A DNA stretch of 64,000 nt from Lingula anatina (taxonomy: Eukaryota > Animalia > Brachiopoda): positions 6,200,001 to 6,264,000 of the forward strand of contig CM120643.1 of the NCBI GenBank assembly GCA_051362555.1. The letters run 5' to 3'. Positions within the stretch are counted from its first letter, which is position 1, and each line of letters begins with the position of its first letter. A model generated the notes under the pieces. It worked only from the letters and a program-made list of their open reading frames with translations, did not search any database and was not told the DNA's origin. Made by a program: the position numbers and the translations under genes. This document shows positions 1-64,000 of this stretch, one piece after another.

Positions 1-300
1 TGGGTACAAATGATGGGACCATTTATGTGAATGAAAAATATTTAATTTTCCAAATTTAACTGTTTTCGGCAATTCAATCTTACCATCATCCTTCATTCTA
101 TCGACCAGATGATGCAGAAATTATTGATATTTATTCGAATTTAGAACAATATGTGTTCAGAAGGGTTTTATTTTTCCAATTGAAAATGGATGTAGGAATT
201 ATGATAAATTTCGTGATCTGTCCTTTGGATTTAACTCAGATTTCATAAGTGAGCATGTAGTTTGTTTTCTATGTAGTTTTTGTAAGGGATTTTTTTAAAT

Positions 301-372
301 TTCATTTTAATATCTAACGTCCATTAGTCCTCCCATTTTGTCAATAGCTGTATATACGTCGTATATGTTTTT
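301..372. repeat. ~70-bp direct repeat; second copy ~1547-1618, partial third ~521-555
   Basis: ttcattttaatatctaacgtccattagtcct(c/t)ccattttgtcaatagctgtatatacg(t/c)cgtatatgtttt is present at both sites. Confidence 0.85.
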
Positions 373-943
373 ACGTATGACTTTTGACATTTTTTTTTTT
401 TTTTTTTTTTGCCAAACATAACGAAAGTGCGTGTCTGTTTTTTTTTCCAGCGATAAGTGTCCGACTTAAATTTTTTTTCAATTTCATATTCCCTATATAA
501 ACTAGTGTTTATTATTCTGTCCATTTTGTCAATAGCTAGGTAAACGCTGTATGTGATTTTATGTTAGTACTTTTGACACCGAGTCCAGAATGGGTCTCTC
601 TCCTCGGGGAGGGCGGAGACTACATCCACCATTGTTTTTTTTTAATGAAGAAGTTGGAATATTTTGTTTGTTTCATTAAGATCAAACATAAGACCATTAA
701 TGTGGTAGACAGTTTATTTGTCAAGTCGAATAGATAAGAACGTTATATTTTTTACACCTGTAAGTGAATTTAAATGCAGACACCAATAATATTCTCAAAT
801 ATACTTGTAGTAATAAAAAGACAACACAAAGATGTTTTATAGATAAATGTTTTATAAATAATTGAATACAGCAAAATAAATTCGAATTGCTCTTAATAAA
901 AAAACTTATTGAATATACAAAATGTCTTAGTGTTTTTACTGAT

Positions 944-1270
944 GGCTATATTTCTCAGTGGTAGCCTGGGGTTGGGGTTCGATTCCTGGCTCGGGCACTT
1001 TGGAATTACAATGAGGTGCTATTAGAATTTTTCTTTGGTTACTATAAGAAGGAAGTCCACCCGGGGAGGGTGGGTGGGAACACTTAGAGAAGTAGGTAAG
1101 GCGCTTGTCTCTGAGACAGAAGGTCCCCAGTTCGATTCCTGGCGCTTCTAGGTCCCAACAAATTACCTTTTGCAAAAATAAACCCAAATAAACTATTTAC
1201 ACTACTACAAGAGGATCATACGAATGAGGAAAATCAAGCTGAGACAGTAGCTCAATAGGTAAGGCGACAG
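944..1270 (+). pseudogene. Cluster of three degenerate tRNA-like sequences (about 944-997, 1088-1150, 1241-1268)
   Basis: A-box/D-arm-like CTCAGTGGTAG and TAGCTCAATAGGTAAGGCG; B-box GTTCGATTCC twice; the middle copy has an anticodon arm TTGT-CTCTGAG-ACAG (CTG, Gln-like) and acceptor halves AGAAG.. / CGCTTCTA but lacks the 5' part of the D arm. Confidence 0.55.
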
Positions 1271-3779
1271 ATCAAGAAAGAGAAGACGTCTAAGTTGATA
1301 ACCAAAGGTTCAAGGCGATTTGAAGACAAGAATGAACAAGCGGCATTTTTTGCACATTTTGAAACTACATCTATTACAACTTTCATGTACGTTTATTAAA
1401 AGAAATACAAGCAATTGCGCCGTACATAAAATAATTTTCATAACGACTGAGCATTTCGAGATGTAAATCAATCTTAAATACAACTATCTACAACTAAATG
1501 TGTGGGAGATTTTATGCACTTTTGAAAAGTGTCGCTCAATATCAATTTCATTTTAATATCTAACGTCCATTAGTCCTTCCATTTTGTCAATAGCTGTATA
1601 TACGCCGTATATGTTTTTATCAATCTTTTTGATTTTGAAAAAGAACATGAAATTTTGGGCTTTTTGCCCAGAGTTTAAAGTGAAAGTTGAAGATTTGTCG
1701 CGATGTACTTTACAGCCATCGTTCAAAGTTGACATTGAAGTATTTGTCTTATGAGTGAGCCAAATTGTAACAGTATTGAAATTCAAAGTGCATATGATCT
1801 CGTGTGAGCGTTCTCCTCGCACGCGGGAACGCATTCATGACCCTACAACTAACTCCATGTTGCCATGCTGATGAGCACACACAACACCAAACAGCAGTCA
1901 AACATTATTCAGCTCGGTAAATTTGCTTTTTTCATAGATAAATAAATATGCACCTGATATTGTGCGTCATTTTTTTCTCTTTTAAATCTTAAAATAGGAT
2001 TTAGGTGGCACAATTTTGAGTGAACACTTAAATTTACGCGTCGTGTGAATCAAGAACAGCATGAAGACATGGTCAGTTTACAACCTTATCCCAGTCATAG
2101 TAATTTTTAAGAAAAATATGTAAACAATTTGAAAAGGTTATGCAAAAACAAGACTAGTTTACTTAAAATAACTAATTACATTTACTCAGAAAAAGCTAAT
2201 AAACTCAAAGATCTCTGGTGTTCAGTGATCAAGAAACACTCAATAAAAATAACCCAACAGCATGTGCAGGACTGGCACCTAATCAGGCCTTTTGTTCTCA
2301 ATCACCCCTTGATTCCGACCGAAATATAGAATTAAGAAAGTACCAAGTACAAGATCAACATTAAATAAAACACTGACCTTCCAATTTTGTGTAAAACTTA
2401 TTCTAACCAATCAAGTGTCATTTTTCTGATAATATTTTGATTTTTCATATTTGATTAGACAAAAAAATCACAAAAGAAAAAGGATTTTTTAGACGATAAG
2501 TCAGTAAATTGGCAGTTAACAGAAAAATTTCGTGTTTTAGAGGATTGACAAAAGTTGGCAGTCTACAAAAGTTTAATTACTAGGAAATACCCATTACCCC
2601 CAAAATAGAGCTTTGCGACAACTGTAGTTTTTGATAAGAGTTTGATAAGGATTTTTCAAAATTTCAAGTTGTAAAAGATGCGATAAATGCCAGTCCTACA
2701 TATACATATTAATTGACAAAAGACGCAAAAGGAAACACTTCCTACTATCCACTGCTTCTCTTTGTAAACAGTTCCGCTATGTAATGAAGATAAAAGGTTA
2801 ATTTTCCCTTTTTAATGACAAAAACATATTAATTTTCGAAAAAATACTACCCCAACCCCTGGTTTGATTGTCTGCAAACAAAACATTTCTATCCCTTCCA
2901 AGCAATAAAACTATGGGTCTATAACTGATCAGACATACTACTAGTATATCAAAACACCGGGAACCAAAGGAAGTTTATTCTTACCATGTGTCATAACCGC
3001 ATATTCAATTTTAGAAAGACCCGTTTTAATACGTGTGGGCAATTCTGTAATAACTTGAGCACATTTTACAATTTTATACTGCCGTTAATTCTTAAGTGTC
3101 ATAATTTGGATTACGTTTATTGTAGATTTATATCTCGGTCATTTCTTCCAATAAAAGATTCCCGTAAAAGATTCTTCCAATGAAATATTCCTGTATACAT
3201 TTTACGCACGAGTCGCTACGTATTTTTTTCTTAAGTTAACTTCATTAAAATCAATATTTGTATTCATATCCAATTTAATATGAATAATAATGTATTTTTA
3301 AGCGCACAATAAAGCGTCTTATTACACATTTGCCCACACATACAATTTTACAATCAATTTTACATTGAACCGGTCGTACTAGCACAGCGCTCTACCTGCA
3401 CATCACTTAATAATAAATTTAAAACCATTTATTTTATTGTCATAGATCACTTAAGCAAGGCACTTTTTTTGTTTTAGGATAACTTAAAAAGTGTCGTTTC
3501 AGGTTAGAGAACTGGTGGGTATGAACAAAAAATTTAAATTGTGATGAAAACATCGTGTGCGGATAGAGTGCTGTACTACAACTTATTTACATATGTATAA
3601 TAATATACCAGCGACGTGCAGGGTTGACGCTTGGATTTGGTCCATTTTATCAGAAGTTCCATGAATAAAACAATCGTTACACGCTGCATTTCATTTGATA
3701 CATGTTTTGATGTAGAATATTACAACCCAAAGCAAACATTACATTTCAAACCAAAGCAAATGTCAACCCTGCAAGTTGA

Positions 3780-4553
3780 CTATACGGCAGACTTCGACAC
3801 GCAAGACACGTTGACATGGGTGCGGGCGCTGGCGAACACGAATCTGATGTCTTTGCTGGGAGTGCGTCCAATCTCATAGTAGACGGTTGTTACGAGGCAC
3901 TGAAATTAAATGAAAAATGAAATAAATTAAACTAAATCCATAATAATATCTAAGGAATTGACAAAGTGAAATACATAATATTAATAATAATAATCTTGAT
4001 AGGTTTTTTACTTTCTTAGTTAAACATTATTTTGCGTATTTTGTGGGTAGAGTGATATAAATTCAGGATTTCATTGCTACACGTGCTTATTATCTTCAGA
4101 ATGATTTTACCAATAACTTTATACCAATACATCCATACTTAAATAAATTCGTAATCCGAATGCTGGCACTTTAGCTCATCTTTTTTTTAAATCAAATAGT
4201 TTATGCAAGCATTTTATTTCAGATTATAATATCAAAGACGGTATGTAATCGAAATTGCAATCAGGAAAAAATGAAGTCAAGGGGGTCGACAATGCCTAGC
4301 TAATATACGTTTGCATTCCTGGTCGCGGCTATTTCTCTATAAAATAATTTGTTTATTGTCAGTTAGCTTTAATAAATAGGATATATTTGTACAGGTCACT
4401 GTCAAAAAATAAAAAAGGCACCCATTGGGAGCTGAGAATGTTACAGTAGTTACCTGCTTTGTCGTCTTGCTTTGTTTAAGACGGAAAAACGAGTTCAGAC
4501 CTTTGGACGGCTGGAATAATCTTCTCACTTCTTTATGAGTAAATACTTTCCTT
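3780..4553 (-). CDS. Putative last two coding exons (4553-4454, 3899-3780) of an unidentified gene
   Basis: Pyrimidine-tract AG acceptors, CAG|GTAACT donor, matching phases; joined reading RKVFTHKEVRRLFQPSKGLNSFFRLKQSKTTKQ|CLVTTVYYEIGRTPSKDIRFVFASARTHVNVSCVSKSAV*; upstream exons not found. Confidence 0.35.
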
Positions 4554-5141
4554 CTGGAAAAAGCAATATAAAAAGTTATTAAACTTTCCAAGCTCATTTC
4601 AGCATTCATGTCAATGAAATATATCCAAGAGCCATTACGTCTGAAGTGGGAAATACATACTTTTGGATAAAATATCGTCAACATAAACCGATCAGTGTTG
4701 CCTTATATCATCTATACAGTACTTACAACAAACTACATCAGTTCTCAGTGCCAAAATTTCAGTTTACGTGTGGAAATTGTGGCAATGTGGCAAGTGAAGC
4801 TTCTTCCTCTTCCTTCTGACCTTGGTCCTATCTGAATACCTCTCACCAAAATGCTCACCTGGTTTACATAATAATAGCACTGACTGTGGGATTGTGTTAG
4901 AGAAGACACGATGCGGCTTAACGCAATCTAAACGTTATCATCAGGTTATTGCACCAAGGAGTTATAACTCCTTGGGTTTGTACATGTATATCTAACATTT
5001 TAATTTTTATGGAGCAGTACATATGAACCCAAACACATATGAACCCAAATCACATAAGAATCAGTTTACTGAGTTACGCATCATTCGTGAAGGTATTGTT
5101 TTCATTGTTTGTTCTCTGTTGTCGCGACTCTGTGGTTGCGT

Positions 5142-5470
5142 GCGACGTTATATATGTGCGCACGAATGTTATTACGTCGCTTATTCTTCTTTGTTACGCT
5201 AAAATGATACATACGTTACCGATACATACGTTACCATGAAGCGTGTAAATATTTATTCTATTTTCATTGGTTTTCTTTCGCTTTGTGGGCCAACACTTAT
5301 GTCTTTTATTTGTGTTTCATTAAAATAGTGTTGGCGCACAAAAGGAGAGACAACCAATGAAAATAGAATAAAAAATATTTTCACGCTTTATGGTAACGTA
5401 TGTATCAATTTAACGTAACAAAGAAGAATGAGCGACGTAATAACATGCGTGCGCACATATACAACGTCGC
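5142..5470. mobile_element. Long fold-back palindrome / MITE-like hairpin (arms ~150 bp, loop ~30 bp)
   Basis: gcgacgttatatatgtgcgcacgaatgttattacgtcgc...ccaacact is the near reverse complement of agtgttggcgcacaaa...gcgacgtaataacatgcgtgcgcacatatacaacgtcgc. Confidence 0.85.
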
Positions 5471-5730
5471 TGACTTGATATCTGTAAGATTCTGCAGGGT
5501 GAAACGGGAGACATGGCCTAGTCTTTTACCTCTCAAAAAGTTTGCAATATACTTTGTCTTTCAGTGGTCCCCGATTCTTTAATATTACCAATGTTATCAC
5601 TTTGAACCGCATAAAACACTTTTGGAAGTAAAAGAATCATATTAGAAACTATCACTACACTTTCTTTTTATCATTTTATTTTTATTCATCTTAGTACTGC
5701 CATTGGCATATCTACTAGTGCCTCAATTTA

Positions 5731-5979
5731 GGACTCATTCCCAATGGAACTATTGATCTATGTAAATCGATCCAGCTCCACAGGGACTCTTGCTGAATGA
5801 AATTGGATTGGCTCGCCTCCTTTTGTTTATAACATGCTTGTTTTCCATTTTCTACTCAAAGCTAGGGGGTGGTATGCTAATCTCTCAATCTGATTACATT
5901 CAGCAAGAGTCCCCCTGAATTGATCTACCTAGACAGATAAAACACTGAATGCACTCTTATTTTTATTGGGACTGAGTTC
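5731..5979. mobile_element. PIF/Harbinger-type MITE
   Basis: TIRs GGACTCATTCCCAAT / ATTGGGACTGAGTTC, TTA on both flanks, internal inverted gggactcttgctgaatg / cattcagcaagagtccc. Confidence 0.65.
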
Positions 5980-6029
5980 TTAGACCTAAATATTCTTACA
6001 CAGTCATATAAATAAAACAACAACAATAA

Positions 6030-6625
6030 ATAATAATAATAATATATAAATAATAATCTTTATTGAGCACTAAAATGCATACATATTACATTTTACAGGC
6101 TCTCTACACTAGTCATAACAACTTAGCAACAATTATACAAAGCTATACAATACTTATTGAATGATTACTGGGAAGCAGCACAGAATAAAACGACTATTGC
6201 TATTAGTGGGTGTGTCGTTTTTTCAAACTTTCAGTTATATATAGATATAATGTTCTCAAACATGATTCACTTTTTGGACTGAGCAGCCACTGAATTTTTT
6301 CATGATCTGTTTTCTGCTCAGGAGGTATCATTAATCTAATTCTTCTGTCACTATGTTCTTCACATTTCAGTAAAAAGTGGATCTCCGTTTCAATTTCATT
6401 ACAGTGGGGGCACTTGCGATTTTCAGTAGGGGTTTTAGGGGATGTATAGCGGCCACGTTCAATTTCTAATTCCTGGTCACTAATCCGCATTTTTGCAATA
6501 GTCTTCATTTCTGATGGGGTGACTTTCATTGACAGATATTTTTCAGGGGTGTAAGTTTTTTTAAGTAATCTGTATGTCCTGAGTTTACTGTAGTTATCAC
6601 TTTCCAGGTCTTTCCAAAATAGTTT
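6030..6625 (-). mobile_element. LINE 3' end (CR1/L2-like ORF2 C-terminal zinc-binding region with tail)
   Basis: ORF 6203-6529: MRISDQELEIERGRY...CPHCNEIETEIHFLLKC; on the minus strand AATAAA is followed by an (ATT)n tail. Confidence 0.8.
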
Positions 6626-7040
6626 AATATTATTAGTTTAATAATATTATTTAATGTTGATTTATAATTAAAAGTTGGTTGGTACATTTATAATGTTGAA
6701 ATGATAATTCTCAGAAAAACAAAGGCCAAATACATTTTCAAGAAGTGCATTAAAGTTGAAAGTTATGAATACAGTTTATAAAATCATAATTATAATTACC
6801 TAAAATAATACACGTATGATAAATAATGACAATAACTGCATTGCAGACTTTCAATTTAATTTTCAAAGACATAAAAACTGTATTTACCGGTATAAACATC
6901 TGTACAGCGCTTTTTACTTACATTTGTGCATTAAAAATGTTCCCATGTAAATTTATATGTACATATTTCATAAGGAAACAAAAGCCTGAAATTCACTGCA
7001 AAGAGACTGTAGTTTGCCGCTTTTAAAATGTTCTCTCTCT

Positions 7041-7262
7041 CATCACTGTATATCATGTCCACAGTGTGTTCAGTGATTTCTATGTGAGACTACAGACACA
7101 TATACAACTATGATCATCACTATATCTCATGTCCACAGTGTGTTCAGTGATTTCTATATGAGACTACAGACACATTTACAACTATGATCATCACTGTATA
7201 TCATGTCCACAGTGTGTTCAGTGATTTCCATATGAGACTACAGACACATATACAACTATGAT
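7041..7262. repeat. 74-bp minisatellite, 3 copies
   Basis: catcactgtatatcatgtccacagtgtgttcagtgatttc...caactatgat starts at 7041, 7115 and 7189. Confidence 0.95.
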
Positions 7263-7356
7263 CCCCACTGCACTGATGAATAAAAAAGTCACATCATATA
7301 TATATTATCTGGTTGGGGTTATGTGTGTAAATGAAATATCTTAAATATGACAGTTA

Positions 7357-7554
7357 GGCACCATTCACAATAGATCTGAGTGCTAACTGATCTGCCAACT
7401 AAATATGGCGGACCACACTTCAAAAGAGATGACGCTGATTCCTGATGGTCTCCCTGCCTCCACACACGCCATATAACAGATTAATTCTTGGCTGCGAGTT
7501 TTAATTACTAGGCCCCTGCAGTTAGTACTCGGATCATCTATTCTGAATGGAGCC
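7357..7554. mobile_element. Harbinger-like MITE; partial inverted copy at ~29530-29630
   Basis: TIRs GGCACCATTCACAATAGAT..GAGTGCTAACTG / CAGTTAGTACTCGGATCATCTATTCTGAATGGAGCC; flanks TTA and TAA. Confidence 0.65.
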
Positions 7555-7696
7555 TAAGTGTTAAAGTAACTCTCAGGTGGTGAAAAACTGGAATTTTTTT
7601 TATTTATCAAGTATCCTTCATCAGTTTTGTATACATACCCATTGTAAGCATGAGTTTTACCCCCTACCCTGGTTCTGTATGATATTATTTGTTACT

Positions 7697-7842
7697 GAGC
7701 ACATTCAGAACAGTGGATTAACAGATCCTTGGATCAAATATGCATAATCCCAGTGAAGAATCTATTCAGTGTCTAATCAGGAATTAAGTTTTTTAGTGGG
7801 TCACCATATTTGATCCATGGATCTGTTAGTCTGAATGTGCTC
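7697..7842. mobile_element. Small palindromic MITE
   Basis: gagcacattcaga..taacagatccttggatcaaatatg / catatttgatccatggatctgttagtctgaatgtgctc. Confidence 0.65.
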
Positions 7843-8813
7843 AAGGAGGCATGAGAGAGAAAATATAACAACAGTTATAGGAGTCTGAAATTTTCTAAGT
7901 ATTTAATTTCTCTTTCTCACCTCGCTTTATCTATGCCTCTCTACAACTTCAACCCAGTTTCTCTTAAATAAAATTCTGCACTAATGAGCTAAATTAAATA
8001 AATAAACATTCTTTGATTACAAACAGCTCCAAAATAATCAGGTGGGAATTTACTAGGTACCAGTACTTATAACAGACATTAACAATGTGATGATTCAGTC
8101 ACCATTCTGACTTGCTTAATCCAGCATTGGTTTATTAGCACTACATGTACTTTAGGCAAGCTAACTCAATAAATAACTTTGGATATTTAAGATAAGAAAA
8201 AAATTGTCTTTTCATTCAATTTTATTTTTAAAAATCTACATAAAATTACAAAGTAAGCAACAAAAGTAATAATAAGTGCTTATCTTTTATTAAGACTACT
8301 ATGACATCACAACAGTACTGTACATATTAGTATAAAAGCTTCAATATATTTATTGCCAAAATTTGCTAAATTCTTTATTTTAAAGAAATATTAATGAAAT
8401 GATTTCCTCCATATTACTTACACAAAATTGCTGCAGGCATCTTTTATACTACTGGCAAACCATAAGATGAGCACTAACATAAGACTAGACAGCAAAGCTG
8501 GCAAAATATACAGACACAAAACACAAAACAAGGTGCAACAATAGAGTTAAATATATTTTTTTCTGTGACAGCACCGAATATGGGCCAAGGCCTATGGGTT
8601 TGCAAATTCACCAGTTTTACCATTAGTTATATAATAGCTTGTTTCAATACTTATAAAACTGTGCACACGTATTGGTAAAAATTGTCAAATCCTGTTAGTT
8701 TTTAACTCAAACAGCTTTTTTTTACTAAACAAAACCTCTCTGCATATTTGATGTAAAACAAAAACATGGTTTGGTATCTATGGTAAGACAGTCACCAAAA
8801 TACTTGCAAAAAA

Positions 8814-8846
<33 letters not shown>

Positions 8847-8900
8847 GATATTTTAAAATTTTTTTACTCAGTCAAAGTGGGGGGAGGGGGGGGGGGGATG

Positions 8901-9065
8901 CACCATGTTCAGAATGAACACCAGTGGATGTCTGGGGATGGCTACAGGAACATGGACCCTATCTCCTGATGTCAGGGAGGAAAAAAAATGGTTGGAGCCT
9001 GGTACACAAATCTTGACTGCATTGAGACAAATCATCTCCAACAAAAGATTTCAGGACATTATGTC
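8901..9065 (+). pseudogene. Kolobok-type transposase fragment
   Basis: Frameshifted HHVQNEHQWMSGDG..EHGP..EKKWLEPGTQILTALRQIISNKRFQD resembles the HHVxNxHxW...HGPL...KxWL...AL...RFLxD stretch of animal Kolobok transposases. Confidence 0.55.
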
Positions 9066-9089
9066 AGGAACCTTGGTTACAGGCACTGC

Positions 9090-9768
9090 AAAACTTCTAG
9101 AACACAGGATTGGGATGAGAAGATCTCCTTATTCCTCATGTCCTACCGCAGCTCACAACACGACAGCACTGGCTAAACCCCAAATCTAATGGTATTAGTT
9201 AGAAAAATTGATTTACCGGCCTATATTGTTTCTGGATGGCCATGTTACATGAAGTAGATAATTTTAATTTGGTGATGATTTTCCACTTTTCAGTATTTAC
9301 AACTAATGGGTGTGAATGAAAATTTTATACCATGTGAGACTCATGAATGATTGAAAAACTTGAGTAAAAGCCTAAATAGATCCTATGAAATGGCTCGAGA
9401 AAAACTGAAAAGTGTGCAGAAATGTCAAAAAACAGTTGTATGATGCAAAGTTGAGAGAGAGTGAATATACTTGTGGTCAGAAGGTATATTTGAGGGATGA
9501 AAGTCATAAAAATTGAGAAAGTAAGAAACTTAGACCCTTATATAGAGGACCATATGATGTTATCAAAGCATCCCCACCTCTCTATACAATTAAAGATAAA
9601 AAAGGAAAAATCCAGGTGGTACATCATGATAGATTGAGAAAATTTGTTGAAAGAGAGAGTGATTTTCAGTTGAATGAACCACAATTGGTGGAACCAATTG
9701 TAAAAAGATCAAGATTTGGTAGAGAAATTAAGATGCCATCTCATTTAAGAGATTTCGCCTTAGAATGA
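9090..9768 (+). pseudogene. Gypsy integrase, C-terminal half (core end plus GPY/F region)
   Basis: DWDEKISLFLMSYRSSQHDSTG*TPNLM...AREKLKSVQKCQKQLYD...KKLRPLYRGPYDVI...VVHHDRLRKF...RSRFGREIKMPSHLRDFALE*; internal stops. Confidence 0.9.
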
Positions 9769-9896
9769 TTATATTGATATATGTTTTGTTTATTAGTTAA
9801 GATATAATTGTATATAGATACTTCCTTAATTTTCGGCAGTGCTGAAATAAAAGGAACTTAATTTATTTATTTGTATTTTTTATTTTTTTTTAGACC

Positions 9897-10184
9897 ATGG
9901 ATGAATCAAACATATACAATATTCTCGCAGAGAAAGAGTATAATTGGTGCAGAAATTGGATCGAACAACCAAACACTCTGCTCAACATATCAATTAACAA
10001 TATAATACCACAAAATTTACCACAGTCCAGAATGTCAATGTACATGGGAACTCTACTTAATGAAAGAGTGCTATTAGAGAAAGGAATGGATTGAATGATT
10101 GAAAATATCTATTCATATCAAAACAATATAACGAAAGAAGAATGTGTAGATATCATACTTTACTTGAGAGATAAATTGTATGGC

Positions 10185-10190
<6 letters not shown>
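9897..10190 (+). pseudogene. Extra ORF A downstream of Gypsy pol (~97 codons, one internal TGA), followed by a long A run
   Basis: Poly-T + AG immediately before ACCATGG; the frame continues past TGA 10092-10094 (MIENIYSYQNNITKEECVDIILYLRDKLYGY*). Confidence 0.45.
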
Positions 10191-10226
<36 letters not shown>

Positions 10227-10793
10227 ATAATAAAGATATATTTAATAAAGTATATTATAGTTTGTACTTCCTATTATATTTCAGGTAATTTGATCAAAAC
10301 AACAGTACAAGTTGGTATAGGTTTTCTAAATATTTGTTTGAATTTTGTTGTTGAGCATAATACATTGAGCACTGCATGAATAGGTTGATAGCTACTTTTG
10401 TCTTTTTTGGATTATGGTTATTAAAAAAAAAAAAAATTAAATATTACCTAACACGGTTACACTGTTCAAACTAATATGTTGCAGTTTAGCATGTGTTTTG
10501 CATGTAATCGGATTAGAGGTTGTCAAGGTAATAATTCTTTTCTTTTTACACATTTTAATGATGGTATTTCATTTGGGGATTTGGTATAAAAGTAATATTT
10601 ATACATAGTAAAGGCGGCGATGCTGTAATACTATGTTAGTAATTAATGAAATACTATGTTTATGATGTAATACTGTGTTAATAATGTAAAATTATGTTTA
10701 TAATGTAATATGTTAATATTCATTTGAAAGAAAAGATCATTATCATGTATGTTCATTCAAGAAAATAAACCATTGTATAAGTTTATTTCAGAT

Positions 10794-11462
10794 ATGGATG
10801 ATCTAGACATGCTAGATGAAGCCTGTTTTGTCCCGGATTATGATGACACTGATTTGGTGGAAGATCCTACTGTCCTAATTGGTGAAGAGGGGAAGGAAGT
10901 TATCCACTCAAATTGCAGAAGGAAGAAACAGAGGAAAGAAGTTCAGTGTGGTTTGTGTCTGGTGTCCAGTGCTGACCTAAGTAGACATCTTGGACGTCAT
11001 GTGAAATCTGTTCATTTGCCATGGTATATGACTCCAGGATTGGTGTGCTGGTATTGCAGATCGATGGAGAAGGACAATTCGCTTTTGCGTAAACGTCATG
11101 GTGATGATCATTCGTATGGAACTGGTGAATTCGAGGAAAAACTATGGATCCAATTGGTGAATGGATTTATACATTTCCTGATATTAACATTAAATATGAG
11201 AAATATATGGGAACTGATGGACTATGTGAAAAGTGAAGGACTAGTAATGTTGCCAGATAACTGTTCCAAGGAGGACATTGACTTTGTAAAAATATACATT
11301 TATGGAAATGGTATGGAGCCTAAGACTGAGATTCTGAATTCTTTGTTGACTTTGTTTCACTGGAAAACTTTGTATCATCTGTTACAAAAACTTTCATCAG
11401 AGGATCGTGAACTCAGTAGTCATTGGTATCGGCGGATGGAATTTACTTTGCTATATGGATAA
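10794..11462 (+). CDS. Extra ORF B inside the Gypsy element; Cys/His zinc-finger-like protein
   Basis: Open 237-codon frame, likely start ATG 10794 after TTATTTCAG; acidic N-terminus, basic NLS-like RRKKQRK, CGLC..RHLGRHVKSVHLPWYMTPGLVCWYC..RH. Confidence 0.65.
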   Translation: MDDLDMLDEACFVPDYDDTDLVEDPTVLIGEEGKEVIHSNCRRKKQRKEVQCGLCLVSSADLSRHLGRHVKSVHLPWYMTPGLVCWYCRSMEKDNSLLRKRHGDDHSYGTGEFEEKLWIQLVNGFIHFLILTLNMRNIWELMDYVKSEGLVMLPDNCSKEDIDFVKIYIYGNGMEPKTEILNSLLTLFHWKTLYHLLQKLSSEDRELSSHWYRRMEFTLLYG

Positions 11463-11826
11463 AAAATGAACTATATAATGATTTGACATTTCACATTGAC
11501 ATTGTTATCATTACTAATGTTGTTTTGAGCAACTTTGAGTTAAAATCACTTTGTTTGCTTTTAAAGTTGATTTAAAGTGATAATGGATTTAAAACTTTGT
11601 TTTGCATTCCTAAGGATGAACATTTATGCTGAGAGATGGACTTGATTGACTTTACTTGTGTTAAAGTTAAATGTTGAATCTTGGCATAACAAGAATGAAC
11701 TTAATTGCATTACTTGCTCATTTTAAAGGTAAAGTACGATTACATTTGTTAAATTATAGTAATTGTTAGTTTAACAATTTAAAGTAATGGTTTATATTGT
11801 AATAATAGGGGGGAGTTTTGTTCGAC

Positions 11827-12187
11827 AAAAGGGGGGAGAGTGTGACGATGTAGTGTGTTAGTTGAGATTGTTTTACATTGCTACCGGTAGATGTCTCTAT
11901 AAGTAAAGTGTTGTGCGGTGTGCAAGTTTGAATCTCTCCTGTGATTGGTAACTTAATTAAAGGTAAAACTGTTCACTGTATAGTTGGTTCTGATTGGTAA
12001 ACGTGTACTATCTGAACATGTATATAAGGTCCGACTTGAAATAAATCGGTCTCTTTCTTGGGCTTTTGGCTACCTATTTGGTCTGCGAGTTATTATTTGG
12101 CTCCTTTTTTGGCTCTTAACTCTGAGATACCAGTAAGTTCATTGTTATTTGTACCTTCATAAGGCACTCGGCCGCGAAGGCGTAACA
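11827..12187 (+). mobile_element. Polypurine tract plus 3' LTR (11841-12187, 347 bp)
   Basis: AAAAGGGGGGAGAG abuts TGTGACG...CGTAACA inverted ends; two ATTGG (CCAAT) boxes, TATATAAG ~12021, AATAAA ~12039. Confidence 0.9.
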
Positions 12188-12590
12188 AAAGCTAATGTAG
12201 TAGGAATAAATAATGAAATAAATGGCTTTGATTGGGAAAACTTTTTTCGACACTTAGATAATGTGCATGAAATTGCTAGAAACTTTACAGACAAACTACT
12301 ATCTATCTTTAAGAAGTACATACCATAAAAAAATAAGAAGTATTAAAGCAAATGACAAGCCTTGGTTCTGTGACAGGTTACGGCATGAAATTCTCAGAAA
12401 AAAGAAATAATATGCTAAAATGAGAATTACTCCTAAGCAGGATAATACAAATGGTTATAAGGCTCAGTCTGCTCTGGTAAATAAACTGATAAAGGACACA
12501 AAGGAAGCCTATTACAATAGTCTAATTGATGGCCTTGATGAAAAATTAGACAGACGTAAACTGTACTGGCAAACTATTAACTGTACTCAA
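12188..12590 (+). pseudogene. LINE ORF2 fragment (endonuclease-RT linker)
   Basis: KANVVGINNEINGFDWENFF...FTDKLLSIFKKYIP..NDKPWF...NKLIKDTKEAYY...YWQTIN. Confidence 0.75.
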
Positions 12591-12889
12591 TTATATTGCT
12601 AATATGAAACCTGCTATTTCTCTACATTAGTATAACAGTAAAAAAACATATATTTACTTGTATTTGACCTTATAGTGTTATTTTATTTCAGCATAGGACA
12701 TTTACTCACATTTTTGAATATGGGAAACAGGAGAGGTTTGCAGTTGCCTCCATTTTGGAGAATACACTTGAAAATGTGGCTAAAAAGGTTCTTCAGATTA
12801 AACAAACCAGCATCAGGTACCGACAGTCCATTTTATTTACAAATGCATAAATGAAAATAGCTAGTATGTTTTTTATTCTGTTGTACGTA

Positions 12890-13198
12890 GCAGAGCAAGA
12901 GTTCTCTTGAAATTATTTTGTGCTCAGATTGATTGTTTGTATTCACCTCGAAATGAAACATACAATGTACATTGCTTTGTTCATTTATGTGACAAAGTAA
13001 TTAAAATTGGGTCCCTTATGGACACAGTCTTGTTTTTCTATGAAGACCTTAATGGGGAGTTGAGAAAACTATTCCATGGGACAAGCTCTGTGGAATTACA
13101 GATTTCATCTGTTGTACAGTTGTTATTCACTAACAATTACCAGATCTAGTGAAGCAATTAGTTCCAGGTTCAGAAATTGAGTCATTCTATTTGAAATT

Positions 13199-13234
<36 letters not shown>

Positions 13235-13440
13235 ATTACCTCACAACAGGTCACTACTTTTCGGACACACTTATGCAGTAGGGCATTTTGTCAGCTGTAA
13301 TCTTTTGGACAGAACTAGAGAATTGATAAAATATTTGTGGCCCAATCAAAAAGGTACACAATTTTGCCGTCTTCTCATGAATGGCATTACTTTTCATTCT
13401 CCTTCATACAGGAACTGTACAGACTGCAGAAAATTTCTGA
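12890..13440 (+). pseudogene. CACTA/EnSpm (Mirage-like) transposase C-terminal fragment
   Basis: LYSPRNETYNVHCFVHLCDKVIKIGSLMDTVLFFYEDLNGELRKLFHGT matches the YxxxxxTYNVHxLxHL...GPL..SxFxFExxNGxL motif. Confidence 0.8.
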
Positions 13441-13479
13441 TAAGTCTCATCACTTTTAATAAAGACGCAGGCATGGGCA

Positions 13480-14250
13480 CGTAAGTAGTAATATAATTAT
13501 TCCTATCACTTTAATTGGTCCCAGTCAACTTTAATTTTATCTCACTTTATTACCCTTTATTTAAAGTTGCGATAATTTGCAGCCAAATGGTCTGTCACTC
13601 CAATATATGAGGTATAAAACCAGGCAGCAGCCTAGAGAGTCGGGAATCGTGGACCGAACCTTGACTCTTCAACAGACAGATTAGAGAACTCAGAGTAAAA
13701 TATACCCCCGGCTATCTCTAAGAACACAGTATAGATTTGGCGACAGATTTCGCACACGATTCTGTTTTGAGATTTTTGTTATTGTCAGAGAGAACTGAAG
13801 CAGCACGCTGTGAAGATGGCAGAAGGACACAACAACCAAGAGCAAGACTCAGTTATCCCGCCAGGTATGGACAGGTTAGTGTATACTTTGGACATTTTGG
13901 CTTGAGATTTACAAGGTAAGCAACAAAGAGCAATTAGACAAAGTAGGATAGATAACGCATCATCAGGCAATAAGACCGTGTGATGGAAACATCCCGTCGG
14001 AGGTCTGGTCTTACATAGACGAGTTAGACGTCTTAAAAGTGAAATCTAAGGGGCCAAGTAATTTTTGCATTCTGTTAATGGGCAGGATATATTCTAAAGA
14101 AGAACGCCTTGACCCAACGAGGAACATAGGGGGCTTAAGGACAGCACAATATAACAAAAGACCAATCTGCTCACAAAGACTAGACCATACATATATCAAA
14201 AACAGTGTTCAGAAATTGTATCCATCTGTAATGAACGAAGAGCTATGGTG
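13480..14250 (+). mobile_element. Second LTR element: degraded 5' LTR, PBS and gag start
   Basis: TATAAAA ~13613, PBS-like TTTGGCGAC ~13736, then decayed MAEGHNNQEQDSVIPPGMDRL...CDGNIPSEVWSYIDELD. Confidence 0.5.
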
Positions 14251-14439
14251 ATGATGTCTCTCGGCGATGAACACTGCCAATCGAAATTTGAGGTGTTCAC
14301 AAAAGATCAACATATAGGAAAGCTAACACGTGTTTCCATACAATATGCCAAAGGCTTAGTTTGTCTGCAGATAAATGTGATCACATTCTTGGCTGATTGA
14401 GGCAACGTTTGAAAGAGCAACCAATTAACTTACAGACCA

Positions 14440-15755
14440 TGGCGCACCGTGGTAGAAAATGAAGAAGAAAAGCAGACAATTATCAAACATATGCACAGTG
14501 ACATTGAGTGAAATTTACAGATATTACTATTCTTTGACAACCTTTGGATTTATATTACTGTGAATGGAGTGTTAGTGATATGCATATACTGATATTACAA
14601 TGTACTACCAGGTGCTTTGTGCTTTCTTGTTGGGAAATGTTGTATGAAAATACATTTTCCAACAAGAAAGCACAAAGCACAGTCCTTATAATTACTATTT
14701 AATGTTTGGCACATAAGTAAATGATAAAGTAGACCCCATTTTAAAGTAACAACAAGTAAACTATTGTCCTCACTCTCTGAAATACAAGTGGTGTTTAATT
14801 CTGAATACTAAGTCCCATATTATAATATTGCCCTATTAATTGGAATGGTTCGTATGATAATCATGTTTTTGGTTGGTTTTAATGCGATTTCATTTTGAAT
14901 TGTCAGGTGGGGAGCACCAAAAAGGCTCCTGTCAGACCAAGGAAGAAGAGTTTGTGGCTGAAATAAATACAGAGGTTTGCCGCTCCCTCAGCATAGAGAG
15001 GTCTGTGACAAGTGCCATACTCAAACCAATGGTCTGGATGAGAGGACAAACCAGACGCTGAAGACTCGATTGAGGAAGCTCATTAATGAACACCAGAACG
15101 ACTGGGATACTTATTTGGAGGATGTGGCGTATTCGATCAGGACACAATTTTTCTAATGTTTGGGAGGCACCCTAGGTCTTTGAGAGAGGTAATTCTAGAT
15201 TAAAAATCTTAATGATTAAGTAAACAACATAAATTTTAGAACATTTTTATAATTATTTTCTGACATCTCAGTAATAGGTTTGTTACATCACTGAAATTGT
15301 GTTTGAAAAGCAGTCTATGTGTTGCCAAAATGTGTATTAGATATGATAAGCTTTGGTCCTTTCATTTATATAAAACCTATTTAATCTTTTATATCATGTA
15401 GACCTCTTTTAGATTATCAGTTATTTCTATATACGCTTAAATGGCCGCACTACAAATATTTTATTTACCTACCTATTTTTCATTCTTCTGATTATTTTAC
15501 TTAACAGGCTGTCTCCTAGTCATGATACTGATCCTGTCTTTATCTTAAATGAAGTGGGAAGCATGAAGCATTGCTCCTGTGTTCAAAAAAATAACTTGAT
15601 GAATTTTAAAGAGGTTTTCTAATTTCAATTGTGATTTCCATTTTTAGATGAATGCCAAAGATGGTGAAAGTATTGAAGCCATTTCTGTAAATGATGAAGT
15701 TCTAGAAGACATGGTCAACCACAGAGAGGCACTGCTAGATGTCACCAAGAAAGTT
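14440..15755 (+). pseudogene. Intron-containing Gypsy-like integrase (Ginger/GIN-type transposase) remnant
   Basis: WRTVVENEEEKQTIIKHMHSD; exon 14907-15188 (cag| ... |gtaatt) WGAPKRLLSDQGR.EFVAEIN...HTQTNGLDERTNQTLKTRL...QNDWDTYLEDVAYSIRT..MFGRHPR; next exon starts at 15648. Confidence 0.75.
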
Positions 15756-15859
15756 TACAAAGTTCATCTAGTTAATTCATTACGGCCACCATGCAATCAT
15801 TTAATTGAAATCATGTATGAGGGTAAGTCATTTAATTATATTAAATTATGATATTTTAG

Positions 15860-16292
15860 GCACAAAGAAAAACTGCAGAACCTAACATGGAGAGAGGTGT
15901 TTGCCATCTGCAGGAAAGATTATAGTAAGGCTTTGGCAATCATTGAACTGGTCCTCAGTCTACCAGCCAGTAGTGCAGAGAATGAGAGGGCATTCAACAG
16001 AATGAAGCTGATCAAAACAGCCCACAGGTCAAACTTATCCACCAGCTCGCTGGACAGTTTGATGACAGTACATCTGTTATCCAAACCTATAAGGCAGTTC
16101 AATCCTGATGCAGCAATTGATGATTGGTTTTCTGCAAACAGCAGGCGTCCTACATTCAGGGATGGCTTAACTAAGAAAAGCAGAAAATTGCACGCCATTG
16201 CTACCTCTAGTACCAGTCAGGAACATGAAACTGATGCAGTTATAGAGAATGATAAAGAAAATTTTATTAATCCCAATGAATTGGATGATGAA

Positions 16293-16328
<36 letters not shown>

Positions 16329-17089
16329 GGTTTTGGGGATGATGATGATGATATGATGGATGAGGACAAAATTTACGAAAAGCTAAAGGAACTAGCTGGG
16401 GTTTAGTTTTTTTTTTTAATGTGAATAAACCTTGATGAATTTTAGAGAATTGGGTTGATTTCAATTCTTTTAAATAATTTCAAAATAAAGATATGAAGAT
16501 TTAACTTTATTTGCTTTATTTTACTGGCGCATTTTAATAATAATTTTTAAAAAATGAAATTGCCAAGTATGCTTAAACCATCCACCCCTTTTTGATTCTT
16601 TTATAATTGAGTGTAAAAAATGTTTTATTCCCTGTCACGATTCTCTGGTCTATCAGGCACTGATGATGATAGCAAAATAATACAAATTCTCAATCCACAG
16701 TGTCGTGCAAGTGCATCAGCAGTGGCCAAGTTTATACAGTCAGTTATGCCTAAGTAGCAAATGCATATTGTACAAAATACTATATTCAGTATTATTATAT
16801 TGTGTCTTACTATTGTCAGCTATATGAATGAAGTAGTTAGCTTACATGTATTTTGGCAATGGAATGATCTAAAGAAGTTATACTTATTTAAGTGTATACA
16901 ATTACAATTTATGTAAAACTGTAGTTTAGAGAGCTTGTAAAATGTAACTGTACACATTTTAATGCTCAATAAAATAATAATAATTATTATTATTATAATT
17001 GGACCAGTGTCCCAAGGCCTGGGACCAATACCTCCAGAGTCAACTGGTCCAAGTGGACCAGTGCTGAAAAATTCCCATTTCCCTCCCTG
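15860..17089 (+). mobile_element. hAT transposon 3' part: ZNF862-like dimerisation domain with acidic tail, candidate TIR end CCCTG
   Basis: ORF 15897-16406 IELVLSLPASSAENERAFNRMKLIKTAHRSNLSTSSLDSLM...FNPDAAIDDW; AATAAA ~16424; GGACCA subterminal repeats ending TTCCCTCCCTG. Confidence 0.8.
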
Positions 17090-17264
17090 CGTGGTAATTT
17101 TTAAGTCGGCAGCCATAGCCATTGTCAGAGGTGAAAATTTTCACATACATTTCCATAATTATCGGACACTTCACTGCCCTTTGGCACATTGTATGGCAAC
17201 CTCAATAGGCCTACTTGGATTTTAACATCTCAGATTACTCGAGTTTCACCTTTTTATTCAACTA

Positions 17265-17267
<3 letters not shown>

Positions 17268-17314
<47 letters not shown>
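17268..17314. repeat. (TA)n microsatellite
   Basis: Seen directly. Confidence 0.95.
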
Positions 17315-17317
<3 letters not shown>

Positions 17318-18097
17318 GTCCCGCAACCAAACAGAGTCAATAGATAGAACCTTTCTTCAATCTATTGGAGGACTCCTCAACCAAGCTGTGACACTTATTA
17401 ATGGCGTTGTTGACAGGTCCAGATCCACAACTTCTACTTCTCGTGACCAGGAAAACGAGGGAGAGGAGATATGCTGGTTAAGATCTATGAAAATCTTTCT
17501 CCTTGTGTTTTGCAAGAAACTTACAAAAAAATTGAAATCAATGAAAAACCCTCTGCTCTGGCTCTGCTGCTACACTGTCTTCAGACTTATTCTAATTTAA
17601 AATGAATTAGCTACACCTAAAAAAATGTAATGAATAAAATAAAAGAATGAGTTATATAAGACATTTAACAAAAAGAATAAGCCTGTACAATCAGTCTTTT
17701 CATATGTTTTGTAGAAAAATTAGGCCAGGTCATTTTGAAAGAGGGGGAGATTATGAAGGTGGGGGCAATGAAAGACGAGGGTGAAGAGGACAATGCCAGT
17801 ATGTGGTATGCTGCCTATAGATAGAGCATACATATCCCTTTCAGCAAGAGGCAGACAGATAGCAGTTATCAAAAGCTTTTTTTTTAATTTTTTTTTTCTA
17901 AATCTGTATGGTTTTTGGATTGATCTTTTTTTCTAAATCTGTATTTTTTTATAAAAAGTTTTGGAATATCATAGAGAAGACAGAGTATCGGTGAATGTGG
18001 TAACCAATTGGATGGAAGGTTTTTCAGAGCATACTCATACTTAAATAGAATTCTTTTTTTTTTTTCGGAAAGCCAAAAGAAAGATGAAGGCGCTGCA

Positions 18098-18458
18098 GAT
18101 CCTGTCAGCCCAAGGGTGGCAGACTAAGGTGATCCTGTCAGCCCAAGGGTGGTAGACTGAGGTGATCCTGTCAGCCCAAGGTTGGCAGACTGAGGTGCAG
18201 CATGTACAAATCAAGAGCGCCATTGATATCAAGTACACATCTAGAGATGAAGAGTGTGATGAAGGATTCATCACACACACCCCATCCTGGCAAAGTGACA
18301 AATTTGCCCAGATTAAACATACCTTAGACAGGTGTTTTATTGAAAACAGCTCACACAAGAGCAGAAGGTTGCTGCAAAACAGGAAGATTGGAGCAACTCA
18401 CATCAAATCTGTCCCTAATTGTCCAGAGGATATCTCATGGATTATAAAAAGAGATTAA
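18098..18458 (+). pseudogene. 33-bp repeat x3 followed by a transposon accessory-protein C-terminus
   Basis: gatcctgtcagcccaagggtggcagactaaggt x3 (18098-18196); YTSRDEECDEGFITHTPSWQSDKFAQIKHTLD resembles the YMSxEES...PxWRS...LD motif of DNA-transposon accessory ORFs. Confidence 0.45.
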
Positions 18459-18753
18459 ACATTTCAACTGTTTTCAGTTTACCTGACCAAATGCTGTGTA
18501 ATTTCAAATAGTATAGAATTTTGGTTCATTATTTTTTGGGTTTTATATGCAGTTTCATTACAGACTGGAGGGACGGCTATGTACGTCGAGTTTACACCCG
18601 AAATGAAGTTACAGTTTCATAGCCAGCTGTTTCTTTTTTTATTGGCCATTTTTTAAGTCACATACATAACTGCAAGAAGTAATTTAATTTGAATATGTTA
18701 CAGGTAATGCACACATTTTTTATCTTTACTGAGAGTGAAACCTACTTGACATA

Positions 18754-18911
18754 CAGGGGCAGATACAGAGCTATTTTCTGACAGTCTTCCAAATTATGTT
18801 TGTTGATCCATCCTCCATTTTGACCGTCTTCCGACAGATAAAAAATTAGATACCTGTCAATGTAAACTTGAAAATCCGGAAGACCCAGAAGACGGCCTAA
18901 ATCCGCCCCTG
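18754..18911. mobile_element. MITE with CAGGGGC(G/A)GAT TIRs and 5-bp TSD ACATA (hAT5-like)
   Basis: acata|CAGGGGCAGAT...ATCCGCCCCTG|acata; homologous to 29069-29230 and 52427-52594. Confidence 0.85.
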
Positions 18912-19779
18912 ACATAGAATAAATGATGTAAGTTTAAATCGTGTGTTACTTGTCTTATCAAAATATGATTTTATCCCCGCGACTAATATTACATTTAATA
19001 AGCTACAAAAGTAGTAGAAATGTACTCTTTTCTATTGTTAATAGATGTAAAAATGTGATATTTCCTGTGTTAAAAAGGTGTACAAAATTTAGCCATTTGA
19101 GTACCTTTTATATAGCGAAATATCACATTCGTAGTAAAAAAGATATCTAAAAGTTGATTTTTGTGACACAAAAAGGTAAGGGAAGTGGGCCATTCATATG
19201 CCTTTCGCCATGCAAAAGTCTTAAGAATGTTGATCTTTATAATGCCTTTTTTGTCAAACAAAATCAATTTTGTCGCAAAAGAAAAGTTAACCTTTTGTGT
19301 GTAAAAAAGGAGAAGAAAAGTGGGCCATTTGTACATCTTTTTCTCTGTATAAAAGCCATTCAGAAGATTATATTTCCTAAAAATTCAAAAGGTCCAAGAA
19401 AGGTGTAGAAAGATGGATAAAAGAGGGCCTTTAAATCAACTTTCAGGAAATACAAAAGCCAAATTTTCATGCAGTGATAAGATACACTCCTCTTGGCCTC
19501 TGGTTTGGGGATACAACCCAGGCATTTTACTTAGCATTTTGGTACAAAATATACATAGCATTTTTATTTCCTTGATTTGTAGGCATGCAGAAGTGCTTGG
19601 GATAATCTCTTAGCTTGTTTCGGGTTGAGAAGAGTCTCTGGTAAGTTAATAGCGTTTCTAGTCTAACAAGCGCTTTGAAGGAGATAATACTGTATGTTTC
19701 AACATACAGTTGATACTAATTTTATTGAAAACGTTTTAAATGTTGTAACTGCACCTTACCAAGCCGTATGCTTTACCTG

Positions 19780-19895
19780 GGTAGGCCTGTTACAGCTGGA
19801 ATTCACATTCATCACGTTGGATCACGTTGGGTTGTGTTTGCAAGTTTTAGCAACAAAGAACTTGTGTATGGCTCTCTAACACCAAGAATGACACA
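19780..19895 (+). pseudogene. Ulp1/C48-like protease fragment, copy 1
   Basis: RPVTAGIHIHHVGSRWVVFASFSNKELVYGSLTPRMT, clearly homologous to the 21741 ORF. Confidence 0.65.
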
Positions 19896-20431
19896 GGGAT
19901 ATGAACATAAAGAAATACCACAATTACAGGTCCTTGAACCAGATGGAACCCTGATGGACACAAAAAAAATTTAAGAAGGACCTAGAAAAGTGTAAAATGG
20001 AACTGACCCAGGATAACACAGATTTTTAGATAATGGGATAATTTTTTTTAATCAAGAGAAGTCTTCATTTCCTCTATTTCCCACAAATGCCTGTTATAGC
20101 TGTTGGCAAGTTTGTCAATTTTGCTCATTAGTGATTGTTGGCATTTTTTGTTTAAATCTAGGGTTATGCATACAAAAATCAAACCACCCAGCCACTTAGA
20201 CTTACAACACAGATGATACAAAAAAAGTTTTTCATGTTGACCAAAACATGAAAATAAAAGTTTAAAATGCCATTTTGGCTAATTTCCCCCATGCAACTGG
20301 ATTTTCCCATATGCATTAGCTAAAGTGAACCTTCCCAAGTTTTTCTGATGTGCAGACATTTAAGCCCTGTGCTGAATACATGTAGATTCTTGCAAAACTA
20401 ATAAGGTATCTAAAAACTGATTTCTTCACAG

Positions 20432-21118
20432 CACACAGCCAACAGAAATTAGAGCAACTGCAAGTGATGACACTTTGTCTAGATCATTCCCACCAACAAG
20501 TTCTCCTTCCATTGAGGGACCTTCCAATCCCATTTCAAACTTGGAGACACAACAGGAAGAGGAACCCTTAGGCAAAGGCACCATTTCACTCTGTGTTAGA
20601 GAAACAGTAGCTGAAATGTAAGTGTAGCAAATAGAAGTCCCTCCTCAAATTTTTTGTGAAGTCTATTTATCATGTTGTCTACCGGTACTGTACATGTAAT
20701 GAAATAACGCAGTCCAAAATTGTTAATTATTTTAACAGGGAATCTTGCAATGACCCAGTCACAATTCTCAGGGCCATCACCAAGAAATATTTAATGGGTC
20801 GCCCTATTGATGTTGAGCAGGAAGATGAGTTCTGTGAAGGAGACACAACATTAGTCCATGTTTCTCGCTCTACTATCTTTGAAGATGGTATGGAAATACT
20901 CACAGATTCAACTGTCAACTATCGCCTGCCATTGGAGATAGCATATTATGGAGAGGAGGCAGTTGACCTTGGAGATCCTAGAAAACAGTTCTTGACCTCA
21001 ATGCTGCACACCATAAAAGATAGATTATTTGAAGACGGTGAAGATGGTAAAGTTTTACTTGTTGGAAATCCTTACCATCAATGTAAAAATCATTACCGTG
21101 GTGCTGGGATACTTTCTG
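20432..21118 (+). pseudogene. G2E3-like HECT E3 ligase fragment, two exons (~20432-20617, 20739-21118)
   Basis: Phase-2 GT-AG intron; VHVSRSTIFEDG...RLPLEIAYYGEEAVDLGDPRKQFL matches the HECT N-lobe VxR...LxVxFxGExAxDxGGPxREF; no C-lobe. Confidence 0.75.
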
Positions 21119-21740
21119 GTAGGTTGATGGATCATTAAAATCTGTATTTTTTCAAATGCATGTAGATTTAATAAGTTATGACCTTGTTACAAGTGGATAT
21201 AAGTGTTCAAATAAAATGTACTAGACATGACTATCCAAAACTGCACTTGGCTTCTTTTCTTAAAATTTACTAAATCTTTATTGAATCTAATTTATATTAT
21301 TTTTCAGGGAAAAGTGTGTTGATGATGCTTCTTATTACTCAATTTTTTATTCTATACACCTAAAAAAACATTTTATGTTTTATTGAAATTCACTGAATAA
21401 CAGGTACCTATTTTAATAATTTACTAAATGTTTATTATACAAACTATAAAATGGTGTTTAAAATTGGAATATGATATTGAACTAGTTTATTGTTTCAAGT
21501 GAACCATGCAGTCATGTGATAAGGCATCCCTTCGGTCTTTGTGTCACAAAGTATTTTCAAGAGTCACTGGCAAGATGGGCCAATTGAAGCATATCACAGA
21601 GCTTGTTACCAAGATTACACCAACATGGAACACCTTTACAAGGCTGAAAAAGAAAAGGTCATTAACTGATGACGACAATTTTACAGAAGTGTGGTTGAGT
21701 ACCACCTGAGGCATGGTCTCAGTAATAGCTTTAAAATACA

Positions 21741-22175
21741 TTGCTCTTGGTCTCTGATTTGGAGGTTCAACCTGTGGTTAGAAATGGTATTCAAGTCCAT
21801 TATGTTGGATCACATTGGCTTGTCTCTGCACATTTTAGCAACAAAGTAGTTGTGTACAACTCTCTAACTCCAAGAATGACACCAAAAGGGCAGCTGTTGA
21901 ATTTGTATCCAAATTCCTGTCAAGGAGCTGATGGTGCACTGAGTGTTGAAATGTATTCTCCACAGAGACAAGTTGGTGGTCAGGATTGTGACCTATTTGC
22001 CACTGCAACAGCTGTGTGTTTTGCTATAACAAGGTTGACCTGTATGACATTGTTTTCAGTCAACACTTGGATAAGAGTTTTTGTAGGGGGGGGGGGGGGG
22101 GAACTGGTAATGTTTCAATGTGAGGTTAAGACCCAATCAGTAAAGGTGACATATATAACTATATTAAAAGAGTAG
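21741..22175 (+). pseudogene. Ulp1/C48-like cysteine protease domain, copy 2
   Basis: IQVHYVGSHWLVS...VVVYNSL...QRQVGGQDCDLFATATA matches HW...YDSL...QxQ..GxDCGLFA. Confidence 0.75.
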
Positions 22176-22473
22176 TTTTACAATCATTACTAGTACATGG
22201 TTTTAAAATACAAAAAATACAGGTAGACCTCTAAACAACTTATCTTAGGACCTAATCTAATATTTCGGCATTTATTTTAAGATAAGTGTGACAAAGATGT
22301 TGAAAAAGATGTCCTAACTGACCCTGCTGTTAAAATCACCAATAGAAATTAACCCATCACTGGCACTGGACATAGAAAAAATTCTAAATGACAATATCCC
22401 TGGGTCTAGTGGACAGCCAGGCCCTGTACCCCCCCCCCCCCCCAACCAGACCAGTGTCCAATTTGGAATAGAC

Positions 22474-22684
22474 TTGAATCTTGCAAGACTATACAGAAGA
22501 GATGTGCTGGCTTTGGATGATGAGGAACACAATACTAAGGCAAACAGATACCAAGCCTACAGACTATTCACGCTATGGGTACATGGTCGTTTGGGAGCTG
22601 GCAATTAGACAAGTGATCCCATCTTGCTCTGTGTGGGCAATAAGAGACAAGTTCCCAGATCCATATGGACAATATCGGGGGTAA
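22474..22684 (+). pseudogene. P2X7-ballast-like / Kolobok KolX C-terminal fragment (one frameshift)
   Basis: NTKANRYQAYRLFTLWVHGRLGAGN/RQVIPSCSVWAIRDKFPDPYGQYRG*; a related stub DNASMWYAAYR lies at ~17790-17822. Confidence 0.8.
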
Positions 22685-22699
22685 ACAGTAGAATTACAG

Positions 22700-22867
22700 C
22701 TTAAGTTTCAAGTCATTGAAATGGAGAGATGACTGTACTGGTTAAAAATCCTAGATATGCAGCGCCTTGCATTTGATGTAGCAGAAAATGCACAGGTCGC
22801 CCATTCATTCAACAGAGAGTTATGGATGGCAGGGCAAGACTGGGTGCAAGGATTTCTCTCTCCTCAC
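22700..22867 (+). pseudogene. pogo/Tigger-family transposase fragment (CENP-B-type HTH)
   Basis: LKFQVIEMER*LYWLKILDMQRLAFDVAENAQVAHSFNRELWMAGQDWVQGFLSPH matches DxRRLAF..A......HPF......AGxDWxxGFLxRH. Confidence 0.7.
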
Positions 22868-23489
22868 GGCTTTTAAAAGCATTCATCAGTCTCTGTGTTA
22901 ATATGGACAGAAGTTGGAAGTTAGTTTTGAGAGATAGCTTTACTGTTTGATCATAAGTTTAGCTCTTTATTCTGTCCATGTTTGACATTTTCCTGTCTTT
23001 TAAAGCAGAGAATTAGAAAGTAGAATTGTGAAAGAAACGGAATAAGAATAGTTGAATGATATAGATACAATTGAGATAGAGTTCAATTGTTTAAGCCCAA
23101 TTTTGACTTTTCCTATCTTATCAGATTAGCGAATTGATTGATGATTAAAGAATAGTAAATTATCAAACCTTATTAAAAGTTTTACAATCAGACTTTAATA
23201 AATTACGTTTCTGTAAGACTCAGTCAAATATAAAGTCTAGTCACTGCGAGAAAGGAAATTAAAAACCTTACGAAAGAGGCTTGAGAACCCAGAGTTTGTT
23301 GTTTACACAAATGCGCCTGGTTGCCAGAATGGTTAAGACACCACAGGACACATGATGGATTCCAGTTGTTCAGGGCGGGATATGTTTATTTTAAAACTCT
23401 CACTCTGTCAATTAGTAGTAATTTTTAGCCCAAGCTGGAATTTTTCCACATCATTGGTTTACTGCAGAGGTGTTAGAAGTTTTTTTAAG

Positions 23490-24110
23490 TTTTCAAATGT
23501 GATTTGGAATGGACTTAGCCAGGCCACTGAATAAAACGCCAAGAGGAAACGGGTACATTACTGTTCTAACAGACTACCTGACAAAGTGGCCAGAAGCAGA
23601 ATTAATTCCAAGCAAGGAAGCCTCAGTTATTGCTATATCTATAATGAAAGTTGTGTGTTGTTATGCTAGTGTCAAGGTGCTAATTCCTTGCCAAGGACTC
23701 AAATTCCGTAACCAAGTAAATGAGAGATTATATCAGCAACTTGGCATCAATAATCATCGTAGAACAGCCTGCCACCCTCAGGCCAATGGACAATGTGAAA
23801 GCTACAACAGGACTGTCTGCAACTATCTCACAAAGTATGTAAATGCCCATCAAGACAACTGGGATGAGTTCATTGACCCATGTCTCCTTGCATACAGAAC
23901 TACAGACGCCTTTCATTTTGGCATTTGGCAAAGAGGCATCTCTTCTAAATGAAGACAAATTTCCAATTGGAAACCCCACCTCAGAGGTAACAGAGCAAGA
24001 AGCCCTTGACAGCCATCAGATATGTTTTCCAAGTTGATTGAAGCCCAAGAGAACATTTCCAGAGCACAGGTCCATCAAAAGAATGGGTACAATGCACGCC
24101 ATGACACTCC
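23490..24110 (+). pseudogene. Gypsy/Ginger-type DDE integrase core, degenerate
   Basis: GMDLARPLNKTPRGNGYITVLTDYLTKWPEA...CQGLKFRN...HPQANGQCESYNRT...QDNWDEFI...LAYRT..TPF. Confidence 0.9.
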
Positions 24111-24519
24111 CTTGATGTGTATAGAGCAGTGCATTCAGTTTAAATTTATAGTCCAATAGAAAGTGACATGTACATGCAGCAAAATCATTGGTTTCGATCT
24201 CCCCTCTATAAGTGCCATTTATCCAGAAAGATAAGCAGCAAAAACATGAACAATTATGTCTGACTACACCCATCCTGCACACGGTCTTTTTAACTTCTTA
24301 ATAAAGCTACTGTAGACTTTCATGTTTTAAAGGATTCAAAAGGTTTTTAAAGAGTTTTTACCCATCTGCTGTCTCTCTTTTTCACAACATAAAAAATGGA
24401 ATTTGTAGCAACTATATTTTAGCAACTATATTGATATCTTATATTTTGTACACTTTACCTGAATAGCAATCCAATTTCCTTAATATGTGAATTTTGACAG
24501 GTAAGAGGTCTAAAATTTT

Positions 24520-25378
24520 GTTGTATCAAATATAGCAGCTAAGGCAGAACTAGGCATATTCCCAATTACACATGACATAATTGGTCATGCTACATCCTAT
24601 TGGCAAAGATTTTCTGAAATGTCAAAGCAGCGCATGGCAAAAACAATGTATGAATATGAAGCAAAACATGACACACAGATAAAAAATTGGTCAAATCTAA
24701 TCAAAACACCGACTAATACCCCCTCGAAAGCAGAAATAAAAAATGCACTGGAAAGTCACTATACCTTTTTGTTTCTCAAAGAAATAGAGCGAGAAAACAG
24801 CATACTACGTACATATTGATTATTTAAAACAAATTATGAAAGGGAAGTGTACACAACAGCACCTATACCAAAACATGAAATGCAAAATTTGGCAAAATTT
24901 AGAACAGGGGCACACGACTTGGAAATCCAAAGAGGCAGATACCGAAAACCAAAACCAATACCCCCTGAAGAAAGGATCTGCAAGTTATGCTCAGATGAAG
25001 TCGAAAAAAAAATACACTTTCTTTTAAAATGCCCCTTACTCACCAAACACATGGAGACCCTAAAACCAGATCCTACACAAACCCCAGAGGGCCAGTTCAA
25101 ATGTATAATGCAGTCAAACGATTTAGATGTTATAACGAATGTGGCCCACTATATCACAATGTGTAATAAAGAAAGAAAAATATTCTCAACCAACCACCAC
25201 CTAGTCAACCTAAGTAACTGAGCATATACTGCAATTGTAAAATCTGATCGCAGTTATTTTATAAACAATATTGTAATTTATTATTGTAATTTTAGTTATA
25301 TGGTTATATAATGTATACTGTTAGGTCATAGTCGTTGTAAAAAATGTACTTGAACCGCAATAAATAATAATAATAATA
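24520..25378 (+). mobile_element. LINE 3' end (ORF2 C-terminus, 3' UTR, (TAA)n tail)
   Basis: KAELGIFPI...LRTY*...LAKFRTGAHDLEIQRGRY...ERICKLCSDEVEKKIHFLLKCP; AATAAATAATAATAAT tail. Confidence 0.85.
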
Positions 25379-25970
25379 ACAAGGCAGCAAAGCTGTCAAA
25401 TGTACAGACAAAAAGCAGGAAATAACTATGCACAAAATAGACTACTGTCAATTCTGGTGCAAAAGTACATTATGTTGAACTGCAAATTCAACATCAAATT
25501 TTAATTATGCTCAACAGGTAATACCAATGTAAATAAAATGTGTAACAAGCATAAGGCTTCAAGCCCATGGGAGTTCAAGTTCACACTTTGAAAATGTATA
25601 ACTTCCAGAAAAAGAAGCCAAGCAGTCTGCTTTTCCAACTCAGGCTGCATGCCCATTTTTCGAACTTGACCTGCGTTTTAGTAAGATCGATTACTCCTGT
25701 GAGTTTCATGACAACAGGCCTATCGGTTTTCCTTGGAATGTGTTTACAGTGTTGCATACATGCTGAAAAGTGAAAAAAAGCATGACTTCTACAATAATGG
25801 CCCGATCATGCTGATTTTCGAACTTGACCTGCGTTTTATGAATATTCATCAGCTCTGTAAATATAAAGCCCAAAAGTAAAACTGCCTTCCACTTATCATG
25901 TTTACAAGGAAAGTGCACGGCGACGACAGACCCAGGTGATGGCAATATGTACAGACACATCTGTGTCTGT
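25378..25970 (-). mobile_element. HINE (non-autonomous Helentron) family 1, internally deleted copy abutting the LINE tail
   Basis: Both termini match the 32587-34385 element. Confidence 0.85.
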
Positions 25971-26159
25971 TTATTTATAACAATTTATTTAAACATGCTC
26001 ATTTTCAATGCAGCCAGACATCAACAATAGACGAAATCCGAATGAAAACAACTGTAGATATTTATTAGAAATCAATTGTGTTAAATAGTTCATGTTTTCT
26101 TTGTCTAACAAATCCTATCATTGCTACATTACACTATATACCTTTCATACTTTGGGCTT

Positions 26160-26470
26160 TACAACCTTTGAACTATGAAATCTCAGGCAAGTGAACCTTC
26201 TGACTAGCAAACCTTCGGAACAACTGGACATTTGCATCATCAAACTATCAGACCAATGAACATTCTGACTATTGAACCTTTTGAACCATTGGATCTTGGC
26301 ATCATCAAACTATCAGACCAATGAACCTTCTGACTATTGAACCTTTTGAACCATTGGATCTTGGCATCATCAAACTATCAGACCAATGAACATTCTGACC
26401 ATTGAACCTTTTGAACCATTGGATCTTGACATCATCAAACTATCAGACCAATGAACCTTCGGATTGCCGT
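26160..26470. repeat. 65-bp tandem repeat x3.5 built from ~16-bp GAACCTT/CAGAC subunits
   Basis: catcatcaaactatcagaccaatgaac... at 26235, 26300, 26365 and 26430. Confidence 0.9.
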
Positions 26471-27114
26471 CATCTGACAAATCATTTAACAATGAACTTA
26501 TAATAATTTCATAAATTCACAAAATGACAATATTTAGTAATTAAAATAAATATCAGAATCAGAAACATAGATAAAAATACACAAAAATAACTACATTGCT
26601 ACTTCAATTTTATATACTCAGGAATACTATGACATCAAACCAAACTGCTAAAAATAAAACAATATCATGGAATTAGAATTAGAAAACAAAAATACAGTTT
26701 ATCATCAGTTATAGGGTAAACAACAGATGTGTCACAAAGTGCTGACTATGGCAATGATACTGGACAGACACAGTGATCAGAATATAGACAGACTGAGTGT
26801 CTGTATATAATAAATATGTGATAAAATTTGCAATTATACCTTAATGAACTCGCAATAACAGAGATCATCTATAACACATCATATCTGACCTGAAATATAA
26901 ATTCACATTTAAACATTTTCACTGGTGCTCTTTTCTCTTCAGTGATGGCTTATTGTCTACCACAATCTCGCTGTATATGCTACCTCTACTAGTACTGTAA
27001 CAGTTTCCATGCATATGGGGAAAATTATTATAACACATCACAACTGAGCTGAAATATCAATTCACTTTTAAATATTTCCATTGTGTCTATTTGTCTTAAG
27101 TGATAGAGTATTGT

Positions 27115-27402
27115 CTAACACAATCTCCTTGCTTTATATACCCTGCCTCTATAGTTTCCATGCATATGGGAGAAATTGATTCTTTGTGTTACCTGGAACC
27201 CACATTTGTTGTGTAATTGTACTGTTCCATATAACTGGCTCCACAGGATCTGCTGTGTTTTGAAGTCTTGTTCTGGGTGGTTCTGGCAGCACTCTCTCTC
27301 ACTCAGTATAAAACTGACCTCTTGGTCTGCCAGCAGCTCTTTACACAATTCCAGATGTGTATTTGCTAAAAATGTAGATGAAATGAGTGTAACTGTTTGC
27401 AA
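27115..27402 (-). pseudogene. P-element/THAP9-like transposase C-terminal fragment
   Basis: LELCKELLADQEVSFILSERECCQNHPEQDFKTQQ...HGNYRG resembles ELxxxLL....YILSExFxQDPLExYFxxQR...GNxRG. Confidence 0.55.
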
Positions 27403-29047
27403 TGCAACTGGATCATCTCTGTAATATAGTGCAAACTATTATTAGGAACCATCTAATGATACATTATTCATATATAGGATGCTTTTGTAAAATGCATAAA
27501 TTCATTTTTGTATCATCATACTTGATTTTTATATCTTGATACTGCTCACATGTAATGGTGATCAAATTAAAATATAAGTATTCATTTTGTGTTTTGTGTG
27601 TACAAGATGAATTGGTTCAAATTTTTAACAAATGACAGGTGTGATTAATAAAACAATTAATGACTATAAAAATAACATTTACGTTACAATTAAATCAGTG
27701 AAACATTAATTTTATTCATGATAATCCATGCTTTCCTCACTGAAATGATCATTTCACCCCCCCCCCCCTTCCCCCAAAAAATGTTACAATTTTGTGTCTC
27801 TATACAAAGGAAAGAGGGGAAACGAATTACATAACAATCCTTACTTGTATATATATATATATATATATATAAAAAACAGCCATACATTTTGTCTGGAAAA
27901 AGAGACATGACAATGTATAAGTGAAGGAACACAAATTATCTTAACACAAAGAAAAGACAAAAACCTGACAGTCCACCAGAGCCAGATGAGAAAAATATTA
28001 AAACTATGGTACACAGCCAAGTGCCCACCTTATATGGTAGACATCATTGTTGTGGTGATTGAACTGTGATAAGTTAAAAATAACCTTGTCTTTTCCTTTG
28101 GCCACTACATATGAAGAGTAAAATCCTTTTGGAGGCTACTGGACACAATTGTGACTGCTGAGACCAGCACATTCTCAGATTGAATAAAGTTTAATAAACA
28201 GAACTCTGCCAAATCTGTTGGAATTTTTGTGACATTTGCACACAATATGCCTAACAATTGTAAAAATCTGGAATAATTATATCAATTGGCTGTGACTAAT
28301 TGAAAGACATTTTCTGACATTTGAGAGGAGTCACCAAGGAAATTCTAACATGTTCTTCAGCCACTTTATATGAAGAGTTAAGTGCACATGAACAATATTT
28401 TAATGGAAGTATTCATCTTTTAGATATTTTGTGCATTTATAATTAATGGTTTAAATAAAAAAAATGCATTGTTAACAAATGAGAGACGTGGATAAAAAAT
28501 GCCCTTAAACAACTTCAATACGCATTACAATTATAAGTTTTTTTTTTAATAAAGAAGTGTGGTAATTATTAAACCCATGCTTTTTAAGTCATATTAAAAA
28601 ATATTCAAATCCAAAACTTGGGATAACTGGCCTTGTGTTTCTACAGAGGTAAGAAAGAAGACCAATTATACCCACTATTACTTCAAAGACAAAACCAGCT
28701 GTTCATTTTGTGTACAACCTGCAAAAAGTCCAGTTCCCTGTTTACCATGGCTGTCCTGTCTCTGGTTCTTCATAACCCATTCATCCTGAAACTTGCTGTG
28801 TCTTGCACAGTTGCATGAGATGAAGGGATATTCCTGCAGCTGTTATTTCCTGTCTATTTCATATTAATAATACATCCCCGGACCCCCCCCCCCCATGTCC
28901 AGCCAGGTAAAGTCAGTTCACCTAGAAGTCACCATGCTCTATGGAGACTGGAGCTGGAAAAAGAGACAAAAGATAATATTAATGAAGTGACATAAATTAT
29001 CTTAATAAAAAGAACATTGACAGTCCACAAGAGCCAGAAGAATATTA

Positions 29048-29436
29048 GGGACCATTCCTATACTAACTCAGGGGCGGATTTAGGCCTTCCTCCGGGATCT
29101 TCCGGAAGAAGGTCAGATTTTTAAGTTTACATTGGCGAGTAACTAATCTTTTCTATTGGAAGACGCCTGACGGTCTAAAATGGAGGATGGATCAATAAAG
29201 ATAATTCGGAAGCCTGTCAGAAATTACCTGTAACTGTTGATCAATGTATTTCTGAGGGGATTCTTGCTAAATTGCAATCAACTTGAGCAGCTTAGATGTC
29301 TGTCACACCTACTGAAGCTGCTAAAGGGTAATTAATTATCAGTAGGCACCCAGACATCTAAGCTGCTAAGCTAAAGCAATTCAGCAAGAAATCCCTCAGA
29401 AATAAGTTGATTAACATTTAGTCTGGGAATGGTCCC
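29048..29436. mobile_element. Harbinger-type MITE (TTA TSD) with a nested hAT5-like MITE (29069-29230, TSD TAACT)
   Basis: tta|GGGACCATTCC...GGGAATGGTCCC|tta with long TIRs; inner taact|CAGGGGCGGAT...CCTG|taact. Confidence 0.85.
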
Positions 29437-29959
29437 TTAAATGGTCACATGCCTTGATCCCCACACAACTGTATGGTCGAATGGAGTCAAGATTTGATTG
29501 ATGTGCCCATGCCTGAACGACACCAGTGGAGGCGTGTGAGAGGTGGAGTGACCATTACAGGATTAAGCAGTCTTCCTTTCATGTAGGTCTGCCATATTAA
29601 GGCCGTGGACCAGTTAGCACTCGGATCTTCTCATTGCTTCTTGATTATATTGTAATGGAACAAATTTTTAACAATCGTTATCAAAGTAATTCCTATCATT
29701 ATGGGCCATAAAGACCCCCATGGGAGCGTCCGGTAAATATTTCGGCGTTTGTAACAATTTATTGATTCATGTGACTGGAACCATTACCCTCGTCAGCACT
29801 GTGGCCAATAATTCTGGCGAGTTATACAACATGAGCAGGACGACCTTGCGGTACAGAAGTAACATTCTGGTGCTAACAACGTCTTTATGAGCTTACCTAT
29901 TCCCCTTCCCCTTTCATAGGTAAGAACGATAAAATTATCTCCTGACATAGAGCCTACCT

Positions 29960-30410
29960 CACGCTGGGTGAAGATACCACGGAAGAGACACAGAGGATAC
30001 TACTCCCTCTGGCAGGTTCACTGGGGGGGTTGGTCGAATCTGATGGGACAAGGCTACGCTCGAGGCTCCAATTGAGAAAGTTTCTACTTTCTCTGGCAGG
30101 TTCACTGGGGCGGTTGATTGTTGGTTAGTTAGAAAGAGTGATACGTTGGCAGGAGTACCAACGACAGGGAAAATCTCCGTCAGATTCTTCCAACAGGCTT
30201 TGCGTAGCAACGAAGGCCTGAGTTACGTTGGCTGGGGCACCAACGACGAGGGAAATATCTCCCGTGTAGAGTAGGCAGACCTTAGGCAGGAGGTCGATTA
30301 GGACAAGCGATACGTTGGCCGGGGGCACCAACATTAAGGGATATCTCGGTCAGATTATCCCGACAGGGTCAGCGTAGCTACGGGACCCTAGGTTACCGTC
30401 GGCAGGAATA
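29960..30410 (-). repeat. GC-rich degenerate ~84-bp tandem array, coding-like on the minus strand
   Basis: Recurrent ACGTTGGC..ACCAAC and GGCAGGTTCACTGGGG; peptides VVGTPANVSL, VVGAPANVT, PVNLPE. Confidence 0.5.
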
Positions 30411-31556
30411 ATTCCGAAGTGAAGCCCACCAGTACCAGTTCGATGTCAACCGATGTCTACACCTCCTAGGATTATTGACTTTACCTAGTAGCACCCTGGA
30501 TTATGCATTTATATTAAACTCTTCATCAGTATCATTTAAATTACATCTGGACACATTGAACTTTTTATTGCCTCCTTACAAACTTCGTTGGATTTAAATA
30601 AAACTGTTTGTTGATAAAAAGAACTCTGTTTCTTGGGATTGAACTTTTATTAGCACGCTACCTTTAGACTCAAAAACCGCTACAATATATAACTCTGCTA
30701 GTACTTTTTTATGTTTTACCTCAGATGTTTCAAGGATCGAACTCGGAGCTACTGAATAACACTTATAACACTGGGATCACCGGATCCCTACGTCTATTCT
30801 CTACCTCTTGTATCTGCAGGTCCTTCTCTCTCTCTCTCTCTCAAAAACCCCGCCCAACTGCATGTCGCTTTCAATCCCAAGACTTCCGGTACCAGATCAC
30901 TGCAACAAAGTACTCACCCTTTTGTCATCAAGAATGTGTTTGCATACATTTAAAGGGATGCTGGAATCGTGGAATGTCCTACTGCTTTAGATAAAACTTT
31001 AATGGTAACTCATAGATATATCTTGTCCTTGGAATAACGTTATTTCATTAACGTGTAAAATTTTCCCGCTCCGCCTAAGCCCGACTAAGTAGGTCAAAGA
31101 AAACCCGCAGTGAATACTGGGTCACATCTCGGTACATTCGGCAGATGAAGCGCCACAGTTTTACTCTGCGTCCAAGTTATTATATCTTTTGATTTTTTGT
31201 TTAGATATGATATCATTGATTATTGATAAAGAATAAATTATTGCAAAAAGTTCATTTTAAATTATTTTTTATTGTTATTATTATATATTTTCTTTTTGCT
31301 TCAACTTTTGCTGGATCTCAGCACTACTAACACAACGCTCAATTTGAGCAAATAGAGCATTTAAGGACCTTCGCATTTAGAGTGATTACCATTAAAAGTA
31401 AAATAAACGTAGCCTACTTGAAAATATTCTAAAGTCAATTTTTTCCCAAATATCCTGCAAATCTACTAGTAAGCCTACTTGTAGGCCTACTTTACTTTTA
31501 TAGACTGCGCTATCTAGAGACTATGCTTAGGCGATATTAGATGCGCGTTAATTTTT

Positions 31557-32580
31557 ATGTACAGACACAGATGTGTCTGTACATATTGCCATCACCTGCG
31601 TCTGTCGTCGCCGTCGCCGATGGCGATGGCGATGCCGATGGCGATGGCGATGCCGGCGCCGTGCACTTTCCTTGTAAACACGATAAGTGGAGGGCAGTTT
31701 TACTTTTTGGCTTTATATTTACAGAGCTGATGAATATTCATAAAATGCAGGTCAAGTTCGAAAATCAGCATGATCGGGCCATTATTGTAGAAGTTATGCT
31801 GTTTTTTCACTTTTCAGCATATTTTTCACATTTCCTCAGATTCAATTCTTAGGCATGTTAACAGTCTCATTATTAAACTAATAAGATACGTAAAAGTTTT
31901 TGTTTGACATTTCCTGCATCTTTACAACATTGTTAGTTGATTTTGTAAAAATGATGGTAAACTTGTTATCGTGTATTGTGTAATTAAGTGTCAAAAATGG
32001 AAATAAACACATATCATTGCAGTTTGTCAGATTCAATCATCCACTATGTTCAGAATCTCATAATGGAAGAAATTGGACATTTAACACTGCTCTGTTGATA
32101 TTTTTCCCATCTCATCAATTTTCTTAGTTGATCATATAAAAATGGCAGTAAACTGTTAATTTTGTTATATGTTAAAAATTGTTAAAAACTGAAAAAAAAA
32201 ACATTTCAGAACAGTGCTGTCTTGTTTACATTTTGGCATTTTCAAGTTGTGACTTTGAAATTCCATGGGCCTGAAGACCTTTGCTAGTCACATTTTCTGA
32301 ATATCCATGATACTAATATTTTATTATTAAAAATTGATGGTCATCATGCTGTTAAACATTATGTAATATTGCATCAAAATTTGGAAAAACCTATTTTGGG
32401 CACTGCTCCCATGATGACCATTTAAGAAAAACCATGTCACTTACTGTTCTCAAACAGTACAGTAAATATATATAGATGTGTCTGTACATATTGCCATCAC
32501 CTGCGTCTGTTGTCCCCGTCATCGCCGTTGCTGGCGCCGTGCACTTTCATTGTAAACACGATAAGTAGAAGGCAGTTTTA
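31557..32580 (+). mobile_element. HINE family 1, truncated copy plus a partial 5' end at ~32470
   Basis: ATGTACAGACACAGATGTGTCTGTACAT hairpin, (GCCGAT/GGCGAT)n microsatellite, core repeats. Confidence 0.9.
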
Positions 32581-32586
32581 CTTTTT

Positions 32587-34385
32587 ATGTACAGACACAG
32601 ATGTGTCTGTACATATTGCCATCACCTGCGTCTGTCGTCGCCGTCGCCGATGCTGATGCCGATGCCGATGCCGTCACCGTGCACTTTCCTTGTAAACACG
32701 ATAAGTGGAGGGCAGTTTTACTTTTTGGCTTTATATTTACAGAGCTGATGAATATTCATAAAACGCAGGTCAAGTTCGAAAATCAGCATGATCGGGCCAT
32801 TGTTGTAGAAGTTATGCTGTTTTTTCACTTTTCAGCATATATGCAACACTGTAAACACATTTTAAGGAAAACCGTTAGGCCTGTTGTCATGAAACTCACA
32901 GGAGTAATCAATCATACTAAAACAGGTCAAGTTCGAAAAATCAGCATGATCGGGCCATTTTTAGGGGAGTTATGCTTTTTTTTTTCATTTTTCAGCATAT
33001 ATGCAACACTGTAAACACAATATAAGAAAAACAGATAGGCCAATTGTCATTAAACTCACAGGAGTGGTCAATCTTACTAAAACGCAGGTTGAGTTCGAAA
33101 ATCAGCATAATTGGGCCATTATTTTAGAAGTTATGCTGTTTTTTCATATTTCCTCAGATTCAATTCTTAGGCATGTTAACAGTCTTATTATTTTACTAAT
33201 AAGATACGTAAAAGTTTTTGTTTGACATTTCCTGCATCTTTACAACATTGTTAGTTGATTTTGTAAAAATGATGGTAAACTTGTTATCGTGTATTGTGTA
33301 ATAAAGTGTCAAAAATGGAAATAAACACATATCATTGCAGTTTGTCAGATTCAATCATTCACTATGTACAGAATCTCAGAATGGAAGAAATTGGACATTT
33401 AACACTGCTCTATTAATATTTTTCCCATCTCATCAATTTTCTCAGTTGATCATATAAAAACGGTAGTAAACTGTTAATTTTGTTTTATGTTAGAAATTGT
33501 TAAAACTGGAAAAAAAAAACATTTCAGAACATTGCTGTCTTGTTTACATTTTGGCATTTTCAAGTTGTGACTTTGAAATTCCATGGGCCTGAAGACCTTT
33601 GCTAGTCTTATTTTCTGAATATCCATAATACTAATATTTTATTATTAAAATTGATGGTCATTATGCTGTTAAACATTATGTAATATTGCATCAAAATTTG
33701 AAAAAAAAAACTATTTTGGGCATTGCTCCCATGATGACCATTTAAGAAAAACCATGTCACTTACTGTTCTCAAACTTACAGGCAAGAAACATGGGACTAA
33801 AATACAGCTTCAGTAGGCAATGCAGTCTGTTTGGTAATTCTTACTGCCAGTTAAACGTTTTTTTTTTTTGTGAAAATTTAATTTTTCACATATTGGCATT
33901 TTCAAGGTGTGACTTTGAAGTTCCACGGGCTTGAAGACCCATGCTAGTCACATTTTCTGAAAATTCTTGATACGTATATTTTATTATTAAAAATTGACGG
34001 TCATTATGCTGTAAACCATTATGTAATATGGCATCAGAATAGAAGAAAACACAATTTTGGGTGCTGCTGCCATGATGACCATTATGGGAAAACCATGTTA
34101 CTTATGATTGCCAAACTTTAAAAAAAGAAATACAGGACTAAAATGCAGCCTGAGTTGGAAAAGCAGTCTAATTGGCTTCTTTTTCTGGAAGTTATACATT
34201 TTCAAAGTGTGAACTTGTTACACATTTTACTTACATTGGTATTACCTGTTGAGCATAATTAAAATTTGATGTTGAATTTGCAGTTTAACATAATGTACTT
34301 TTGCATCAGAATTGACAGTAGCCTATTTTGTGCATAGTTATTTCCTGTTTTTTGTCTGTACATTTGACAGCTTTGCTGCCTTGTT
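32587..34385 (+). mobile_element. HINE family 1, complete ~1.8-kb copy
   Basis: 5' subTIR ATGTACAGACA with adjacent IR, microsatellite, ~140-bp core tandem repeats, ~320-bp internal repeats, 3' subTIR TGTCTGTACAT, 3' hairpin GACAGCTTTGCTGCC, T-rich flanks, no TSD. Confidence 0.9.
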
Positions 34386-34542
34386 TCTAAAACGTTCCAA
34401 ATTTTTTTCCCAATTTCAAGTATATTTTCTCAATGCCTGGTAACGAAGGTGTTGCAATTGGCTTCCTAACAGAGTGCAGCTTTGTCGTGTTACGTGTAAA
34501 ATATTTGATTGTGCCCTGTCAACATAACGTCTAGCCAATCAT

Positions 34543-34832
34543 GAGGGACCGCTGGGAAGGGGGGGGGAGTGATCACATTTCACAGCCGCGGAAAATAAAA
34601 TCATCAAATCACAAATTACATAAATTGAATTAGAATTTTATTCATATCTCATTGAAAATGCGAGTCCGGCGAGCTGAAAATAACTATCATCGAGTATAAT
34701 GACTTCGTTCCACTATATATAAGGACGAGGGATAGAAACCCGCAATTCACGATTCACAGGAATGGGGTGCTTCACATCTCGGGGAATGATAAGTGGATGT
34801 TACGAGCAAGGAAAATACCCAACGGGGCCTTC
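34543..34832. mobile_element. MITE with GAGGG.. / ..GGGGC(C/T)(T/C) termini; second copy ~55513-55797
   Basis: Shared gtgatca..ttca..gaaaataaaa..cacaggaatg.ggtgcttcac..catctc..aaaataccca. Confidence 0.55.
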
Positions 34833-36789
34833 AGTCCTTGCCTTAACTAAAATGAAGGTTTAATTAATGTCTAAAATATTTCAAAACATTAAAGCAATTA
34901 AAATTAATGATCTAGAGCAATAGTACGCCAAGAAGGATTTTACAGCTTTTAAAAGTAGCTGCAAGTTATTTATTGCGTTATTTAAAATAAACATTCTAGA
35001 CATTTCCTGAGAGGTTAGACATAATATTTGCTTCCAGACAAGTACTTATTTTTCTACTTAATTGAAAATAAACTTATAGGCAAATGTGGAATGGCGTTGC
35101 GAGCGACAGTAACGAAGGTCTAAAAATGAGTCTGCATTTCGTGTTTTAAATATGATTAACACATGTGCTTAGCTAACGATTTTCGTGTGCATCGAAAGAC
35201 TAACTAAATAAAGAGCGAGAGAGACAAAATGTTGTTATTATTCATCCACACAACGTACCTCCGACCGTGTTGGGAGTTTGACCCCCCTGAGTAATCGGAT
35301 GATAGCTGTCGTCAGTACTGCTTTTATATAACGTAACAAACGCAATCGTCCTTTGCGCTCAAATCATAAACAGGAATTTTTCTTTAAAAAATATTAAAGA
35401 CATCCTTACATTTTATACAAATCTATGAATATCTAGTGAAAACTCCATCTGTGACTCTGGTAGAGTGTACTCTCTCTCTCTCTCTCTCCGGTTGTCTCTG
35501 GCCGAATTCACAATCCTCGGACCATGATCAGATAACAAACCTCTTTAATGATAATTAACTGTTATGACTGATTAATGAAACTACATTTTTTTCATTCGAC
35601 AGCATTTTCCGTATCTTTACGAAAAAATATATTGAAAACGCATCTGTAAAGATCAACTCTGAAAGATGAAAAAAATGCCTGAGCTTTTTGCTTGTGAACC
35701 TTCTTCAGGTACCAAAACAAGAATAAACAAGCAAACTACTGGTATAAGTGACGTAAGATGCATGTAAAAGGGACGAAGTTGGAAGTGAGTGATAAACGTT
35801 GACGTCTTGAAGATTACGTAATGATAAAACAAGAATAATATTCGTTGAGATACTTATTGTTTCTATAAAGTCCTTTTTTTAAGTGTCTAATATTTTTATG
35901 AACTTCTTCTCGACAATCCGTCTTTGTCTTGTGTCGCGTATGTGTCCTTTTAAAATGGTGACTGTTTGTACTGTGGTGGTTCTTGATGCGAGTTTTAAGG
36001 GCGTAAGACAGCTTTTTTCTATCGTTTTCACTTTTAATTACTATAAGTTCTATTACTGTACATAGCTACCAATTATCTGCGCTTTAAGCTTGTACTTTTT
36101 ATTACAGATACAAGCAAGGCAAGCAAAAAGTCTCTGGCAGTGAATTGTGAACTGTTGCTGCTACCACTCCTACATAAAGTAGATATTGCAAACATACATC
36201 GGCACATTAATCAATAAGATATCAGACAACTTTCACGGAAAATTAACTGAAATTAAAGCTGGATATTCTTTTATCTATTATCATTTCGCATTTACGTTAA
36301 ATCTCGGCACGTACGTCTTCATCACCATCATACTTCAGTCGCAGTCCGAAGCGCGAAGTTCAAATAGTGCATATCAAAGCCATAAATAGGAGTCCTTACG
36401 TAGGAAACCACGCGCTAGAGAACGGGTTTAATTAAGGCATTCTTGTTGGTGGTATTGTCACTAATTTATAGAATCATGAACAAATCTGGATGACTCTTAT
36501 CTATAACAAAGTAATTATTACCCAAAAATAAAAAAAAATTACTTTTCAGAATAATACAAGAAAAATTAATGAAAAGAACAAAGGCAAAATAATTTTAAAT
36601 TAAAAATGGAACCTGAACAACAAATACAGCTTCAAGCAAATGGAAATGAAAATAGAATATACACACCCTTGACTTACGAGTTAAGCTACAATTAATTTTT
36701 AAAATAATGTCGGTACCTTGTCAATGTATGGCAGGACTACGTGAAAACGACATACACCCTCCCCTAGACATACACTAAACACACACGCG

Positions 36790-36831
<42 letters not shown>

Positions 36832-36896
36832 CTCATCGTCGAAGAGGGGGAGAGCCAAATTCAATCATTGAAGTTGTACATCGGTTCACTATTTGT

Positions 36897-38044
36897 CCCC
36901 CCCCCCCCGTCCCACCAATACGCCCCTTTTCTATTGATACCAAACTCAGTGTGTGTAGGAGTGTGAAAACTAAAAGTAGATCAAAAGTTCACGGATAGGA
37001 TATGCCATGTAAGGATTCATAGGGGAGATAGGTTATCTCTTTTGCTCTTTTTAATCTGTCAATTTTGAGAAGAAATACAGTGAATCGGTGTCTCTCATTG
37101 CACTTAGTCAAGATAAATTCAAATATGTAAAAAAAATCTTTCCTTTATCACGCAATTCGTCAGGTTTATTAAAATACAGCATTTCCCTACAAAACCTTTA
37201 CCCCCTCTTGTGAATGCAATGTGCCGTCTGCAGAGCTCAGCGTCTGCTACCTCGCTGGATGCTTCGCGGTTCCCGGGAGCTGAACAGTTAACGCGGTCCA
37301 AAAAATTTTAGGGAGAGTCAGATGAAATATAGAGGGACTGTGGCATCTATAAAGTTCTACATGATGAAGCTGGAGATTTGGGCTAGTTTTACTCTTTTCT
37401 TCCAAAATTTGCCATATACTCTGGCTTTCAGTACCCGCATGCAACCAAAATATTTTGCTGGTATCTTGATACATCTCCCACTTGTGTCTCCCCCCTAAAA
37501 CGGTCCACACTAAAAAATCAATAATCTTATGGCAATTTTATACAGGCAATTGACCTACTTTTATACCCATGCAGCTATCGACGAGTTTTATGGCTATGGA
37601 GTGAAAACGTGATACACGTCTGTGATATAAAAATTATTTCTAATTACATAATTTACAAACAGTGCATTTGGAATAAAGTTGTCCAGATTTGTGAGCAAAA
37701 GATGACATTGCTATTTGAAAATAATGAAAAAATTGGAGACAAGCCTAAATCAGAAGAAAAATGCATTTTTCTCTTATATGCAAATTAGGTTCCTTGAAAT
37801 AATATAAGACTGGCCGGAAGTGATGTTCAGAGATTTGTAACGATGATGATCTTGATGGCCTTGATGATCTTAATGGTGGTTCATAAAATATTATCAAAGT
37901 TTTCAGTTGTCATCTGGTGAGAAAGAAATTTTCTGCACTAACACAATCATTCCACGAGTGAAAAATAATTAGTAAACGCGCCTCAGAGATGCGCTGCAGA
38001 CGTCACGGCTTTTGGGCGAAAATCACACGCGACATTTCGTCATA
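36897..38044. repeat. ~1.15-kb dispersed repeat of unknown class; direct copy ~57107-58253
   Basis: Collinear from the poly-C run to cagagatgcgctgcagacgtcac..atttcgtcata in both copies. Confidence 0.9.
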
Positions 38045-39520
38045 ATTATTTGATATAGGTAAAAAAACTGTGATTGAAAATGGATATCAGCAAAGCATTA
38101 AAATTTTGACAGCATTTCTGTTTATTTGTGTTCGACAAGGATGAATTTAATTTAATTAGAATACCCCCTCTCTCTCTTTTTAAGCGAATATAAAGGAGAA
38201 AGCCGAGCGAAAAAAAATAATGCGCATAACAGTCAAAATATTCAGAAGTAAAAAATTCAGAGTTAAAAATCTTGTTGGCCACTACAGTTCCTCTTCATAG
38301 AGGATCACATGCAAAATTTTAAGGCAACTTGTGCAGATAAATATTATAACAGAATCAAACAAGTTAAAGGAAAGGGAGTTATTGAGTGTTGCACCGACAG
38401 ACAACTCACAACGTAAATAACAACAATAACAACAACAACAATATACAAGAAATATGGTAACGTGCATATCGGTAACGCAGTGGCCGATTAAGGTTTCTGA
38501 AAAATATACCGCACCAATATTACCCTCTTGAAATTAGAATTTTGTCTAACCTTTGTATATTTTTAATTGGAAAATCTACTTATTGATATTATTCCATTTT
38601 TTCACAAAAATTATTTGTTTTTCCTAAGAAAATAAAAGTGAAAGGGAAAAGATTAGAGGGAGAAAAAGAGCAACAATTGAACATACATATTTTCCCTCAA
38701 AATATCCTTTATTACAGTGAAATAATGAAGAACATATATACTATTGGCATGCATGTACCAAAAACAAAAAGACTTTCACTAGTATCTAAAAATGAAAATC
38801 AATATACAGGTATCTTCATACATAAAGAACAATGCACCACCTCCAAAAGAATTAACAAAATTTCAAGTATGGCATTACAGTATGGACAGACCTCTATTCA
38901 AACAAATAAAAAATACAGCAATAGAACAAAATATCTAATTTCCTTGATCTGAAAACAGTAAAGGAACGAATCTGACAAACTACACTGATATCATTTTATT
39001 TATGTCTTCTCATTAATAGCATATTCACAAAAATTGTATTCATATTGTCATTTTCATCCACACAAGTGGATGCATATGTTACAGTGAAATAAACTAAACT
39101 AAACTAAACTTAAATATTAACCCAAGCCAAAGGATAAGTAAATGACAAACACAAATATATAGTGTTCGAAATTTGGCCGGTAGCGGCCGCTTTTATTGAA
39201 AGGTCCCTCTATTAAAGAATGGTGTTAGATATTATATAGCATTAAAGAATGTTAATTAGTTAAAATTACGTAATGTTATCTCTTATAAATAAATATCAAA
39301 ACAAATAGTGCAAATATTTTCATTTGTGGGGTTGCAAAGAGGCCAAAAATTGCAACCAGAAAAAAAGAGTGGAAAATAAAAACCAAAATAGCATTTTTTA
39401 TTTCCATATCTTATTCTTTATTTCACAATACACGCTAACAGATTTACCATCATTTTAAAATAAACAACTAACAAAATTGTGAAGATGCAAAAAATGTCAA
39501 AAGACTATGTTTACATATGC

Positions 39521-39777
39521 AACTAAAAAAGCACTCAGAGAGTGCAGACCTCTGCCAAGTCAGCAAAGTCTCCACCCAATGCCGTTTCACCCCTAAATTT
39601 TCATTCTATAATGATGAAGTTTTTTTTATTTTTGATTATTGATTGATTATTGATTGATTATTGATCCGGATCACCACCAAAAACTATTCTTTGGCCCACT
39701 TCTGACAGTTCCTGAAAATTTCATCAAAATCGGTCCATAGCTTTTTGAGTTATGTGGATGACAGACAAACAGGTAAT
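39521..39777 (-). mobile_element. Second HINE-like family fragment
   Basis: AACTA..GCACTCAGAGAGTGC hairpin with ACCTCTGCCAAG, GATCCGGATCAC, AATTTCATCAAAATCGGTCCA..GAGTTAT, ACAGACAAAC. Confidence 0.6.
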
Positions 39778-40789
39778 TAGTTCAATAATGAGACGGTTAA
39801 CATGCCAAAGAATTGAAAATAGCATAGGTGACAGCAATGTACAGCCATGGCTGAAAATAAAAATCATATTTAAGTGAATGTTGCAATGGTATGCGACAAA
39901 TTTTCTTCCAGCCTTCTTAAAGCTTTTATATTTGTACAACATTAATAAAATTTCCACTTGAAGACGTCTATACAAATGTCACATGACATACAGTTTAAAG
40001 CCAGAAGGAAAAAGCATTATTATGTCTTGTATACTGTAAAATTAAAATTTATCTTCTACCCTTTTCTGAACCAAGACAACAGTTCTTGGAATGTTGAGTA
40101 CACCAAGGAAGCCAACACAGATATGTATTTCTAGGATAATGTATTAAAACAAACTGCAAAATGCTATTTTGGATTTTCATCTGGATTCTTAATTTCAACT
40201 CCGCTGTTACATTAACTAAGCTGTATCATTTTCCTCACATTTTTAAATACAACAAAAATATCATTATTACGGGTCAGATTATACTTGTCATGGAACTTTT
40301 TTGTTGGTTGTATTTGTCTTAGCACTTCTTCTAATTCAGTCCCTTAATCCAGTTAACATATGTGCTAACTACTACGTAATAATACAGTCTCATGGTTACG
40401 TCTTGCAATCTGTAAAGCCTACAGATTAATCAAGATTTTAAAAATCTGTTAACTGATTTCTTATTGTTAAATTAGCAACAAATAAACCAAATATTGGTAT
40501 GAGAGTTCTTTGAGGAATATTTTATGTGCAAGCATGTGGGCTAAAGTTTCTGCAAACAGAACATCAGCACAAACACTATATTCAAACAGGAGGACTGACT
40601 CTTTAATAGCGTAACATTTTATCTGGAATTATTTAGTAAACAGGAATTCCAATTCTTCATCAGAGTTGGAAAGCTTCACCCATAAAAGAACAAATATATT
40701 ATATGGGTTTAATATAACACTTCATAATAAAGTTCCATCATAACTACCAACATCTATTCTGCTTTGTGTGAGACATATTTCCTCTCGAC

Positions 40790-43700
40790 ACATGGATAAG
40801 ACAAAGTGCTGCTCTTGGTGCTGTCTTTCACTGCCTGCATTTTCATGGTAAGGGTACTCTGAAAAAAGAACAATATAACTGAAAAAAACTGAAAATTACA
40901 TTGGAAAGACTAGCAAATCCAAGGACTTAAAATAGTTAAACGTTAATAATTTTGTCAAATCTTGTCTAATATTTCTGAAATTTGTACAAATGATTCTTAA
41001 CAACAACAAGGCAGCAAAGCTGTCAAATGTACAGACAAAAAGCAGGAAATAACAATGTAGGCTACTGTCAATTCTGATGTAAAAGTACATTATGTTAAAC
41101 TGCAAATTCAACATCAAATTTTAATTATGCTCAACAGGTAATACCAATGTAAGTAAAATGTGTAACAAGCATAAGGCTTCAGGCCCATGGGAGTTCAAGT
41201 TCACACTTTGAAAATGTAAAACTTCCAGAAAAAGAAGTCAATTAGACTGCTTTTCCAACTCGAGCTGCATTTTAGTCCTGTGTTTCTTTTTTAAAAGTTT
41301 GACAATCATAAGTAATATGGTTTTCCCATGATGGTCATCATGGCAGCAATACCCAAAATTGTGTTTTCTTCTATTTTGATGCAATATTTCATAATGCTTA
41401 ACAGCATAAAGACCATCAGTTTTTAATAATAAAATATACGTATCGTATATATTTTATTATTGGATTGGATTTTCAGAAAATGTGACTAGCATGGGTCTTC
41501 AAGCCCAAGGTGGTTCTAAGTCACACCTTGAAATTGCCAATATGTGAAAAATTAAATTTTCACAAAAAACTGATTAACTGCCAGAAAAATTTACCAAATA
41601 GACTGCACTGCCTAATGAAACTGTATTTTAGTCCCATGTTTCTTTCCTGTAAGTTTGAGAACAATAAGTGACATGGTTTTCCTTAAATGGTCATCAAGGG
41701 AGCAGTGTCCAAAATAGGGGTTTCTTCAAATTTTGATGCAATATTACATAATGTTTAACAGGATAATACATGTAACCATCAATTTTTAATAATAAAATAT
41801 TAGTATCATGGATATTCAGAAAATGTGACTAGCAAAGGTCTTCAGGCCCATGGAACTTCAAAGTCACACCTCGAAAATGCCAAAATGTAGACAAGACAGC
41901 ACTGTCCTGAAATGCATTTTTTTCTATTTTTTAACAATTTTTAACATATAACAAAATTAACACTTTACTGCCATTTTTATATGATCAACTAAGAAAATTG
42001 ATGAGATGGGAAAAATATCAATGGAACAGTGTTTTTTGTCCAATTTCCTCCATTCTGAGTTTCTGAACATAGTGAATGAATGAATGAATCTGACAAACTG
42101 CAATGATAAGTTTATTTCCATTTTTGAAACTCTATTATACAATACATGATAACAAGCTTACCATCATTATTTCATAATCAACTAACAATGTTGTAAAGAT
42201 GCAGGAAATGTTAAACAAAGACTTTTACGTATCTTATTAGTTAAATAATGAGACTGTTAACATGCCTAAGAATTGAATCTGAGGAAATGTGAAACAAGAC
42301 AGTACTGTTATGAAATGCGTTTATTTCCATTTTTAACACTTTTTAACATAAAACAAAATTAACAGTTTACTGCCATTTTTATATGATCAACTAAGAAAGT
42401 TGATGAGATGTGAAAAATATCAATAGAACAGTGTCAAATGTCCAATTTCCTCCATTCTGAGTTTCTGAACATAATGAATGATTGAATCTTACAAACTGCA
42501 ATGATATGAGTTTATTTCCATTTTTGACACTTTATTACACAATACACCATAACAAGTTTACCATCATTTTTACATAATCAACTAACAATGTTGTAAAGAT
42601 GCAGGAAATGTCAAACAAACACTTTTATGTATCTTATTAATTAAATAATGAGACTGTTAACATGCCTAAGAATTGAATCTGAAGAAATGTGAAAAAACAG
42701 CATAACTTATAAAATAATGGCCCGATTATGCTGATTTTCGAACTTGACCTGCGTTTTAGTAAGATTGATTACTCCTGTGAGTTTCATGACAACAGGCCAA
42801 TCGGTTTTCTTTGAAATGTGTTAACAGTGTTGCATATATGCTGAAAAGTGAAAAAACAGCATAACTACTAAAATGGTGGCCCGATCATGCCGATTTTCAA
42901 ACTTGACCTGCGTTTTAGTAAGATTGATTACTCCTGTGAGTTTCATGACGACAGGCCAATCGGTTTTCTTCGAAATGTGTTAACAGTGTTGCATATATGC
43001 TGAAAAGTGAAAAAACAGCATAAATTCTACAATAATGGCCCGATCATGCTGATTTTCGAACTTGACCTGCGTTTTATGAATATTCATCAGCTCTGTAAAT
43101 ATAAAGCCAAAAAGTAAAACTGTCTTCCACTTATGATGTTAACGCTGAAAGTGCACAGCGACGGCGACGGCGACATGATCGGCGACGGCGACGACAGACG
43201 CAGGTGATGGCAATATGTACAGACACATCTGTGTCTGTACATAATAAAAATCTGTGATTAGATGATCTGTTGACTGTCTAATGAAAAGTGATTTTTGGGA
43301 CAGCAAATTTGGGAAAACTGAAATTTACATTGAAAAGACTGGCAAATCCCAGGACTTAATATAGTTAAACGTTAATAATTTTCTCAAATCTTGTCCAGTG
43401 TTTCTGAAATTTGTGCAAAAGATGCTTAACAAGAATAAAAATCTGTGATAAGCTGATCGAATGACTGTGTCTAATGAAAAGTGTCTTCTTGGGACAATAT
43501 CTTTGAAAAAACTGAAAAGTACACTGAAAAATCTGGCAAATTCCATGGCTTAAAATAGTTAAATGCTAATAATTTTGAAATGTGATTATAAAATAAAATA
43601 GCAAACGTGATGATTTGAGGTTGTTTGTGTAGGAGGTTGCAAATTACTTATAACTGTTATCTGGAAAACAATATATACCCAAACAAGACTTCTCCTTACT

Positions 43701-46700
43701 ATCAATGCCAGATGCAGATTACTCCTTACAATGGGTTTCTGGAATCGGTTGTTGTCATCACAACATTTGACAATGTCCTAAATCTTGCCACATATCATGT
43801 ATTGTACACATGGATAAGACATAGTGCTGCTCTTGGTGCTGTCTTTTGCTGCCTGCATCTTCATGGTAAGGGTGCTCTGGAAAAAGAACAATATAACTGA
43901 AAAAACTGAAAATAACATAGAAAACGCTGGCAAATTCCATGACATGAAATAGGTAAATGTTAATAATTTTTTTAAATCTTGTCCAATATTTTCAAAATTT
44001 GTACAAATGATGCTTAACAACAATAAAAATCTGTGATTAGATGATCTGTTGACTGTATCTAATGAAAAGTGTTTTTTGGGACAACATATTTGGGAAAACT
44101 GAAATTTACATTGAAAACACTAGCAAATCCCATGACTTAAAATAGTTAAACGTTAATAAAATTTTCAAATCTTGTCCAATATTTCTGAAATTTGTACAAA
44201 TGATGCTTAACAATAATAAAAATCTGTGATTAGACAATCTGTTGACTGTATCTAATGAAAAGTGTTTTTTGGGACAACGTATTTGGAAAAACTGAAATTT
44301 ACATTGAAAAGACTGGCAAATTCCATGGCTTATAATAGTTAAACGTTAATAATTTTGTCAAATCTCGTCCAGTGTTGCTGAAAATTGTACAAATGATGTT
44401 TAACAACAATAAAAATCTGTGATAAGCTGATCAAATGACTGTGTCTAATGAAAAGTATCTTCTTGCGACAATATCTTTGAAAAAACTGAAAATTACACTG
44501 AAAACACTGGCAAATGATGTTTAACAACAATAAAATAGTTAAATGTTAATAATTTTGCAATGTGAATATAAAATAAAATAGCAAATGTGATAACTTGAGG
44601 TTGTGTGTGTAAGAGGTTGCAAATTACCTATAACTGTTATCTGGAAAACAATATATACCCATACAAGACTTCTCCTTACTATCAATGCCAGATGCAGATT
44701 ACTCCTTACAATGGGTTTCTGGAATGGGTTGTTGCTATCACAGTATTTGACAATGTCCTAAATCTTGTCACATATCATGTATTGTACACATGGATAAGAC
44801 ATAGTGCTGCTCTTGATGCTGTCTTTCACTGCCTGCTTTTCCATGGTAAGGGTATTCTGGAAGAAGAAAAATATAACTGAAAAAACTGAAAATTACATTG
44901 AAAAGACTGGCAAATGCAATGAATTAAAATAGTTAATCGATAATCATTTTGTCAAATCTAGTCCAATATTTCTGAAATTTGTACAAATTATGCTTAACAA
45001 CAATAAAAATCTCTGATTAGATGATCTGTTGAATGTATCTAATGAAAAGTGTTTTTTTGGGACAACGTATTTGGGAAAACTGAAATTTACATTGAAAAGA
45101 CTGGCAAATTCCAGGACTTAAAATAGTTAAACGTTAATAATTTTGTAAAATATAATCCAATATTTCCGAAATTTGTACAAATGATGCTAAACAACAATAG
45201 AAATCTGTGATAAGATGATCTGTTGACTGTGTCTAATGAAAAGTCTTTTTTGGACAACATATTTTGGAAAACTGAAATTTACATTAAAAAGACTGGCAAA
45301 TCCCAGGACTTAAAATAGTTAAACGTTAATAATTTTGTCAAATCTACTCCAATATTTCTGAAATTTGTACAAATGATGCTTAACAACAATAAAAATCTGT
45401 GATAAGATGATCAGTTGACTGTCTAATGAAAAGTGATTTTTGGGACAGCAAATTTGGGAAAACTGAAATTTACATTGAAAAGACTGGCAAATCCCAGGAC
45501 TTAATATAGTTAAACGTTAATAATTTTCTCAAATCTTGTCCAGTGTTTCTGAAATTTGTGCAAAAGATGCTTAACAAGAATAAAAATCTGTGATAAGCTG
45601 ATCGAATGACTGTGTCTAATGAAAAGTGTCTTCTTGGGACAATATCTTTGAAAAAACTGAAAATTACACTGAAAAGACTGGCAAATTCCACGGCTTAATA
45701 TAGTTAAATGTTAATAATTTTGTCAAATCTTGTCCAGTGTTTCTGAAATTTGTACAAATGATGCTAACCAAAAATAAAAAATATGTGGTAAGATGATCTA
45801 TTGACTGTATCAAATGAAAAGTGATTTTTGGGACAATATATTTGGGAAAACTGAAATTTACATTGAAAAGACTGGCAAATCTCAGGACTTAAAATAGTTA
45901 AAAGTTAATAATTTTGCAATGTGATTATAAAATAAAATAGCAAATGTGATGATCTGAGGTTGTTTGTGTAAGACGTTGCAAATTACCTATAACTGTTATC
46001 TGGAAAACAATATATACCCATACAAGACTTCTTCTTACTATCAATGCCAGATGCAGATTACTCCTTACAATGGGTTTCTGGAAAGGGTTGATGTTATCAC
46101 AATATTTGACACTGTCCTAAATCTTGCCACATATCATGTATTGTACACATGGATAAGACATAGTGCTGCTCTTGGTTCTGATTTTCACTGCCTGCTTCTT
46201 CATGGTAAGGGAACTCTGGAAAAAGAACAATATAACTGAAAAAACTGAAATTTACATTGAAAAGACTAGCAAATGCAATGACTTAAAATAGTTAAACAAT
46301 AATCATTTTGTCAAATCTAGTCCAATATTTTCAAAATTTGTACAAATGATGCTTAACAACAATACAAATCTGTGACAAGATGATCTGTTGACTGTGTCTA
46401 ATGAAAAGTATTTTTTTGGACAACATATTTTGGAAAACTGAAATTTACATTGAAAACACTGGTAAAAGCCAGGACTTAAAATAGTTAAATGTTAATAATT
46501 TTGTCAAATCTTGTCCAATATTTCTGAAATTTGTACAAATGATGGTTAACAACAATAAAAATCTGTGATTAGATGATCTGTTGACTGTATCTAATGAAAA
46601 GTGTTTTTTGGGACACTTATTTGGGAAAACTGAAATTTACATTGAAAAGACTGGCAAATTCCATGGCTTATAATAGTTAAAAGTTAATATTTTTGTCAAA

Positions 46701-46955
46701 TCTAGTCCAATGTTTCTGAAATTTGTACAAATGATGCTTAACAACAATAAAAATTTGTGATAAGCTGATCAGTTGTCTGTCTTTTAAGTGTCAAGTTTAT
46801 GGGAAATTGACAATCAGAAGAGTGAGAAATAACCAAAACAAATATTTTAATATTGCAATGTATTATTTACTTTAAATAAAATAGAAAATGTGATGATTTG
46901 AGGTTGTTTGTGTAAGAGGTTGCAAATTCCCTATAACTGTTATCTGGAAAACAAC
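40790..46955. repeat. ~193-bp satellite array with periodic ~330-bp inserts, interrupted by a HINE
   Basis: aatctgtgat recurs at 44028, 44221, 44414 and on; insert blocks at ~43580-43900, 44560-44880, 45920-46240, partial at ~40790 and ~46860. Confidence 0.9.
41005..43242 (-). mobile_element. HINE family 1, complete ~2.2-kb copy, inverted relative to 32587-34385
   Basis: Both termini present; it splits a satellite unit ttaacaacaa|taaaaatctgtg. Confidence 0.9.
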
Positions 46956-47135
46956 CACCTGTTACACCTCAGGGGCTCCAGATCACTTAGAATGCCATCC
47001 CTGTATTTTATCATTACACATAGAACAAAGACTAAACTTTTTCACCTTTCTTTAAAATAAGTAAAATACTAGTAGTCTAAAATCATTTTTCCGTCTACAC
47101 AGGGATATATCATAATCCTTACTGATTTGTAATTA

Positions 47136-47243
47136 CAGGGTGAACCACAAAAAAAAAAAAATAAATAAAAAAATAAAAAATAAAAAATAAAAACTTAAAC
47201 TAAGGAGCAAAGTGAAATAGGTTGTTTTTTATGAACCACCCTG
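47136..47243. mobile_element. Tc1/mariner-type MITE
   Basis: ta|CAGGGTGAACCA...TGAACCACCCTG|ta. Confidence 0.7.
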
Positions 47244-47974
47244 TATACATTATATATTGACTGTATTGCCCTACCCCCTCTGAAAGTGTGACACCATTTT
47301 CTGTACTAACTCCAATAGTGTGAGGTTGGTCTCTCCTCCAGGACAGTCCCTGTCCTCATCACAGTACCTATTAGCAGGGAGACAGCCACCAGTGGAGCAG
47401 CAAAAATCTCCTCTCAAGTTGCTGGCAGACAGCCATTTTCATCAGTGACATTACCGTCATTACAGTGGTCTATTTCATCGCATACTTGAGCCTGTGTGAT
47501 GTAGCAGAAGTTTGCACATGTGAAAGATGAGAACAAGTTGGGAATGCTGGAACTGACAGTAGGTGACTACATACAACTTTTTCAATAGCAGTATATGAAT
47601 CAGCTGTGCAACAGTTTTTGAAATGGAAAAATATCTGTAATTTAAAAGCTGGAACTTAATTTTGTATCTTATTTTCTTACACAGAAGTTGAAATTTTCTG
47701 CATAAAATGAACCCATTACTTGTCCCTCAATTCATGAGTGTACTAAACTGACAAGCAATCTTTACAGCTTCATGAAGACCATTACCCAGTGCACTACCTG
47801 ACAACCCATTTCTTTGATATCCATCTTCATTCTAAGCAATACTTACTACACAATTCCTCATCACTGTTATCTCTACAATCATGGTTGTGGTCATATCTTC
47901 ATGACAATCGGAATAGGAAAAAAATTCTGTCGCATGATTTTGACGTTTGGACTAAGACTGGGTTTCCATCTGGA

Positions 47975-48157
47975 TCACTCCCTGGGGGTTCACGCTAAAT
48001 TGCTGTCAGCTTCCAGGAGCCGAGTGTGCACAAAAGTTAATTAACCCCTTACAGCTTTTAGTAGGCGGGACTGACATTTAAGTCGGCTAAGCTGACAGCA
48101 ATCTAGTGAGACTCCCCAGGGAGATAGATCGATCTAAATATCAGTGGGAATGGTCTC
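47975..48157. mobile_element. Harbinger-like MITE remnant
   Basis: tccctgggggttcacgctaaattgctgtcagctt / aagctgacagcaatctagtgagactccccaggga; ends GGGAATGGTCTC|TAA like the 29436 end. Confidence 0.55.
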
Positions 48158-48602
48158 TAAATGACTGAGCCTAGAAAAATTAATTTTATAATATAATTTT
48201 TTTGGTCAGATTAATTGGACCGGTCGAAATGCTTGGCACATTACCGCAAGGTGATATGGCGGCCATTATCACATACAAACTTATGTGGAGGACATGTGTG
48301 ATCCACTGGAAGACAATAAAAAACATCTTTAAAACAATCTACAGACTTTATTTTTAAGTGTCTTAAAACTGTTTCTTCAGTTTCTTTGACAAAGCAAAAA
48401 TTACCTAAGAGATTTACATTAAAATTCTTACATCAGTACAAATTCACCCAAATATATGAAAAACTTGCTGAAAGGCTGTGATCAAACAGCATTATAGATT
48501 CAAAAATTCACTAAAATATGAAAAGATCCAGAAGACGATGTGTTCTACCTAAGAGGATTTTAATAAATGAAACTTATGTTGTTATCTGACCATCTTTAAA
48601 AT

Positions 48603-48974
48603 TAGTCTGGAGTCATTGTGTTCCATTGTGGCAGTATAGTCCTGTGTCTCCTAGTACAGCGTAGTAGTCTGGAGTTATTGTGTTCCATTGTGGCAGTATA
48701 GTCCTGTGTCTCCTAGTACAGTGTAGTAGTCTGGAGTCATTGTGTTCCATTGTGGCAGTATAGTCCTGTGCCTCCTAGTACAGTGTAGTAGTCTAGAGTC
48801 ATTGTGTTCCATTGTGGCGGTATACTCCTGTGTCTCCTAGTACAGTGTAGTAGTCTGGAGTCATTGTGTTCCATTGTGGCAGTATAGTCATGTGCCTCCT
48901 AGTACAGTGTAGTAGTATGGAGTCATTGTGTTCCATTGTGGCGATATAGTCCTGTGCCTCCTAGTACAGTGTAG
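48603..48974. repeat. 62-bp minisatellite x6
   Basis: tagtctggagtcattgtgttccattgtggcagtatagtcctgtgtctcctagtacagtgtag, head to tail with no spacers. Confidence 0.95.
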
Positions 48975-49959
48975 TGTGGAGTCAGATGATGGACTGGAAA
49001 AGACAAAAAAGTCAATGACCAGGGTTTTTCCTCAAGATCCAGAATATTAGAATTACATCAAATAAACTGCAAAGAAATATTTAATAAAATAAATTTACCG
49101 AAAAAAGTGTTGTTGTAAGTCAACGCTCAAGCATACTGTACCAGCACTGATAATAAAGAGGTGGGTTTATAGTGCTTTCTGAAACTCCGGATGGTAGTGC
49201 TAGTTCACGTAAGTGGACACGCCATAGGAACTTTTAGTTGTTCATAGTTAAGTTCATATATTACTATTTCGACAGATGACTCAAAAGAAACAAGAAAATG
49301 GCCCACTTATAAATTATGTACGAAGGAATAACGTCAGTTCTTCATTTTATTGCCTCACCTTCATAAGGCATTGGGTAATTGCAGATGAAAAGGGAATGGC
49401 AAAACTGAAATAGATGACTGCGTGCAATCTTGCTAGATCTCCAAGATCTCTTTTAATCTGCAGCGTCAACATTCGGCAGCATTTTGTAAAAAAAATCTTC
49501 ACCAGCACATTGCATCGTGATGTGAACAGTGAACAACTGACACAGTCGATACCATATGTATCCGTCACTTTAGATGTCTCATCCTGAATTCACCGATTAA
49601 GTTTGTTAATAGAATCTATAACAAAACCATCTAAGAAAAGTGTCCTGATGTATGGTGAAACTCAGTGTGCAGAACGTTTGATGAAAAATCCGACTTTTCA
49701 TCGTCACCCTTTGCCTTGTCATATAAAATTGTTTAGTATAGATGGCGCTATGCAAGAGGTGAGACTTAAAATTTGTCGAGGACTGCGGCCAGTATCAGCA
49801 ACAGGTTCACCGCCTGCTTTCTAAGAAACTCGTGCGAGGAGGGAGAGAGTTCTGGAACCGCAACAAATATGACCAGGGTCCAGTCACTGTGATATATATT
49901 ACGATATATTGTGATTTCTATTTAGTAGAAAGACTCAAGGTCGAGAGCTTCAACGAAGC

Positions 49960-50015
49960 GTCAATCTGATTGGTTTAAAGTTAAGGAAACAATACAGGAA
50001 CCGTCCAATGAAATT
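49960..50015 (+). promoter_or_regulatory. Candidate promoter with two CCAAT boxes
   Basis: CTGATTGG ~49966 and TCCAATG ~50004, upstream of ATG 50071 and next to a CpG-richer patch at 49740-49870. Confidence 0.4.
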
Positions 50016-50070
50016 CCTTTATACAATAATTATTCCTGTTTATTGTTTTAGTAAACAAAGCAAAGAGACA

Positions 50071-52823
50071 ATGTCTACACAGTCGCTGGTAAGTTTTATT
50101 TTTTATTCAAAACTGAAATTCTGTAGTTCAATGTAAGCCCACACAGCGCTTTTTTTCCCGTCGTTCATGTTTTTATGTGATTAATTAATATTCTAAATGA
50201 AATTCTTAAAAATTTCTTGTCACATGACGATTTGCTGATCATTCTGGTAATGGTACAAATGTAGTTTACATCACAAACTATACCAAATAAAGATACAAAA
50301 CTCTATGTATCCCGTTAACATGATTTCTTTAATTTATTGTACATATTGCAGATAATAGCTGATATGGAAAATGAAATAAAGAAAGAAGAACAGTGTGCTC
50401 GTAAGTTGTGTGTGTGTTTGTATAATCAGACTGTATGTGTTTTATTATACAACGGGCCTAAAACTACTCTTGCAATTTTTTGTTGTTACATAAATAAAAA
50501 AAAGATTTAATTTGTTCATAATAAGAAAGTAAGATATCCTATTCTTTATTTACATTAATTAAGTGGTCAGTTTGAATGTCTGTAATGTAAATATCAAAAA
50601 CGATATATTGATAGTATTTCTTTCTATTTTACTTTTTACTTTGAACAGCCAAGGCCACTGTAAGAGTTTTCTTAACCAACAACTATTTAAAGGCCAAAGT
50701 GGTGGGCAGGGGAACTGCCCTCGGGAGATGGGACCCCCCAGAAAGGTGTGAACCTGTCAAGGTTCACTGATATGGGGGTCCCATCCCTCAGGGCAGAATT
50801 TCTCCTGCCCAAGGGTCAAATATAGAATGGAAATTCATTAAGCCACAAAATGTAAGTATGAGACTTTTTTTTAAAAAATAATGATCTCAGGTAAAAATGA
50901 TTTTCTTTAAAATTGAAAAAGAAAATTTAAAGTCTGATAAGTTTAAGTATTTATTAAAACCTTCATTCCTTTCTTCTAGTGTATTTGATTTATCAGTGAT
51001 TGTAAATATTGGTAAACATTTTATTTTTCATTTTAGACATTAACATATCTTTAAGTTATTTATTTGTTTGTTTTTTCATTCATTCATTCATTCTTTAAAT
51101 TTATTCAGCCTTACCACCCTGGGTCTGGCTGGACATGGGAGCCTGAACCCTTTAGGAACAGGTGCCTCCAGGTGACCACTAAGGACAGCATGGAAGTGAC
51201 CTGTACTTGCGGAGAACTGGACATGGAAATAAAAGGTGCTTGAACTCATAATTCTCGTAACCTTTTAAATGTGTCATGTACAACATTTGGAAATAAAAGA
51301 TTACTTGATCTCACTATCCTATAAAAAAACTGTAGAAAAATGATGAAATGGTCCTTAAATATTGTCAAATACATTTAAGGCTTTATTTTAGTGTATATCA
51401 TAACTTGTAAATAATAAATGAATGTGCCATCTTATTCCAGAGTGGGACTGCATGTACAAGCCTGAAGTCCACACAAGTGGTAAGTCCACACCATTGCTCT
51501 ATTCAATCAACTTGATGCATTTTTTATCTTTTAGGAAGGATTCATGAAATAAAATTACAACAACACCCTGACTCACAGGGTGCAAGTCTGGACCCTCAGG
51601 GGCTGTTGACAATGAATTTGGAGACCTAGCTAATGTGCACTAACTCCATGAAAACTCTCACTGAATACAATCAGGTTAACAGACTAACACGCTTCTCTTT
51701 GTCTCCAACATACTCCAACATACTCACATAATTGGTATTCCTTAAAATTCAATTCTGTTCTTTCAGGTGATACTAAAGAAGAGAATAATGTAGCAATTGT
51801 TAGGAACCTAAGCATTAAGGAACTAGGTAAGGCTGGAATCACAGTAAAATAATAGTGTTATGAATTTTAATATACTTGTACACACACACACATACACTAA
51901 CAAACACACATACCGGTACACACACACATATTCACTACAAGCATGTTGCTCAATCAGGTCGTTAGCATACTTAAGAAGATAATTTATTGATTTTTAAGTC
52001 AATTAAATCTTGGAATGTGTCTTCATCAAATTGTAATAAGTCTACTGAATCCTTTTTGAACATGCACAGATATGGAATGTTACATGTAAGTTTTCACTTG
52101 CTATCATTTTTCTCTTTTGCTGATATCAAAGACACAAAGAGTGTGTCAGATGCTGAGGGCAGTGAGGAGAGAGGTAAGACAGTAAGGTCACTTTAAGGGG
52201 GGAATGTACCCAAATATCGCTAAAAATCATCATTTTGGGGTTTTTATGTCTAATTATTGGTCAAATGTGTATCTAACATGTAACGGAATAACCTTTTTAC
52301 ATTTTGAACAAAAGATATGTTTTTTCTGAGGATTTTGATGCTGCACTCATCGGCACCGGTGGCTTGGTCTTTTCATTTAACACACTTAAAAATGTACACA
52401 CACACAAACAGACTCTCAGACACAAACAGATTGAGGCTGGGGTCTTCTGGGTCTTCTGAAGATGTCCAGAATTTTTTATGTTTACATTGATCAGGATCTA
52501 ATTTTTTTGTAGGATGGATCCTACAAATAATGGAGGATGGATCAACAAACATAATTTGCAAGGCTTTCAGAATATATTTCTGGATCCAACCCTGACAAAC
52601 ACTGTTTAATTTTAATTGAATGTGTCTTTGACTATGTAAAATAATGTATTGAATCTTTGTTAATGTGCACAGACATGGAATGTTTAATTTGTGTTCCATT
52701 TTTTCCTTCAGTTGATGTCAAAGACACAACAACTATGACAGAGGACGTGAAGGAGAGAGGTAAGACAGCAGGGTCAATAGAATAGGGATCTATTTATTAC
52801 ACTGATGACGTGATTGTGCATGT

Positions 52824-52866
<43 letters not shown>

Positions 52867-55012
52867 GGTACTGTACTTGTATGCATGTTGCACAAGCTAA
52901 GTCTGGCCTTTGACAGACTTAAGAAGATACTTTATCTTCTGAAAATTGATGTTTTTGTTGTGTAAAGATTGAACACACATAATGTTGATTTGAAAATTCA
53001 ATTTAATTCTGTTCTTTCAGTTGATACCAAACTGAAAGACAAGAACAATGTAACACCTGTAAACCCACTAAGTATGGAGGAGATAGGTAAGAGAGGAATC
53101 TCAGTAAAATAGTTATGACTTTTAATATGCTGTACTTATGAAACACACATGCACACACACACATACACTTACAAACACACATGCACGCACACACACATAC
53201 ACACCACAAGCATGTTGCTCAAGCAAAGTCTTTAGCATAATTAAGAAGATAATTTATTTTTAGTCATTTAAATATTTGACTATGTCTTCCATAAATTGTA
53301 ATACTGAATCCTATTTGAACATGCACAGATATGGAATGTTAAGTTTTTATTCGATATCAATTTTATGTACAGACACAGATGTGTCTGTACATATTGCCAT
53401 CACCTGCGTCTGTCGTCGCCGATGGCGATGCCGTCGCCGTGCACTTTCCTTGTAAACACGATAAGTGGAAGGCAGTTTTACTTTTTGGCTTTATATTTAC
53501 AGAGCTGATGAATATTCATAAAACGCAGGTCAAGTTCGGAAATCAGCATGATCGGGCCATTATTGTGGAAGTTATGCTGTTTTTTCACTTTTCAGCATAT
53601 ATGCAACACTGTAAACACATTTCAAAGAAAACCGTTAGGCCTGTTGTCATGAAACTCACAGGAGTAATCAATCTTACTAAAACGCAGGTCAAGTTCAAAA
53701 ATCAGCATGATCGGGCCACTATTTTAGTAGTTATGCGGTTTTTTCATTGTTCAGCATATATGCAACACTGTAAACACAATATAAAAAAAACAGAAAGCCC
53801 AATTGTCATTAAACTCACAGGAATGGTCAGTCTTACTAAAACGCAGGTTGAGTTCGAAATTCAGCATAATCGGGGCATTATTTTAGAAGTTCTGCTGTTT
53901 TTTGACATTTCTTCAGATTTCCTCAGATTTAATTCTTAGGCATGTTAATAGCCTTATTATTTAAGTAATAAGATACGTAAAAGTGTTTGTTTGACATTTC
54001 CTGCATCTTTACAACATTGTTAGTTGATTATGTAAAAATGATGGTAAACTTGTTATCGTGTATTGTGTAATAAAGTGTCAAAAATGGAAATAAACTCATA
54101 TCATTGCAGTTTGTCAGATTCAATCATTCACTATGTTCAGAATCTCAGAATGGAAGAAATTTGACATTTAACACTGTTCTATTGATATTTTTCACATCTC
54201 ATCAATTTTCTTAGTTGATCTTATAAAAATGGCAGTAACCTATTAATTTTGTTGTATGTTAAAAAAGTGTTAAAAATGGAAATAAACCCATTTCAGAACA
54301 GTGCAGTCTTGTTCCTTTAGCCAATATCAAAGACTCAGAGATTGTGTCAGATGCTGAGGGCATCAAAGAAAAAGATAAGACAATAAGCTTAGGACAATCT
54401 AACGGGGAATTAATTTAACACACTTAAAAATGTAAACACACACAGATGGACTTTAGGTGGGAGACTCTCACACACAAACACTGAGTTTAAATTCACTGTT
54501 CAGTGATCTAAATTTTTGAATGTGTCTTTGACTATGTTAAATAATGTATTGAATTCTTGTTGTGCACAGGTATGAAATGTTTAATTTGTTTTCCTGTCTT
54601 TCTTCAGTCAATATCAATGACACAACAACTGTGAAAGCAGACGTGAAGGAGAGAGGTAAGACAGTAGGGTCAATAGAATAGTAGGGTCAATATTTATTAC
54701 ACTGATGGAATGTGATTGTGCATGTACACACACACACACACACACACACACACTCCTTATGTTGTGCCAACACGGTTTGTGCTTTTGGCATGTTTAAAAT
54801 AATATTGGCAGAATTGTTTATTCCAAATACTGGTAAAAGTGTTTCATTGAAACTTCATACATGAAATATGATATTGCACTGACTTATACTTTTACCTCTT
54901 AGTAAGTAATATTGTATTATACATTTCAGCTCCAAAGAATCGCCGCCAATCTAGGTGGAGGAGGGTATTGAATCTGTTCACGTCTTGCTTCAGACGGAGG
55001 GCACGAACATAA
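50071..55012 (+). CDS. Orphan micro-exon gene, 123-159 aa, charged low-complexity protein with a basic Cys-containing C-terminus
   Basis: Exons 50071-50088, 50352-50400, 51767-51826, [52120-52173], 52712-52759, 53021-53086, [54321-54374], 54608-54655, 54930-55012 (TAA); GTAAG donors, YAG acceptors, open frame throughout; UTR exon from 55377, AATAAA 55459. Confidence 0.75.
50704..50810. mobile_element. Intronic GC-rich hairpin MITE
   Basis: gggcaggggaactgccctcgggagatgggaccccc / gggggtcccatccctcagggcagaatttctcctgccc; inner gtgaacct / aggttcac. Confidence 0.7.
52427..52594. mobile_element. hAT5-like MITE, TSD ACAAA, intronic
   Basis: acaaa|CAG...CCCTG|acaaa; the paralogous intron at ~54465-54485 has a single ACAAA. 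Confidence 0.8.
53365..54312 (+). mobile_element. HINE family 1, 3'-truncated, inserted in an intron T tract
   Basis: 5' hairpin, microsatellite and core repeats; flanks match the uninterrupted paralogous intron at 52050-52120. Confidence 0.9.
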
Positions 55013-56188
55013 ATGGTTATTCTTATTCTTCTTCTTCTTATTATTATTATTATTAATTAAATAATTCTAAACACTTCAGACATTAAGAAATGAAGAAAAG
55101 TCAGTTTTTTTTAAAAGAATTCATTTATTACACATTTACAGAGAAGTTGATTTTGTTTGTCTCTTTGTTTTGATGGTATCATAACTAAGTAAGCTTTCAG
55201 TTTTTTAGAGGAAAACTATGTCAAACAGCTGGTAAAACTGTAAATTAAAGCAGCAAATTAATTATATCACAGCAGCCAGGAGCTGGTGGTTGAAGAGTTA
55301 CTGTCAACATCTATTTACACCTAACTGAATGTACGTTTTAACTGAATTACATTGTAATATTTTCATCTTTTTTCAGGGTCGTCAGTGCAGAACTATATGT
55401 ATCATTGCCTCTGTAGCAGCCAGTTAAAAACTGCAAAATGTCATTCTCTTAATTTTACAATAAAATATTAAATTTTTGTAATCAGATGAGTTTTGTTTTT
55501 CTTTTCTTAATTGAGGGTACCATTAGGGAGGGGTGATCATAGTTCATGGGAAATAAAACCATTAATTTACAAATCACAGTAAACAAAACTTTATGCATAT
55601 CTCACCAATAATGCTAGTTGAAAACTGTGAAAATTACGAATTACCAGGTATAAGGCTTAGTTTCACGAAGGGCAAAGAATAAAAAGCCACATTTGCGAGT
55701 CACAGGAATGAGGTGCTTCACGGAATATTGACATTTCATGCATCTCAGAGAAATAAAAAGTGGCTTTCACAGATAACAAAATACCCAGTGGGGCTCTTTT
55801 AATTAAAAAAAGTTTGAAAAAGCAAAATAAACCAATTTTTGTATAAAGGCATTTGGGATGTGATGCAAGAAACCAGCACTTGACTTTTTTTTTTTTTTTT
55901 TTACAATAAATGAAACACTATAGTAATTACCTCATTCCAATAAAACAACATTTGATTTCTGATTTAAGTTTTAAAGTTTGAGGTTTATCTCGAATTTTTT
56001 ATCAAATTCTCTTTTTATTTCATTTATTAAACTTAAGAAATAATCAATACATGGTACAAATTTTTAACTATATTTAAATATATACATAAATACTCATACT
56101 CACACACATGTACCATATCATATGGCTCAATTACTGAAAACTTCTCTTTTGGTTTTATATTCCAGTATGTCCATGTTTAAATACAAAA

Positions 56189-56191
<3 letters not shown>

Positions 56192-56263
<72 letters not shown>
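56192..56263. repeat. (TA)n microsatellite
   Basis: Seen directly. Confidence 0.95.
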
Positions 56264-56267
<4 letters not shown>

Positions 56268-59123
56268 TAAACTCTTAGGAATTCAACTTGCAAATAAGGA
56301 TCCCGTTTTAGTTTTTTTTTATACATAATTATAATATTGAGAGCATTTTAACGTTTGAGCATCTGGTGGCTACAGTGGTTACAGTGGAGGAATGGGGAAA
56401 AAACTTCTCGATGTTATTAACACCACCAGTAAAATAATTGGGAGAGAACTCCCCCAACTGGATGATATCTTGAAAGACAGAATGGAGAAAACAACAAAAC
56501 AAATTATGGGGATCCCACCCATCCAGCAAGTTCTCTTTTTAAATTCTCACCCAGCAATAGCAGACTGCTGACTTTTAAGGGCAGTAAACGGTTTTAAGTA
56601 GGTCTCTATGTTCAGTATTTTAATTAAACTTTTAGGCCTAGTTCATAATTTTTTATTGTCCAGTGTTTTATTTTATCTCTCAAAGGATAACAAATGCCTA
56701 TATTTATATTTTAATATTTTTATTGGCTGAATAAATTCTTACTTTATCTTACCATACTTGTACTATTGCTATAGCCATGTTACATGTATTATCATAAAAA
56801 ATATTGTAAATAGCGGCAACAAGTTCTTTTTCTAACACAATCCCTTTGTTGTCATTTTTCAAAATGATTAAAGGATTTAAAGTATTTTACAGACTGCTCT
56901 TCCCCGTTTCCAACGCTCACAATTTAGGTCTATCATTTAAAATCAAGTGTTTTATTGTATAAAATATAACATGTGTAAAGCCAAAGGCTTCGTCCAATAA
57001 TCTAGCTTTGTTTAATACTGTGCATGAACCCAAAATTATGCTATAGTATAATCAAAATAGAAATATCAAGAATTCTTTAACAAGATGGATCACATTAGAA
57101 ATCTCACCCCCCCCCCCCCCCCCCCCCCAATCCTGCCCCCTTTCTACTGATACCATACAAACAAGCCACCTTCCAAACTCAGCGTGGGTTGGAGTGTGAA
57201 GTAGGTCAAAAGCTCGGATATGCCATGTAAGGGTTCTTAGGGGAGATAAGTGATGTCCTTTTGCGTTTTTTTTTTTTTTTTTTTTATTCTGCCAAATTTG
57301 AGAAAAATATCAGTATCTTTCATGGCACTTAGTCAGTATAAATTCAAATAAGTTAAGTTTCTTTCCTTTATCACGTAATTCGTCAGATGAAGTTAAATAC
57401 AACAAATTCCTAGAAAACCTTTACCCCCTCTGGTGAATGCAATGTGACGTCTGCAGAGCTCAGCGTCTGCCACGCTGGATGATTCTCGCTTCCCGGGAGC
57501 TGAACAGTTAACGCGGTCTGAAAAAATTTAGGGAGAGTCAGATGAAATAGAGAGGGACCGTTGCATCTACAATGTTTTACATAGTGAAGCTGGAGTTGTG
57601 GGCTAATTTTACTCTTTTCTTTTAAAATTCGCAATATACTCTACCTTTCAGTAACTCTATGATACCAAAATATTTTTCTGGCATCTTGATACATTTTCCC
57701 CTTCTGCCTCCCCCTAAAATGGTCCACACTAAAAAAATCAATAATCGTATGGCAATTTTATACAGGCAATTGACCTACTTTTGAACCCATGCGGCGAGTA
57801 TTATGGCTGTGGGGTGAAGACGTGATACATGTCTGTGATATAAAATTATTTCTAATTATATAATTTTCAAACAATGCATGTGGATCATAGGTGCCCCAAT
57901 TTGTGAGTAAAAGAAGCCATTACTTTTTGAAAATTATGAAAAAATTGGAGACAAGCCAAAATCAGAAAAAAATGCATTTTTTCTCTTATATGCAAATTAG
58001 GTCCCCTGAAGTAATATATGACTGGCCGGAAGTGATGTCCACATCAGAGATTTGTAATGGTGATGATCTTGATGACTTTGATGATCTTAATGGTGATTAA
58101 AAAATCTTACCAAAGTTTTCAGTTGTCATCTGGCGAGAAAGAAATTTTTCTGCACTAACACAATCATTCCACGAGCGAAGAAGTGAACGCGCTTCAGAGA
58201 TGCGCTGCAGACGTCACAGCTTTTGGGTGAAAACCACGCGATATTTCGTCATATATGTATACTCATGAAGAACGATGTTTTGCAAGACTTTATGAGATGA
58301 AATGTGTTACACAAAGTATATTTTGATTTAAGTGCAAAACAGTTTACCAGTGACAAATTCAGTATTGATATAGAAGACTGTAAACTGTAACATGCTAACA
58401 TTTGCGTGCTCATTTGAATTTATTAGCAGTAGAATTAAAATGCAGAAATAGGATGGCACCCCACGTGCAGTATAAAGCTCACATTTATTATCGCTTATGA
58501 GTACCATGTTTAAGCCAGAGTTGTCCTTGTAAAGTACATTAATGCAAACAAGCTGTTGTAATTATAAGTTGTTGGTATTTTACTATTTGAGTATAATATA
58601 CGACAAGTAAAAGCTATGACAACATTTACATCACCAGGCTTAAAGTTAACATTTTGTGTCAAAATTTTAACACACCTGCATTTTAAAGATTGCAGGGTGT
58701 CACAAATTAGCTGCAATTTTTCATGCCGCTGTGAAATATGATTTAGACGATAGTCAACTTACAGTGTAGGCCCAAATATATTTTTAAGTCCAACAATATC
58801 TTTTTCTTATTCACCAATTTGTCTTTATTCTTAGCAGTCAAAAGTCATTTGGTTTGTTTCTGAATTGCTCGTGCTGTGAAAATTGTTTCCATCCATAATT
58901 ATCCATAATTCCAATGGCAAGGTTCTACTGAAAGCTGCTCTGGAAATAACCTCTCAGTTAACTAATTAACTTAACTGAACATATATTCAAGCCAAAGCAT
59001 TTTTTTAAGGAAGACCTTATAAAGAAAACAAAAGCTAAACACATTTTTAAAAAGTTATTTTCAAGAGTTTTGATAGGCTGTTATAGTTCACCGGTATGTT
59101 TAAATTTCATGGATATTTTAGAC

Positions 59124-59926
59124 TTAGGTAGTAAGGCAGCTGGTCTGAAGCATAACATTGTTGTTGTTCGTTGACGGGAGTCCCTTCACTGTACCCTTCT
59201 CTGCAAACTGAATGATGTAATAATTGACGTTATCAACAACGCTTACTGACGGTTGGCTGATGGACCCAGCATCGCGAAGAACCTGCAACATTCCCGCGGC
59301 TGCACCGGCGACGAGAGGGGACGCCATTGACGTCCCACTTTTCTCTATCCAACCGTTGGTATTAGCGTAGTTGGCGGCCCTTATTTTCCTCCCTGGAGCG
59401 TAAATATCGACGCACGGTCCGATGTTACTAAATGAAGCCAAGTAATCATCTATTTGGGTGGCGCCGACTGTGAGGGCTCCGCTTACGCTTGCCGGGGATA
59501 CATTACACGCATCGGCCTTGTCGTCATTTCCAGCGGCGACTACCACTGGAATGCCTGCATCCAGCACCGCGTACACGGCGTCATTTATATACGTGGTATA
59601 CGGAAAACCGATTGATATATTTATTACTGATAGACGTTTGTTTTGTTGAACCCGTGTCTTTATCCAGTTTAGTCCTGCCAGGAGGTCCGAAGACGAACAT
59701 GTTGTTGCGTCGCATACCTTGACGGGGATGAGGGTGACCTTCTTGGCTGCTCCATAGGTGGCGCCTCCTAAGGTACTGGCCACATGGGTACCATGACCAT
59801 GGGTGTCTCTGGTATCGGAGAAAGAACTCGCGTGCTATCCTGTAAAAACAGCAAAGAACTTTGAGGAGAACCGTCCTCTTTCTGATTTTTGTGCCGAGTC
59901 ATCCCCTCTCTTTCTCCCTCTCTTTC

Positions 59927-59959
<33 letters not shown>

Positions 59960-62264
59960 CTCCTTCTATATCTCTCTCTACCTCTATCTTCTGAAATTTT
60001 AGTTTTATGAAACCTTGGACATAATAACAAAATTCGTTATTTTGTCCAAGATGAAACTTACCTGGCAAAACTCTTCCTCCGAAGTCACCATGCACTGTGA
60101 TCAGGATTAATTCCAGTGTCCATGACGTATGCGTCTATTCCAGAGCCGAGCGCCCAGGTGGCGAAACGGTCATCATCCGGAGAGTAGTCTATTCTGTCTA
60201 AATTCTGTATAATAAATACGAAATTCATATCAAGATACATCTTTTTTTCTTGGTGGGGGTCAGTGGTGTTATGACAAATGTACTCAGAAGAGAGGCTGTA
60301 TGCAGTATGCAGTAGTGTCCTCACACAGAGAAACTATGAATCATTAAACACACACACACACACATACACACACATACACACACACTAAAATGTAGAGCCT
60401 ACACATGCATACACATGCACATGCGGTGATATTTACCCATGTTTCAGCAGCCGGGAAATACCCTTCACAATGACTTAGTTCTAGCGACATTTCTTTAGCT
60501 TGTTCGATTTCTTCAATATCGCCAGTAAGTTGGCGAAGCAGTTGCACGTCACTAGAAAAAAATTGAAGTACTTCAGTTACGATGATAATTATATCGCGGA
60601 CATCAGGACAAAATATGCATATTTAAAAATAAATTTGTGTGGAATTTCTTCCCAAATCATACGTATTATCAAATAAAGTTTAACTATGATATCTAAAAAA
60701 AATCATATACTGGATAAAAAGATGAAGAAAATATAATTTAGATTGTAAGACATAAAGGAAAAAAAATCAAATAACAAATAATTAATATTATACCAAATTA
60801 AATGGTTGCTTTAGTCTGAACCAATGCTCTCCATCGAAAAGGAATGAGTTGACAAAAACAATACCTATCATTTATATCCCTAAGAATGACGAAGCTGCTT
60901 TTTCTACTAAACTTCACTCTTTGTCGGGAACCTCTTCCTTTCAGGGTGCGACGGACTGTAAGGGAAATATAATTGAAGCTGTAAATTGTAAGTGTGAAAC
61001 GGGTAGGTAGAATATATTGATTATGAAATGAGATATTTGATAACCAATTTTCGGTATATAAAAACGACTCAAGACTAATAAGTACGGTTAACTGCACCTT
61101 ATAGTAGACACATCTGCATACAGATCATAATTGATTTAATTTAACTACATTGTAGTTTATTCTAATTTCGTTTTGAAAATTATCTATTAAGTAGTTTACT
61201 TTCTTTTTGGTTATAAAATTGGTTAGAAGTTTTATGTGAGCTTCTTGTATGTCCTCTAAAATATTTCGCAATTAAAACAGGTATGCCTTTAAGTAAAGAC
61301 TACGTAAATAGTTTTGGCACCAACATGTAAGTTTCTCTTTTGTGCTACATGTATTCTGACACATAAATACAGAACGGTCCTACACGCCATCAAATACTAC
61401 ATAATATGTATAGGAATAATGTATCTGCAACCGGACTTAGGATGGTTCTATTCTGTCGCTTATCATCTTTTCTCAAATTTTAGTATTCTTGGGTTTCTGA
61501 ATACATAACTTCTTATTTTGCCAGTCTCCGGGTGCATGCCATTGCCAACGTGTTGTCTTTGCTCATTGTGGACTTACAAGTCCGAGGATCACATATGGCG
61601 CGACCCACTTGAAAGCGTGCCGAGATTTAACTGGGACGGCGCGAGTGGGAGGCGGGAAACCATTGTCGAATACTAGGTACATGTACATGTATGTGGGACA
61701 TTTGTAGATAGTTATTTACCACTAAGCATTAGTACGGAAATAAAACTGAATTGTACTACGGAACTGAATTTTTCAACAATTTAAAGTGGTGCACCTACTT
61801 CTTCCATACTTGCCACCAGGCAGAAGACGGGCAATGTATTCATTGGGAACGGCCGTACCATCCGTGGGGGTTATCAGGGGCACTAGAGAAAAAAAAGTAA
61901 AGTGATAACAACAACTTTGATAAATAGATGTTATATATATCATCGATTTGCCAAATTGACTCTATTTGAGTCGTTTAAGAAAGAAGCAGTAACGTTACAG
62001 GGGATCTACGCGGGGTTCATATTTAACCTCATTTAATTACGTACCTAAACCTTTCTCCTCGGAGATGTCTATCAGTCCTTTTTCCTTCATCATCTTTTTC
62101 ATTTCTGCGGGGTTTTCCCTTTTCATGTTCTTTAGTCTTCGGTTCTTGGGAATGTTTTCTATCTTAAACTTCAGTCCGGGTGGTGTCTCCTCGCTCTCAC
62201 TGGCATGCACCTGCTCTAACGCGAGAAGCATGAATAGCGCAGAGGCAAAGAGCAAATATTTCAT
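59124..62264 (-). pseudogene. Secreted S8A subtilisin (proteinase K/aqualysin-like) prepro-protease, 6 exons, disabled in this sequence
   Basis: Signal peptide MKYLLFASALFMLLALEQVHA; exons 62264-62045, 61882-~61814, 60955-60865, 60551-60437, 60204-60062, 59839-59124; I9-like VPNEYIA..IEEIEQ; W|NLDRID; triad YVMDTG, HGHGTHVAS, SGTSMASP, oxyanion AAGN; 7-nt insertion gives TGA 60087-60085; in-frame TAG 59837-59835. Confidence 0.9.
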
Positions 62265-63635
62265 GATTGTGTTTCTTCCTGAAAATTGGTCGTTTAACGA
62301 TTGTCGGCTGTGCAATGTGTTATCTACCTCACAAATCACGAACCCTTGGTCACTTCTTTTACCAAACCCGAGATTCGACTGAGTCCGTTAGTGCCGAAGC
62401 TTGGGATACTGTGACTTAAATACATTTTTCAAATGTTACCTTGTTAAATTAAACAGGACGAAATGTCTGGTTTCAGTCCAATTAATGGTGCAAGGCAGGA
62501 CCTTAAACACGAAAGTTTCTGTTACAGCTGTTCACAGTGTTTAATATATTAATAGGCAAGGAAGACGATTTTGGTATCAAAGTAAAATCCATCAAGCAAA
62601 CACTCCCAATAATAGTTATAATAATAATTGATTCTCATAAAGGATCTTACCTTATCACAATGCCCTCTTCTGGTGTATTGAGATTACTCCGTTTCAAATA
62701 GTACGATCTACATGCAGTATAGTATAATTTATTTACATCTTTATCTAAGTTTAAAACAATAGGGCGAATTAAAACAATAACTTGGAAATAATTTTGTTGA
62801 TTATTGTGATAAAAGTGTCGTGCATGGACCGGTATATAAAATCCACTCGCTGAGGCAAGGAAGTTCTTGTGAGATTTAAGTATTCTCTGTGAAACATGTA
62901 TTACGCAACGCAAATTAATTTGAACTTTCCTGATTGATAATGAATTTGGTTCTTACTTGAAATTTTAGATCTAAAAAACAGCTGTTATTTACTCAGGATA
63001 ATTCTGTGTTAGATCGGGTAAGTAATGTGGCTTTGGGTCAAAGACAGCTATTTCATTATTTCTTACTACATTTTACGATGGTGCTGAAAGAAGACTGCCA
63101 TTAATCCAGTTTAAGTGTTCTTTTATAGAATCTATAATTAGTTTTCAACTTATATGTATTAAGTGTGTAAATGTGTGTTTGTGTATGTGCTTGTGTGCGT
63201 GTTGTGCGTGCTTGTATATGTCTGTGTAAGAACACTAGGGACTTATCTTGGTTTGGTTCTTAACTGTTTTATAATTATCGTTGTTATGGTGCCTAGGGAC
63301 AAAGGGAAACCAAGTAAAATATTCCCGAGAATGGGCACATACGAGAAAAGCGAACGACATCCACATCTACTTAAAAATTAAGCCCGAATATTGAAAGTCG
63401 CATAGACAGGAAGTTAGACAGCTAAGAACATAGAGCGTCACACACAGAATGAACATGTAGCCAAGACCTGTGTCAGGCAACCAAACAACAGAATGCAAAC
63501 TTCCAAACTTGAGCAGAGCTAATGTATTTATTTGTATCTTGCACTAAAAAGCCATTAACTGCGACTCATGGCCTGTTTCTTTGTATATCTTTCGAAAATA
63601 GAAAAAAAAGGCTGCTGAAACAAATATGAAGAACT

Positions 63636-63870
63636 TAAGTAAATATGACAAATGAGAATTTAAGTTATGTAACTGCTATTGCACTGATTTACTTTTATCC
63701 ACCATTGAAGCACTCACTGCACCAGTCGCATTCACTTGATTGTCCGTTTTATAAGTAAATATGACAAATGAGGATTCAAGTTATAAATTTGTAACTTCTA
63801 TTGCACTGATTTACTTTCACCCACCACTGAACCACTTATTACATCATTGCATTTTCAGCTGATGCACCAG
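63636..63870. repeat. ~115-bp tandem duplication
   Basis: taagtaaatatgacaaatgag...ctattgcactgatttacttt..ccacca.tgaa occurs twice. Confidence 0.8.
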
Positions 63871-64000
63871 GTGCAAACGTTACGAAATGTGCACAGACAT
63901 TTAAAATGACTTTCTCGGAAAATCAATCCATTGCATGTCTCCAAGGTGTGTCCGTGCGAGGCTATTGGAAGTATTCATATTTAAAAACAATCTGCCGAAT

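What the first reader, a model, noticed from the sequence alone, without database searches (positions are those of the whole stretch)
8900..25380. 16-kb mosaic of ~15 unrelated transposon gene fragments, all on one strand: candidate uni-strand piRNA cluster
Seen: Kolobok transposase, Gypsy IN+LTR, LINE linker, CACTA, LTR/gag, Ginger, hAT, accessory ORF, two Ulp1, HECT, KolX, pogo, a further integrase and a LINE 3' end all read on +; I found no recognisable TE coding motif on - in this span. If 15 pieces were independent, the chance of one shared orientation is 2 x 0.5^15, about 6e-5; the true number of independent insertions may be lower and detection was by eye. Known: flamenco-type clusters collect TE fragments antisense to their transcript. 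Inference: the locus is transcribed on the minus strand as a piRNA precursor, an anti-TE memory archive that samples DNA transposons and their accessory genes, not mainly LTR elements.
Basis: partly seen in the sequence, partly recalled or inferred. Interest (0 to 1): 0.85.

Follow-up and report, generated by a model that had tools for sequence, protein, structure and literature searches.

The report
Antisense transposon archive in a brachiopod
In a lamp-shell (brachiopod) genome, 16 kb of broken transposon genes all face one way and sparse RNA matching them comes from the opposite strand, next to a spliced RNA that likely drives it, so the locus is likely a source of transposon-silencing small RNAs (piRNAs) of a kind known from slugs and mammals, though the small RNAs themselves were not examined.

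Summary
The strand bias is real. Eleven pieces in 8.9-25.4 kb were oriented with tools (Gypsy-type integrase plus LTR, CACTA, two Ginger-type integrases, hAT, KolX, two Ulp1-like, HECT-like, two LINE tails). All read +; five more do so by eye only. No minus-strand piece was found (Pfam 0 of 75 minus ORFs; composition score 12 v 1).

New here: stranded polyA RNA of one study (3 runs), calibrated on a GT-AG joint, shows a spliced minus-strand 'head' RNA starting near 31.0 kb. Sparse reads over the block lie about 10:1 on that same strand, antisense to every piece. Where the head is off, this excess is absent. A CpG-poor domain spans 5.5-29 kb.

Best reading (0.65): a uni-strand piRNA precursor made by read-through of the head, like mammalian piC-DoGs and Arion slug clusters. 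Untested: piRNAs, and head-to-block continuity; most head reads differ from this copy. It is not flamenco-like by content, and DNA-transposon-rich clusters are already known in Lymnaea. The scan noted this layout in several other animals; my searches found no brachiopod cluster in print.

The parts
30918..31200 (-). Likely promoter and first exon of the head RNA. The donor at 30918 is shown by reads; the start near 31.0 kb is inferred from depth.
   Evidence: Joint 28953-30918, ends CT..AC, 19/21/43 reads, all first-mate +; CpG o/e 1.0 in 30918-31550; GC-box-like word by eye
28719..28953 (-). Head exon 2 with two donor-like ends (28746, 28719). Reads also join both back to the 28953 acceptor (tandem exon in another copy, or circular RNA).
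   Evidence: joints; splice contexts
26900..27421 (-). Decayed P-element-like transposase tail (label by eye), tandemly duplicated and strongly expressed in study P5. Probable last head exon; its splice to exon 2 was not seen.
   Evidence: Depth 69-86 v 0-0.25 in X12-X14, 0 in X16; 37-54 molecules begin at 27142; duplication; no informative Pfam hit
25378..25970 (+). Complete high-copy HINE/Helentron-type element at the right edge of the block (class by eye)
24500..25377 (+). LINE 3' end with (TAA)n tail
   Evidence: tblastx E 4e-11 to 6.4-6.6 kb; zf-RVT E 0.087; tail
23480..24135 (+). Ginger1-type integrase
   Evidence: PDB foamy-virus integrase E 3e-6; 5 homologues at 53-62%, 3 of 5 with rve+OTU; OTU or Ulp1 marks Ginger1 (PMC2836005)
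22700..22875 (+). pogo-like HTH piece (by eye only)
   Evidence: Recalled motif; no PDB or Pfam support
22330..22690 (+). KolX-like piece (accessory gene of Kolobok)
   Evidence: Pfam P2RX7_C E 1.1e-6; KolX resembles the P2X7 C-terminus (PMC9587614)
21500..22170 (+). Ulp1-like protease piece B
   Evidence: Atlas C48/C5 clusters at 0.90-0.92; PDB gave nothing
20420..21125 (+). HECT-like piece; transposon origin not established
   Evidence: 6 of 6 PDB hits are HECT E3s, E 0.03-0.07; no paper found
19440..20030 (+). Ulp1-like protease piece A
   Evidence: 80% over 106 nt to piece B, same strand
18753..18910 (.). High-copy MITE with terminal inverted repeats; cannot be oriented
17317..18440 (+). 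Unassigned accessory-type coding exons (by eye)
   Evidence: Composition score segments 17711-17815 and 17955-18431
16922..17000 (+). Second LINE tail, nested in the hAT 3' region
   Evidence: 83% to 6032-6111, inverted
15765..17090 (+). hAT 3' end: last exons, intron and element end
   Evidence: Dimer_Tnp_hAT E 6e-6; end sequence
14250..15760 (+). Ginger-type integrase exons with introns retained
   Evidence: tblastn E 3e-10 at 14899-15144; splice sites by eye
13580..14250 (+). Partial LTR, PBS-like word and gag-like piece (by eye only)
   Evidence: no Pfam hit
12690..13485 (+). CACTA-type transposase C-terminal part
12189..12610 (+). LINE linker piece (by eye only)
   Evidence: translation; recalled motif
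9081..12188 (+). 3' part of a Gypsy-type element: integrase C-terminus, unnamed 244-aa ORF, polypurine tract, LTR 11842-12188
   Evidence: Atlas gave no name for the ORF
8900..9080 (+). Kolobok-like transposase piece (by eye only)
   Evidence: Recalled motif; homologue search negative
8484..8531 (+). 48-nt HINE-type 5' end, 79% to the 5' end of the HINE at 25378
   Evidence: E 6e-5; family D19
6032..6637 (-). Minus-strand LINE 3' end with AATAAA at 6059-6064; possible 3' end of the unit (inferred)
   Evidence: CpG boundary near 5.5 kb

Best explanation
The block is a densely packed set of transposon remnants that all read on +, and it is likely the body of a uni-strand piRNA precursor, made by low-level read-through of a spliced minus-strand RNA that likely starts near 31.0 kb. 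Steps: (1) Shown: a spliced, polyA-library, minus-strand head RNA matching 26.9-31.0 kb is present in one study's samples and absent in two other studies. (2) Shown, sparse: RNA over the block lies mainly on the same strand, antisense to every coding piece, at about 0.1-0.4% of head depth. (3) Inferred: head and block are one transcription unit of about 25 kb, possibly ending at the sense LINE poly(A) signal near 6.06 kb. (4) Inferred: the read-through RNA is cut into piRNAs that silence active relatives of these elements. (5) Inferred: the pieces arrived as DNA insertions (introns and element 3' ends are kept), antisense copies were retained, and deletions pruned them to abutting fragments.
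For: Orientation: 11 of 11 tool-oriented pieces on +, 0 of 75 minus ORFs with a Pfam hit, 12 v 1 composition segments.

Strand calibration: the 1964-nt CT..AC joint is read 83 times, all first-mate +, so first-mate + means minus-strand RNA.

Block RNA, 15 of 19 bins in 12168-24840: minus-RNA depth sums 5.66, 1.79, 3.31 v plus-RNA 0.10, 0.47, 0.49 in X12, X13, X14, roughly 25 v 2 read pairs. Of those bins 11 favour minus, 1 favours plus and 3 are empty. X16, where the head is at 0, gives 0.12 v 0.58; X15 is likewise near zero.

CpG o/e is 0.27, 0.34 and 0.14 across 5.5-29 kb, against 0.94 to the left and 1.0 at the head start. This is the pattern expected of a methylated transcribed region in invertebrates (PMC8330077, passages).

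The block is 3.6% self-repeat against 50% in 25.4-58.9 kb, and about 81% of it lies in named pieces (hand-set borders).

The same layout is a top piRNA cluster in Arion (PMC11615739, section 9). Both PIWI groups occur in every lophotrochozoan phylum examined (PMC11114477, passages).
Against: No small RNA was examined, and no read or joint links head to block.

Block coverage averages about 0.24x and is patchy. It comes from one study, with about 6% of each run read. The 4 dropped bins (two over the MITE, two over G/C homopolymers) are less biased: all 19 bins give 27.1 v 10.3, and the two homopolymer bins favour plus RNA (1.47 v 1.81).

Most head reads differ from this copy: 27261 T>G in 228 of 228 reads, 27171 A>G in about 80%, loose ends at 28890. 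DNA word depth is 4213 at 26.7-27.3 kb against 134-613 in most block bins (not a copy number). The expressed head may therefore be a paralogue. Some block reads also carry fixed differences (16667, 16685).

Reads on the high-copy HINE show the same strand excess even in runs without the head, so repeat-derived reads can be strand-biased for other reasons.

AATAAA is not depleted on the minus strand (29 v 24) and splice motifs show no strand bias. CpG loss is not unique to this locus: 0.32 at 40-48.9 kb and 0.42 at 50-59 kb.
Confidence: 0.65

Rival explanations
1. The block is an intron or unprocessed downstream tail of the minus-strand RNA. Sense insertions were purged because their splice and poly(A) signals disturb the transcript, and little or no piRNA is made.
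For: Sparse, patchy minus-strand reads fit pre-mRNA or run-on. The CpG-poor domain extends on both sides of the block. No small-RNA data were available.
Against: It does not explain dense packing of low-copy coding pieces while the genome's common HINEs and MITEs are nearly absent (3.6% v 50%). The head itself carries a sense P-like remnant. AATAAA shows no strand purge. No canonical joint skipping the block was among the rows shown (15 shown, 36 not).
Confidence: 0.18
2. The block is cargo of a compound Helentron: a HINE-type 5' end at 8484 and the complete HINE ending at 25970 bracket it in one orientation, and it was copied here or captured stepwise. This concerns origin and is compatible with piRNA output.
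For: A 48-nt, 79% match to the HINE 5' end, same strand, E 6e-5.
Against: Recognised pieces are transposon-type, not host genes (HECT uncertain). The left end is short and diverged, whereas other HINE 5' ends in the window are 98-100% identical. HINE copies are common here, so a chance bracket is plausible. No joint from about 8480 to 25971 was among the X1 rows shown (36 rows not shown). The 8505-25377 joints are explained by the shared 22 nt. I could not confirm in print that Helitron cargo is co-oriented.
Confidence: 0.1
3. The block is an inert transposon graveyard whose co-orientation arose by chance or from a few nested events, and the antisense reads come from other loci.
For: p is only 0.008-0.001 for 8-11 pieces and the window was chosen after the fact. 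Read numbers are small, and alleles and paralogues cannot be told apart.
Against: The RNA strand was predicted before it was measured and agrees. Block bins are low in DNA word depth. The antisense excess appears only where the head is on.
Confidence: 0.07

Closest known systems
Uni-strand piRNA clusters of the slug Arion vulgaris (PMC11615739, section 9 read)
   Same: Densely packed transposon fragments on one strand with RNA from the other, in a lophotrochozoan
   Different: There the piRNAs are sequenced; here only long RNA was seen, and the animal is a brachiopod
piC-DoG, piRNA clusters downstream of genes in mouse, human and hamster, including non-coding Zim2 (PMC11615739, passages)
   Same: A spliced upstream RNA, condition-specific signal beyond its main 3' end, and dense antisense transposon fragments directly downstream
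   Different: Read-through is inferred here, not shown. The head is transposon-derived, probably multi-copy and has no recognised product. The cargo is mostly DNA transposons and their accessory genes.
flamenco and flam-like clusters of Drosophila (PMC10643416, passages)
   Same: Discrete promoter, spliced precursor, fragments antisense to transcription
   Different: Flam-syntenic loci reach 227-1085 kb and their bias is driven by Gypsy alone. This unit is about 25 kb, with 2 of about 16 pieces LTR-type.
Lymnaea stagnalis and Crassostrea gigas piRNA clusters (PMC6128900, passages)
   Same: Content enriched for Gypsy and for DNA transposons such as Kolobok and hAT
   Different: Those clusters are enriched for young elements; the pieces here carry stops and frameshifts (age against active copies not measured). 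Insertion orientation was not covered in the passages I saw.
Antisense Tirant insertions in host 3' UTRs (PMC13226689, abstract only)
   Same: An antisense insertion in any transcribed exon can start piRNA production; a plausible founding step
   Different: A single insertion there, a multi-family archive here

Membership tests
Uni-strand piRNA cluster | Produces 24-32 nt, 5'-U, PIWI-bound small RNAs | not testable with these tools
Uni-strand piRNA cluster | Small RNAs come from one strand | not testable with these tools
   Only long RNA was examined
Uni-strand piRNA cluster | Dense transposon fragments in one orientation | tested here: met
   11 of 11 tool-oriented pieces on +; 0 of 75 minus ORFs hit
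Uni-strand piRNA cluster | Transcribed antisense to those fragments | tested here: met
   About 25 v 2 read pairs in 15 of 19 bins, 3 runs of one study, strand calibrated on a splice joint; sparse, and locus of origin not proven
Uni-strand piRNA cluster | One long spliced precursor from a discrete promoter | tested here: inconclusive
   Spliced head seen; continuity with the block not shown; most head reads differ from this copy
piC-DoG | Same-strand upstream gene with read-through past its poly(A) site | tested here: inconclusive
   Head RNA upstream, many molecules begin at 27142, block reads co-occur with the head across 3 studies; no spanning reads
flamenco / flam-like | Strand bias carried by Gypsy LTR elements, which dominate the locus | tested here: not met
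   2 of about 16 pieces are LTR-type; CACTA, hAT, Ginger, KolX and LINE share the bias
flamenco / flam-like | Hundreds of kb long | tested here: not met
   Block 16.5 kb; CpG-poor unit about 25 kb
Compound Helentron with cargo | Element 5' end and 3' hairpin bracket the cargo in one orientation | tested here: inconclusive
   48 nt at 79% on the left, complete HINE on the right
Compound Helentron with cargo | Empty site or second copy of the bracketed unit | tested here: inconclusive
   No such joint in the 15 rows shown for X1, 36 not shown; no genome held

The most novel reading that the evidence does not exclude
The head is a dispersed, transposon-derived promoter and exon module, present in many copies, that seeds uni-strand piRNA clusters wherever it lands, or the archive itself moves as HINE-bracketed rolling-circle cargo. 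Brachiopod anti-transposon memory would then be built from mobile, reusable parts, sampling low-copy transposases and their accessory protease and ligase genes gene by gene.
Probability: 0.15. Interest if true: 0.75.

Novelty: new member of a known kind. Interest (0 to 1): 0.42.

Why it matters
If confirmed, it would be a piRNA cluster from a phylum for which my searches found none described (listings only, passages). It comes with a candidate promoter, spliced head and 3' end, so the read-through model can be tested directly outside mammals and flies. It also lists the element families that the host likely targets. The kind of locus is known, and the scan has noted the same layout in several other animals, so the surprise is modest.

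Tried and rejected
No whole genome is held, so there is no genome-wide strand background, copy count or empty-site search.

Sequencing-run search: no RNA holder listed and no small-RNA library among the 21 runs. Nine DNA runs from 3 studies hold 27-48% of the words of 15.5-25.4 kb; only X1 was laid.

A six-frame Pfam scan of long read-through frames could not be run at that size. Stop-free ORFs were scanned instead (149 in the block, 274 outside), and 26 short read-through frames, 23 of them plus-strand (targeted, not a symmetric test). Pfam is insensitive here: it missed even the clear integrase at 23.5 kb.

No support from tools for the Kolobok piece, the pogo piece, the gag piece, the LINE end in PDB, Ulp1 in PDB or a name for the 244-aa ORF. 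The LINE linker was covered only by the Pfam scan (no hit).

Strand bias of poly(A) and splice motifs: none.

A protein-coding host gene upstream: the subtilase at 59-62 kb and decayed LDLa exons at 47-48 kb are on minus but far away, beyond CpG-rich breaks, and RNA there was not examined. The head is the nearer candidate. A hypothetical splice of the three head exons gives an ATG frame of 39 or 113 aa depending on the donor; that splice was not seen, so 'non-coding' is only likely.

I recalled that Kolobok transposase and KolX face opposite ways, which would make their shared strand telling. The passages read did not confirm it, so it is not used.

No paper linked HECT domains to DNA transposons under my terms.


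Full report
Organism. The subtilase at 59127-59834 (minus) has Lingula anatina proteins as its 14 best hits, the top one 79% identical, and scan notes on this genome call it a brachiopod. No whole genome is held.

Observation. I read 8.0-27.0 kb and its ORFs. A strand-symmetric Pfam scan of all 149 stop-free ORFs of 45 aa or more in the block gave 8 hits among 74 plus ORFs and 0 among 75 minus ORFs. Three are transposon families (Integrase_p58_C, Dimer_Tnp_hAT, P2RX7_C) and five are weak and probably noise. The 274 ORFs of 50 aa or more outside the block gave 11 hits, 9 minus and 2 plus, none a transposon family. P2RX7_C marks KolX of Kolobok (PMC9587614, passages). The 23.5-kb piece matches foamy-virus and Ty3 integrases and five proteins at 53-62%, three with an OTU domain. 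That is the Ginger1 layout; Ginger1 also carries Ulp1 domains and introns (PMC2836005, passages). These five proteins also hit 14899-15144 (E 3e-10) and, weakly, the Gypsy piece, always on +. The 12.9-13.4-kb piece matches two proteins at E 4e-28 and 2e-29, one with DUF4218, which I recall as CACTA-associated. The Ulp1-like pair is 80% alike and on one strand, with Atlas leads to C48/C5 proteases. The HECT-like piece has six weak PDB hits, all HECT ligases. Two LINE-type tails match the minus-strand LINE at 6.0-6.6 kb in inverted orientation. That makes 11 of 11 tool-oriented pieces on +. Kolobok transposase, LINE linker, LTR/gag, accessory ORF and pogo rest on recalled motifs; searches failed or were not run. 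A database-free composition score gave 12 plus v 1 minus segments in the block, against 4 v 5 in 31-64 kb. With 8-11 independent pieces the chance value is 0.008-0.001, not 6e-5, and the window was selected after the fact, so independent evidence was needed.

Anatomy. About 81% of the block falls in named pieces (hand-set borders). By eye the pieces abut directly, several keep introns, and the Gypsy, hAT and LINE pieces keep their 3' ends. The intron-bearing pieces are therefore DNA copies, not processed transcripts. The block is 3.6% self-repeat against 50% in 25.4-58.9 kb. Summed DNA word depth in run X1 is 134-613 in 16 of the 18 bins from 12.7 to 24.7 kb, against more than 100,000 on the MITE and HINE (not a copy number). 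It is a collection of low-copy coding remnants, not of this genome's commonest repeats.

RNA. No listed holder was an RNA run and no small-RNA library was listed. I laid six of nine same-species RNA runs; about 6% of each was read, 25% of X18. In X12, X13 and X14 (study P5) a joint 28953-30918 with ends CT..AC is read 19, 21 and 43 times, always first-mate +. This fixes first-mate + as minus-strand RNA and shows a spliced head RNA. Depth is 69-86 over 26.8-27.5 kb in these runs, 0 in X16, and 0.1-0.3 in X15 and X18. Over 12168-24840 I dropped 4 of 19 bins (two on the MITE, two on G/C homopolymers). The other 15 give minus-RNA sums of 5.66, 1.79 and 3.31 against 0.10, 0.47 and 0.49. That is roughly 25 v 2 read pairs (nominal p 6e-6, from depths converted to pairs; duplicates not removed; one study). 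Eleven bins favour minus, one favours plus and three are empty. All 19 bins give 27.1 v 10.3. X16 gives 0.12 v 0.58, and X18 is unstranded. Against this reading: no read links head and block; most head reads differ from this copy (27261 T>G in 228 of 228, 27171 A>G in about 80%, loose ends at 28890); the head has high DNA word depth (4213); and HINE reads show the same strand excess in runs without the head.

Sequence footprint. CpG o/e is 0.94 in 1-5500, 0.27 in 5501-8899, 0.34 in the block, 0.14 in 25971-29050, 0.67 in the head's first intron and 1.0 at the head start. Low CpG o/e marks methylation, which in invertebrates falls mostly on gene bodies (PMC8330077, passages). The left boundary lies about 0.5 kb past the AATAAA of the minus-strand LINE tail at 6059, a plausible 3' end. 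Other parts of the window are also CpG-poor (0.32 and 0.42), and transposons may be methylated on their own, so this supports the unit only weakly. Poly(A) and splice motifs show no strand bias.

Mechanism. Most likely (0.65), a CpG-rich promoter drives a spliced RNA that mostly ends near 27.1 kb. A small share reads on through the archive and is cut into antisense piRNAs. The head RNA and the antisense block RNA are shown; the continuity, the piRNAs and the selective history are inferred. Rivals: an intron or run-on tail with purged sense insertions and no piRNA (0.18); cargo of a compound Helentron bracketed by the 48-nt end at 8484 and the HINE at 25378-25970 (0.10); an inert graveyard (0.07).

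Comparison. It works like the Arion clusters and mammalian piC-DoGs (PMC11615739; section 9 read, other passages). Membership cannot be filed as proven, because the defining small RNAs were not testable. It fails two flam-like features, Gypsy-only bias and size (PMC10643416, passages). Kolobok- and hAT-rich clusters are known in Lymnaea (PMC6128900, passages). A single antisense insertion in a transcribed 3' UTR can start piRNA output (PMC13226689, abstract). Searches for 'Lingula + piRNA' and 'brachiopod + small RNA + piRNA cluster' listed no paper on a brachiopod cluster (listings only). PMC11114477 (passages) reports both PIWI groups in each lophotrochozoan phylum. I read no supplements; cluster tables there, and piRNAclusterDB (PMC8728273, listing only), could bear on the novelty claim. 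The scan has noted the same layout in sea urchin, octopus, acorn worm, tunicate, lizard and others (unchecked notes, not evidence).

Verdict. A real feature and probably a new member of a known kind, with better long-RNA support than layout alone. Interest 0.42.

Noticed in passing
window 28719-28953 (-): Reads join both donor-like ends of head exon 2 back to its own acceptor (9/17/16 and 1/0/4 reads). This is either a circular RNA or a tandemly repeated exon in another copy; a 73% copy of the acceptor region lies at 27893-27989.
   Followed up: partly
window 25378-25970: RNA reads on the high-copy HINE come overwhelmingly from one strand in all stranded runs (e.g. 331 v 10, 175 v 18, 28 v 1), including runs without the head. 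The HINE family may be transcribed in its own right or be oriented in 3' UTRs.
   Followed up: no
window 29051-30917: GC-rich, CpG-richer insert in the head's first intron, with plus-strand RNA reads at 29.5-30.8 kb, opposite to the head. Unidentified element.
   Followed up: partly
window 59124-62387 (-): Subtilase (S8) gene of an expanded Lingula family whose next-best hits are mostly bacterial or unnamed metagenomic proteins, with a few fungal; possibly an old horizontal acquisition.
   Followed up: no
window 47274-48330 (-): Decayed run of LDL-receptor class A repeats with stops (Pfam Ldl_recept_a E 1.4e-4).
   Followed up: partly
window 10189-10223, 13202-13233: A35 and A32 tracts inside transposon coding pieces; the second expands a lysine run relative to homologues. 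They would be U tracts in the minus-strand RNA.
   Followed up: no
window 43902-46780, 41883-43076, 32759-33146, 53519-53911: Tandem arrays of 159-194-bp units; the 159-160-bp arrays lie within HINE-type elements.
   Followed up: no
window 10728-11462 (+): 244-aa ORF with zinc-finger-like motifs between the Gypsy-type integrase and the LTR; no Pfam family and no named Atlas match.
   Followed up: partly
window 14612-14680: 29-bp, 97% inverted repeat inside an intron of the Ginger-type piece.
   Followed up: no

What the first reader, a model, noticed from the sequence alone, without database searches (positions are those of the whole stretch)
50071..55464. Hidden orphan gene built from a duplicated triplet of symmetric micro-exons
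Seen: after an 18-nt and a 49-nt exon come phase-1/phase-1 exons of 60, 54, 48 and then 66, 54, 48 nt, all multiples of 3 and ending AG|GTAAG (except one), with homologous introns. Peptides: RDTKEENNVAIVRNLSIKEL, ADIKDTKSVSDAEGSEER, VDVKDTTTMTEDVKER, VDTKLKDKNNVTPVNPLSMEEI, ANIKDSEIVSDAEGIKEK, VNINDTTTVKADVKER. Any subset can be skipped in frame. Known: schistosome micro-exon genes diversify this way, but those are secreted; this one has no signal peptide. Inference: a lineage-specific, combinatorially spliced disordered protein.
Basis: partly seen in the sequence, partly recalled or inferred. Interest (0 to 1): 0.7.

Follow-up and report, generated by a model that had tools for sequence, protein, structure and literature searches.

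The report
Broken glycogen-binding gene with micro-exon tail
The tiny duplicated exons are real and are spliced in RNA of near-identical copies, but they form the tail of a lamp-shell (Lingula) gene with a known starch/glycogen-binding domain rather than an orphan gene; this copy is broken, and in working copies the tail likely acts as a floppy spacer of variable length.

Summary
Two of them encode a CBM20 starch/glycogen-binding domain. The closest relative, Lingula anatina XP_023930636.1, has the same domain followed by similar micro-exons. It is in the CBM20 alignment of a 2026 paper on the glycophagy receptor STBD1-alpha. The window's copy is disabled: two opposite frameshifts with a TGA in the domain, Trp to Cys, one dead acceptor, one dead donor, and a 953-bp repeat inserted beside an exon. 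Polyadenylated RNA of the same species label splices these exons (42 reads over 7 joints). Those reads lack the lesions, so they come from intact copies. Some joints show exon orders absent here, so tail length varies between copies or isoforms. Regulated combinatorial splicing is not shown. Earlier scan notes report other symmetric-exon arrays in this genome, but none on this gene. Verdict: an unannotated, broken member of a known family with an undescribed repeat-exon tail; modest interest.

The parts
50052..50088 (+). E1, 37-nt exon with ATG at 50071; it has an AG acceptor, so at least one exon lies further upstream
   Evidence: splice sites; estimated sense depth about 2-3 in X1/X2; no joint listed
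50352..50400 (+). E2, 49 nt, phase 0 to 1, N-terminal lead-in to CBM20
   Evidence: 11 of 14 aligned residues identical to residues 3-16 of XP_023930636.1; sense depth about 5
50649..50851 (+). E3, 203 nt, phase 1 to 0, first two thirds of the CBM20 domain; broken by two opposite frameshifts (near 50734 and 50815) with an in-frame TGA at 50768-50770
   Evidence: Pfam CBM_20 E 2.8e-4, 21.1 bits, under the 23.3 cut-off; pieces match the paralogue at 22/28, 19/25 (other frame) and 10/12; RNA reads show the two indels
51109..51235 (+). E4, 127 nt, phase 0 to 1, end of CBM20; the last conserved Trp codon reads Cys here
   Evidence: 41 of 42 residues identical to the paralogue; 51210 C>G in 20/20, 19/19 and 1/1 reads
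51441..51479 (+).
   Evidence: GT..AG joints E4>E5 (2+7 reads) and E5>A1 (6+3 reads); a second, diverged version in 5+5 reads
51767..51826 (+). A1 micro-exon, 60 nt, phase 1/1
   Evidence: joints from E5 and to B1
52120..52173 (+). B1 micro-exon, 54 nt; acceptor is TG (dead) in this copy
   Evidence: A1>B1 joint in 8 reads of X1
52712..52759 (+). C1 micro-exon, 48 nt
   Evidence: 19 of 21 residues identical to the paralogue's last micro-exon and read-through
53021..53086 (+). A2 micro-exon, 66 nt
   Evidence: estimated sense depth about 5-6; no joint listed
53361..54313 (.). 953-bp interspersed repeat inserted in the T-run of the polypyrimidine tract of B2; 5' hairpin, GTCGCC-type microsatellite, three 159-bp repeats
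   Evidence: about 90% identical copies at 32583-33544 and 42293-43244; absent from the homologous intron of unit 1
54321..54374 (+). B2 micro-exon, 54 nt; donor is AT (dead) in this copy
   Evidence: 13 and 15 reads over 54335; reads with the B2-type end are spliced to C-type and B-type exons
54608..54655 (+). C2 micro-exon, 48 nt
   Evidence: sense depth in its bin 2.3 and 3.3 in X1/X2
54930..55012 (+). candidate terminal exon, phase 1, 26 further codons to a stop, basic with one Trp-x-x-Val and one Cys; ATTAAA at 55056
   Evidence: acceptor and frame; sense depth 0.78/2.03 and 0.68/0.82 in the two bins; no joint seen, so inferred

Best explanation
The locus is a disabled copy of a Lingula gene with an N-terminal CBM20 starch/glycogen-binding domain followed by a tail of tandemly duplicated symmetric micro-exons, and intact copies likely work as STBD1-alpha-type adaptors in which CBM20 would grip glycogen while the tail acts as a passive, floppy spacer. 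Shown: the domain, the exon structure, the lesions, and splicing of these exons in RNA from intact copies. The A, B and C exons descend from one exon-plus-intron unit. Because every unit is phase 1/1 and a multiple of 3, units can be gained, lost or skipped without breaking the frame, so copies drift in tail length and order. Inferred: the tail is disordered and has no motif of its own. A short basic C-terminal peptide (candidate exon 54930-55012) would contact membranes or Atg8 and so bring glycogen to autophagic membranes, as shown for oyster STBD1 and yeast Atg45. The window's copy is predicted to make no working protein.
For: CBM20: E3 read with X at the stop hits Pfam CBM_20. Its only database hit (1 of 9 candidates, E 7.6e-10) is L. 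anatina XP_023930636.1, which passes the Pfam cut-off (33.3 bits), matches glucoamylase SBD 1ac0 (E 0.0044) and returns CBM20 clusters in the Atlas (28 of 30 feature hits). That protein runs E2-E3-E4 and then a 14-residue A/B-like and a C-like micro-exon. PMC12913940 lists 3 STBD1-alpha, 1 STBD1-related and 1 GPCPD1 genes for L. anatina and aligns this protein with two close paralogues. Splicing: 7 exon joints, 42 sense reads in X1/X2. Broken copy: TGA at 50768, indels shown by reads at 50734 (3 of 13) and 50815 (5 of 6, 5 of 5), Trp to Cys (39 of 39 reads in X1/X2 have Trp), TG acceptor, AT donor, repeat insertion. The 50815 difference is not in a C run. The head-to-head LDL-receptor-repeat neighbour is also in pieces. 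Passive spacer: exons differ between the two units at 38/162 sites against 76/458 in introns (Fisher p 0.06) and 47/243 in near flanks (p 0.32); dN/dS is about 0.6 on 51 codons; the six exons hold no aromatic residue and so no Atg8-motif core.
Against: No binding, localisation or disorder was measured for any Lingula protein. The paper's tree file was cut, so I could not see whether XP_023930636.1 is one of its three STBD1-alpha genes or the 'related' one; by eye another Lingula protein (XP_023931029.1) looks closer to oyster STBD1 in the trimmed alignment. The terminal exon rests on bin depth only; its helical moment is matched by 30% of shuffles, its Trp-x-x-Val has basic flanks, and the paralogue's model ends differently, by reading through the C donor. 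The RNA comes from other individuals, so an intact allele at this locus cannot be told from a paralogue. Joints E1>E2, E2>E3 and E3>E4 were not listed; the last two rest on the paralogue's gene model.
Confidence: 0.62

Rival explanations
1. Regulated length tuning: intact genes skip or include tail exons by tissue or feeding state, which sets the distance between the glycogen particle and a membrane.
For: All seven tail exons are phase 1/1 multiples of 3. A C>B2-type joint (2+3 reads) fits skipping of A2, while A2-like sequence is itself covered about 5-6 deep. Symmetric, alternatively spliced exons tend to encode disordered segments (PMC3632108, abstract).
Against: At least two copies are expressed (two E5 versions). 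A B2-type>B1-type joint (4 reads, 2 starts) cannot come from forward splicing of this locus, so different genomic arrangements can explain the joints. No C>A2 joint was listed. Short reads cannot phase exons to a gene.
Confidence: 0.2
2. This locus is a live gene in the species: the assembled individual carries a null allele (or assembly errors), and the RNA reads come from its intact allele.
For: Reads follow the same order E4-E5-A-B as this locus, unlike the RefSeq paralogue model, which lacks E5; some reads differ little (cleanest reads have 1-2 other differences on E4, E5 and B1).
Against: Six lesions of five kinds; one indel is outside a homopolymer; the neighbouring gene is decayed too; all listed sense reads at 51803 and 51774 in A1 differ from the window (14/14, 7/7; 10/10, 7/7); the neighbouring subtilisin has close copies on two other scaffolds, so duplicated segments exist.
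Confidence: 0.2
3. One reading: an orphan, wholly disordered protein made by splicing the 49-nt exon straight to the micro-exons.
For: E3+E4+E5 total 369 nt, a multiple of 3, so that skip keeps the frame and avoids the stop.
Against: That joint is not among the 15 listed; A1 is entered from E5 in 9 reads; E4 is the deepest single-copy-type exon; B1 and B2 cannot splice normally in this copy.
Confidence: 0.03

Closest known systems
STBD1-alpha of lophotrochozoans (oyster STBD1; PMC12913940, abstract, sections 7, 8, 10, passages and three supplementary files seen)
   Same: Single N-terminal CBM20, no N-terminal hydrophobic segment seen in E1-E2, short non-catalytic C-terminal half; lineage-specific duplication; the closest relative XP_023930636.1 is in that paper's CBM20 alignment.
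   Different: The tail here is an array of duplicated symmetric micro-exons with no aromatic residue, whereas oyster STBD1 has three candidate Atg8 motifs after the domain. The paper's main text never mentions exons ('exon' 0 hits). The window's copy is broken and is not among the five Lingula proteins it lists.
L. anatina LOC112041521 / XP_023930636.1 (with XP_023932861.1 and XP_023933041.1)
   Same: E2-E3-E4 colinear (41/42 identical in E4), followed by A/B-like and C-like micro-exon peptides.
   Different: On another scaffold (648 kb; the window's neighbour gene is on a 259-kb one); intact CBM20; its model has two tail exons and no E5.
Yeast Atg45 glycophagy receptor (PMC11145338, passages seen)
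   Same: N-terminal glycogen-binding domain, a linker, and a C-terminal membrane-binding segment is the layout inferred here.
   Different: Homology was not tested; Atg45's motif and amphipathic helix are shown by experiment, while here both are guesses.
Schistosome micro-exon genes (MEGs) and VAL-6 (PMC4350168, passages seen)
   Same: Runs of short symmetric exons that allow in-frame skipping; VAL-6 likewise joins a known domain to a micro-exon stretch.
   Different: No signal peptide; micro-exons make about 43% (369 of about 849 nt) of the coding region, not most of it; a conserved domain; a free-living brachiopod; exons are recent tandem copies of one unit.

Membership tests
CBM20 domain proteins | Match to the CBM20 profile (PF00686) | tested here: met
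   Paralogue 33.3 bits, above the 23.3 cut-off. The window's E3 alone, frameshifted and read with X, gives 21.1 bits, E 2.8e-4, under the cut-off; it matches the paralogue piecewise.
CBM20 domain proteins | Site-1 residues (oyster W36, K69, W83, N88) and site-2 Trp (W104), as named in PMC12913940 section 8 | tested here: inconclusive
   By eye in the paper's trimmed alignment and the 1ac0 alignment the paralogue keeps all five (W44, K78, W94, N101, W118). The window's DNA keeps the four site-1 codons, but the last Trp is Cys and the frame is broken.
STBD1-alpha | Single N-terminal CBM20 with no catalytic domain (unlike laforin or GPCPD1) | tested here: met
   Paralogue of 172 aa with CBM_20 only above cut-off; no other coding domain found between E4 and the candidate stop.
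STBD1-alpha | Falls in the bilaterian STBD1 clade of a CBM20 tree | not testable with these tools
   The tree file was cut, the figure supplement was too large to read, and metazoan CBM20 sequences were not on hand as usable proteins. The count of three alpha genes matches three close Lingula paralogues, which is suggestive only.
STBD1-alpha | Atg8-interacting motif [WFY]xx[LIV] after the domain | tested here: inconclusive
   None in E5 or the six micro-exons. One Trp-x-x-Val in the unconfirmed terminal exon, with basic flanks; one Trp-x-x-Leu in the paralogue that uses the domain's own last Trp.
STBD1-alpha | Binds glycogen and Atg8-family proteins | not testable with these tools
   Needs co-sedimentation and co-immunoprecipitation.
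Schistosome MEGs | Most of the coding region in very small symmetric exons | tested here: not met
   369 of about 849 coding nt (exon lengths, terminal exon inferred).
Schistosome MEGs | Signal peptide, secreted or surface-anchored | tested here: not met
   E1-E2 and the paralogue's N-terminus are polar and charged, read by eye; no predictor was run and an upstream exon is unresolved.
Schistosome MEGs | Many isoforms by exon skipping | tested here: inconclusive
   One joint type (5 reads) fits skipping, but paralogues confound it.

The most novel reading that the evidence does not exclude
Lingula has expanded a subfamily of glycophagy receptors whose spacer is a modular ruler: micro-exon units of 13-22 residues are added by duplication and removed by regulated skipping, which tunes how far a glycogen particle is held from an autophagic membrane by a basic C-terminal anchor. 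It would be a mirror image of vertebrate STBD1 with an adjustable arm.
Probability: 0.15. Interest if true: 0.55.

Novelty: new variant of a known kind. Interest (0 to 1): 0.27.

Why it matters
It turns an apparent orphan into a further, unannotated and broken copy of a family recently tied to glycogen autophagy in invertebrates, and shows that the family's tail in Lingula grows by micro-exon duplication. If tail length is regulated, it offers a natural series for testing whether spacer length controls selective autophagy of glycogen. If it is not, it is an ordinary case of frame-neutral exon duplication in a linker, seen here in a pseudogene.

Tried and rejected
No whole genome is held, so paralogous loci could not be read. 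A profile of the micro-exon peptides found nothing in the word-indexed search (0 of 2304 candidates). In the full HMMER scan it found one hit, a 973-aa ankyrin-repeat protein matching through a short repeated word, rejected as chance. No indexed RNA holder was listed; nine runs were offered by species label, of which five were laid (X1, X2, X4, X7; X1, X2, X4, X5), about 6% of each run and 25% of X7. The first lay was swamped by the inserted repeat, and 91 joints were not shown. X4, X5 and X7 gave no listed exon joint. Single-sequence AlphaFold2 of the paralogue failed (mean pLDDT 34) and was not used. The Atlas gave no usable hit for the candidate terminal exon. The metagenome scan found no relative (0 of 212 stretches). 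Faster-than-neutral evolution of the micro-exons, as in MEGs, was tested and is not significant (p 0.06 and 0.32). An amphipathic helix in the terminal peptide is not supported beyond composition. Mutually exclusive use of A/B/C is rejected because A>B and B>C joints exist. Paper searches for CBM20+Lingula, STBD1+CBM20+alternative splicing+exon and Lingula+micro-exon each returned 0 papers. Searches of earlier scan notes near this place, by words and by the paralogue's sequence returned nothing.
Full report
Observation. The two triplets and their introns align as a tandem duplication, and A, B and C with their flanks align with one another (B-C flanks 69% by BLAST), so all six descend from one exon-plus-intron unit. 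Two splice sites are dead, not one: B1 has a TG acceptor and B2 an AT donor. A 953-bp repeat with other copies in the window sits 7 nt before B2.

Organism. The neighbouring subtilisin exon is reported at 100% identity to Lingula anatina LOC106180969; earlier scan notes on this genome also say Lingula (unchecked notes).

Missed exons. A splice-site scan found three more exons between the 49-nt exon and A1: E3 50649-50851 (203 nt, phase 1 to 0), E4 51109-51235 (127 nt, 0 to 1) and E5 51441-51479 (39 nt, 1/1); the phases chain without a gap. E3 read with X at its stop hits Pfam CBM_20 (E 2.8e-4, just under the cut-off) and weakly the CBM20 domains of solved glucanotransferases (best E 0.098). 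Its single database hit, 1 of 9 candidates, is L. anatina XP_023930636.1. That 172-aa protein has a CBM20 above cut-off, matches the glucoamylase starch-binding domain 1ac0 and returns CBM20 clusters by features and by structure in the Atlas. It is colinear with E2 (11/14), E3 (22/28, 19/25 and 10/12 in pieces) and E4 (41/42), and continues with a 14-residue exon-sized peptide that starts like A and ends like B2, then a C-like peptide. The micro-exons are therefore the tail of a CBM20 gene. It lies on a different scaffold from the window's neighbour gene.

This copy is broken. The middle of E3 matches the paralogue only in another frame; two opposite frameshifts enclose it and put a TGA at 50768-50770. 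The last conserved Trp of the domain is Cys. With the two dead splice sites and the inserted repeat this makes six lesions. The head-to-head neighbour, an LDL-receptor class A repeat gene, is also in pieces. A decayed duplicated segment is the simplest reading; a null allele cannot be excluded.

RNA. Nine runs were offered by species label, none indexed as a holder; five were laid in part. In X1 and X2 (poly(A), one study) sense reads cover the exons and four intron bins are empty. Estimated depths are E2 about 5, E3 about 4, E4 14-19, E5 10-11, A1 8-13, B-type 19-26, C-type 25-34, A2 5-6 (B and C include reads displaced from B2/C2, which were outside that stretch). Seven of the 15 listed joints are exon joints; the other eight lie at a CA microsatellite. 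The seven are E4>E5 (2+7 reads, GT..AG), E4>a diverged E5 (5+5), E5>A1 (6+3, GT..AG), A1>B1 (8+0), B2-type end>C-type (2+7), C>B2-type start (2+3) and B2-type end>B1-type start (0+4), 42 reads in all; the between-letters were matched to B2 and C2. X4 and X5 show none of these joints. The reads are not from this sequence. They carry the Trp codon (20/20, 19/19, 1/1), a 1-nt deletion at 50734 (3 of 13 in X1, where the depth includes opposite-strand repeat reads; 0 of 7 in X2) and a 1-nt insertion at 50815 (5/6, 5/5), and differ at fixed sites in A1. Two E5 versions mean at least two expressed copies or alleles. The B2>B1 order cannot arise by forward splicing here, so other arrangements exist. 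C>B2 fits skipping of A2 or a copy without it. Joints E1>E2, E2>E3, E3>E4, E2>A1 and C1>A2 were not listed.

Evolution of the tail. Between the two units, exons differ at 38/162 sites, introns at 76/458 (p 0.06) and near flanks at 47/243 (p 0.32); dN/dS is about 0.6 on 51 codons, and the lack of stops is expected 41% of the time by chance. Sequence is thus weakly constrained at best, and part of the divergence may postdate loss of function. Exon length differences are all multiples of 3, against 3 of 11 intron gaps. The six peptides are 43% charged with no aromatic residue, which argues for a disordered spacer without an Atg8 motif; disorder is inferred from composition.

How it likely works. 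Shown: domain, exon layout, lesions, splicing in intact copies. Inferred from the family: PMC12913940 (abstract, sections 7, 8 and 10, passages, and supplementary alignment, gene table and review file seen; figure supplement too large and tree file cut) shows that oyster STBD1, with an N-terminal CBM20, binds glycogen and GABARAPL2. It counts three STBD1-alpha genes in L. anatina and aligns XP_023930636.1 with two close paralogues. By eye the paralogue keeps the equivalents of the binding residues it names. Yeast Atg45 pairs an N-terminal glycogen-binding domain with a C-terminal membrane-binding helix (PMC11145338, passages). An intact Lingula copy would thus bind glycogen through CBM20 and reach a membrane or Atg8 through a flexible arm. 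The candidate terminal peptide is basic and has a Trp-x-x-Val, but neither its use nor its helix is established. I put the whole account at about 0.6: the family assignment is strong, the broken state of this copy likely, and the passive-spacer role moderate.

Comparison. It works like STBD1-alpha and probably belongs to it; clade placement could not be checked. It is not a schistosome-type MEG, which by PMC4350168 (passages) is mostly micro-exons and carries a signal peptide; the nearer structural parallel there is VAL-6, a known domain joined to a micro-exon stretch. Symmetric tandem exons encoding disordered segments are a known pattern (PMC3632108, abstract), and unchecked scan notes report other such arrays in this genome. 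Three paper searches found no description of this exon layout in the family; the library lacks most subscription journals, and the unread figure supplement of PMC12913940 may bear on how the Lingula proteins are classed.

Verdict. A real feature, misread as an orphan: an unannotated, disabled CBM20/STBD1-alpha-like gene whose tail is built from duplicated symmetric micro-exons that are spliced in intact relatives. New variant of a known kind; interest 0.27.

Noticed in passing
window 47301-49480, minus strand: A decayed LDL-receptor class A repeat gene lies head to head with the CBM20 gene. Fragments hit PF00057 at E 6.8e-5, 0.062 and 0.065 (all under cut-off), with stops and frame changes. 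A strong minus-strand donor lies at 49359, and minus-strand RNA 60-110 deep with a few fixed differences covers about 49440-49720 in X1/X2.
   Followed up: partly
window 49742-49758: Possible upstream coding exon: an ATG, five codons and a good AG|GTGAG donor in phase 2, which matches an open frame through the E1 acceptor at 50052. The peptide resembles an N-terminal acylation motif lacking Gly2 (motif recalled, not from a call). No RNA support seen.
   Followed up: partly
window 53361-54313; copies at 25648-25970, 31553-32226, 32474-33544, 41891-43244: Abundant, heavily transcribed interspersed repeat with a 5' hairpin, a microsatellite and 159-bp internal repeats, inserted in T runs. It looks like a non-autonomous Helentron-type element (label recalled, not tested).
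   Followed up: partly
window 59124-62263, minus strand: Subtilisin-like protease gene, matching L. anatina LOC106180969; its best non-Lingula hits among longer proteins come from metagenomes and bacteria, and close copies lie on two other scaffolds. A bacterial origin is possible but was not tested.
   Followed up: partly
window 51767-54655 and XP_023930636.1: Tail exon lengths are 66, 60, 54, 48 and (inferred from the paralogue's peptide) 42 nt: steps of exactly two codons. This may be chance.
   Followed up: no
window 44000-46950 and 48541-49036: A satellite of about 193 bp and a tandem repeat of 62 bp lie upstream.
   Followed up: no
window 15852-16406: hAT transposase C-terminal dimerisation fragment (PF05699, E 6.2e-6).
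   Followed up: no
window 52449-52594: A short interspersed repeat in the B1-C1 intron, absent from the second unit, with copies at 18754-18874 and 29095-29222.
   Followed up: no
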